From a virus (lineage: Duplodnaviria; Heunggongvirae; Uroviricota; Caudoviricetes), in the IMG/VR virus record IMGVR_UViG_2690316233_000002, positions 1 through 18,934 of that record: a DNA stretch of 18,934 bases; one strand, 5' to 3'. The notes below the pieces were generated by a model. The model searched no databases, was not told the origin of the DNA, and saw only the letters and a list, made by a program, of their open reading frames with translations. Below are positions 1 through 18,934 of this stretch, piece after piece. Numbering within the stretch: position 1 is the first letter of the stretch; every line of letters starts with the position of its first letter. The position numbers were made by a program, and so were the translations under genes.

Positions 1-168
1 GCAGATGAGCTTGTCCATATGACTGCGAGAATTAACCGTGGTGAGGCGATCCCTGAACCAGTAAAACAACTTCCTGTCATGGGCGGTAGACCTCTAAATC
101 GTGCACAGGCTCTGGCGAAGATCGCAGAACTCAAAGCTAAGTTCGGACTGAAAGGAGCAAGTGTATGA
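1..168 (+). CDS. 3' end of upstream gene (5'-truncated by the window), probably a lambda P-like replication protein C-terminus
   Basis: Frame 1 is open from base 1 to TGA at 166-168 (...RPLNRAQALAKIAELKAKFGLKGASV*). The stop overlaps the ren ATG (ATGA). Position directly upstream of ren matches lambda gene P; product assignment is from position and recalled similarity only. Confidence 0.5.
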   Translation, partial: ADELVHMTARINRGEAIPEPVKQLPVMGGRPLNRAQALAKIAELKAKFGLKGASV

Positions 169-455
169 CGGGCAAAGAGGCAATTATTCATTACCTGGGG
201 ACGCATAATAGCTTCTGTGCGCCGGACGTTGCCGCGCTAACAGGCGCAACAGTAACCAGCATAAATCAGGCCGCGGCTAAAATGGCACGGGCAGGTCTTC
301 TGGTTATCGAAGGTAAGGTCTGGCGAACGGTGTATTACCGGTTTGCTACCAAGGAAGAACGGGAAGGAAAGATGAGCACGAACCTAATTTTTAAGGAGTG
401 TCGCCAGAGTGCCGCGATGAAACGGGTATTGGCGGTATATGGAGTTAAAAGATGA
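165..455 (+). CDS. ren: Ren protein (Rex-exclusion escape), lambda-type
   Basis: 96 aa, the lambda Ren length; sequence MTGKEAIIHYLGTHNSFCAPDVAALTG... recalled as near-identical to lambda Ren. Sits immediately upstream of the nin region. Confidence 0.85.
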   Translation: MTGKEAIIHYLGTHNSFCAPDVAALTGATVTSINQAAAKMARAGLLVIEGKVWRTVYYRFATKEEREGKMSTNLIFKECRQSAAMKRVLAVYGVKR

Positions 456-480
456 CCATCTACATCACTGAGCTTGTAAC

Positions 481-513
481 AGGCCTGCTGGTAATCGCAG
501 GCCTTTTTATTTG
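481..513 (+). terminator. Rho-independent terminator-like hairpin (tR2-like) between ren and the next gene
   Basis: Perfect 8-bp inverted repeat AGGCCTGC (481-488) / GCAGGCCT (497-504) with an 8-nt loop, followed by TTTTTATTT. Confidence 0.6.
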
Positions 514-527
514 GGGGAGAGTAAATC

Positions 528-734
528 GTGGTTGAGTTGATTTTTTCTGCATTGAGGATTCTCGGTGCTATGTGGATGGTGGCGACGTTCATTGTGGTTG
601 CCAGCAGTTTTGTCCGGCTGGTAGGCGAAGGTAAAGACCTGGTTGGTGTGCTTTTCGGTAGCATTTTCCTGTGGGTGATTATCGGTGTTATGCCTGTTGT
701 CGTAGCAAAAGTGGCGTGGCGTTTTGTGAGTTGA
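528..734 (+). CDS. Small hydrophobic membrane protein (two predicted TM helices), function unknown
   Basis: 68-codon ORF starting at GTG 528 (in-frame TAA at 522-524 precludes extension). G-rich Shine-Dalgarno GGGGGAGAG at 512-520. Two long hydrophobic stretches (LIFSALRILGAMWMVATFIVVASSFV and LVGVLFGSIFLWVIIGVMPVVVA). No lambda counterpart at this position. Confidence 0.55.
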   Translation: MVELIFSALRILGAMWMVATFIVVASSFVRLVGEGKDLVGVLFGSIFLWVIIGVMPVVVAKVAWRFVS

Positions 735-741
735 GGTAACG

Positions 742-1152
742 ATGAAGCAAACAATCTTCCTCCGAACTAAGCAACAACAGCAAGCCGCAATCAACGCCAT
801 CCTCGCAACACCACTCGATAAAGACAAGCCAGTTACCATCCGCATTACTGACTACAAGCGCAACCTTGACCAGAACGCAAAATTTCACGCGATGGTCGCA
901 GATATCGCTAGGCAAGTTCAGTGGCGCGGCAAATGGTTAAAACCAGAACAATGGAAGGTTTTGTTGATAAGCGGTCATGCAGTGGCAACGAAACAGGAAG
1001 CTGATGTTTTACCCGGGCTTGAAGGCGAATGCGTCAACATTCGCGAAAGCAGCGCGCAGATGAGTGTGAAGCGTATGGCAAGTCTGATTGAGTACACGAC
1101 AGCATGGGCTATTGGTCAGGGTGTCAGATTTACCGACAGGAGGTACGAATGA
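742..1152 (+). CDS. ninB: Recombination protein NinB (Orf family)
   Basis: 136 aa; recalled similarity to lambda NinB (RNLDQN...F/W motifs, comparable length). GAGG Shine-Dalgarno upstream of ATG 742. First gene of the nin cluster. Confidence 0.85.
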
Positions 1153-1331
1153 GACGACAGCGACGAAGTTTCACCGACATCATCTGCGAAAACTGCAAAT
1201 ACCTTCCAACGAAACGCTCCAGAAATAAACGCAAGCCAATCCCAAAAGAATCTGACGTAAAAACCTTCAACTACACGGCTCACCTGTGGGATATCCGGTG
1301 GCTTAGAGAACGTGCGAGGAAAACAAGGTGA
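1149..1331 (+). CDS. ninE: NinE protein
   Basis: 60 aa from ATG 1149 ([23 protein letters not shown]...), matching lambda orf-60/NinE in length and sequence as recalled. ATGA overlap with the ninB stop. The ORF-track start at 1104 is an upstream extension overlapping ninB. Confidence 0.8.
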
Positions 1332-1498
1332 TTGACCAAAATCGAAGTTACGAACAAGAAAGCGTCGAGCGAGCTTTAACGTGCGCTAACTGCGGTCAGA
1401 AGCTGCATGTGCTGGAAGTTCACGTGTGCTCCGATTGCTGCGCAGAACTGATGAGCGATCCGAATAGCTCAATGTACGAGGAAGAAGACGATGGCTAA
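1328..1498 (+). CDS. ninF: NinF protein
   Basis: 56-codon ORF from GTG 1328 ([56 protein letters not shown]), matching lambda orf-56/NinF with a CxxC...CxxCC zinc-ribbon-like motif. GTGA overlap with the ninE stop. Below the 60-aa ORF-track cutoff. Confidence 0.75.
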
Positions 1499-2096
1499 AC
1501 CAGCGCGAAGGAAATGCAAAATATGCAAGGAATGGTTTCACCCGGCATTCTCAAATCAGTGGTGGTGCTGCCCGGAACACGGAACTCAATTAGCACTCGA
1601 ACGACGAAGTAAAGAACGCGAAAAAGCGGAAAAAGCAGCAGAGAAGAAACGACGACGAGATGAACAGAAACAGAAAGATAAACTTAAGATTCGAAAACTC
1701 GCCTTAAAGCCCCGCAGTTACTGGATTAAGCAAGCCCAACAAGCCGTAAACGCCTTCATCAGAGAAAGAGACCGCGACTTACCATGTATCTCGTGCGGAA
1801 CGCTCACGTCTGCTCAGTGGGATGCCGGACATTACCGGACAACTGCTGCGGCACCTCAACTCCGATTTGATGAACGCAATATTCACAAGCAATGCGTGGT
1901 GTGCAACCAGCACAAAAGCGGAAATCTCGTTCCGTATCGCGTCGAACTGATTAATCGCATCGGGCAGGAAGCAGTAGACGAAATCGAATCAAACCATAAC
2001 CGCCATCGCTGGACTATCGAAGAGTGCAAGGCGATCAAGGCAGAGTACCAACAGAAACTCAAAGACCTGCGAAATAGCAGAAGTGAGGCCGCATGA
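1491..2096 (+). CDS. ninG: Recombination protein NinG (Rap-like structure-specific endonuclease)
   Basis: 201 aa (lambda NinG is 204 aa). Cys-rich N-terminus ([10 protein letters not shown]...WWCCPEH) and HNH-like C-terminal motifs (CISCG...[11 protein letters not shown]). Sits in the ninF-ninH interval. Confidence 0.9.
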
Positions 2097-2299
2097 CGTT
2101 CTCAGTAAAAACCATTCCAGACATGCTCGTTGAAGCATACGGAAACCAGACAGAAGTAGCACGCAGACTGAAATGTAGTCGCGGCACGGTCAGAAAATAC
2201 GTTGATGATAAAGACGGGAAAATGCACGCCATCGTCAACTACGTTCTTATGGTTCATCGCGGATGGAGTGAAAGAGATGCGCTATTACGAAAGAATTGA
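2093..2299 (+). CDS. ninH: NinH protein
   Basis: 68 aa, the lambda NinH length; recalled near-identity ([36 protein letters not shown]...). ATGA overlap with the ninG stop. Confidence 0.9.
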
Positions 2300-2948
2300 T
2301 GGCAGCAAATACCGAAATATTTGGGTAGTTGGCGATCTGCACGGATGCTACACGAACCTGATGAAAAAACTGGAGACGATAGGATTCGACACCAAAAAAG
2401 ACCTGCTTATCTCGGTTGGCGATTTGGTCGATCGCGGTACAGAGAACGTCGAATGTCTGGAATTAATCACATTCCCCTGGTTCCGAGCTGTACGTGGAAA
2501 CCATGAGCAAATGATGATTGATGGCTTATCAGAGCGCGGAAACGTCAATCACTGGATGCTTAATGGCGGTGGCTGGTTCTTTAATCTCGATTACGACAAA
2601 GAAATTCTGGCTAAAGCTCTTGCCCATAAAGCAGAAGAACTTCCGTTAATCATCGAACTGGTGAGCAAAGATAAAAAATACGTCATCTGCCACGCCGATT
2701 ATCCCTGTGATGAATACGAGTTTGGAAAGCCAGTTGATCATCAGCAGGTAATCTGGAACCGCGAACGAATCAGCAACTCACAAGACGGGATCGTGAAAGA
2801 AATCAAAGGCGCGGACACGTTCATCTTTGGTCATACGCCAGCAGTGAAACCACTCAAGTTTGCCAACCAGATGTATATCGATACTAGGGCAGTGTTCTGC
2901 GGAAATCTCACATTGATTCAGGTACAGGGAGAAGGCGCATGGGCATAA
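2277..2948 (+). CDS. ninI: Ser/Thr protein phosphatase NinI (lambda PPase family)
   Basis: Calcineurin-like metallophosphatase motifs GDLHG, GDLVDRG, GNHE. Start chosen at the internal ATG 2277 ([23 protein letters not shown]...) to match the lambda PPase N-terminus; the ORF-track start at 2202 would overlap ninH extensively. Confidence 0.9.
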
Positions 2949-3457
2949 GAGAACTAAACCTCACCAAAGAGCAGCATGAGTGGCTGAATGGCTGGCTTGA
3001 ACTGTGGGGCGCATGGGTTTATTCAGGTCGTCTGGAAAAGCGCATGAGCAGCGTAATAGCGAAGTTCATGGAGAGCGTAGAGCCGGGAAGAGTTATGACA
3101 AGGCCAATGTGCAATGATGATGATGGAATGTTGATTTCTCAGGTCGTCGATTCCGTTATGTACATTGACAAAAAAGCCTTTGGCATCCTCCTCAGCTACT
3201 ACGCTCATGGTTCATCTAAGCGAGCAATTGCATCCTACTATCACGCGACTGCAAAGCCACGCAAGATGTGTGGACGTGGTGGCGAGGGATGGAGAAAACC
3301 TTCACTGGCAACCTGTAGAAACGAAATTGACGACATCCTGAAAGCGTCGTTATTTGTTTTGTACCAGCCAATGCAAAATGCTTTCAAAATGCGTAAACGT
3401 GTTGAGAAAGTTAAGCATGTTGCTGTTAAAAGCCTTGACATGCAATTATCCATTTAG
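2939..3457 (+). CDS. Q: Late-gene antiterminator Q, non-lambda type (phage 21/82/QuuD-like family)
   Basis: 172 aa with an ELWGAW...MCNDDDGM signature recalled from QuuD-type Q proteins. Lies between ninI and the late promoter and lysis genes. GGAGAAGG Shine-Dalgarno upstream; start overlaps the ninI stop. Confidence 0.75.
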
Positions 3458-3464
3458 CCATAAT
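3435..3464 (+). promoter_or_regulatory. Candidate late promoter pR' (sigma70 -35/-10), with the presumed Q-utilisation region
   Basis: TTGACA at 3435-3440, 18-nt spacer, CATAAT at 3459-3464, straddling the Q stop codon (3455-3457) as in lambdoid pR'. Confidence 0.5.
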
Positions 3465-3474
3465 TAGAAGGTAA

Positions 3475-3520
3475 GCTGCCGTTAGTGACTCTTAAGTTGC
3501 AACGGTGGCTTTTTTGTTTG
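3475..3520 (+). terminator. Candidate Q-regulated terminator (tR'-like): imperfect hairpin plus T-tract
   Basis: GCCGTT (3478-3483) pairs with AACGG(TG)GC (3501-3509) with one bulge, followed by CTTTTTTGTTTG (3510-3520), about 40 nt downstream of the predicted pR' start. Stem is imperfect. Confidence 0.35.
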
Positions 3521-3593
3521 CACAACAGGTAAGAGCATTGAACCCGCAGACCTCGCGGAATTGGCGAAAGGTGCCGCGCAGTGCTCTTATCGT

Positions 3594-3723
3594 TGTGGTG
3601 AAGCTCAATGGCGAGCTAGCAGATAGGCGATAGTGAAAATACTAGTCATGTAGCTGACCGCCGCGCGTACTGCAATCGGCAGCGCACCGATGGAAGCCGG
3701 TTCGATTCCGGCCGCCACAACCC
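3594..3723 (+). ncRNA. tRNA-like element: canonical T-arm, anticodon-arm-like hairpin and acceptor pairing, with a ~58 nt insertion; not a standard tRNA
   Basis: T-arm GCCGG-TTCGATT-CCGGC (3696-3712). Anticodon-like arm ATCGG-CAGCGCA-CCGAT (3675-3691). Acceptor pairing TGTGGTG (3594-3600) with CGCCACA (3713-3719). D-arm-like GCTC-AATGGC-GAGC (3603-3616). No encoded CCA (ACCC follows); position 33 is A rather than U. Confidence 0.3.
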
Positions 3724-3943
3724 AAACTGAGCCGTAGCCACTGGCTATCCTAGATTCATCAGTGATAGTTATGCTGCGGCCTTCTACACATGACCTTCGT
3801 GAAAGCGGGTAGCAAGAGGCTGCGCTAACAACCTCCTGCCGTTTTGCCCGTGCATATCGGTCACGAACAAATCTGATTACTAAACACAGTAGCCTGGATT
3901 TGTTCTATCAGTAATCGACCTTATTCCTAATTAAATAGAGCAA

Positions 3944-3974
3944 ATCCCCTTATTGGGGGTAAGACATGAAGATG
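3944..3974 (+). promoter_or_regulatory. S-gene translational control region: sdi-like stem-loop and dual start codons (Met1-Lys-Met3)
   Basis: Hairpin CCCC-TTATT-GGGG at 3946-3958 immediately upstream of ATG 3966 and ATG 3972 (ATGAAGATG), the lambda S107/S105 dual-start arrangement. Confidence 0.7.
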
Positions 3975-4289
3975 CCAGAAAAACATGACCTGTTGGCCGC
4001 CATTCTCGCGGCAAAGGAACAAGGCATCGGGGCAATCCTTGCGTTTGCAATGGCGTACCTTCGCGGCAGATATAATGGCGGTGCGTTTACAAAAACAGTA
4101 ATCGACGCAACGATGTGCGCCATTATCGCCTGGTTCATTCGTGACCTTCTCGACTTCGCCGGACTAAGTAGCAATCTCGCTTATATAACGAGCGTGTTCA
4201 TCGGCTATATCGGCACTGACTCGATTGGTTCGCTTATCAAACGCTTCGCTGCTAAAAAAGCCGGAGTAGAAGATGGTGGAAATCAATAA
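3966..4289 (+). CDS. S: Holin/antiholin S (class I, lambda S type)
   Basis: 107 aa beginning [34 protein letters not shown]..., recalled as near-identical to lambda S. Three hydrophobic TM segments; directly precedes the endolysin gene. Confidence 0.95.
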
Positions 4290-4749
4290 TCAACGTAAGG
4301 CGTTCCTCGATATGCTGGCGTGGTCGGAGGGAACTGATAACGGACGTCAGAAAACCAGAAATCATGGTTATGACGTCATTGTAGGCGGAGAGCTATTCAC
4401 TGATTACTCCGATCACCCTCGCAAACTTGTCACGCTAAACCCAAAACTCAAATCAACAGCAGCCGGACGTTACCAGCTTCTTTCCCGTTGGTGGGATGCC
4501 TATCGCAAGCAGCTCGGACTGAAAGACTTCTCTCCGAAAAGCCAGGACGCTGTGGCACTGCAACAGATTAAAGAGCGTGGCGCTTTACCGATGATTGATC
4601 GCGGTGATATCCGTCAGGCTATCGACCGTTGCAGCAATATCTGGGCTTCACTGCCGGGCGCTGGTTATGGTCAGTTCGAGCATAAGGCTGACAGCCTGAT
4701 TGCAAAATTCAAAGAAGCGGGTGGAACGGTCAGAGAGATTGAGGTATGA
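4273..4749 (+). CDS. R: Endolysin R (lambda-type lytic transglycosylase)
   Basis: 158 aa, [35 protein letters not shown]..., recalled as near-identical to lambda R. Start overlaps the S 3' end. Confidence 0.95.
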
Positions 4750-5183
4750 GCAGAGTAACCGCGATTATCTCCGCTCTGGTTATCTGCATCATCGTCTGTC
4801 TGTCATGGGCTGTTAATCATTACCGTGATAACGCCATGACCTACAAAGAGCAGCGCGATAAAGCCACATCCATCATCGCTGATATGCAGAAGCGTCAACG
4901 TGATGTAGCTGAACTCGATGCCAGATACACAAAGGAGCTTGCTGATGCTAACGCGACTATCGAAAGTCTCCGTGCTGATGTTTCTGCTGGGCGTAAGCGC
5001 CTGCAGGTCGCCGCCACCTGTGCAAAGTCAACGACCGGAGCCAGCGGCATGGGCGATGGAGAAAGCCCAAGACTTACAGCAGATGCTGAACTCAATTATT
5101 ACCGTCTCCGAAGTGGAATCGACAGGATAACCGCGCAGGTTAACTACCTGCAGGAATACATCAGGACGCAATGCCTTCGATGA
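4746..5183 (+). CDS. Rz: Inner-membrane spanin subunit Rz (i-spanin)
   Basis: 145 aa with an N-terminal TM helix ([18 protein letters not shown]) and a coiled-coil periplasmic domain. ATGA overlap with the R stop; N-terminus matches lambda Rz as recalled. Confidence 0.9.
4945..5130 (+). CDS. Rz1: Outer-membrane lipoprotein spanin subunit Rz1 (o-spanin), embedded in the +1 frame of Rz
   Basis: ORF wholly inside Rz in another frame. Signal peptide with lipobox-like LGVSAC followed by a proline-rich stretch ([12 protein letters not shown]), parallel to lambda Rz1. Start chosen at Met10 of the track ORF (4918); ATG 4978 is an alternative. Confidence 0.75.
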
Positions 5184-5583
5184 TAGCGATAATTTTACTC
5201 ATCATCCTTCACATCTGGCTCTGTAGACAGGGTGGTGATCACTTCTGGAGTGAATCCAGATTAAACATCTCATTGCTGATGCTTGATATTGAGCATCTGG
5301 CGCGCGGTAAGGGGCTGCGTTGAGATAAGAGCCAGTTCATTACAAAGCCTATCTACTGGTGGGCTTGATAATGAAACCGGAATTTATTCTGGGTAACCAG
5401 TTACGGCAGTACCGCGAAACAACCCAAGCCAGTAAGTGGGGAAATAACACTGGCAGCCACTGAAAGATGAACCTCCTGCCTTATGGCAAAAAAGATTCTT
5501 TGTGGTGGCGGACTGATGGAAAGACATCGGTTATTGCAGAGGCCATTCAATGAGTGGTCTCGACAATGGCTTATACCCTACAC

Positions 5584-5609
5584 GGGATAACTTAACTGAT
5601 ATCCCTTTT
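5584..5609 (+). terminator. Hairpin plus T-tract (weak intrinsic-terminator-like structure) upstream of the moron ORFs
   Basis: GGGATA (5584-5589) / TATCCC (5600-5605) with a 10-nt loop, followed by TTTT (5606-5609). AT-rich stem, so probably weak. Confidence 0.3.
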
Positions 5610-5630
5610 AACGGATAAACGGAGCCAACA

Positions 5631-5873
5631 ATGGCAGAGATTATTCCCATGACTGAAGAACAGAAATTCAAGTTAGAAATTTACCGACTGCTATCTAAGA
5701 ACAATTCAGCGGCAGAGGAAGCGTTTGCATTCATTGGTGCTGACCAGTTGAAACTGGAATTGTTCAAGTTGCACTACAACGATGGCGGTGCAAATCCAGA
5801 CTTCACATCTCGCACTATCGAAGCGGTGCGTAAATCGAAGGAAGCGTTAGACCTGTTCACTACCGGAGGGTAA
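5631..5873 (+). CDS. Hypothetical protein (80 aa), moron between lysis and packaging modules
   Basis: ORF with GGAG Shine-Dalgarno about 9 nt upstream of ATG 5631; 3-nt gap to the next ORF. No recognisable motif. Confidence 0.55.
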   Translation: MAEIIPMTEEQKFKLEIYRLLSKNNSAAEEAFAFIGADQLKLELFKLHYNDGGANPDFTSRTIEAVRKSKEALDLFTTGG

Positions 5874-5876
5874 GAG

Positions 5877-6164
5877 ATGACTGAACAAGAAATGCCGAGA
5901 TACCAGTGCCACAAAAAAGTTCGCGCCCTGAAGATTGGCTCTATAGAACATAAGCCAAACCCAGATCAGTCTGGTAAGACTGGCTCTTCTAGTTATGGGG
6001 CAATTATTCATCCGGATGATAAGAAATACGCAGCATTTGATGTTAGCGCGGAATATATCTGTAAGCACCGACCAATGTCTGGAGGCTATTACGTTGTCTA
6101 TGAGGATGGATATGAATCATATTCTCCTGCTGAGGTATTTGAGTCTGGATATTCAAAATTATAG
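5877..6164 (+). CDS. Hypothetical protein (95 aa), moron between lysis and packaging modules
   Basis: ORF with GGAGGG upstream of ATG 5877 and a Tyr/Gly-rich C-terminus. No recognisable catalytic motif. Confidence 0.6.
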   Translation: MTEQEMPRYQCHKKVRALKIGSIEHKPNPDQSGKTGSSSYGAIIHPDDKKYAAFDVSAEYICKHRPMSGGYYVVYEDGYESYSPAEVFESGYSKL

Positions 6165-6173
6165 GAATCCTCT

Positions 6174-6353
6174 ATGACAAGCGTCGTTGATCTTGGTAAG
6201 GAGAAGAAATTCCCAATTACTCAAGAGCTATACGAGAGGCTGGAAAGCGTCATTCATGATTACGATGGTGAAATCAGTTTATGCGAGGCGATTGGCACAC
6301 TTGAATTGCTGAAGCAGTCACTGATTGAAAGCGCGAAAGAGTCCTTAACCTGA
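6174..6353 (+). CDS. Hypothetical small protein (59 aa)
   Basis: ATG 6174 preceded by AGGA; translation MTSVVDLGKEKKFPITQELYERLESVIHDYDGEISLCEAIGTLELLKQSLIESAKESLT. Fills the gap before the small terminase gene; below the ORF-track cutoff. Confidence 0.4.
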   Translation: MTSVVDLGKEKKFPITQELYERLESVIHDYDGEISLCEAIGTLELLKQSLIESAKESLT

Positions 6354-6376
6354 AATAACAACTAAGTGAGATGAAT

Positions 6377-6799
6377 ATGGCGACTGAACCAAAAGCTGGT
6401 CGCCCCTCTGATTATATGCCGGAGGTGGCTGACGATATCTGCTCGTTGCTTTCTTCTGGCGAAAGTTTGCTGAAAGTATGTAAGCGTCCTGGTATGCCGG
6501 ATAAGTCCACTGTTTTCCGCTGGTTGGCAAAGCATGAGGATTTTCGCGACAAGTACGCGAAGGCAACTGAGGCACGAGCTGATTCTATTTTCGAAGAGAT
6601 ATTCGAAATTGCTGACAATGCGATTCCAGATGCTGCTGAGGTGGCAAAGGCAAGACTTCGCGTTGATACCCGCAAATGGGCGCTGGCCCGAATGAATCCC
6701 CGTAAGTATGGCGACAAGGTAACTAACGAGCTTGTCGGTAAGGACGGCGGCGCAATCCAGATTGAAACATCACCGATGAGCACTCTATTCGGAAAATGA
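6377..6799 (+). CDS. Terminase small subunit (Sf6 gp1-like)
   Basis: 140 aa from ATG 6377 (MATEPKAGRPSDYMPEVADDICSLL...), recalled as closely matching the Sf6 small terminase. ATG 6371 is an alternative start. Immediately precedes and overlaps the large terminase gene (ATGA). Confidence 0.8.
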   Translation: MATEPKAGRPSDYMPEVADDICSLLSSGESLLKVCKRPGMPDKSTVFRWLAKHEDFRDKYAKATEARADSIFEEIFEIADNAIPDAAEVAKARLRVDTRKWALARMNPRKYGDKVTNELVGKDGGAIQIETSPMSTLFGK

Positions 6800-8208
6800 C
6801 CTCGATTAATCCTATCTTTGAACCGTTCATTGAGGCGCATCGCTACAAAGTCGCCAAAGGCGGTCGAGGTAGCGGTAAGTCATGGGCAATTGCGAGGCTG
6901 CTTGTTGAAGCGGCGCGTCGGCAGCCTGTGCGTATTCTCTGCGCTCGTGAACTGCAAAACAGTATCAGCGATTCGGTAATCCGGTTGCTTGAAGATACCA
7001 TCGAGCGTGAAGGGTATTCGGCTGAGTTTGAAATTCAGCGTTCAATGATTCGTCATCTCGGATCGAATGCTGAGTTCATGTTCTACGGCATCAAAAACAA
7101 CCCGACGAAGATTAAATCGCTCGAAGGCATTGATATCTGCTGGGTGGAAGAAGCGGAAGCGGTAACGAAGGAATCATGGGATATCCTGATACCAACCATC
7201 CGTAAGCCGTTCTCTGAAATATGGGTGAGCTTTAACCCGAAAAACATCCTCGACGATACCTATCAGCGATTCGTCGTAAACCCTCCTGATGATATTTGTC
7301 TGCTGACGGTGAACTACACCGACAACCCGCACTTTCCTGAAGTTCTCCGCCTGGAGATGGAAGAGTGTAAACGCAGAAATCCGACCCTGTATCGTCACAT
7401 CTGGCTTGGTGAGCCAGTGAGCGCAAGTGATATGGCAATCATCAAACGTGAATGGCTTGAAGCTGCTACCGATGCGCACAAGAAACTCGGATGGAAAGCG
7501 AAAGGCGCGGTTGTTTCTGCGCATGACCCATCAGACACAGGGCCAGATGCTAAAGGTTACGCATCGCGTCACGGTTCGGTAGTTAAGCGCATTGCCGAAG
7601 GCCTGCTGATGGACATCAACGAGGGCGCTGACTGGGCTACTTCTCTGGCGATTGAAGACGGCGCTGACCACTACTTGTGGGATGGTGATGGTGTTGGTGC
7701 AGGTCTACGCAGACAGACAACGGAAGCGTTCTCCGGTAAGAAAATCACCGCCACGATGTTCAAGGGCAGCGAATCGCCATTCGATGAGGATGCGCCTTAT
7801 CAGGCCGGAGCATGGGCTGATGAAGTCGTGCAGGGCGACAACGTTCGCACTATTGGCGATGTATTCCGCAATAAGCGAGCGCAATTCTATTACGCGCTGG
7901 CTGACAGGCTGTATCTGACATATCGGGCGGTTGTTCACGGTGAGTATGCAGACCCCGACGACATGCTGAGTTTCGACAAAGAAGCGATAGGCGAGAAGAT
8001 GCTGGAGAAGCTGTTTGCAGAACTGACGCAGATTCAGCGCAAATTCAATAACAACGGGAAGCTTGAGCTAATGACTAAGGTCGAAATGAAGCAGAAGCTC
8101 GGTATTCCATCTCCTAACCTGGCTGATGCGTTGATGATGTGTATGCATTGCCCGGCATTGGCCCGCGAAGAAACAGAAATATACGTTCCCTCATCCTCCG
8201 GTTGGTAA
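6796..8208 (+). CDS. Terminase large subunit (headful-packaging ATPase/nuclease type)
   Basis: 470 aa with Walker A KGGRGSGKS and Walker B-like ICWVEEAE; length equals the Sf6 large terminase as recalled. Confidence 0.95.
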   Translation: MTSINPIFEPFIEAHRYKVAKGGRGSGKSWAIARLLVEAARRQPVRILCARELQNSISDSVIRLLEDTIEREGYSAEFEIQRSMIRHLGSNAEFMFYGIKNNPTKIKSLEGIDICWVEEAEAVTKESWDILIPTIRKPFSEIWVSFNPKNILDDTYQRFVVNPPDDICLLTVNYTDNPHFPEVLRLEMEECKRRNPTLYRHIWLGEPVSASDMAIIKREWLEAATDAHKKLGWKAKGAVVSAHDPSDTGPDAKGYASRHGSVVKRIAEGLLMDINEGADWATSLAIEDGADHYLWDGDGVGAGLRRQTTEAFSGKKITATMFKGSESPFDEDAPYQAGAWADEVVQGDNVRTIGDVFRNKRAQFYYALADRLYLTYRAVVHGEYADPDDMLSFDKEAIGEKMLEKLFAELTQIQRKFNNNGKLELMTKVEMKQKLGIPSPNLADALMMCMHCPALAREETEIYVPSSSGW

Positions 8209-8210
8209 AC

Positions 8211-10337
8211 ATGGCAGAGACATTAGAGAAAAAACATGAGCGGATCATGCTCAGGTTTGACCGCGCCTATTCTCCACAGCAGGAAGTGCGCGAAAAGTGC
8301 ATTGAAGCTACGAGGTTTGCTCGTGTCCCCGGAGGTCAATGGGAAGGAGCAACGGCGGCTGGAACTAAGCTTGATGAGCAGTTCGAGAAGTATCCTAAGT
8401 TTGAAATCAATAAGGTAGCAACTGAACTTAACCGCATCATTGCAGAATACCGCAATAACAGAATCACCGTTAAGTTTCGTCCTGGTGACAGAGAGGCAAG
8501 CGAAGAGTTAGCCAATAAATTAAATGGTCTGTTCCGTGCTGACTACGAAGAAACTGATGGCGGTGAGGCTTGCGATAATGCATTTGACGACGCTGCTACT
8601 GGTGGTTTCGGTTGCTTCCGTTTGACGTCGATGCTGGTCAATGAATACGACCCCATGGACGATCGTCAGCGTATTGCTATTGAACCGATATACGACCCGT
8701 CGCGCTCTGTGTGGTTTGACCCTGACGCTAAGAAATACGACAAATCTGACGCGTTGTGGGCGTTCTGCATGTATTCGTTGTCACCTGAAAAATATGAGGC
8801 TGAATACGGAAAGAAACCTCCTGCTTCTCTGGACGTAACGTCTATGACCAGTTGGGAATATGACTGGTTTGATGCAGATGTTATTTACATAGCGAAGTAT
8901 TACGAAGTTCGTAAAGAGTCTGTTGATGTTATCAGTTATCGACATCCAATCACTGGAGAGATTGCAACATACGACAGTGATCAGGTCGAAGATATTGAAG
9001 ATGAACTGGCAATAGCTGGATTTCAGGAAGTTGCAAGGCGCTCAGTGAAGCGCCGTCGTGTGTATGTATCAGTAGTGGATGGTGATGGTTTCCTTGAGAA
9101 ACCTCGACGTATTCCTGGTGAGCATATCCCCCTCATCCCGGTTTATGGAAAACGCTGGTTCATTGATGACATTGAGCGTGTCGAAGGGCACATTGCAAAA
9201 GCAATGGATCCACAGCGTTTGTACAACCTTCAGGTTTCAATGCTGGCTGATACTGCAGCACAAGACCCCGGTCAGATCCCTATAGTTGGCATGGAGCAAA
9301 TTCGTGGACTTGAGAAGCACTGGGAGGCTCGCAACAAGAAACGCCCAGCGTTCTTGCCGTTGCGCGAAGTGAGAGATAAATCTGGCAACATTATCGCTGG
9401 AGCTACCCCGGCAGGATATACACAGCCTGCGGTTATGAATCAGGCATTGGCTGCATTACTACAGCAAACCAGTGCTGATATTCAGGAGGTTACAGGCGGC
9501 AGTCAGGCCATGCAGCAGATGCCAAGTAATATTGCTCAGGAAACGGTTAACAACTTGATGAACAGAGCAGATATGGCTTCGTTTATCTATCTGGACAATA
9601 TGGCGAAAAGTCTTAAACGCGCTGGTGAAGTATGGCTGTCAATGGCGCGTGAAGTGTACGGTTCAGAACGTGAAGTGCGCATCGTTAACGAAGATGGAAG
9701 TGATGATATCGCTGTCCTGAGCGCACAGGTTGTTGACAGGCAAACAGGGGCTGTTGTTGCGTTAAATGACCTTTCTGTCGGTCGATACGATGTGACGGTT
9801 GATGTTGGACCAAGCTACACAGCACGACGTGATGCAACGGTTTCTGTACTGACAAATGTCCTTAGCTCTATGCTTCCAACAGACCCAATGCGCCCGGCAA
9901 TTCAGGGTATTATTCTGGACAATATCGATGGCGAAGGCCTTGATGACTTCAAAGAGTACAACCGAAACCAACTGCTGATATCTGGTATTGCAAAACCACG
10001 CAATGAGAAAGAGCAGCAGATTGTTCAACAGGCGCAAATGGCAGCACAAAGCCAGCCAAATCCTGAAATGGTTCTCGCTCAGGCGCAAATGGTAGCAGCG
10101 CAGGCAGAAGCGCAAAAAGCAACTAACGAAACTGCTCAAACTCAAATCAAAGCATTTACTGCCCAGCAGGATGCGATGGAGAGTCAGGCAAACACTGTCT
10201 ATAAACTGGCTCAAGCCAGAAACATCGATGACAAAGCAGTGATGGAGGCAATACGCCTTCTGAAAGATGTCGCCGAGTCACAACAACAGCAATTCCAGTC
10301 ACCACCACAGTCACCGGCAGACTTAATGCCGAGTTAA
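8211..10337 (+). CDS. Portal protein (P22 gp1 / Sf6 gp3-like)
   Basis: 708 aa from ATG 8211, directly after the terminase TAA (8206-8208). Conserved blocks recalled from the P22 portal (KRRRVY, GEHIPLIPV) and a long Q/A-rich helical C-terminus. The ORF-track start at 8139 overlaps the terminase gene. Confidence 0.9.
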   Translation: MAETLEKKHERIMLRFDRAYSPQQEVREKCIEATRFARVPGGQWEGATAAGTKLDEQFEKYPKFEINKVATELNRIIAEYRNNRITVKFRPGDREASEELANKLNGLFRADYEETDGGEACDNAFDDAATGGFGCFRLTSMLVNEYDPMDDRQRIAIEPIYDPSRSVWFDPDAKKYDKSDALWAFCMYSLSPEKYEAEYGKKPPASLDVTSMTSWEYDWFDADVIYIAKYYEVRKESVDVISYRHPITGEIATYDSDQVEDIEDELAIAGFQEVARRSVKRRRVYVSVVDGDGFLEKPRRIPGEHIPLIPVYGKRWFIDDIERVEGHIAKAMDPQRLYNLQVSMLADTAAQDPGQIPIVGMEQIRGLEKHWEARNKKRPAFLPLREVRDKSGNIIAGATPAGYTQPAVMNQALAALLQQTSADIQEVTGGSQAMQQMPSNIAQETVNNLMNRADMASFIYLDNMAKSLKRAGEVWLSMAREVYGSEREVRIVNEDGSDDIAVLSAQVVDRQTGAVVALNDLSVGRYDVTVDVGPSYTARRDATVSVLTNVLSSMLPTDPMRPAIQGIILDNIDGEGLDDFKEYNRNQLLISGIAKPRNEKEQQIVQQAQMAAQSQPNPEMVLAQAQMVAAQAEAQKATNETAQTQIKAFTAQQDAMESQANTVYKLAQARNIDDKAVMEAIRLLKDVAESQQQQFQSPPQSPADLMPS

Positions 10338-10350
10338 CCAGGAGTAATCA

Positions 10351-11235
10351 ATGGAAAACGAACTGATCATCGACGGTCAGGTTATTGACCTGTCTGAAAC
10401 ACAGGAAAATGCAGAAGAAACCATCATCCAAACAGAGTCACAGCCTGAGAATGAAAGCCAGGATGACAACGGTAAAGAGGTGGAAACTGAGCCTGAAAAA
10501 ACCGAAGAGACACCAGAAGATTACGCCTTGCGTATTGGTGATGAAGAAATTCAGCTTAACGCTGACGATGATGATCACATTGACGGGCAACCTGCACCGC
10601 AATGGGTGAAAGATCTTCGCAAAGGCTTCAAAGAAACACAGAAAGAAAACCGTGAGTTGCGCCGCCAGCTTGAGGAAGCATTAGCCAAGCCAGCGGAACA
10701 TCAGCAACCACAACCAGACGCTATTCCACCAAAACCGACTCTTGAGTCGTGTGATTATGACGAACAGGCGTTTGAACAGGCATTGACTGATTGGCATGAG
10801 AAAAAAGGCCGTGTCGAACAGCAGCAGCAACAAAAACTACGTCAGCAACAGGAATACCAACAGCGTTTCCAGCAAAGGGTAGAAGCGCATAAACAACGGG
10901 CAGCCAAACTTCCTGTGAAAGATTATCAGGAAATGGAAGCCATTGTTCTTAGTGAGCTACCACCAATTCAGCAGGAAATCATCATTCACTGTGCAGACGA
11001 AGGCTCTGAACTACTCGCCTATGGCTTAGGTAAGAGCCAGCAATTACGCCAGCGTGTAGCCGCTGAGACAGATCCAATTCGCGCAGCATTCCTCTTGGGG
11101 CAGATTAGCAAACAGGTAAGCCTTGCTCCAAAACCAAAGAAAGCCATCAAGCCAGAGCCGGAAGTACGTGGTGGCGGTGCTGATGCGAAACAAGACGAAT
11201 TCAACAAATTATGCCCCGGCGCAAAAATCGAATAA
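10351..11235 (+). CDS. Scaffolding protein (P22 gp8-like)
   Basis: 294 aa between portal and coat genes. Highly acidic N-terminus, Gln/Glu-rich coiled-coil centre and a helical basic C-terminal region. AGGAG Shine-Dalgarno upstream. Confidence 0.75.
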   Translation: MENELIIDGQVIDLSETQENAEETIIQTESQPENESQDDNGKEVETEPEKTEETPEDYALRIGDEEIQLNADDDDHIDGQPAPQWVKDLRKGFKETQKENRELRRQLEEALAKPAEHQQPQPDAIPPKPTLESCDYDEQAFEQALTDWHEKKGRVEQQQQQKLRQQQEYQQRFQQRVEAHKQRAAKLPVKDYQEMEAIVLSELPPIQQEIIIHCADEGSELLAYGLGKSQQLRQRVAAETDPIRAAFLLGQISKQVSLAPKPKKAIKPEPEVRGGGADAKQDEFNKLCPGAKIE

Positions 11236-11246
11236 GGAAAAGATAA

Positions 11247-12518
11247 ATGCCTAACAATCTCGACAGTAACGTCAGTCAAATCGTTCTGAAAAAATTCCTT
11301 CCGGGTTTTATGTCAGATTTAGTTCTGGCGAAAACCGTAGACCGTCAGTTGCTGGCAGGTGAAATCAACTCCAGCACTGGCGATAGCGTTAGCTTTAAAC
11401 GTCCGCATCAATTCTCATCCCTCCGTACTCCCACTGGTGATATTTCAGGGCAAAATAAAAACAACCTGATCTCAGGTAAAGCTACGGGGCGTGTAGGTAA
11501 CTACATCACTGTTGCTGTTGAATATCAGCAACTGGAGGAAGCGATCAAGCTTAACCAGCTGGAAGAAATTCTCGCGCCGGTTCGCCAGCGAATCGTTACC
11601 GACCTTGAAACAGAGCTTGCTCACTTCATGATGAATAACGGTGCGTTGTCACTTGGTAGCCCCAATACTCCAATCACCAAATGGTCTGATGTTGCGCAGA
11701 CGGCATCTTTCCTGAAAGACCTCGGCGTTAATGAAGGTGAAAACTATGCTGTAATGGATCCATGGTCTGCACAGCGACTTGCTGATGCGCAGACTGGTTT
11801 GCATGCTTCAGATCAATTGGTTCGTACTGCATGGGAGAACGCACAGATCCCAACCAATTTTGGCGGCATTCGCGCACTGATGTCTAATGGGCTTGCCTCT
11901 CGTACGCAGGGGGCATTTGGCGGAACACTGACAGTCAAAACACAGCCAACTGTTACCTATAACGCAGTTAAAGACTCATACCAGTTCACTGTAACATTGA
12001 CCGGAGCGACAGCCAGCGTTACAGGTTTTCTGAAAGCTGGTGATCAGGTCAAATTCACCAATACCTACTGGCTGCAACAGCAGACCAAACAGGCGTTGTA
12101 TAACGGAGCCACACCAATTAGCTTCACTGCAACGGTTACTGCTGATGCTAATTCAGACAGCAGTGGCGATGTGACGGTTACGCTTTCTGGTGTTCCGATT
12201 TATGACACTACAAACCCGCAGTACAACTCTGTAAGTCGTCAGGTAGAGGCAGGCGATGCCGTATCTGTAGTAGGCACTGCTAGCCAGACAATGAAGCCAA
12301 ACCTGTTCTATAACAAGTTCTTCTGTGGACTTGGCTCTATCCCACTGCCGAAACTGCACAGTATTGATTCTGCTGTTGCAACATATGAAGGTTTCTCCAT
12401 CCGCGTACATAAATACGCAGATGGCGATGCCAACGTGCAAAAAATGCGCTTCGACTTACTGCCTGCATATGTGTGCTTTAACCCTCACATGGGCGGTCAG
12501 TTCTTCGGTAATCCGTAA
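11247..12518 (+). CDS. Major capsid (coat) protein (Sf6 gp5-like)
   Basis: 423 aa, the recalled Sf6 coat length, directly after the scaffold gene with AAGGAAAAG upstream. Followed by a strong terminator, as expected for the most abundant late product. Confidence 0.8.
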   Translation: MPNNLDSNVSQIVLKKFLPGFMSDLVLAKTVDRQLLAGEINSSTGDSVSFKRPHQFSSLRTPTGDISGQNKNNLISGKATGRVGNYITVAVEYQQLEEAIKLNQLEEILAPVRQRIVTDLETELAHFMMNNGALSLGSPNTPITKWSDVAQTASFLKDLGVNEGENYAVMDPWSAQRLADAQTGLHASDQLVRTAWENAQIPTNFGGIRALMSNGLASRTQGAFGGTLTVKTQPTVTYNAVKDSYQFTVTLTGATASVTGFLKAGDQVKFTNTYWLQQQTKQALYNGATPISFTATVTADANSDSSGDVTVTLSGVPIYDTTNPQYNSVSRQVEAGDAVSVVGTASQTMKPNLFYNKFFCGLGSIPLPKLHSIDSAVATYEGFSIRVHKYADGDANVQKMRFDLLPAYVCFNPHMGGQFFGNP

Positions 12519-12522
12519 TAAC

Positions 12523-12550
12523 AAGGGGCTTACGCCCCTTTTATGTTTTA
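12523..12550 (+). terminator. Rho-independent terminator downstream of the coat gene
   Basis: AGGGGC (12524-12529) / GCCCCT (12534-12539) GC-rich stem with a 4-nt loop, followed by TTTTATGTTTT. Confidence 0.8.
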
Positions 12551-12560
12551 AGGAAACAAT

Positions 12561-12746
12561 ATGGATCGGATGAGTGTATTCCTTGCCGCAGATAACGAAT
12601 CCGGGCATGTACAGGCCGTTATCGCAGAAAAAGACTTCCAGTTTTTCGAAAGGTTGGGCTTTGTTGCCTCAGTTGATGAATTGAAACCGACCAGTAAGCG
12701 AGGTCGTAAGGCGGCAGACAATGGCAACAGTACTGACAAAGGGTGA
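12561..12746 (+). CDS. Hypothetical small protein (61 aa) following the coat gene
   Basis: ORF with AAGGA upstream of ATG 12561; overlaps the next gene by 26 nt. No motif recognised. Confidence 0.4.
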   Translation: MDRMSVFLAADNESGHVQAVIAEKDFQFFERLGFVASVDELKPTSKRGRKAADNGNSTDKG

Positions 12747-13203
12747 GATCGTCCTTTTTGCGCTTCGTAAGTTTGCTATTGCTTCTAATGCATCGCTGAC
12801 TGATGTTGAGCCGCAATCAATTGAAGATGGTGTAAATGATCTGGAAGATATGATGTCCGAGTGGATGATTAACCCCGGCGACATTGGTTACGCTTTCGCA
12901 ACTGGAGATGATCAGCCATTACCAGATGATGAGTCAGGTCTTCCAAGAAAATACAAACACGCAGTAGGCTATCAGTTATTGCTGAGAATGCTATCTGATT
13001 ACAGCCTTGAACCAACTCAGCAAGTTCTCAGTAACGCCCAACGCTCATATGATGCCTTGATGACCGACACTCTGGTTGTTCCTTCAATGCGACGACGTGG
13101 AGATTTTCCTGTAGGGCAGGGTAATAAATATGACGTGTTCACATCTGACCGATATTATCCAGGCGATCTCCCTCTGATTGATGGCGATATCCCAAACGCA
13201 TAG
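12721..13203 (+). CDS. Head-completion / tail accessory protein (P22 gp4-like)
   Basis: 160 aa; the N-terminus (TKGEIVLFALRKFAIASNASLTDVEPQS...DLEDMMSEW) matches the P22 gp4 N-terminus as recalled. Correct position after the coat gene. Confidence 0.75.
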   Translation: MATVLTKGEIVLFALRKFAIASNASLTDVEPQSIEDGVNDLEDMMSEWMINPGDIGYAFATGDDQPLPDDESGLPRKYKHAVGYQLLLRMLSDYSLEPTQQVLSNAQRSYDALMTDTLVVPSMRRRGDFPVGQGNKYDVFTSDRYYPGDLPLIDGDIPNA

Positions 13204-13211
13204 GTGAATAA

Positions 13212-14630
13212 ATGCCTATTCAGCAACTTCCGCTTATGAAAGGTGTCGGCAAAGACTTTAGAAACGCCGACTATATCGACTATCTGCCAGTGAATATGTT
13301 GGCTACACCCAAAGAAATCCTGAACAGCAGCGGATATCTTCGCTCATTCCCGGGCATTGCCAAACGTTCTGATGTGAACGGCGTATCGCGCGGAGTTGAG
13401 TACAACATGGCGCAGAGTGCTGTTTATCGCGTGTGTGGCGGCAAGCTGTACAAAGGAGAAAGTGAAGTCGGTGATGTTGCCGGAAGTGGTCGTGTATCAA
13501 TGGCGCATGGTCGGACATCTCAGGCTGTAGGCGTTAATGGCCAACTGGTCGAGTATCGTTATGATGGCACGGTTAAAACAGTCTCAAACTGGCCTACAGA
13601 CAGAGGATTCACACAGTACGAGTTAGGTTCAGTTCGCGACATTACGCGCTTACGTGGGCGTTATGCGTGGTCAAAAGACGGAACTGATTCATGGTTTATC
13701 ACTGACCTTGAAGACGAATCGCATCCTGACCGCTACAGCGCACAATATCGCGCAGAATCGCAGCCGGACGGCATCATCGGTATCGGCACATGGCGAGACT
13801 TCATCGTCTGCTTTGGTTCATCGACGATTGAATATTTCTCCCTGACGGGTGCAACCACCGTTGGTGCTGCTTTGTATGTCGCACAGCCATCTCTTATGGT
13901 GCAGAAAGGCATTGCCGGGACTTACTGCAAAACGCCGTTTGCTGATTCGTATGCGTTCATCAGCAATCCGGCAAATGGTGCGCCGTCTGTATACATCATC
14001 GGCTCCGGTCAGGTATCACCAATCGCTAGCGCGAGCATTGAGAAAATTCTTCGCTCCTACACTGCTGATGAACTGGCTGATGGCGTGATGGAATCGTTGC
14101 GCTTTGATGCTCATGAGTTGCTGATTATCCACCTGCCGCGCCACGTCCTCGTGTATGACGCATCTTCAAGCGCCAATGGTCCGCAATGGTGTGTACTGAA
14201 AACAGGCCTGTATGACGATGTGTACCGCGCTATCGACTTCATTTACGAAGGCAATCAGATAACGTGCGGCGATAAGCTGGAATCGGTGACCGGGAAATTG
14301 CAGTTCGATATCAGTAGTCAGTATGGGCTTCAACAGGAACACCTGCTGTTTACTCCACTCTTCAAAGCAGATAACGCCAGATGCTTTGATCTGGAGGTGG
14401 AATCATCGACGGGTGTTGCTCAGTACGCTGACCGCCTGTTCCTCTCTGCAACCACTGACGGCATAAATTACGGTCGTGAGCAGATGATTGAGCAGAATGA
14501 ACCGTTCGTTTACGACAAACGCGTTTTGTGGAAGCGTGTCGGGCGAATCAGGAAAAATGTCGGCTTCAAACTTCGCGTTATCACGAAGTCACCTGTCACT
14601 CTGTCTGGCGCTCAGATAAGGATTGAGTAA
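13212..14630 (+). CDS. Head-completion / tail accessory protein (P22 gp10-like)
   Basis: 472 aa, the P22 gp10 length, positioned between the gp4-like and tail-needle genes. Assignment is mainly by size and synteny. Confidence 0.7.
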
Positions 14631-15478
14631 TGGCGGATTCGAATCTCAATGTGCCGGTAATCATTCAGGCTACACGGCTCGATACATCAGTCCTTCCACG
14701 CAATATCTTCTCGCAGTCGTATCTGCTTTACGTTATCGCACAGGGCACTGATGTTGGTAACGTGGCTAACAAGGCCAACGAGGCCGGACAGGGCGCTTAT
14801 GATGCACAGGTCAGGAACGATGAGCAGGATGTGATTCTCGCTGACCATGAGCAGCGAATTTCTGCTGCGGAAGCAACGCTTGTTAATCATGAGGAGCGAA
14901 TCAGCCAGGCAGAATCAACTCTTCAGGAACATGAAACACGAATAGCTCAGAATGAAAGCGATATTGCGTCGCTTGACACAAGAGTTCAGTCGCTGGAGTC
15001 GCAGGTTTCAGACCATGAAACGCGCATCGATGCTCTGGAGTATGCCACTACTCGCAAGAAGTCAGAGGTTGTTTACTCTGGCGTATCTGTAACCATCCCG
15101 ACAGCGCCTACCAACCTTGTTAGCCTGCTGAAAACGCTCACGCCGTCATCAGGAACGTTGGCACCATTCTTCGACACCGTTAACAACAAGATGGTTGTGT
15201 TCAACGAGAACAAAACCCTGTTCTTCAAGCTGTCGATTGTCGGGACGTGGCCCAGCGGAACCTCCAACAGGTCAATGCAGCTAACATTTTCCGGTTCTGT
15301 ACCTGACACACTGGTAAGCAGTCGTAACTCGGCGACAACAACCGATAACATCCTGTTAGCTACGTTCTTCAGCGTGGATAAAGACGGCTTTCTTGCCACA
15401 AATGGCAGCACGTTAACCATTCAGTCAAATGGTGCGGCGTTTACTGCCACAACCATCAAGATAATCGCGGAGCAGTGA
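14630..15478 (+). CDS. Tail needle protein (P22 gp26-like N-terminus and coiled coil, divergent C-terminal domain)
   Basis: 282 aa; N-terminus [43 protein letters not shown]... recalled as strongly similar to P22 gp26. Repeated HE-RI heptad coiled-coil segment, then a C-terminal region unlike the P22 gp26 tip. TAATG overlap with the upstream gene. Confidence 0.85.
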
Positions 15479-15933
15479 TGATTCAGTTCAAACCAACGCG
15501 AAACATCGACCTGATCGAAGCCGTGGGAAATCACCCCGACATTATCGCCGGGAGCAACAACGGTGATGGATACGACTACAAGCCTGAATGCCGTTACTTC
15601 GAGGTGAACGTGCACGGGCAGTTCGGCGGCATTGTTTACTATCAGGAGATTCAGCCTTTGACCTTTGATTGCCACGCCATGTACCTGCCAGAGGTTCGTG
15701 GATTCAGCAAGGAAATCGGGCTGGCGTTCTGGCGATACATTCTTACTAACACCACCGTTCAGTGCGTCACATCGTTCGCTGCGCGCAAATTCCGCCACGG
15801 TCAGATGTACTGCGCAATGATTGGCCTTAAGCGTGTAGGAACCATCAAGAAATACTTTAAAGGCGTGGATGACGTGACATTTTACAGCGCCACACGCGAA
15901 GAACTAATCGACTTCCTGAATCACGGGAGATAG
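15475..15933 (+). CDS. Hypothetical virion-associated protein (152 aa; positional equivalent of P22 gp14)
   Basis: ORF whose ATG overlaps the needle-gene stop (TGATG). Lies between the needle and ejection-protein genes. No motif recognised. Confidence 0.55.
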
Positions 15934-15935
15934 CC

Positions 15936-16628
15936 ATGTTATATGCATTTAAACTGGGCAGAAAACTGCGCGGCGAGGAACCTTATTGCCCTGAAAAAGG
16001 CGGGAAAGGTGGCAGTTCTGATAAAAGTGCAAAGTATGCCGCAGAAGCTCAGAAGTATGCCGCAGACCTGCAAAATCAGCAGTGGCAGACGATCATGAAA
16101 AACCTTGCTCCGTTCACGCCGCTTGCGGAGCAGTATGTTAACCAGCTTCAGAACCTTTCCAGTTTAGAAGGTCAGGGACAGGCACTTAATCAGTATTACA
16201 ATTCTCAGCAGTATAAAGACCTCGCAGGTCAGGCGCGTTACCAGAGTCTTGCTGCTGCGGAGGCTACGGGAGGACTTGGTTCGACAGCCACAAGCAATCA
16301 ACTGGCTACGATCGCGCCGACTCTCGGTCAGTCTTGGTTATCAAACCAGATGAGCAATTACAACAATCTGGCAAACGTTGGGCTTGGTGCTCTGCAAGGT
16401 CAGGCAAACGCCGGTCAGACGTACGCCAACAACATGAGCAGCATTGCACAGCAAAGCGCAGCTCTTGCCGCTGCTAATGCCAATAAACCATCAAGTCTTC
16501 AGACTGCAATTAGCGGTGGCACGTCTGGTGCGATTGCCGGTGCAGGTCTTGCCAGCCTTTTGGGAACATCAACGCCTTGGGGCGCTGGCATTGGTGCTGG
16601 TATCGGATTGCTTGGCTCGTTGTTTTAA
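15936..16628 (+). CDS. Ejection (E) protein, P22 gp7-like
   Basis: 230 aa; Gln/Asn/Ala/Gly-rich low-complexity protein with a Gly/Ala-rich hydrophobic C-terminus (AIAGAGLASLLG...GIGLLGSLF). N-terminus MLYAFKLGRKLRGEE; size and position fit P22 gp7. Confidence 0.75.
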   Translation: MLYAFKLGRKLRGEEPYCPEKGGKGGSSDKSAKYAAEAQKYAADLQNQQWQTIMKNLAPFTPLAEQYVNQLQNLSSLEGQGQALNQYYNSQQYKDLAGQARYQSLAAAEATGGLGSTATSNQLATIAPTLGQSWLSNQMSNYNNLANVGLGALQGQANAGQTYANNMSSIAQQSAALAAANANKPSSLQTAISGGTSGAIAGAGLASLLGTSTPWGAGIGAGIGLLGSLF

Positions 16629-16637
16629 GGGGTAATC

Positions 16638-17969
16638 ATGGCTACTTGGCAAGGATCAAATGGCGGATTGTTGGCTGGTATCGGCGGCGTCAACTCGAAC
16701 GCTCCGAGCGTAAATGACATCGGCAACACGCTTCAGCTTATCAGGCAGAACAATGATATTGAGCGTTCAGGCGCTAACAATGTTGGGCTGACTGCTTTGC
16801 AAGGCCTTTCAGGTATTGCAGGGGTGTTTAAGCAGGAAAAGCAGGCTCAGCGGCAGAAAGAATTTCAGCAGGCGTACGCTAATGCTTATGCGTCTGGTGA
16901 TCGCGGTGCTTTGCGTCAGTTGGCTACTCAATATCCAGACCAGATTGAATCCGTTCGTAAAGGCATGGGATTCATTGATGAAGAGCAGCGTAATTCTATC
17001 GGCACCTTAGCGGCTGGCGCACGCCTTGCGTCATCGTCTCCAGAAGCAATGCAATCATGGCTGCAAAACAACGCCGGTGAGTTAGCTCGTGTTGGCGTTA
17101 ATCCTCATGACGTCGCTCAGATGTACCAACAGAACCCGCGGCAGTTCGGCGAATTTGTCGATCACCTGGGGATGAACAGTCTCGGGCCCGAAAAATACTT
17201 TGACCTACAGGATAAAATGCAGGGTCGCCAGGTTACCATGCGCGGTCAGGATCTGGATTCGCAAACCGCCGCTCGGAATCAGGCAATCACAATGCGCGGA
17301 CAAGATATCCAGGCGAATTTAGGTCAGCAGCGCATTAATCTGGACGCAGAAACAAACCGCATTAACAACGAAAATAAGCGCCTTGACCGGATGCTATCAG
17401 CAGAAACTAACGACCTGAAGCGCCAGGAAATACAGAGCCGCATAGCAGCCAACAACCAGCAGTTGCAGCAGAAGCAGCAAGCGCTAAATGATGGCTACAA
17501 AGACGGCATCAACACCCTCACAACCAGCATGTTCACTCTGAACGATATCGTTAGTTCTCCTTCACTTAAGAGCATTACAGGCTTACGTGGAGTAATCCCC
17601 AACGTTCCAGGCTCACAGGCTGCAGACACTCAGGCACGACTTGATACCTTTAAATCACAAGCATACCTGACAGCGGTTCAGGCCATGCGAGGCATGGGCG
17701 CACTTTCTGATGCCGAGGGCAAAAAGCTCGACCAGGCTGTTGGTTCGCTGCAGAACTCGCAGAGCGAGGAGTCCTTTCGTCGCAACGCTGGCGTCATCCT
17801 GAACACGCTCAACCAGAAGCGTAATGAGGCGGTTGGTAAGTACGTTCAGCAAAACGGTATCAAGCGAGTGGAAGCGCCTCAGGCTTCTATAGATTACCTG
17901 AAGCAGCACCCCGAGCTGTCAATCGACTTCATTAATCGCTACGGATATCTTCCATCTTTGGGGCAGTAA
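16638..17969 (+). CDS. Ejection (E) protein, P22 gp20-like
   Basis: 443 aa, Gln-rich with coiled-coil character. Position and size fit P22 gp20 / Sf6 gp12. Confidence 0.7.
   Translation: MATWQGSNGGLLAGIGGVNSNAPSVNDIGNTLQLIRQNNDIERSGANNVGLTALQGLSGIAGVFKQEKQAQRQKEFQQAYANAYASGDRGALRQLATQYPDQIESVRKGMGFIDEEQRNSIGTLAAGARLASSSPEAMQSWLQNNAGELARVGVNPHDVAQMYQQNPRQFGEFVDHLGMNSLGPEKYFDLQDKMQGRQVTMRGQDLDSQTAARNQAITMRGQDIQANLGQQRINLDAETNRINNENKRLDRMLSAETNDLKRQEIQSRIAANNQQLQQKQQALNDGYKDGINTLTTSMFTLNDIVSSPSLKSITGLRGVIPNVPGSQAADTQARLDTFKSQAYLTAVQAMRGMGALSDAEGKKLDQAVGSLQNSQSEESFRRNAGVILNTLNQKRNEAVGKYVQQNGIKRVEAPQASIDYLKQHPELSIDFINRYGYLPSLGQ

Positions 17970-18934
<965 letters not shown>

Follow-up and report, generated by a model that had tools for sequence, protein, structure and literature searches.

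In a repressed lambda lysogen the nin genes are silent. They form a delayed-early, N-dependent and dispensable set (PMC10695390; PMC8022706) in which ATGA-type overlaps couple one gene tightly to the next (PMC8022706). A 26/27-codon ORF that runs across the terminator tR2 is named NinA in the literature and in the HK620, P22 and SPN9CC records; its initiation site is active in lambda (Li et al., PMC4824070), and its translation lowers the efficiency of tR2 by only ~10% (PMC4824070). In a number of related phages a small gene of the PHROG 1165 family lies directly behind this terminator. The gene considered here, orf68, shares both the family and the place with HK75 gp43, HK022_58, SPN9CC_0027, WP_000229808.1 and B7MH01_ECO45, and there is no difference of substance between them.

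orf68 was analyzed in a window of 18,934 nucleotides (positions 1 to 18,934 of IMG/VR record IMGVR_UViG_2690316233_000002), the right-hand portion of a coliphage or prophage of the P22-like kind (HK620/Sf6-type), which combines a lambda-type early-right operon with P22-like structural genes that follow the lysis cassette. The genes run in the order ren, NinA/tR2, orf68, ninB, ninE, ninF, ninG, ninH, a NinI-type phosphatase gene and Q. The upstream neighbor, ren, encodes a Ren-like exclusion protein (165-455, + strand; PHROG 142, E 3.6e-42) and is annotated as 'protein ren' in an identical prophage; the downstream neighbor, ninB, encodes a recombination mediator (742-1152, + strand; Pfam NinB, E 4e-55). 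Between ren and orf68 lies NinA, a hydrophobic 27-codon ORF that spans the tR2 hairpin and T-tract (452-535, + strand; PHROG 5907, E 1.1e-18) and is identical to HK620 NinA NP_112059. Lying on the PR transcript behind tR2 and ahead of Q, with overlaps or short spacers to its neighbors, orf68 has the placement of a nin gene.

The intrinsic terminator tR2 occupies positions 481-512 of the + strand. Its hairpin (481-504) pairs AGGCCTGC at 481-488 with GCAGGCCT at 497-504, forming 8 bp, 6 of them G-C, around an 8-nt loop (489-496), and is followed by the T-tract TTTTATTT at 505-512. This element is called a terminator because it is identical, base for base, to the experimentally studied lambda tR2 (PMC4824070), and not on the strength of a simple pattern scan, which performs no better than chance (1 site versus 1.4 +/- 1.2 in shuffled sequence). 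The hairpin bears the annotation 'terminator tR2' in the HK620 and HK75 records, and exact matches to it occur in no fewer than 120 viral contigs. The terminator scan of positions 1-1500 detected no second site beyond tR2. A Trp_leader look-alike that Rfam places over NinA and tR2 was rejected, with a score of 18 bits against a cutoff of 41.

Directly behind the T-tract comes a Shine-Dalgarno element, GGGGGAGAG (513-521, + strand), delimited from an alignment of the window with lambda, HK75, HK620 and SPN9CC and from leader strings in 117 loci. All five aligned phages have exactly the same hairpin, T-tract and GGGGGAGAG, and the NinA ORF is conserved in each. Upstream, the end of ren is common to the window and lambda only; HK75, HK620 and SPN9CC carry a DnaB-type helicase gene instead. 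Downstream, the five phages diverge directly 3' of the Shine-Dalgarno: lambda proceeds to the ATG of ninB, which GGGGGAGAG serves in that phage, and the window proceeds to orf68. The alignment places a mosaic junction immediately 3' of GGGGGAGAG. The initial annotation held that the ren-ninB interval of lambda is devoid of genes and that orf68 is an insertion between the two. The first statement stands insofar as orf68 is absent from lambda and the lambda RefSeq record has no annotation in this interval, but it overlooks the NinA ORF. The second needs qualifying: tR2 and the Shine-Dalgarno are both those of lambda, and orf68 occupies the normal position of a first nin gene, not an odd place.

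orf68 itself (528-734, + strand) extends from a GTG start at 528 to a TGA stop at 732-734 and would specify a 68-aa protein, a predicted two-helix inner-membrane member of PHROG 1165; the GGAG core of its Shine-Dalgarno (516-519) lies 8 nt from the GTG. These elements had all been recognized in the initial annotation, which described a GTG-initiated 68-codon ORF with a G-rich Shine-Dalgarno behind a perfect 8-bp GC-rich hairpin and T-tract, and all are present, the last as lambda tR2. A TAA triplet at 522-524, in the orf68 frame and one codon 5' of the GTG, makes an N-terminal extension impossible; Salmonella gene calls of 90-94 aa are regarded as caller artefacts, the window having this in-frame stop one codon before the start. 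Internal ATG starts at codon 15 or 17, preferred by some annotators, were also rejected: Met is missing from these codons in HK620-type and Salmonella alleles, and it is the codon-1 GTG/ATG with its Shine-Dalgarno, not the internal ATGs, that is kept across orf68 alleles.

The reading frames of this region interlock. The ren TGA stop overlaps the NinA ATG as ATGA at 452-455, NinA ends inside orf68 with an 8-nt overlap at 528-535 (GTGGTTGA), and the GAGG Shine-Dalgarno of ninB (733-736) overlaps the orf68 stop codon; judged by its layout, the series ren/NinA/orf68/ninB is a classic case of nin-gene translational coupling. NinA and orf68 are both small and hydrophobic and sit side by side in one operon, but they use different frames and belong to different families (PHROG 5907 versus PHROG 1165), with orf68 starting 8 nt before NinA ends. 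The 26-27-codon ORF that begins at an ATGA overlap and spans tR2 is the one at 452-535, not orf68. Some database records put the name 'NinA' beside or over the orf68 region.

What follows the shared leader is variable. The first downstream gene was classified in 120 IMG/VR contigs with an exact 38-nt string comprising tR2 and the Shine-Dalgarno. In 60/120 contigs it is ninB and in 30/120 it is orf68 (26 copies intact, 2 cut by contig ends, 1 with a nonsense mutation and 1 with a frameshift); the others carry a protein of 108 aa anchored in the membrane by its N terminus (phrog_5903; 13/120), a 92-100-aa acidic protein (phrog_343; 7/120), a 71-75-aa basic protein (6/120), a DUF4752 protein with an N-terminal hydrophobic segment (phrog_667; 2/120) or another short ORF (2/120). 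As this survey indicates, the first position behind tR2 in the PR operon can be taken by at least six interchangeable cassettes, orf68 among them. Profile comparison detected no relationship between the 108-aa cassette protein and orf68. The surroundings of orf68 change as well. Upstream lies ren in the window, mEpX1 and H-19B, a DnaB-type helicase gene in HK75, HK620 and SPN9CC, and HK022_57 in HK022; downstream, ninB follows directly in the window, HK75 and HK620, and other small genes, a Sf6 gene 48-like gene among them, follow in HK022, mEp213, phiv205-1 and SPN9CC. orf68 travels with tR2 and the common Shine-Dalgarno while its neighbors on both sides vary. The suggestion that it is a variable insertion of lambdoid nin regions is borne out by this comparison: the gene is missing from lambda and comes first in only part of the tR2 contigs.

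Comparative evidence identifies orf68 as a genuine protein-coding gene. Alleles that range from 100% to 43% amino acid identity (HK75, HK022, HK620, mEp213 and SPN9CC; E. coli and Salmonella phages) all have exactly 68 codons and show no indels. E. coli alleles start with GTG and Salmonella alleles with ATG, in both cases at the same site behind the same Shine-Dalgarno. Between allele types, dN/dS by the Nei-Gojobori method lies at 0.25-0.33, with dS of 1.1-1.9, and pooled pN/pS is 0.43-0.58 within allele types; selective constraint on orf68, as estimated from these ratios, is moderate, not strong. Among 29 distinct alleles, variable columns are distributed 37/25/48 over codon positions 1/2/3, and the other two sense frames and one antisense frame contain stops in 29/29; only the + frame is always open. 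Remote homologues of 63-66 aa, with 30-36% identity, retain W16, F47, W49, G53, P56, K61 and W64 along with the hydropathy profile; two of these are found in the early regions of other temperate phages, beside NinX, DUF1367, Lar-like and DUF4752 genes.

The interval could instead be conserved for a feature of the other strand, either one of the long antisense ORFs present in the window (139 aa at 335-754; 112 aa at 507-845) or a non-coding RNA. However, these antisense frames are open in only 22/29 and 14/29 distinct alleles, the substitution pattern fits the + frame, and the ORFs themselves extend over ren, tR2 and ninB; they were dismissed as real genes for lack of frame conservation. An Rfam scan of positions 300-1000 returned no family at threshold and no sRNA. 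The probability of an other-strand feature is negligible.

A minority of orf68 copies is disrupted. A GGA>TGA nonsense mutation at codon 15 is common to H-19B, a Stx1a phage related to it and a single IMG/VR contig; in Salmonella phage 146851_sal5, 1 nt is deleted at codon 61, and one further contig has a 5' frameshift. In H-19B and 146851_sal5 the flanks are conserved around the broken frame, a situation which the initial annotation had singled out as evidence against the gene. It does occur, but in an unbiased IMG/VR sample 26/28 complete copies are intact, and this combination points to dispensability rather than to non-coding status. orf68 is dispensable: it has been lost in viable phages such as H-19B.

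The same disrupted copies, together with lambda, which does without orf68, could be taken to mean that the product is irrelevant and that the ORF is either a decaying remnant or is kept for ribosome cover between tR2 and ninB, serving coupling and protection from Rho. The coupling of nin genes by ATGA-type overlaps (PMC8022706) and the way in which NinA, orf68 and ninB overlap or abut are compatible with such a role. Yet a spacer would drift to a dN/dS near 1 and vary in length, whereas W16, W49, G53, P56, K61, W64 and the two-helix pattern persist down to 30% identity in different phage contexts, and most complete copies are intact (26/28); this explanation is very unlikely. That orf68 is a real gene and encodes a small membrane protein of two helices, as first described, is upheld by the conservation of length, start and dN/dS, by hydropathy and by an AlphaFold2 hairpin.

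A scan of positions 1-1500 found no sigma-70-like promoter, although a weak internal promoter could escape this crude consensus search. Within the reach of that scan, orf68 does not have the equipment of a moron, i.e., its own promoter upstream and its own terminator downstream. From its position and from lambda biology, orf68 would depend for its transcription on read-through of tR2 by N-modified RNA polymerase; since NinA translation cuts tR2 efficiency by only ~10%, ribosome-mediated read-through is no substitute for N. The dependence on antitermination proposed at the outset agrees with these findings: transcription must pass tR2, and the crude scan of 1-1500 offers no promoter from which it could bypass the terminator. 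orf68 would be a delayed-early gene, expressed upon infection or induction and silent in a quiescent lysogen. Translation would begin at GTG528 from the Shine-Dalgarno that serves ninB in lambda, and ribosomes terminating NinA synthesis 8 nt downstream may add to orf68 initiation. Overall, orf68 is most likely a non-essential, N-dependent delayed-early gene.

The predicted protein is extremely hydrophobic, with a GRAVY of 1.60 and two Kyte-Doolittle peaks (19-residue window) of 2.1 at residues 11-29 and 2.6 at residues 41-59. Helix 1 (codons 11-29; 558-614, + strand) is variable, with W16 as its only invariant residue. It is followed by the loop R-LVGEGKD-L (codons 30-38; 615-641, + strand), which has a conserved G35-K36-D37 turn and a net charge of ~0, and by helix 2 (codons 39-60; 642-707, + strand), in which F47, W49, G53 and P56 are invariant and V57 and A60 nearly so. 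The C-terminal tail KVAWRFVS (codons 61-68; 708-731, + strand) holds K61 and W64. AlphaFold2, run on a 24-sequence alignment, models helices at 2-33 and 38-67 with a mean pLDDT of 89.5 and a pTM of 0.66, a confidently predicted helical hairpin of two very hydrophobic helices; the two helices proposed in the initial annotation are thus seen by both methods. The conserved PHROG 1165 residues (W16, W49, G53, P56, K61, W64) and the two-helix hairpin are present in orf68. Across the family the termini carry on average 3.0 K/R versus 0.8 D/E and the loop 2.0 versus 1.9, which weakly favors a topology with both ends cytoplasmic and a short periplasmic turn, the positive-inside signal being weak at 3 versus 2 K/R. 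A profile search of PDB sequences produced 0 matches at E <= 10, and Foldseek found nothing at E <= 0.001 in BFVD and PDB. Foldseek matches above that threshold are generic helical hairpins (an uncharacterised protein of Escherichia phage 172-1, ATP-synthase chains, LH1 subunits) and are uninformative for a two-helix model.

Size and architecture invite comparison with class II holins. Like the phage 21 pinholin S21-68, orf68 is a phage-encoded protein of ~68 residues with two transmembrane helices, and as an extremely hydrophobic member of this size class it might damage the membrane, as a pinholin-like or type-I-toxin-like depolarizer or as a lysis-timing modulator that acts on the S holin. 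By contrast with the pinholin, orf68 has no sequence or HMM similarity to holins, no dual-start motif and no charged C-terminal tail, and it belongs to the early operon upstream of Q in a phage that already possesses an S-family holin. The lysis cassette is complete: the holin gene (3966-4286; Pfam match), a gene in the R position without a Pfam match (4273-4746) and Rz (4746-5180; Pfam match) together span 3966-5183, ~3.2 kb downstream of orf68. Of the four defining features of a holin, only the two transmembrane segments in ~70 residues are found, and the family HMM match, the lysis-cassette site and the charged tail (here 8 residues with 2 charges) are not; orf68 is not a holin.

Toxins fare no better. 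No holin or toxin HMM matches orf68, and the helices contain almost no hydroxyl or other polar residues that could line a pore; the scarcity of polar residues and the eight-residue tail, KVAWRFVS, argue against both a hydrophilic pore and a holin-like trigger. Type I toxins of the Hok/Ldr/TisB-like kind are single helices of <60 aa controlled by a cis-antisense RNA antitoxin, whereas orf68 has two helices and 68 aa, and the Rfam scan revealed no antisense RNA family. A type I toxin identity was rejected on these grounds, with no Rfam sRNA in 300-1000 and no Pfam match, and a membrane-damaging activity in any of the above forms is quite improbable.

The pattern of conservation suggests a different role. 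Alignments show helix 2 and the short tail to be far better conserved than helix 1, and the spacing of positions 49, 53, 56/57, 60 and 64 (i, i+4, i+7, i+11, i+15) puts them on one helical face. In the proposed mechanism, orf68 would insert in the inner membrane, its two ends facing the cytoplasm, and would work not as a pore but as a small modulator embedded in the membrane: the conserved helix-2 face (W49-G53-P56/V57-A60-W64), with the juxtamembrane K61/R65, would bind to an inner-membrane protein of the host or of the phage and tune a membrane process important in lytic growth. The most plausible targets would be a host membrane-based defense or stress response, or the DNA entry of competing phages. 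Precedents of a mechanistic kind are the hydrophobic mini-proteins AcrZ, MgrB and SgrT; as in orf68, a conserved transmembrane face suggests binding to a larger membrane protein, but they show no homology to orf68 and are mostly single-helix host proteins. This mechanism is the least certain part of the account; partner binding by helix 2 rests only on the conservation pattern, which intramolecular packing or homo-oligomerization could also produce. Accordingly graded by parts, orf68 is very probably a real gene for a small membrane hairpin and an N-dependent accessory nin gene; that it works as a binding modulator is a tentative proposal, possible but doubtful; and for the two combined, accessory nin gene, N-dependent expression and helix-2 modulator mechanism, the chances are evenly balanced.

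One specific form of interference with competitors would be superinfection exclusion during the lytic cycle, in which the hairpin alters the inner-membrane entry route and blocks later-arriving phage DNA in the manner of T4 Imm. Exclusion genes are often variable between related phages, and orf68, which encodes a small two-helix protein, is early, dispensable and variable between related phages; the phrog_5903 and DUF4752 cassettes, inspected by eye, have hydrophobic N-terminal segments too. Membrane exclusion proteins of small size, T4 Imm included, are early inner-membrane proteins of phages and plausible functional analogues. However, orf68 has no detectable homology to them, matching no annotated superinfection-exclusion or defense family in PHROGs and nothing in PADLOC. 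Temperate-phage exclusion genes usually act in the lysogen, which would stay unprotected here, as no promoter was found. Lytic exclusion of this type is unlikely. The initial annotation had named host takeover, superinfection exclusion and abortive infection as candidate functions. Of these, exclusion expressed from the lysogen and abortive infection are disfavored because they need expression from the prophage and orf68 has no detected promoter of its own, while a lytic-cycle role such as host takeover is compatible with the evidence.

A bolder version would make orf68 the founder of a new class of lytic-cycle, membrane-embedded counter-defense or exclusion factors that are made only after N antitermination; this is distinctly improbable. 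If true, orf68 might neutralize a membrane-acting abortive-infection effector of the host or of a prophage, e.g., a RexB-type channel, and so complement ren, and the phrog_5903 and DUF4752 cassettes would be functional alternatives aimed at other targets. For now, orf68 counts as one ordinary 'hypothetical protein' among those encoded in the mosaic nin region, and it does not overturn current understanding.

The family has been catalogued already. orf68 matches PHROG 1165 over its full length (E 6.7e-36, residues 1-68 versus profile positions 1-68 of 68), and its only PHROG matches, 1165 and 4532, are families of unknown function; searches of Pfam (E <= 1), NCBIfam and PADLOC profiles gave no match. 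The HMM comparison with Pfam and PHROGs, advised when the gene was first described, thus ends in a single full-length family, and any implication that the gene had gone unnoticed must be withdrawn: homologues are annotated as 'unknown' or 'hypothetical' in HK75 (HK75_43; gp43, ADO67670), HK022 (HK022_58), mEpX1, mEp213 (mEp213_058), SPN9CC (SPN9CC_0027) and Stx2 phage 86, and the protein is identical to RefSeq WP_000229808.1, a PGAP 'hypothetical protein', with 100% DNA identity. HK630 and phiv205-1 annotate the homologue with a shortened start, at 52-54 aa, although the phiv205-1 copy is 100% identical to orf68 over residues 2-68 (tblastn); in the HK620 and H-19B records it is left unannotated. 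A full-text literature search that included accession numbers and locus tags retrieved no functional work on orf68. The locus represents ordinary phage mosaicism and not a new kind of system.

The family is common within narrow limits. tblastn places orf68 in 107/50,697 phage records, including 48 Stx2a-converting, 24 Escherichia and 22 Salmonella phages; the exact protein, UniProt B7MH01_ECO45, occurs on at least 1000 contigs; and megablast finds the window-type allele, always chromosomal, in at least 448/5,426 complete E. coli genomes. When 1.84 billion representative proteins were searched exhaustively with HMMER, only 17 clusters matched; one 375-aa repetitive match looks spurious and was set aside. 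A scan of species-representative genomes yielded only Escherichia contigs and three apparently mis-binned MAG contigs. On these searches the family is narrow and essentially enterobacterial. Within that range, no fewer than 8% of the complete E. coli genomes carry it, and it is present in the 48 Stx2a-converting phage records, in HK022, HK75 and HK620, and in P22-like Salmonella phages. The value of orf68 lies in its being common, compact and experimentally tractable, notably in Stx2a phages, and the position behind tR2 is a compact and easily manipulated hotspot for accessory early genes. If orf68 does modulate the host membrane at induction, it could affect phage yield and hence the spread of Shiga-toxin phages.

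Exchange has also reached into the gene itself. The last 63 nt of orf68 (672-734, + strand) are identical between window-type and HK620-type alleles, and some database matches cover only query positions 145-207; upstream of this block, protein identity between the two types, counted by eye on the alignment, is ~36%. An identical 3' end joined to a diverged remainder marks a recombination boundary inside orf68.

Directly 3' of the tR2 terminator and the Shine-Dalgarno string lies a slot that is filled by at least six alternative first genes among the 120 IMG/VR loci (L014–L133) carrying this exact sequence: ninB, orf68, phrog_5903, phrog_343, a gene for a 71–75-aa basic protein, and DUF4752. 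The phrog_5903 cassette protein is 108 aa long, with a putative membrane anchor at its N-terminus. A hydrophobic segment in each of the orf68, phrog_5903 and DUF4752 products, recognized by eye and, for orf68 only, by computed hydropathy, suggests that all three may be membrane-anchored. The final 63 nt of orf68 (window 672–734) and the ninB sequence beyond are identical to HK620 (L002, 1722–1784), while the first 47 codons specify proteins with only about 36% identity (counted by eye) between the window and HK620 types. Judged from this alignment, the mosaic boundary between the two alleles falls within orf68 itself.

The gene is naturally broken, with its flanks intact, in four loci, which are available as null controls. 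A GGA to TGA change at codon 15 is present in both H-19B (L006, 1195–1401) and the IMG/VR locus L028, a 5' frameshift disrupts orf68 in a second IMG/VR locus, L064, and 146851_sal5 (L007, 1201–1515) has lost a single nucleotide from a run of A residues at codon 61, which results in a 104-aa fusion call. Database records treat orf68 inconsistently: internal ATG starts yield 52- or 54-aa products in HK630 (L001, 1626–1784) and phiv205-1 (L009, 1240–1404), and the gene is unannotated in HK620 and H-19B. Some Salmonella alleles are called as 90–94 aa, which would mean reading through tR2.

tR2 is itself spanned by the 27-codon NinA ORF (window 452–535; MTIYITELVTGLLVIAGLFIWGRVNRG), which shares ATGA with the ren stop at its 5' end and extends 8 nt inside orf68 at its 3' end. 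NinA is hydrophobic (GRAVY 1.13), like orf68, and the arms of the tR2 hairpin code for GLLVIAGLF, the core stretch of NinA that resembles a membrane segment. In an Rfam scan of this region, the sole match was a sub-threshold Trp_leader look-alike at 421–510, which scored 18 bits (cutoff 41). On the minus strand, ORFs of 139 aa (window 335–754) and 112 aa (507–845) span ren, tR2, orf68 and ninB; their frames are open in only 22 and 14 of 29 orf68 alleles, respectively. Both look like by-products, the complement of hydrophobic codons being stop-poor.

Copies of orf68 with 85–100% identity to the coliphage gene occur on MAG contigs (L135, L137 and L138) labeled Cellvibrionaceae, Bacillota and Collinsella; mis-binning of contigs from enterobacterial phages almost certainly accounts for them. 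A 100% identical copy resides in E. coli RM14723 (L013, 17170–33319), within a defective prophage adjoining mdtABCD-baeSR. An IS3 element truncates the integrase and replication gene P of this prophage, and its capsid gene is cut as well; what remains intact is the ren-orf68-nin-Q-lysis block.

Follow-up and report, generated by a model that had tools for sequence, protein, structure and literature searches.

Among the closest described counterparts of the RNA module reported here are the species 1 and 2 RNAs of phage T4 (rnaC and rnaD), which resemble it in being phage RNAs of ~120-140 nt that lie in a tRNA cluster beside genuine tRNAs; segB lies in the same cluster. In rnaC, a canonical T-arm (CCGGG-UUCGAAU-CCCGG) adjoins the 3' closing strand and the predicted fold has long extra arms, as in the module. 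The T4 RNAs differ from it in their arm layout, no self-complementary loop was noted in rnaC, and model R1 gave no match on the rnaC/rnaD interval at E<=10. They are known only from T4-like myoviruses, whereas the module is also found in lambdoid leaders. We know of no function for rnaC or rnaD, and the module bears on the role of non-decoding tRNA mimics in phages, which has been a question since these RNAs.

In other phages, the slot between tR' and the holin gene carries tRNA genes (PMC8022706), including those for tRNA-Asn, -Thr and -Leu downstream of Q in Sf6, phage 21 and L, and ileZ-argN-argO in Stx phages. These tRNAs occupy the same slot as the module and have its T-arm, D-loop GG and acceptor logic in common with it, but are built of four arms and 75-90 nt instead of five arms and ~130 nt. 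The module also differs from them in its non-decoding loop, its 9-bp closing helix and an A in place of U8, and it receives no ARAGORN call and no Rfam call at threshold. The hairpin in the N leader of lambda offers a further comparison, since its position and flanking helix are the same as those of module copies found in N leaders, although its interior is of unrelated sequence and not tRNA-like. That hairpin is a known cis regulator of N translation, which RNase III reportedly modulates via the N leader, whereas the module is also found far from any N gene.

In tmRNA, YrlA and other mimics, a T-arm and an acceptor-like helix provide a handle for the host tRNA machinery, an arrangement that the module has too. 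It lacks the mRNA-like domain, pseudoknots and G3-U70 of tmRNA, is too short at 130 nt, and scores 20.2 bits against a tmRNA threshold of 47; the tmRNA mode of ARAGORN finds nothing at the module. The ends of YrlA RNAs lie on the anticodon side, whereas those of the module lie at the acceptor-like helix, and no Rfam match to Y RNA or YrlA was obtained at E<=10. In engineered tRNA scaffolds, an RNA of interest is inserted into the body of a tRNA so that it is stably expressed in E. coli; the body gives processing and nuclease resistance and the added arm carries the function. This appears to be the design of the module as well, although the engineered scaffold replaces the anticodon arm and the arm of the module evolved naturally and is added between the D and anticodon-like arms.

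Anatomy of the late-leader copy

The window, which is the whole 18,934-nt stretch of phage DNA analyzed here, contains one copy of the module at 3592-3721 on the (+) strand; copies in the family are ~130-137 nt long. RNAalifold arranges it as five helices of ~130 nt in total around one junction (Table 1). The original prediction had described a tRNA-like element with an insertion, and every helix that it named is present. The D-like hairpin (GCTC 3603-3606 with GAGC 3613-3616, loop AATGGC containing GG), the 5-bp/7-nt hairpin located 4 nt (GGAA) 5' of the T-arm, and the T-arm itself all stand as described, and the T-arm directly adjoins the 3' acceptor strand. The proposed 7-bp acceptor-like pairing of 3594-3600 with 3713-3719, which includes U3599-G3714, is also present, but is the inner part of a 9-bp closing helix whose eighth and ninth pairs covary in the family. 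This longer helix changes the reading of the 3' end: a missing CCA had been noted, and the 7-bp version is indeed followed by ACCC, but CCA (3722-3724) comes immediately after the 9-bp helix. The ACCA of N-leader copies lines up with the 9-bp helix, and across contexts the encoded tail varies between CCA or ACCA in some and ACU or CAU in others. The insertion between the D-like and anticodon-like arms measures ~56 nt (3618/3619-3673/3674; first given as ~58 nt).

Table 1. Features of the module copy and its leader in the window (MFE, minimum free energy)
Feature	Position	Strand	Sequence or basis
pR' late promoter	3435-3464	+	TTGACA-18-CATAAT, 11 of 12 matches; the near-identical records of HK75 and Sf6 label it pR'
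tR' terminator of the short pR' leader transcript	3474-3515	+	transferred by alignment from HK75 (Tr', L002 854-895)
CACAAC	3521-3526	+	same sequence as 3716-3721, the outer part of the 3' closing strand
Hairpin H1	3528-3591	+	MFE fold; conserved covarying stem GGUAAGAGCAUUG/CAGUGCUCUUAUC
Closing (acceptor-like) helix, 5' strand	3592-3600	+	GUUGUGGUG; pairs with 3713-3721; 6 of 9 pairs doubly compensated, 97% of cells paired
D-like arm	3602-3617	+	AGCUC / loop AAUGGC (G18 G19 equivalents) / GAGCU
Extra (central) arm	3619-3673	+	RNAalifold and pair counts; 55 nt
Extra-arm base stem	3619-3622/3670-3673	+	3 of 4 pairs doubly changed
Extra-arm asymmetric internal loop	3623-3625/3663-3669	+	AUA/GCGCGUA; near-invariant
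Extra-arm upper stem	3626-3633/3654-3662	+	7 of 9 pairs doubly changed
Extra-arm apical loop	3634-3653	+	20 nt
Self-complementary hexamer	3641-3646	+	ACUAGU; center of apical loop; candidate loop-loop (kissing) dimerization site
Anticodon-like hairpin	3675-3691	+	AUCGG-CAGCGCA-CCGAU; 5-bp stem, 7-nt loop, A33 and C37 equivalents
Canonical T-arm	3696-3712	+	GCCGG-UUCGAUU-CCGGC; 3 of 5 pairs doubly changed, 99.5% of cells paired
Closing helix, 3' strand	3713-3721	+	CGCCACAAC; then CCA 3722-3724

As pR' is the only promoter-like site 5' of the element, we take the window copy to belong to the late leader; it was found to have neither promoter nor terminator itself. The tR' stem is formed by 3475-3483 and 3501-3509 and is followed by a U-run. 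The conserved unit comprises the span that was originally flagged, but also reaches 5' to hairpin H1 and the CACAAC motif. The apical part of H1 (~40 nt) is hypervariable, and alignment reveals compensatory variants of its stem (GGAGAGAGUA/UACUCUCUUC, GGUAAUGGCAC/GUGCCAUUACC and GGAAAUCGCUUUG/CAAAGCGAUCC). Judging from the sequence, pairing of CACAAC with GUUGUG (3592-3597) could take the place of the closing helix, and in one locus (L080) this pairing lengthens H1 into a perfect 20-bp helix.

The hexamer at the center of the apical loop is self-complementary in all 59 distinct cores and in the debiased set, and occurs as seven types (ACUAGU, ACCGGU, UCUAGA, UCCGGA, UCUGGA, UCGCGA and GCUAGC). 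When its positions are treated as pseudo-pairs, 100% are paired, with 3-4 pair types and at least five double substitutions. Self-duplex energies range from -3.6 to -8.7 kcal/mol and self-pairing beats pairing between types, although AU-rich hexamers give weak duplexes (-4.8 kcal/mol for ACUAGU). An intramolecular partner in the GAGCUAG junction or the GCGCGC internal loop was rejected, as these sites are unchanged when the hexamer changes. Inspection of the AUA/GCGCGUA loop for a K-turn or sarcin-ricin motif gave no consensus match.

Family evidence and tRNA resemblance

Folding of the single sequence gave z = -1.9, with 8 of 200 shuffles folding as well, which is not decisive by itself; among the sequence evidence, it is the family that decides. 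RNAalifold recovers all arms of the module. In a debiased alignment of 43 distinct sequences, 95.1% of cells are paired compared with 31-45% in slid-partner controls, and 23 of 40 pairs are doubly compensated. None of 500 shuffles of this alignment attained the observed pairing and compensation values, although the aligned sequences are related and such shuffle statistics overstate their independence. G-U cells far exceed A-C cells (108 versus 19), which indicates that the structure is selected in the (+) strand RNA. The covariance model scores 154 bits in the window copy; full-length members of the family reach 132-160 bits, and no score elsewhere exceeds 17 bits. The D-like stem is invariant in the 43 sequences (only C-G to U-G in 4) and thus gives no covariation evidence either way. 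The anticodon-like hairpin had also seemed invariant, which was partly an artefact of the first search pattern; a 5'-anchored rescan revealed that its stem covaries (AUCAG/CUGAU and AUAGG/CCUAU variants). Many unpaired positions are invariant across the family. Conservation of the paired positions in homologous phages had been set beforehand as one of the tests on which the helices could fail, and they prove to be both conserved and covarying. As far as comparison of sequences can establish it, this confirms the flagged stretch as a real, strongly conserved phage RNA whose family membership, structure and strand are settled.

At least 130 loci in phages or prophages of Escherichia, Salmonella, Klebsiella, Enterobacter, Superficieibacter and Pantoea carry the module, and copies are 73-100% identical across unrelated virulent and temperate phages from at least six host genera. 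Carriers include 175 of 5,426 complete E. coli genomes and 92 sequenced phages, and at least 120 IMG/VR contigs and 3 GTDB genomes match. All members come from one bacterial order (Enterobacterales). No protein gene is conserved beside the module among the loci compared, and thus none suggests a partner for it. Existing records carry the module as 'tRNA-Ser' or 'polyubiquitin-A' or without a label, and it is unrecognized by ARAGORN, Rfam 15 and PGAP. A keyword and sequence-string search of the literature, which did not cover the supplements of a 2023 catalogue of phage structured RNAs where it may be listed anonymously, yielded no description. The module thus apparently represents an undescribed phage RNA family, and it is a ready Rfam candidate that would correct these annotations. 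Lambdoid phages are among the best-studied systems of gene regulation, and the module is unannotated in two of their key leaders, after nutL and after tR'. It has escaped notice because it happens to be absent from lambda, P22, K-12 and LT2 and is rejected by tRNA finders, Rfam and PGAP alike.

The check with tRNA finders that accompanied the original prediction was negative. ARAGORN reported no tRNA in the window, nor any at the module when 35 loci were scanned, and Rfam gave 0 matches at the gathering threshold; a weak sub-threshold match to the tRNA clan, reported as tmRNA, covers the T-arm and acceptor only. A real tRNA or tmRNA was rejected on these grounds. The T-loop GG-UUCGAUU-CC (UUCRANY with G53-C61) and the D-loop GG are invariant, as is canonical for tRNAs, and the tRNA-like body is 57-73% identical to ordinary tRNAs, with Sf6 tRNA-Thr among the best alignment scores. 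The module is not a cloverleaf of four arms and 70-95 nt with a 7-bp acceptor. Its anticodon-like arm matches that of E. coli tRNA-Arg(ACG) (argQ) at 12 of 17 positions, and three of the five differences fall at 33, 34 and 37. In the loop CAGCGCA, the last four bases (CGCA) are invariant; positions 35 and 36 are always C and G, and 34 varies between G and U, still within the Arg codon box. Nearly all decoding tRNAs have U33 and a purine at 37. The module instead has A33 in all but one distinct sequence and an invariant C37, which indicates that it is non-decoding.

Two other assignments were considered. A class II tRNA, with the small hairpin as long variable arm and the central arm as anticodon arm, was prompted by the shape of the MFE fold and by an alignment to T4 tRNA-Ser that scored 16 bits. 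It was set aside because deletion of the central arm yields a detectable tRNA and deletion of the hairpin does not; the 4-nt linker that precedes the T-arm, moreover, is as expected of a class I variable loop. We also rejected a mini-tmRNA whose short tag frame would lie in the apical loop, since the variants do not keep in-frame stops in common and the module has no G3-U70.

Leader slots and other genomic contexts

Homology to lambda resumes at 3716, within the 3' closing strand. The late-leader slot that the module-bearing phages have in common with lambda consists of H1 and the covarying closing helix (GUUGUGCUG/CAGCACAAC in lambda versus GUUGUGGUG/CGCCACAAC in the window), and is filled by the module, by the unrelated interior of lambda, or by the tRNA-Asn and tRNA-Thr genes of Sf6. 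The proposed tie to lambdoid phages with tRNA genes downstream of Q thus holds for position. In the phage CUS-3, the conserved block lies between the curator-annotated mosaic boundary sequences bsq4 and bsq3. In N-leader copies (for example L010), the module lies between nutL and the N ribosome-binding site and replaces the interior of the lambda hairpin, with identical flanks. The long helix that spans nutL to the ribosome-binding site in lambda is found in these members, whereas the window copy belongs to the late leader. The flanking helix is that of lambda (AAGCUUUGGGGUGUG...CACACCACCAAAGCU, then the ribosome-binding site and N), and from this identity we infer that N-leader copies may be cleaved by RNase III. 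In P22, discrete abundant small RNAs map exactly to the late-leader and N-leader slots, and the P22B small RNA ends in the 3' flank strand ACCAAAGCCAUUUCA (PMC13397905), which is indirect support for the release of a processed RNA from such slots. The covariance model finds nothing in the lambda late-leader or N-leader hairpin interiors, and their similarity to the module is no greater than that of shuffled sequence (p = 0.38 and 0.56), so that these interiors were rejected as decayed modules. The slot architecture raises the question of the role of leader hairpin interiors, given that these are exchangeable between a stable tRNA-like RNA, ordinary tRNAs and hairpins of unrelated sequence.

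H1 is found alongside the module in late-leader, Skatevirus, PdC23 and L017-type contexts, and lambda has H1 too. Further sites of the module lie among structural genes and, in virulent phages, in RNA-only operons that also contain genuine tRNAs. The suggestion of a tRNA-mimic RNA in the late leader is supported, but the module is not specific to that leader. In phage Akira, the order is a promoter-like site, H1, the module, tRNA-Met and a bidirectional terminator; the unit has no ORF longer than 53 aa and is antisense to the flanking structural genes. In gmqsjt-1, tRNA-Ile and tRNA-Arg follow directly 3' of the module. The modules of Akira and gmqsjt-1 are thus co-oriented with tRNA genes like rnaC and rnaD of T4, whereas the window copy has no tRNA neighbor. 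In another slot, a 71-nt tRNA-like gene alternates with the module. L017-type and BPP-1-like prophages have a terminator after the module and before any gene. Every copy lies 5' of a same-strand gene or tRNA, at ~20 nt to several hundred nt from the next start codon. HNH or homing endonuclease genes are located ~0.2-1.3 kb from the module in several loci and are absent from the window and many other loci. To judge by this range of contexts, the module is portable cargo in exchangeable helix slots that moves between unrelated phages of gut bacteria.

Proposed role and alternatives

On balance, we lean slightly toward the view that the module is a mobile, tRNA-derived, non-decoding RNA that is processed by the host, is stable and acts in trans via its extra arm. 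The module keeps the tRNA parts that are read by host machinery, namely an acceptor-like helix stacked on the T-arm and the D-loop GG for the elbow, and would have lost decoding and gained a 55-nt extra arm, which gives a five-way junction. The window copy would be transcribed from pR' within the Q-antiterminated late leader and excised by host tRNA-processing enzymes. RNase P would act at the 5' end, with help from RNase III in copies that have a long flanking or H1 helix, and the 3' end would be trimmed. The excised module may then accumulate as a stable ~130-nt RNA and act in trans, with the AUA/GCGCGUA internal loop and the self-complementary apical hexamer as its putative working part. 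The hexamer probably allows loop-loop pairing between two molecules, and the partner is most plausibly a host tRNA-binding factor. Some observations run counter to the processing, stability, dimerization and action in trans that we infer here. The 9-bp closing helix and the 5-bp T stem make 14 bp, and RNase P measures a 12-bp acceptor/T length; the ends of N-leader copies are buried in a long duplex; and the encoded CCA is inconsistent across contexts. The same-strand gene or tRNA downstream of every copy also fits a role in cis, and the palindrome could be a feature of the DNA instead of a dimerization site. A bolder version, which we regard as rather doubtful, is that the module represents a new class of naturally tRNA-scaffolded, non-coding phage RNAs that homodimerize loop to loop, are released by host tRNA-processing enzymes from tRNA operons or from antiterminated leader transcripts, and act in trans on a host tRNA-directed factor. 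Such an RNA would, for example, serve as decoy to an Arg-tRNA-specific nuclease or to some other defence that targets tRNAs, and the seven hexamer variants would be dimerization specificity groups. A loop that is required to stay self-complementary would imply RNA dimers in phage infection.

The module could instead act in cis, as a leader element whose tRNA-like fold draws RNase P or RNase III to cut the leader and whose excised RNA is a by-product. Cleavage might free the downstream message from nut or qut RNA, or the element might give a stable structured 5' end or an anti-Rho structure, which would reach the same outcome as the RNase III hairpin in the N leader of lambda by another route. 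The constant position 5' of a same-strand gene or tRNA, the exact replacement of the lambda hairpin between identical flanks, a window copy without promoter or terminator and the reported RNase III modulation of N translation all agree with this, and we consider it possible, though not probable. A processing signal needs neither invariant loops nor a covarying 55-nt arm with an always self-complementary hexamer, and the same module serves very different operons, at variable distances from the next start codon. The unit in Akira lacks any protein gene and stops at a terminator, and in L017-type and BPP-1-like prophages a terminator parts the module from the next gene. At the level of DNA, the element might mark a boundary of recombination or mosaicism, be the target of a homing endonuclease or bind a protein, its hairpins being incidental; this would account for the bsq4/bsq3 boundaries in CUS-3, the lambda-homology junction inside the closing helix, the nearby endonuclease genes (compare segB in T4) and the palindromic hexamer. 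The excess of G-U over A-C cells is expected only for a (+) strand RNA, compensatory changes keep the helices as the sequence changes, the hexamer varies freely yet remains symmetric, unlike the binding site of one protein, and the endonuclease genes are missing from the window and many loci, which makes an explanation of this kind very improbable.

The remaining alternatives concern tRNAs proper. The original prediction of an interrupted tRNA is apt as anatomy, in that in silico deletion of 3618-3673 leads ARAGORN in its default mode to report a 75-76-nt tRNA-Arg(GCG). If the extra arm were removed like an intron, a ~76-nt tRNA could be charged and decode, as the resemblance to argQ, the Arg-box positions 34-36 and the real tRNAs in the same Sf6 slot might suggest. 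We judge this very improbable, since the loop is conserved in a form with A33 and C37 that is not that of decoding tRNAs and A replaces U8. The insertion lies between the D and anticodon arms, whereas bacterial group I tRNA introns sit in the anticodon loop, and its 56 nt are too few for a group I intron (200 nt or more). ARAGORN in intron mode (-i, default) finds no tRNA in the intact element, and the insertion is conserved as a covarying structure with invariant loops, unlike a spacer or an intron. A decayed tRNA island, pseudogene or set of chance helices would fit the lack of a tRNA-finder or Rfam call, the modest single-sequence z and the functional tRNAs at the same slot in relatives. 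This last reading is already refuted by the comparative data and retains next to no probability: the identity across unrelated phages and host genera, the doubly compensated pairs and invariant unpaired positions, and the separation of full-length members from all other sequence by the covariance model reflect selection, both purifying and compensatory, that acts strongly on the element in many unrelated phages and contexts.

The tRNA-like body and its conservation

Inspection of the window, a lambdoid phage segment, bore out every helix of the original prediction, which had placed a tRNA-like element between Q and S: an acceptor-like 7-bp pairing (3594-3600 with 3713-3719), a D-like hairpin whose loop contains GG, a 5-bp/7-nt anticodon-like hairpin (loop CAGCGCA) 4 nt 5' of the T-arm, and a canonical T-arm directly next to the 3' acceptor strand. 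Two further base pairs extend the closing helix from 7 to 9 bp, and the insertion between the D-like and anticodon-like arms, put at ~58 nt, is about 56 nt long. A single-sequence fold gives the same helices, with a z-score (-1.9) that is not significant alone. ARAGORN found no tRNA in the window and a Rfam 15 scan returned no match at the gathering threshold; the sole match in a permissive Rfam scan was to tmRNA (tRNA clan, 20 bits), derived from the T-arm and acceptor. A 42-codon GTG open reading frame (3505-3633, plus strand) overlaps H1, the hairpin directly 5' of the module, together with the module's 5' portion; it shows no conservation at the coding level and is only a mechanical ORF within structured RNA.

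Features of the window late leader and of related phage loci
Feature	Position	Record	Remarks
Q gene, phage-21-type	2939-3457	window	
pR'	3435-3464	window	
tR'	about 3474-3515	window	
CACAAC	3521-3526	window	5' of H1
H1 hairpin	3528-3591	window	just 3' of tR'
Closing helix	3592-3600/3713-3721	window	
D-like hairpin	3603-3616	window	
Extra arm	3619-3673	window	
Hexamer ACUAGU	3641-3646	window	center of apical loop
Anticodon-like hairpin	3675-3691	window	
T-arm	3696-3712	window	
S holin gene, lambda-type	3966-4289	window	
P22B	12,426-12,521 (-)	P22	PMC13397905
P22E	19,716-19,816 (+)	P22	PMC13397905
71-nt tRNA-like gene	8704-8774	L086	ARAGORN 'tRNA-Ser(tga)'; acceptor 7-bp GGUGUGG/CCACACC, then ACCA

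The intact module is rejected by ARAGORN, intron mode included. In silico removal of the central arm (about 3618-3673) leads to a default call of a 75-76-nt tRNA-Arg(GCG), and removal of the small hairpin instead gives no call. Because a tRNA is detected only after central-arm deletion, the proposed interrupted tRNA is best described as a tRNA body that carries an additional arm between its D arm and its anticodon-like arm, giving a five-way junction. At 12 of 17 positions the anticodon-like arm is identical to that of E. coli tRNA-Arg(ACG); loop positions 33, 34, and 37 account for three of the five mismatches. The conserved A33 and C37 indicate that this RNA is not made for decoding, and the invariant T-loop and D-loop GG that the tRNA elbow is retained.

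RNAalifold recovered all module arms from 37 sequences. Paired positions are kept in homologous phages: in a debiased 43-sequence alignment, standard pairs fill 95.1% of cells, compared with 31-45% with slid partners, and 23 of 40 pairs change on both sides; all known members come from Enterobacterales phages, many of them closely related, and cell counts do not equal independent events. No shuffle (0/500) matched any observed measure. Compensatory support extends to five helices (closing helix, extra-arm base stem, extra-arm upper stem, anticodon-like hairpin, and T-arm); the invariant D-like stem provides evidence neither for nor against pairing. The alignment contains 108 G-U but 19 A-C cells, thus indicating that the structure was selected in plus-strand RNA and not in DNA. 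With a covariance model, whose E-values are rough, the window copy scores 154 bits, full-length members 132-160 bits, and everything else ≤17 bits.

Distribution and the extra arm

BLAST with 3585-3730 revealed a ~137-nt block (73-100% identity) in 92 phage records from unrelated genomes and contexts, including HK75-like lambdoid late leaders, Pantoea phage PdC23, the P22-like phage BIS08P22 (21 nt upstream of N), and virulent Salmonella Skatevirus, Akiravirus, and seszw phages, in which it occupies intergenic positions and runs antisense to flanking structural genes. A pattern scan found the module in at least 120 IMG/VR contigs and in three GTDB genomes (Klebsiella pneumoniae ATCC 13883, Enterobacter, Superficieibacter). 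Of 5,426 complete E. coli genomes, 175 carry it, always chromosomally. There are 59 distinct cores among the matches listed. The first pattern required the small hairpin; a rescan with a pattern drawn from the 5' half only picked up variants in which its stem covaries. PGAP leaves the module almost always blank in the 175 E. coli genomes. A few records label it 'hypothetical protein', one (L004:1581-1638) mislabels its 3' half as a 58-nt 'tRNA-Ser', and ON470589.1 and ON470594.1 wrongly place a 'polyubiquitin-A' CDS over it.

The extra arm has an asymmetric, near-invariant internal loop (AUA/GCGCGUA), a covarying upper stem, and a 20-nt apical loop. The central hexamer of this loop is self-complementary in every member, and seven types occur (ACUAGU, ACCGGU, UCUAGA, UCCGGA, UCUGGA, UCGCGA, and GCUAGC). 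Since the hexamer is unable to self-fold and no covarying intramolecular partner was found, the remaining readings are loop-loop pairing between molecules and, with lower probability, a palindrome acting in DNA. The energies computed for self-duplexes are modest (-3.6 to -8.7 kcal/mol), and self-pairing is stronger than cross-type pairing.

Exchangeable helix slots

The module is a conserved plus-strand RNA with five arms, derived from a tRNA; it is portable from slot to slot and is read here from pR'. Lambda and window late leaders share H1 (at about 760-820 in the lambda locus L003), the preceding CACAAC, and an outer closing helix with a compensatory difference (GUUGUGCUG/CAGCACAAC in lambda versus GUUGUGGUG/CGCCACAAC in the window); the 67-nt lambda interior is unrelated to the module. 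Sf6 has tRNA-Asn and tRNA-Thr at this position. In CUS-3, the curator-annotated mosaic boundary sequences bsq4 and bsq3 (L166:339-402 and 694-934) bracket a variable segment that corresponds to H1 plus module in the window and to the two tRNAs of Sf6. Lambda, virulent Salmonella phages, and PdC23 all keep H1, with compensatory changes and a hypervariable apex of ~40 nt. By sequence complementarity, CACAAC can compete with the module closing helix; in locus L080 this pairing yields a perfect 20-bp stem.

Locus L010 carries the module 3' of nutL (boxA/boxB) and 5' of lambda N itself, with flanks identical to those of the lambda N-leader hairpin (AAGCUUUGGGGUGUG...CACACCACCAAAGCU). This flanking helix covaries across phages, and the whole L010 leader folds as predicted (z = -5.5). 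The lambda hairpin is reportedly, after Wilson et al., an RNase III site controlling N translation. Locus L086 has two helix slots, the second holding the module and the first, about 150 nt upstream of it, a tRNA-like gene with an irregular loop (CAUGACG) and a flanking helix of the same kind as the module slot (GGAAUGUUUUGG/CCAAAGCAUUUC); in L020 and L103 the module occupies the first. The module also occurs in stand-alone RNA units. That of Akira, which has no real ORF and is antisense to structural genes, consists of a promoter-like site, H1, module, tRNA-Met, and bidirectional terminator. A second long-stemmed hairpin between its module and tRNA-Met (L008:1639-1703; ACUUAAUGUCCAGC...GCUGGAUAUUAAG) is also kept in the flanks of gmqsjt-1 and L080 and resembles a further helix slot. 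In gmqsjt-1, tRNA-Ile and tRNA-Arg follow the module; L017-type late leaders and a BPP-1-like prophage have a terminator between module and next gene.

A 2026 small-RNA study of P22 reported discrete abundant small RNAs, including P22B and P22E, which it did not tie to RNase III hairpins or slot cargo (PMC13397905). In those data, P22B and P22E of P22, which lacks the module, coincide exactly with the N-leader slot and the late-leader slot. P22B stops 16 nt short of gene 24, inside the conserved flank strand ACCAAAGCCAUUUCA on the 3' side, and P22E stops 48 nt short of gene 13. Indirectly, this supports the release of slot contents as discrete RNAs.

Proposed function and alternatives

We lean slightly towards an excised, stable, trans-acting RNA. 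RNase P and 3' trimming enzymes would act on it through its acceptor, T-arm, and elbow, with long flanking or H1 helices as added RNase III entry points; the released ~130-nt RNA would persist and act in trans, displaying the extra arm as its functional part on a tRNA scaffold and homodimerizing through the hexamer. The strongest alternative is an element that acts purely in cis, in processing or insulation, which fits the leader positions but leaves the invariant loops, extra arm, RNA-only operons, and terminators unexplained; we regard it as rather unlikely. A DNA-level element is at odds with the G-U excess and highly improbable, and a spliced decoding tRNA, against which A33/C37 and both the position and the conservation of the insert speak, is slightly less likely still. 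A decayed tRNA or chance helices, also raised originally, are excluded by covariation across the family and can practically be dismissed.

The closest analogues of the module are T4 rnaC and rnaD, stable RNAs of 120-140 nt in a tRNA cluster; in rnaC, as in the module, the T-arm adjoins the closing helix. A covariance model search detected no homology to either, and we know of no function for them. The module belongs to none of the tRNA, tmRNA, or Y RNA families, and no description of it was found in the literature searched, the scope of which stopped short of a 2023 catalogue of anonymous phage RNA candidates. It is a tRNA-like non-coding RNA, probably representing a new Rfam-level family.

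No HNH or homing endonuclease gene lies near the window copy. Several unrelated phages have such genes at about 0.2-1.3 kb from the module (loci L017, L007, L006, and L008; also L151:1754-2419). This arrangement resembles that of segB in the T4 tRNA cluster and may help to explain the horizontal spread of the module.

Follow-up and report, generated by a model that had tools for sequence, protein, structure and literature searches.

Conserved boundary blocks and a strand-specific stem-loop in a probable vacant moron region of a P22/Sf6-like phage

Gene content of the interval past Rz

The stretch of DNA analysed here, referred to below as the window, comprises 18,934 nucleotides of a phage of the class Caudoviricetes (IMG/VR record IMGVR_UViG_2690316233_000002, positions 1 to 18,934). 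It carries the Rz gene (4746-5183), an intact DUF2560 gene (5631-5873) and an Sf6-type small terminase gene (6371-6799), in agreement with the genomic context given by a first reading of the letters alone (hereafter the sequence-only reading). Between Rz and the DUF2560 gene lies the interval 5184-5630 which, as that reading had claimed, is overlapped by no ORF of 60 codons or more on either strand. The longest complete ORF wholly within it has 49 codons, and the longest ORF touching it encodes 50 amino acids (5171-5323) and starts within Rz. Gaps of more than 400 nt occur at only two places in the 18.9-kb window, namely this interval and 3458-3949. Given that 61% of shuffles of the interval sequence likewise lack a 60-codon ORF, the absence of long ORFs is statistically unremarkable. 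The interval behaves like non-coding DNA set in a densely coding late operon.

Both hairpins named by the sequence-only reading are present, GATGCT/AGCATC at 5278-5297 and GGGATA/TATCCC followed by TTTT at 5584-5609. Its picture of an interval with only short ORFs and a few hairpins holds in outline, but it overlooked the 50-aa ORF, which is an annotated gene in relatives, as well as the two strongest hairpins (5338-5373 and 5531-5569); further, the 30-codon ORF that it started at ATG 5381 begins at the ATG at 5371.

Recurrent junctions and accessory slots in related phages

We compared the interval with about 190 loci related to it at the nucleotide level. The relatives align in blocks that are broken at the same coordinates, with different genes at the block edges. 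The recurrent breakpoints are 5346/5338, 5386/5396, 5401-5403, 5528/5530, 5582, 5589/5617 and 5690, and the cassettes at the edges are rha, KilA-N+hkbL, GIY-YIG, Gp49/Sf6 gene 66, DUF551-like genes, IS and the P22 pid moron. Of the three explanations that the sequence-only reading had offered for the interval, a recombination junction is supported, yet as many recurrent breakpoints rather than a single one.

Two of these junctions receive most of the description below. Between 5346 and the first copy of a stem-loop that we term hairpin A, relatives carry rha, KilA-N+hkbL, GIY-YIG, an acr-annotated gene or IS (slot 1). Between 5528, the end of a conserved non-coding core (5403-5528, + strand) that forms the 5' flank, and the second copy of hairpin A, they carry Gp49/Sf6 gene 66, DUF551-like, 56-aa or 80-aa genes (slot 2). 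All cassettes at 5528 lie on the + strand and all are followed by hairpin A and a further hairpin, H7; the slot is vacant in 70 loci, as it is in the window. The presence or absence of unrelated genes between otherwise adjacent genes, by which a moron site is recognized, is therefore seen at this locus. An own promoter, the other mark of a moron insertion site, was not found in the window by a consensus scan: no sigma-70-like promoter was recovered on the + strand of 4700-6400, where the window has no inserted gene, nor on either strand of the core, nor in the corresponding part of the Sf6 locus.

The most polymorphic stretch is the spacer between the first copy of hairpin A and the core (5374-5402; pi 0.16). 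Sf6 and HK620 have about 58 additional nucleotides here, between 5386 and 5396, and the matches to P22 and epsilon34 begin at 5401-5403, immediately after a rha or GIY-YIG gene. In Stx2 phages, Ayreon and Sakai Sp3, a single hairpin A is fused directly to H7 immediately past the lysis genes. The alignments show a block structure with recurrent junctions, varied cassettes and blocks that are 93-99% identical across P22-like podoviruses and HK97-like siphoviruses.

A stem-loop maintained on the late-transcript strand

Both copies of hairpin A lie on the + strand. Copy 1 (5338-5373) is a 14-bp stem-loop with a 2x2 internal loop at the 3' boundary of slot 1, and copy 2 (5531-5569) has a stem of 16-18 bp, also with a 2x2 internal loop, at the 3' boundary of slot 2. 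Their predicted RNA folds reach -19.7 kcal/mol (z -6.05) and -23.6 kcal/mol (z -6.12) respectively, and the + strand folds far more strongly than the minus strand (only -12.4 kcal/mol for copy 1). A covariance model derived from copy 2, which scores 115.8 bits for 5528-5619, detects copy 1 at 5334-5397 with 29.3 bits (E 3.7e-5), and nhmmer detects it likewise.

Examination of 64 distinct sequences across the 16 base pairs of the stem revealed that 98.2% of the cells are paired. None of 500 shuffles reached the observed values, and controls slid along the alignment are 37-50% paired. Changes on both sides occur in five of the 16 pairs, these compensatory changes stemming from three or four hairpin types or lineages and hence from few independent events. 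G-U cells number about 153 and non-standard ones 18 at most, an excess that fits selection on the + strand RNA. The stem is thus maintained by compensatory and G-U substitutions on the strand of the late transcript only.

Of 281 hairpin copies, 124 begin -5 to +14 nt from the stop of an upstream frame of at least 50 codons. Despite the strong stem (-20 to -24 kcal/mol) hairpin A has no U-tract. At the position taken here by copy 1, epsilon34 and LF82 Gally have a canonical intrinsic terminator, which follows the same CATTACAAA, and the Ayreon annotation marks hairpin A itself as a terminator. We rejected a genome-wide REP-like repeat, since there are at most two copies per locus and in the window the motif occurs at this locus alone. 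A Chi site was also considered on account of ACTGGTGG in the apex of copy 1 and dropped, as relatives carry ACGGGTGG or ACAGGTGG at that point. Of 5426 complete E. coli genomes, 2552 carry parts of the hairpin motif. The K-12 prophages DLP12 and Qin, considered as a route to transcript data, lack the motif. In the prophages of many E. coli genomes the stem-loop is present but unannotated.

The terminator-like hairpin H7 (5584-5609, + strand; GGGATAAC/GATATCCC then TTTT) occurs once in the window and folds at -8.3 kcal/mol (z -3.35). With a stem of 6-8 bp, three or four G-C pairs and a following UUUUAA, it is weak and has four U, and a simple terminator scan did not call it. It is nearly invariant in loci gathered without requiring H7, with the T4 replaced in a few relatives. 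It is interrupted in P22 by the pid moron, which lies on the minus strand (5589|5617; pid coordinates from PMC8835761). The conserved tail that follows, AACGGATAAACGGAGCCAACA (5610-5630, + strand), carries the GGAG that serves as the ribosome-binding site of the DUF2560 gene starting at 5631.

Hairpin A copy 2 and H7 together form a possible RNA 3' end. At the gathering score no Rfam family, tRNA and tmRNA included, matches anywhere in the window. When the interval itself was searched at E up to 10, the best sub-threshold match was to Proteo-phage-1 (16.8 bits, E 2.7; threshold 42), which lacks both model hairpins, stands at chance level and is absent from 9 and a further 11 related loci. None of the retrieved ncRNA coordinates of BTP1, which bracket its rha-pid locus, falls at the homologous spot, no Sakai Hfq peak lies at the Sp3 copy, and the published literature yielded no discrete transcript from the interval. 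In Gally, whose core is 100% identical, no moron expression above background was seen in lysogens (PMC9928086). The structured RNA locus proposed by the sequence-only reading is accordingly upheld in one respect, two copies of one stem-loop with compensatory changes and strand asymmetry, and not in the other, there being no Rfam match, promoter or published discrete transcript.

A probable vacant form of the moron region

Taken together, we lean somewhat towards the view that the interval consists of vacant moron slots, with hairpins acting as RNA 3'-end or insulator elements and conserved flanks acting as homology arms. It would represent the vacant form of the moron region that lambdoid phages carry between lysis cassette and packaging genes and, apart from a possible 50-aa gene after Rz, would be non-coding and built of conserved boundary blocks. 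Slot 1 is placed between the small ORF (to 5346) and hairpin A copy 1 (5338-5373), and slot 2 between the core (to 5528) and a unit made of copy 2, a 14-nt linker, H7 and the T4 (5531-5609). Both slots being vacant in the window, the boundary blocks abut.

From these arrangements we infer the roles of the hairpins as 3'-end or insulator elements and of the flanks as homology arms. In the late and moron transcripts, hairpin A and H7 are predicted to be 3'-end structures that would halt or attenuate RNA polymerase lacking Q modification, or shield the upstream mRNA once processed, or both. The terminase and head genes would as a result be insulated from accessory-gene transcription. The conserved flanks, in turn, may supply the homology used by phage or host recombination systems for cassette swaps. 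The interval is a mosaic linker that matches no Rfam family and that, by comparison with its nucleotide-level relatives, is not supported as a decayed gene, and for the window alone the finding is mostly ordinary: a vacant non-coding linker in a known variable region.

The conserved core and alternative readings

The feature that exceeds the expectation for a boundary or homology arm is the core. In an alignment of 104 distinct sequences 5421-5528 is nearly invariant; the core shows a pi of 0.02-0.05 without 3-periodicity, against 0.09-0.11 at the third codon positions of the neighboring genes. Since 30 nt of the core and H7 served as search patterns, their variation is censored in this comparison; loci gathered independently of the core pattern show the core conserved to the same degree. 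A diversity about one quarter of that of the flanking third positions suggests a sequence-specific function, beyond the boundary or homology-arm role. The core further contains an exact ACCUCCU (5471-5477), which matches the anti-Shine-Dalgarno sequence of 16S rRNA.

These properties raise the alternative that the core, perhaps extending to copy 2 and H7, is a functional ncRNA or a regulatory leader, for instance an sRNA or sponge acting in trans, an anti-defence RNA or, in cis, a leader controlling the downstream gene. Besides its near-invariance over more than 100 distinct phage sequences and its motif, coding features are lacking, the variable + strand cassette is always found downstream of it, and two hairpins and then a T-run come next, as is typical of the 3' end of an sRNA. 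Against this, the fold of the core is not significant relative to shuffles (z -1.9 and -1.7), RNAalifold finds no compensatory pair in the 104 distinct sequences, and its antisense or trans pairing with the rest of the window amounts to one 10-mer, below chance expectation. The promoter scans, the Rfam search, the ncRNA annotation from BTP1 RNA-seq and the background-level signal in Gally lysogens, all described above, likewise speak against it, and we regard a functional RNA of this kind as rather unlikely.

A similarly doubtful alternative holds that the interval is a functionless recombination scar of gene remnants, its high identity among phages reflecting a recent horizontal spread, by hitch-hiking with neighbors that are often exchanged, rather than selection. 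The element is limited to phages of Escherichia, Salmonella, Shigella and Shimwellia, and no relative falls below about 80% identity, as expected of a young sequence. In HK97 a remnant of the DUF2560 gene, its first 60 nt, adjoins the block; the spacer at 5374-5402 is highly polymorphic; and a 35-aa upstream ORF (5483-5590, + strand) shares its start with Orf-118 of ST64T, its first 33 codons being the annotated N-terminus of Orf-118 of ST64T and phage L. In ST64T this ORF is in frame with the DUF2560 gene, giving rise to Orf-118. We considered Orf-118 as the intact parent gene and rejected it, the DUF2560 gene being intact here at 5631. The five compensatory pairs and the preponderance of G-U over A-C in hairpin A are unlike neutral decay, and identity is 67-89% in the DUF2560 gene as against 93-99% in the block upstream of it. 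Nor did any of the about 190 loci contain an intact parental gene for the core: the core itself has no ORF, and none longer than about 50 codons spans it in these relatives. The last observation also tells against the decayed gene put forward by the sequence-only reading, as do the 1-nt indel polymorphisms of the core and its lack of codon periodicity; nucleotide and translated searches against phages returned the same short ORFs only.

It is also conceivable, and in our judgement quite unlikely, that the gap codes for micro-proteins hidden by the 60-codon cut-off, the candidates being the 50-aa ORF with its membrane-like product, the 35-aa ORF and a 19-aa peptide on the minus strand. The coding status of the first (5171-5323, + strand) is uncertain. 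An AGGA stands five nt before its ATG, which overlaps the end of Rz; the product has a hydrophobic N-terminus, and the ORF is an annotated CDS in many phage and E. coli records, with homologs in Sf6 (gene 65), epsilon34 (gene 67), Sakai (ECs0822) and LF82 (LF82_RS25570). However, the protein search returned close relatives only (66 matches, all at least 67% identical, 65 from E. coli and one partial from Enterobacter) and neither a Pfam domain nor any functional hint, and the relatives end in two alternative C-termini. The excess of third-codon-position diversity that we looked for is absent, the values by codon position being 0.042/0.019/0.028 as against 0.031/0.019/0.090 in Rz. Even were this ORF real, 5324-5630 would be non-coding. 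The 35-aa ORF is probably not a gene: it has no Shine-Dalgarno sequence, its ATG or frame is lost in about nine distinct sequences (start codon missing in four of 120, frameshifting 1-nt indels in five of 104), and the gene 66 insertion splits it in Sf6. On the minus strand a perfect AGGAGGT (5478-5472) precedes a GTG by ten nt, but the length of the resulting 19-aa peptide shifts with a GTTA/GTTAA indel.

Finally, it is highly improbable that hairpin A is a DNA recombination site that captures cassettes in the manner of integron attC, for although its inverted repeat is imperfect, conserved at the base and variable at the apex, and it lies at the 3' end of each variable cassette with many junctions at its edges, the window associates no site-specific recombinase or integrase-like gene with it, the one-strand G-U pairs indicate pairing of RNA rather than of DNA, and many junctions are also distant from it.

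Implications

In P22-like and other lambdoid phages the lysis-packaging region is home to exchangeable accessory genes such as pid, rha, Gp49-family genes and pipeline-called anti-CRISPR genes. If the conserved blocks of the vacant moron region serve as a docking frame, they would offer a sequence handle by which thousands of prophages could be searched for new genes of accessory or anti-defence function, the place to inspect being that from the core to the hairpin A-H7 unit. For the engineering of these phages they would likewise provide a defined site of insertion that appears neutral. The hairpin motif, being widespread, supported by covariation and outside Rfam, is a candidate for curation as an RNA motif, and the near-invariance of the core poses a concrete, testable question. 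We think it unlikely that the 126-nt core, hairpin A or both constitute an undescribed ncRNA or a structure-specific cassette-capture site of enterobacterial lambdoid phages. Were it so, the RNA might act late in infection as a decoy or regulator of host or phage factors, or the capture site might explain why unrelated accessory and anti-defence genes gather at exactly these coordinates; the element would then be present in the prophages of about one eighth to one half of sequenced E. coli genomes and annotated nowhere.

Comparison with known systems

Hairpins such as the R sites of T7 and sib of lambda are RNase III processing or mRNA-stabilizing elements of polycistronic phage transcripts. 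Hairpin A resembles them in its stable 16-18-bp stem with an internal loop, its position directly after stop codons within a long polycistronic late transcript and its strand specificity; its stem is shorter than those of classic RNase III substrates, and a role in cleavage or stabilization is putative.

Prophage sRNAs include AgvB and AsxR at the moron site between Q and S (PMC4104026), the Pas sRNAs at the same Q-S site (bioRxiv 10.64898/2026.05.13.724894) and STnc6030 of BTP1 (PMC7067206). Like these, the element in the window is a conserved non-coding sequence at a lambdoid accessory site that is widespread in E. coli. In contrast to AgvB/AsxR and the Pas sRNAs it lies past Rz and not between Q and S, and it differs from prophage sRNAs in having no Rfam model match, promoter, Hfq peak at Sp3 or BTP1 ncRNA. 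An identity with published sRNAs was rejected, the catalogues placing AgvB/AsxR and Pas at Q-S and not at this locus.

Boundary (linker) sequences at the junctions of lambdoid modules were reportedly described by Clark et al. 2001 in HK620, and the Sf6 record annotates boundary sequences as 'bsq' features. The blocks in the window are likewise short, conserved, located at the edges of exchangeable modules and better conserved than the neighboring genes. None of the Sf6 bsq features is annotated within this interval, bsq7 being inside Rz, and in the phage records and literature examined we found no description or annotation of the conserved blocks. The stem-loop in the window is, moreover, under one-strand structural selection, which DNA homology alone would not need. 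Homology-driven mosaicism is treated in PMC2327257 and PMC3945230.

Moron loci are a further parallel. The window differs from them in that no moron gene or moron promoter was found and both slots are vacant, and its recurrent boundary hairpin departs from moron terminators in lacking a U-tract and is hence non-canonical. Morons with flanking terminators are said to have been described in lambdoid phages by Juhala et al. 2000, and PMC4104026 and PMC2629481 also treat lambdoid morons and their flanking terminators. As at such loci, unrelated accessory genes are present or absent here among relatives, and the inserted genes have stem-loops at their 3' ends. In the late operon the interval follows Rz and precedes both the DUF2560/orf80 gene and the small terminase, which is the place of the pid moron locus that P22 has between orf25 and orf80 (PMC3573128, PMC8835761).

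Results

The window covers part of the late operon of a P22/Sf6-like lambdoid phage; its nin genes are followed by the Q antiterminator (2939-3457), the holin (3966-4289), the endolysin, Rz (4746-5183), the DUF2560 gene (5631-5873), an Sf6-type small terminase (6371-6799) and then the large terminase, P22-type portal and coat. Between Rz and the DUF2560 gene, 5184-5630 overlaps no ORF of at least 60 codons, as a sequence-only reading had stated; given that 61% of shuffles equally lack such an ORF, it looks like ordinary non-coding DNA. It is one of two gaps of more than 400 nt in the window. The other (3458-3949), also devoid of ORFs of at least 60 codons, separates Q from the holin, where the Q-S moron/sRNA site is expected along with the late promoter and its terminator, but Rfam reported no tRNA or sRNA in it. 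Downstream of the DUF2560 gene, a 95-aa ORF (5877-6164) has no Pfam match, and its position in relatives is occupied by a shorter hkbN/orf59c-type gene.

The interval matched 210 phage records at 80-99% identity. Among 5426 complete E. coli genomes, 5338-5630 was matched at least partly in 2552 and over at least 80% of its length in 691; the annotation under these matches comprises neighboring or inserted protein genes only, the stretch itself being essentially unannotated. The enterobacterial phage region also occurs at 76-97% identity on four MAG contigs (genome_contigs L196, L197, L200 and L201) labeled Cellvibrionaceae, Bacillota and Collinsella, probably phage contigs that were binned wrongly.

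When the window was aligned with nine reference phages and roughly 190 other loci, recurrent breaks appeared at 5346/5338 (where both sides share the 9 nt CATTACAAA), 5386/5396, 5401-5403, 5528/5530, 5582, 5589/5617 and 5690. The genes carried by relatives at these breaks are mutually unrelated: KilA-N with hkbL in HK620 and Stx2 phage 1717; rha in P22, CUS-3 and Gally, a prophage of E. coli LF82; a GIY-YIG nuclease gene in epsilon34; an IS in SEN22; the Gp49-family gene 66 in Sf6 and Huey; and DUF551-like, 56-aa and 80-aa ORFs in relatives. Hence, the earlier suggestion of a recombination junction was right, but the single breakpoint that it envisaged gives way to multiple junctions bordering conserved blocks. 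The P22 moron pid, on the minus strand, sits inside H7, a terminator-like hairpin, and its transcription unit (P22 40,405-40,880) falls within a P22-specific insert (40,369-40,999). HK97, HK022 and the mEp siphoviruses, although their packaging module differs, share 5338-5690 at ~94%; the shared stretch includes the first 20 codons of DUF2560, left as a remnant upstream of their HNH gene. In HK97 (L001 2295-2354, equivalent to window 5631-5690) these 60 nt lie unannotated just upstream of gp74 (HNH endonuclease) and mark exactly where the shared block meets the packaging module of HK97.

All the hairpins named in the sequence-only reading are present; its ATG 5381 actually lies at 5371. In order, the region contains a 50-aa ORF, hairpin A copy 1 (5338-5373; -19.7 kcal/mol, z -6.05), a variable spacer (5374-5402; pi 0.16), a core (5403-5528) that hardly varies from 5421 on, hairpin A copy 2 (5531-5569; -23.6 kcal/mol, z -6.12), a 14-nt linker and H7 (5584-5605, then TTTT; -8.3 kcal/mol); the 3' end of the interval, AACGGATAAACGGAGCCAACA, bears the DUF2560 ribosome-binding site. 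The two hairpins A are paralogous copies of a single motif, CCATTACAAAGCC - apex - GGCTTTGATAATGG. This is supported by a covariance model of copy 2 plus H7, whose only other hit in the window is copy 1 (29.3 bits, E 3.7e-5), and by the Stx2 phages, Ayreon and the E. coli Sakai prophage Sp3, where a single hairpin of copy-1 or intermediate type is fused directly to H7 and the core is absent.

Across 64 distinct sequences of the copy 2-H7 unit, 98.2% of the cells of the 16 hairpin A pairs are paired, and five pairs show two-sided changes (AU/GC, GC/AU, UA/CG, GC/GU/AU/CG/UG), although these stem from three or four hairpin types and thus represent few independent events. None of 500 shuffles reached the observed pairing, number of both-side-changed cells or covariation score, and sliding the partner by 1-3 columns lowered pairing to 37-50%. 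The H7 stem was fixed by the pattern used to collect loci; in loci gathered without that pattern it is almost invariant and uninformative on pairing. The hairpin A cells include ~153 G-U against at most 18 non-standard combinations, and the minus strand folds much more poorly than the plus strand; therefore, the selected molecule is most simply the plus-strand RNA, i.e. the late transcript. The G-U pairs thereby tell against the least likely rival, that hairpin A is a DNA recombination site.

Across 191 loci with one or two copies each, nhmmer recovered 281 hairpin copies, 124 of them starting -5 to +14 nt from the stop of a same-strand upstream frame of at least 50 codons. The cassettes at 5528 are all on the plus strand, each followed by hairpin A and H7. 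Epsilon34 and Gally display the 50-aa ORF, CATTACAAA and then a canonical terminator, AGCCTCGCATTTGCGGGGCTTTTTT, at the position occupied in the window by hairpin A copy 1. On this positional evidence, the placement is the architecture expected of accessory-cassette 3'-end elements.

A first, less likely rival makes the core a functional ncRNA or leader. Its diversity (0.02-0.05) is well under that of third codon positions of Rz and DUF2560 (0.09-0.11); it is equally conserved in loci retrieved without the core pattern. This conservation would point to some sequence-level constraint or to very recent spread. Nevertheless, the core has no detectable structure (fold z -1.9; 0 compensatory pairs), and neither a sigma-70-like promoter nor an Rfam match was found in it. 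Published transcript data for BTP1, Gally and Sp3 yielded no discrete RNA at the core position: among the BTP1 ncRNAs with coordinates covered here, none lies at the rha-pid spacer; in lysogens of Gally, whose core is 100% identical, the repressor is the sole gene expressed above background; and the Sp3 unit has no Hfq peak. A weak, sub-threshold Proteo-phage-1 match (5423-5458; 16.8 bits, threshold 42) involves single-stranded model ends only: it agrees at 16 of the 18 bases in the 3' tail and lacks both model hairpins. Twenty related loci gave no hit to this family. The invariant core also contains ACCUCCU (5471-5477, plus strand), which is identical to the anti-Shine-Dalgarno sequence at the 16S rRNA end. 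Read on the minus strand, 5478-5472 is a perfect AGGAGGT, and a GTG 10 nt on opens a 19-codon ORF whose length varies with a GTTA/GTTAA indel. The hairpin A covariation tells against a second, likewise less likely rival, that the interval is a functionless scar.

A third, still less likely rival holds that the interval encodes micro-proteins. The core is non-coding: it has stop codons in every frame, no longer ORF in any relative, 1-nt indel polymorphisms (GTTA/GTTAA, A6/A7, G4/G5) and even diversity across the three phases (0.020/0.026/0.030). A 35-aa ORF (5483-5590) has no Shine-Dalgarno sequence; its ATG is missing from 4 distinct sequences, its frame is broken in 5, and gene 66 interrupts it in Sf6. 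In ST64T (L007 1647-2003) and phage L (L130 601-957), the annotated Orf-118 continues this ORF in frame into the DUF2560 gene: residues 1-33 correspond to the conserved upstream ORF and residues 39-117 to the DUF2560 domain, whose own start at residue 39 (MAEI) is that of the window's 80-aa DUF2560 gene. Orf-118 is thus probably over-extended. The 50-aa ORF (5171-5323), which starts within the end of Rz and was missed in the sequence-only inventory, is annotated as a gene in several relatives (Sf6 gene 65, epsilon34 gene 67, Ayreon, Huey, LF82 and Sakai ECs0822). In SEN22 an IS-like element (L003 285-1432), whose transposase is frameshifted, lies between Rz and the equivalent of 5194, hence inside this ORF, which suggests that it is dispensable. 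Within the same ORF, GCTTGATATTGA (5281-5292) duplicates the copy-1 3' arm of hairpin A, GCTTGATAATGA (5363-5374), and may be what is left of a third copy; the covariance model called no hairpin there.

Discussion

On the best-supported reading, 5184-5630 consists of two adjacent accessory-gene slots, both vacant. In RNA, hairpin A and H7 would act as 3'-end, insulating or stabilizing structures, which a Q-modified polymerase would read through during lytic growth, while the conserved flanks could provide homology for cassette exchange. The region is already known in P22 as a moron locus harboring pid (PMC3573128, PMC8835761); with the locus type known and the window holding its empty version, the finding is largely ordinary, and we rate it as belonging to the known class of moron boundary and terminator elements. 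What appears undescribed is the recurrent, covariation-supported boundary hairpin with its H7 unit, the cassette frame [core]-[gene]-[hairpin A-H7] and the near-invariant core, all of which are widespread, carry no annotation and have no Rfam entry. Cassette exchange on conserved flanks would agree with the general view of lambdoid phages as homology-driven mosaics (PMC2327257, PMC3945230).

Follow-up and report, generated by a model that had tools for sequence, protein, structure and literature searches.

What are three small, tightly packed genes doing between the lysis and packaging modules of a P22-like prophage, and do they belong together? We addressed this question in a stretch of 18,934 nucleotides of tailed-phage DNA (IMG/VR record IMGVR_UViG_2690316233_000002; hereafter the window). 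An earlier reading made from the letters and open reading frames of the window (the sequence-only reading) had assigned the three genes to an accessory module and had speculated that the first two, of 80 and 95 aa, might form a two-component system such as a toxin-antitoxin pair. The interpretation that we favor, and consider fairly probable as a whole, is that the three genes are dispensable fillers of an accessory slot, consisting of an older pair (ORF1 and ORF3) and an inserted gene (ORF2) related to the capsid-binding foot of the phage decoration protein Dec.

A variable slot between lysis and packaging genes

The region contains the following features, with the three ORFs taken from the ORF listing and the sequence itself.

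3966-5183, 5' of the cluster: holin, endolysin, and Rz/Rz1 genes
5171..5323, plus strand: small hydrophobic ORF of 50 aa, homologue of Sf6 gene 65, overlapping the end of Rz
5403..5589, no strand: conserved non-coding segment 5' of ORF1 (blastn)
5631-5873, plus strand: ORF1, 80 aa, ATG start
5877-6164, plus strand: ORF2, 95 aa, ATG start
6162..6176, plus strand: ORF2/ORF3 junction, with TAG stop, 9-nt spacer, and ATG in one reading frame
6174-6353, plus strand: ORF3, 59 aa, ATG start
6371..6799, plus strand: small terminase subunit gene, Sf6/HK620 type (HK620 annotation and alignment)

Coordinates, orientation, and spacing bear out the description of three tightly spaced small genes between the lysis and packaging modules: the spacers, read directly from the sequence, measure 3 nt (GAG) between ORF1 and ORF2 and 9 nt between ORF2 and ORF3. 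The ribosome-binding sites claimed for the cluster are likewise present, as Shine-Dalgarno-like GGAG, GGAGG, and AGGA motifs located 7-10 nt 5' of the three starts. All three ORFs are real genes, and all three are under purifying selection. Database searches returned many homologues for each of them, and pairwise dN/dS ratios amount to 0.14-0.26 for ORF1 and 0.24-0.40 for ORF3; for ORF2, comparison with phage Dewey gives a dN of 0.21 at saturated dS.

On the upstream side, the 50-aa ORF is 96% identical to Sf6 gp65 (tblastn), and annotations of E. coli prophages and of phage Bas106 include the same 50-aa gene. The non-coding segment that follows matches a P22 segment located just 3' of rha (93% identity over 189 nt, blastn), and a terminator-like hairpin is found on the minus strand at 5472-5493. 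The window yielded no tblastn match to pid, rha, hkbK, or gp66, and the KilA-N gene of relatives, which we also sought there, is absent. On the downstream side, the small terminase gene is the limit of the slot; homology to HK620 gene 3 indicates that it probably starts at 6377, and the equivalent 140-aa genes of related prophages match PF20901 (Sf6_terminase). A consensus scan of positions 5100-6500 revealed no sigma-70-like site on the plus strand, no terminator-like site was found on this strand in or around the cluster, Rfam had no match in the cluster region including the segment at 5403..5589, and no tRNA gene was found across the whole window.

Judged by the gene content of related loci, including the annotated ones of HK620, Sf6, P22, and phage P6, P22-like phages have a hotspot for accessory genes in the interval from Rz to the small terminase gene. 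Relatives carry Tad2-like, HExxH (p49-like), HslV-like, HNH, Rha, KilA-N, gp49_66, and Dec genes at this place; the Tad2-like genes (PF11195) are separate neighbors in the related loci L030, L031, and L033, and P22 has the host-modulating pid gene in the interval. The three genes of the window are also individually dispensable, given that P22 tolerates deletion or replacement of the orf25-orf80 region and that natural phages exist in which one or another of them is missing. Deletion of orf25 through orf80 leaves P22 viable (PMC11016777), and P22 carrying a cassette in place of orf25, pid, and part of orf80 grows and lysogenises; with orf80 disrupted and orf59c intact, lysogeny is normal (bioRxiv 10.1101/2023.08.15.553423). 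Dispensability in P22, together with the Tad2-like, pid, rha, and dec genes of related loci, upholds the accessory position that the sequence-only reading had proposed.

Nature provides most combinations of the three genes in viable phages: P22 combines ORF1 with ORF3, Dewey has ORF1 and ORF2 and is devoid of ORF3, Bas106 has ORF2 and ORF3 along with a truncated ORF1, and phage N7 contains ORF1 alone. Across viable phages and prophages, each of the three genes is found without the others. Mosaicism is likewise visible in prophages that share ORF2 with 100% nucleotide identity yet have an ORF1 of only 81% identity. Among phage records, DUF2560 (the ORF1 family) occurs in 140, ORF3 in 45, and ORF2 in 14, two of which are P22-like (Dewey and CurroJimenez_Bas106). 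Complete E. coli genomes with the full three-gene arrangement, counted where at least 80% of the query was covered, number 49, and partial matches to the cluster region occur in 2551 of 5426.

An older gene pair and its inserted neighbor

ORF1 and ORF3 are long-known, uncharacterised genes of P22, and a literature search found no functional studies of DUF2560, hkbM/hkbN, or orf59c. By homology, ORF1 is the counterpart of P22 Orf80, HK620 HkbM, and Sf6 gp67: it is a full-length member of this group, 76-78% identical, with 76% for P22 Orf80, and equal in length and position. It matches the entire DUF2560 profile of Pfam (PF10834; positions 1-72 of 72, E 5.5e-37, 126.3 bits against a cut-off of 25) as well as phrog_571 (E 3.8e-35). 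The statement that none of the three genes carries a recognizable motif thus fails for ORF1; ORF3 has no Pfam family. The ORF1 allele of the window is a divergent one, being 99% identical to those of phage N7 and an ST131 prophage and ~77% identical to those of P22 and HK620, and its last two residues differ from the P22, HK620, and Sf6 counterparts because of the ORF2 insertion. An AF2 model (pLDDT 80) places helices at residues 9-20, 25-35, 39-51, and 58-77, and the prediction for ORF1 is a small four-helix protein, mildly acidic with a pI of 5.1; fold searches with this protein gave no informative match.

ORF3 is, again by homology, the counterpart of P22 Orf59c, HK620 HkbN, and Sf6 gp68. 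It matches phrog_3546 over its full length (E 4.6e-41, positions 1-59 of 59) and is a full-length member of the family, 86-89% identical to Orf59c and HkbN, which are likewise encoded directly 5' of the small terminase gene. Family members are phage proteins of ~55-60 aa sharing the core motif FP..EL..RL...I.EYdG.iS..eA.G.LE..K; a profile search recovered 167 clusters (50% identity) at E<=1e-3, and some members reside in the nin or early regions of other phages. ORF3 is acidic (pI 4.5) with a predicted beta-alpha-beta-alpha order (pLDDT 66-72) and has no relative in the PDB, where profile matches were noise caused by ankyrin-consensus look-alikes. The ORF1 and ORF2 profiles matched none of 148 ORF3-family representatives, and sequence searches of the PDB with each of the three ORFs returned nothing.

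In P22, HK620, and Sf6, the counterparts of ORF1 and ORF3 are adjacent, with the stop of the first overlapping the start of the second, and alignment to these phages reveals insertion boundaries that coincide cleanly with the stop of ORF1 and the start of ORF3. By this comparison, ORF2 is an insertion of ~300 bp located exactly between the two members of an older pair. The start of ORF3 differs in keeping with its new neighbor: here, an ATG follows the 9-nt spacer after ORF2, whereas P22 and HK620 use a GTG that overlaps the orf80 stop, and the gene directly adjoins the ORF1 counterpart. The first ~7 codons differ as well, reading MTSVVDL in the window and MSRVINL in P22 Orf59c/HkbN.

Similar to lambdoid morons (in the sense of Hendrix and Juhala), ORF2 is inserted between genes that are adjacent in relatives, has a slightly lower G+C content (0.42), and displays signs of recent horizontal spread; unlike them, it comes with neither promoter nor terminator. 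Given that ORF2 is embedded in the late operon with spacers of 3 nt and 9 nt, it would be expressed late, together with the structural genes, rather than from the prophage.

Based on sequence comparison, ORF2 and ORF3 are a co-travelling unit in E. coli and Citrobacter prophages: the junction TATAGGAATCNNCTATG has an identical architecture in the Citrobacter prophage loci L030 and L031, whose ORF2 and ORF3 homologues are 75% and ~70% identical, respectively. In rare natural variants (P0001-P0004, P0006), the TAG stop is changed to GAG or CAG, which generates a 158-aa ORF2-ORF3 fusion. A model of a natural fusion has a mean pLDDT of 61.8 with no confident packing between the domains, and the most conserved ORF2 motif (residues 78-95) falls in a run (78-108) scoring below 50. 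ORF3-like C- or N-terminal extensions suspected on three distant ORF2 homologues (P0034, P0036, P0054) were rejected, since the ORF3 profile gave E values of at least 0.05 in the 120-sequence set.

ORF2 and the decoration protein Dec

The ORF2 family corresponds to phrog_11049 and comprises stand-alone proteins of ~97 aa in phages of Enterobacterales, Ralstonia, and Pseudomonas. Its sequence conservation is high even among phages whose capsids and hosts are unrelated, and ORF2 has a near-invariant, aromatic-rich surface that includes Cys11, His12, and His64. Homologues occur in phages devoid of a nearby DUF2560 gene, often lack ORF3, and in a Phytobacter prophage are encoded on the opposite strand. 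They frequently adjoin head or terminase genes, as in Ralstonia phage GP4, where the homologue is located between the genes for the portal and the major head protein; non-structural (replication or early) settings are seen in phages PCSE1 and Dolphis. One homologue carries the annotation 'capsid decoration protein', which, like the frequent proximity to head or terminase genes, would be compatible with a virion role. Six of ~120 family members have C-terminal extensions other than ORF3. As a separate observation, a crAss001_48 domain is fused to one ORF2 homologue.

The ORF2 family appears to be a remote homologue of the OB-fold capsid-binding foot of Dec, the decoration protein of phages L and ST64T, with an hhalign probability below 95%. 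Alignment of the two families gave probabilities of 88-90% and E values of 1.4-2.9e-6 over 81-82 columns; the real score of 39.1 was reached by none of 300 shuffles (mean 11.6, standard deviation 2.8, maximum 26.8). Dec matched phrog_11049 at E 0.012, HMMER with the ORF2 profile against PDB sequences recovered Dec at an E value of only 1.1, and ORF2 had no match to the Dec profile phrog_3018 at E<=1. Dec is the top structural match for ORF2 in the PDB. [quoted passage not shown] In the hhalign register, the strands and helices predicted for ORF2, from a model of low confidence, align with the published elements of Dec, the source also of its capsid-contact residues (PMC6449081). Genomic position adds to the resemblance, as dec of ST64T occupies the slot of ORF2, between the DUF2560 and small terminase genes of a P22-like late operon.

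The differences are equally specific. ORF2 ends at the equivalent of Dec residue 92 and therefore lacks the trimeric, tail-fibre-like spike (residues 93-134) on which the trimerisation of Dec and its stable attachment to capsids depend; a truncated form, Dec1-98, is a monomer that shows no binding to virions (PMC11398494). The Dec contacts K30, Y31, Y49, Y71, and E73 correspond to E24, H25, D55, D77, and Y79 of ORF2, in a mapping made at ~27% identity whose register may be off by one or two residues. The missing contact residues are weak evidence, because Dec contacts vary among true Dec homologues too. ORF2 further contains an 11-residue insertion after beta1 and invariant Cys and His residues of its own. 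At >=90% identity, full-length Dec occurs only in P22-like phages of Salmonella, in contrast to the wide distribution of the ORF2 family, and Enterobacter prophages encode an ORF2 homologue together with a 202-aa Dec homologue. ORF2 can thus be described as having a Dec-like fold; the absence of the spike, the replaced contacts, and the coexistence with true Dec homologues keep it from being a demonstrated decoration protein. The sequence-only reading had regarded a match to a virion accessory protein as an argument against an accessory module; the relationship to Dec brings this argument partly into play, and Dec is itself a non-essential accessory.

Possible roles of the three genes

We propose that the cluster is the present filling of a hypervariable late-operon slot in a P22-like prophage of the Sf6/HK620 type. 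All three genes would be translated from a late read-through transcript, as suggested by the lack of promoter and terminator in the cluster. The ORF1-ORF3 pair would be older, with ORF2 inserted exactly between its members and moving along with ORF3. ORF2 would share its ancestry with the Dec foot and exist as a free-standing OB-fold protein, probably serving as a soluble, late-expressed binding module instead of a Dec-type capsid cement; the aromatic-rich, near-invariant surface hints at a conserved partner, be it a ligand, a nucleic acid, or a protein. ORF1 and ORF3 would most likely act as small protein-binding factors tuning host or phage processes late in infection, a mechanism suggested by their size, charge, predicted fold, and dispensability.

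The main competing view is that at least one of the three proteins serves anti-defence or host takeover, for instance as an inhibitor or a sponge for signal molecules that is produced late and protects the progeny or the next infection. The company that the slot keeps elsewhere (Tad2-like genes in related prophages, pid in P22) is in line with this idea, as is the fact that the three genes are small, non-essential, independently assorting, and horizontally spread. ORF2 and ORF3 families among the early or accessory genes of unrelated phages would fit as well, and the predicted OB fold of ORF2 with its invariant aromatic surface would suit binding of a ligand or nucleic acid. However, none of the three ORFs matches a known defence or anti-defence family in Pfam, PHROGs, PADLOC, or NCBIfam, fold searches produced no known inhibitor, no phenotype has been reported for the genes, and factors required early in infection are not usually expressed from a late operon without a dedicated promoter. 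We consider such a function doubtful, if well worth keeping in mind.

It is somewhat less plausible, and in our estimate unlikely, that ORF2 truly decorates or cements the capsid, either alone or with ORF3 as an oligomerisation head supplied in trans, by TAG read-through, or by fusion. Homology to the capsid-binding OB domain of Dec, residence in the genomic slot of dec, co-expression with head genes in the late operon, and the position of the GP4 homologue would all be expected from such a protein; moreover, the conserved in-frame junction and the 158-aa fusions mirror the foot and C-terminal domain of Dec, and the other C-terminal extensions in the family point in the same direction. What weighs against it is that ORF2 is devoid of the spike, that the isolated OB domain of Dec fails to bind capsids (PMC11398494), that the Dec contact residues are not kept, and that homologues coexist with true Dec homologues or reside in replication and early settings. 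Conservation across unrelated capsids and hosts is not expected for a protein binding the capsid surface, and gp2 (major capsid protein) and gp1 (cement protein) are the only proteins reported from the capsid reconstruction of GP4 (PMC9698820). The contribution of ORF3 is called into question by the frequent absence of ORF3 beside ORF2 and by the C-terminal tails on distant homologues of ORF2, which the ORF3 profile does not match. A more far-reaching version, in which the ORF2 family would represent the free-standing ancestor of Dec (an OB foot that captured a tail-fibre spike) and ORF2 and ORF3 would form a split decoration system, with the ORF3 head acting in trans or through TAG read-through to a 158-aa protein, is in our judgment decidedly unlikely.

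ORF1, ORF3, or both could also be packaging accessories that aid the small terminase in pac recognition or terminase assembly. In many prophages as well as in P22, HK620, and Sf6, they directly precede the small terminase gene, with the stop/start overlap noted above, but they accompany several types of small terminase (PF20901 Sf6_terminase, PF16677 GP3_package, and unannotated genes at the terminase position). In addition, many P22-like phages do without ORF3 (45 records compared to 140 with ORF1), P22 lacking an intact orf80 grows normally (bioRxiv 10.1101/2023.08.15.553423), and the ORF3 family extends into nin and early regions, all of which makes a packaging role very improbable. Last, a toxin-antitoxin or inhibitor-partner module formed by ORF1/ORF2 or ORF2/ORF3, for which only the tight spacing and small sizes and the co-divergence of ORF2 and ORF3 as a unit between E. 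coli and Citrobacter can be cited, is largely refuted and retains hardly any credibility, given that no toxin or antitoxin domain was detected in Pfam, NCBIfam, PADLOC, or PHROGs, that ORF2 is a secondary insertion, that the genes occur separately and viable phages lack one of them in several combinations, that P22 with disrupted orf80 and intact orf59c lysogenises normally (bioRxiv 10.1101/2023.08.15.553423), and that the consensus scan found no autonomous promoter.

Under the interpretation favored here, that of dispensable slot fillers with an inserted relative of the Dec foot, removal of the unsupported toxin-antitoxin reading leaves virion association, the ligand of ORF2, and the relation between ORF2 and ORF3 as better targets for investigation. 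DUF2560/Orf80 and Orf59c are the commonest uncharacterised residents of the slot, and part or more of the cluster region is matched in about half of the complete E. coli genomes. Dec has so far been treated as an isolated, novel decoration protein of a few Salmonella phages, and its OB-fold foot now appears to be part of a much larger family of stand-alone phage proteins. This family suggests how Dec may have originated, namely from a foot joined to a spike of the tail-fibre type, and its natural variants could be used for the engineering of capsid display.

The cluster and its surroundings

The coordinates and sizes that the sequence-only reading gave for the three small genes agree exactly with the ORF listing. 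Each gene starts with ATG, a Shine-Dalgarno-like motif precedes each of them, and the spacers are 3 nt between ORF1 and ORF2 and 9 nt between ORF2 and ORF3.

Features around the cluster
3966-5183: lambda-type holin, endolysin and Rz/Rz1 genes, upstream of ORF1
5171-5323: Sf6 gp65-like ORF, 50 aa, overlapping the end of Rz; 96% identical to Sf6 gene 65
5631-5873, plus strand: ORF1, 80 aa
5877-6164, plus strand: ORF2, 95 aa
6162-6176: ORF2/ORF3 junction; single TAG, 9-nt spacer and ATG in one reading frame
6174-6353, plus strand: ORF3, 59 aa
6371/6377-6799: small terminase gene, Sf6/HK620-type, downstream of ORF3; large terminase and portal genes follow

All three ORFs are real genes. Database searches returned many homologues for each, and the cluster is under purifying selection, with pairwise dN/dS of 0.14-0.26 for ORF1 and 0.24-0.40 for ORF3; for ORF2 against its homologue in the P22-like phage Dewey, dN is 0.21 and dS is saturated. 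The complete arrangement is present in 49 complete E. coli genomes, and parts of it in 2551 of 5426. Between 5000 and 6600, we found neither a promoter-like or terminator-like site on the plus strand nor an Rfam match, and G+C is only slightly lowered over the cluster (0.42-0.45). The three genes are thus read-through members of the late operon, and not classical morons with transcription signals of their own.

ORF1 and ORF3 are hypothetical genes already catalogued. ORF1 is a full-length DUF2560 protein (PF10834, 126 bits against a cut-off of 25; phrog_571) and ORF3 belongs to phrog_3546 (E 4.6e-41); their equivalents are hkbM/hkbN in HK620, genes 67/68 in Sf6 and orf80/orf59c in P22, with 76% identity of ORF1 to Orf80 and 86-89% of ORF3 to Orf59c. 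P22 in which a cassette takes the place of orf25, pid and part of orf80 retains full function (bioRxiv 10.1101/2023.08.15.553423), and deletion of orf25-orf80 leaves the phage viable (PMC11016777); our literature search turned up no work on the function of DUF2560, hkbM/hkbN or orf59c. The predicted structure of ORF1 has four helices (fair confidence, pLDDT 80), and Foldseek against BFVD returned uncharacterised phage proteins only (best E 8.5e-4, TM-score 0.85). By word search, members of the ORF1 family come exclusively from Enterobacterales prophages (58% identity or more). The ORF3 family is narrow by word search and comprises 167 clusters at E<=1e-3 in a full HMMER profile search. Its members mostly stand alone at 55-60 aa, some carrying N-terminal extensions that include Cys-rich, zinc-ribbon-like segments; no member matches Pfam, and a profile search of the PDB came back empty. 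Both proteins may act as small protein-binding accessory factors.

Several features of the flanks deserve mention. The 50-aa ORF is strongly hydrophobic, is annotated also in E. coli prophages and the P22-like phage CurroJimenez_Bas106, and is probably a small membrane protein. Non-coding DNA of 187 bp at 5403-5589 is 93% identical to P22 sequence directly downstream of rha, although rha, orf25-pid and KilA-N are all absent around it; it holds a terminator-like hairpin on the minus strand (5472-5493) and a 35-aa ORF (5483-5590), which is joined in frame to DUF2560 gene calls in some relatives (P0197, a database protein, and a 118-aa ST64T gene). The longest portal call (8139-10337, 732 aa, GTG start) shares 70 nt with the end of the large terminase gene; comparison with HK620 makes an internal ATG directly behind the terminase stop the probable true start.

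Insertion of ORF2 and assortment of the three genes

In HK620, Sf6 and P22, the equivalents of ORF1 and ORF3 are adjacent and the first gene's stop overlaps the GTG at which the second begins. When the window is aligned at the DNA level with HK620, P22, Sf6 and Dewey, ORF2 stands out as a clean insertion of ~300 bp between the orf80 stop and the orf59c start, which alters the final two residues of ORF1 and the first ~7 codons of ORF3 (MTSVVDL versus MSRVINL). The E. coli 7/2 and ST131 prophages carry ORF2 with 100% nucleotide identity, whereas ORF1 of strain 7/2 is only 81% identical to ORF1 of the window, which places a recombination boundary at the ORF1/ORF2 junction; this mosaic pattern indicates recent horizontal spread. 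ORF1 itself (compared with 3082-3324 of locus L019) is a divergent allele, 99% identical to phage N7 and the ST131 prophage and only ~77-81% to E. coli 7/2, HK620 and P22. The cluster is found with two small terminases, the Sf6 type (window, E. coli 7/2) and the P22 type (ST131).

Among phage records, 140 contain ORF1, 45 contain ORF3 and 14 contain ORF2; of the last group, only two are P22-like.

Gene combinations
ORF1 and ORF3: P22, HK620, Sf6, Hafnia prophages
ORF1 and ORF2, without ORF3: Dewey
ORF2 and ORF3, ORF1 truncated: CurroJimenez_Bas106
ORF1 alone: N7
ORF2 homologues without ORF1 or ORF3: Morganella, Ralstonia, Pseudomonas

Given that several combinations exist in viable phages and prophages, ORF1 and ORF2 are not an obligate pair, and the two-component module that had been suggested for these 80- and 95-aa proteins does not hold as such. 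ORF2 and ORF3 are the better-linked unit. In a Citrobacter prophage, DUF2560 is 45% identical, the ORF2 homologue 75% and the ORF3 homologue ~70%, and the junction (L030 2489-2503) repeats the in-frame TAG, 9-nt spacer and ATG. In five database proteins (P0001-P0004, P0006), GAG or CAG replaces the TAG and the two genes run together into a 158-aa ORF2-ORF3 fusion. These fusions are rare (five single-sequence clusters versus 275 sequences in the separate 95-aa ORF2 cluster), and in other ORF2 lineages, at 73-76% identity, the next genes encode either a p49-like HExxH protein and a 44-48-aa basic protein or an HslV-like peptidase homologue; ORF2 and ORF3 are thus genuinely linked, but only in some lineages. 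Extensions of distant ORF2 homologues gave no match to the ORF3 profile. One of the database proteins, P0053, joins an ORF2 homologue to a crAss001_48-related domain (residues 99-159; PF21825, E 1.7e-16), for which our literature search found no role.

Contents of the slot in relatives

Varying gene sets fill the stretch from Rz to the small terminase gene, so the sequence-only reading was right to place the cluster in an accessory slot. Among the relatives examined, the contents vary in combination and include Rha, KilA-N regulators, the host-modulating pid, Sf6 gp66/N4 gp49-type genes, HNH and DUF551 genes, a Tad2-like (PF11195) anti-Thoeris-type gene, DUF2560, the ORF2 family, p49-like HExxH and HslV-like proteins, a small basic protein, Orf59c, and Dec, the decoration protein of phage L/ST64T.

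Features of comparison loci (coordinates of each locus)
L030 1386-1664; L031 416-694; L033 1912-2190: Tad2-like genes
L021 3300-3671; L024 3300-3650; L027 3301-3648; ST64T L011 2747-3136: HExxH protein (phrog_1365)
L014 5410-5919; L024 3897-4406; Dewey L004 3276-3764: HslV/proteasome-like protein (phrog_1040)
L024 4542-5150; L026 4037-4648: Enterobacter Dec homologue, just before the small terminase position

The HExxH protein (115-129 aa, no Pfam family, 34-39% identical to ST64T p49) lies directly after ORF2 homologues in eight of nine loci retrieved, the ninth (L022) having the same gene called as an 85-aa truncated form, and directly before dec in ST64T. It is absent from the window and could be a metallopeptidase-like partner of the OB-fold proteins in the slot. 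The HslV-like protein (162-169 aa, N-terminal MTT motif) adjoins ORF2 homologues in the Pectobacterium and Dewey loci and occupies the same slot in Enterobacter L024.

In P22-like prophages of Citrobacter and Hafnia, Tad2-like genes, of a known anti-Thoeris family, stand between Rz and DUF2560 and mark this interval as an anti-defence cargo site; the window carries no such gene. An anti-defence or host-takeover role for the cluster is possible, if on the unlikely side, and overlaps with the binding-module reading of ORF2 that we prefer.

ORF2 and the capsid-binding foot of Dec

ORF2 (phrog_11049) matches no Pfam family and has 444 homologues by word search (median length 97 aa) in Enterobacterales prophages and in Ralstonia, Pseudomonas and Salmonella phages. 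Residues P7, Y9, K13, G70, V73, Y75, G78, Y79, S81, P84, F88, G91 and Y92 are invariant. C11, H12 and H64 (window ~5907-5912 and 6066-6068), nearly invariant in 85 family members, have no counterparts in Dec and could form a metal-binding or catalytic site.

Aligned by hhalign with ST64T Dec, 85 ORF2 homologues gave a probability of 88-90% (E 1.4-2.9e-6, 81 columns), pairing ORF2 residues 6-95 with Dec residues 10-92; a three-sequence Dec family profile gave 88.9%. In a shuffle control with Dec 1-98 (n=300), scores were 11.6 +/- 2.8 (maximum 26.8), against 39.1 for the real sequence. Dec weakly matches phrog_11049 (E 0.012), ORF2 does not match the Dec PHROG, and plain HMMER stays at noise level (E 1.1, Dec ranking second). 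ORF2 was modelled within a natural ORF2-ORF3 fusion; this low-confidence model (overall pLDDT 61.8) has a beta-rich core, with strands at 14-25, 41-46, 54-57 and 71-75 and helices at 58-64 and 85-95. Through the hhalign register, these coincide with the published Dec elements beta1 21-32, beta3 47-50, alphaOB 52-59, beta4 63-68, beta5 73-77 and helix 78-86 (PMC6449081), ORF2 carrying an 11-residue insertion after beta1. The ST64T order DUF2560, p49, dec, small terminase puts dec in the same slot as ORF2. Sequence, predicted elements and synteny together indicate that ORF2 and the foot of Dec, its capsid-binding OB-fold domain, probably share ancestry.

ORF2 ends where the Dec linker starts, and the C-terminal trimeric spike of Dec has no counterpart in it. 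The OB domain alone (Dec1-98) stays a monomer and fails to bind P22 virions (PMC11398494). The Dec coat-protein contacts identified by mutagenesis or modelling, K30, Y31, Y49, Y71 and E73 (PMC6449081), correspond to E24, H25, D55, D77 and Y79 in ORF2. Only 66 phage records contain full-length Dec, always at 90% identity or higher, and its spike segment is common to tail fibres of many phages, which would fit an origin of Dec from an ORF2-like foot fused to a captured fibre segment. In two Enterobacter prophages (L024, L026), an ORF2 homologue occurs together with a 202-203-aa Dec homologue, whose foot is 53-58% identical to that of Dec and whose C-terminal region is different and longer, Ala/Thr-rich with a coiled-coil-like end; ORF2-type and Dec-type proteins thus do not simply stand in for each other in function.

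Further ORF2 homologues are located in the replication/nucleotide-metabolism block of Salmonella phage PCSE1, among small early-type genes of Pseudomonas phage Dolphis, within a two-gene cassette on the opposite strand in a Phytobacter prophage, and inside the head module of Ralstonia phage GP4 (gp05), whose published capsid reconstruction lists gp2 and gp1 only (PMC9698820). High conservation in phages whose capsids are unrelated argues for a conserved partner, in preference to a capsid surface. ORF2 is probably not a Dec-family member in the functional sense, and we consider it unlikely that ORF2, with or without ORF3, is a true decoration protein, for all its probable kinship with the foot. 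Packaging helpers might be sought in ORF1 and ORF3, since pairs of this type lie directly upstream of small terminase gene 3 in HK620, Sf6 and P22; however, distant members of the ORF3 family are encoded at the left end of Erwinia phage AH03 and, in a Providencia phage, within the nin region, so the family is not tied to packaging and such a role is improbable. A toxin-antitoxin module, proposed for two genes that each occur without the other, is scarcely credible.

We lean towards a reading of ORF2 as a soluble OB-fold module that binds a conserved partner and is not a Dec-type cement. As far as the literature searched shows, it is new that the inserted ORF2 belongs to a large, Pfam-less family that is related to the Dec foot and lacks the spike, and that members of this family use the same genomic slot as Dec and at times occur in one genome with it.
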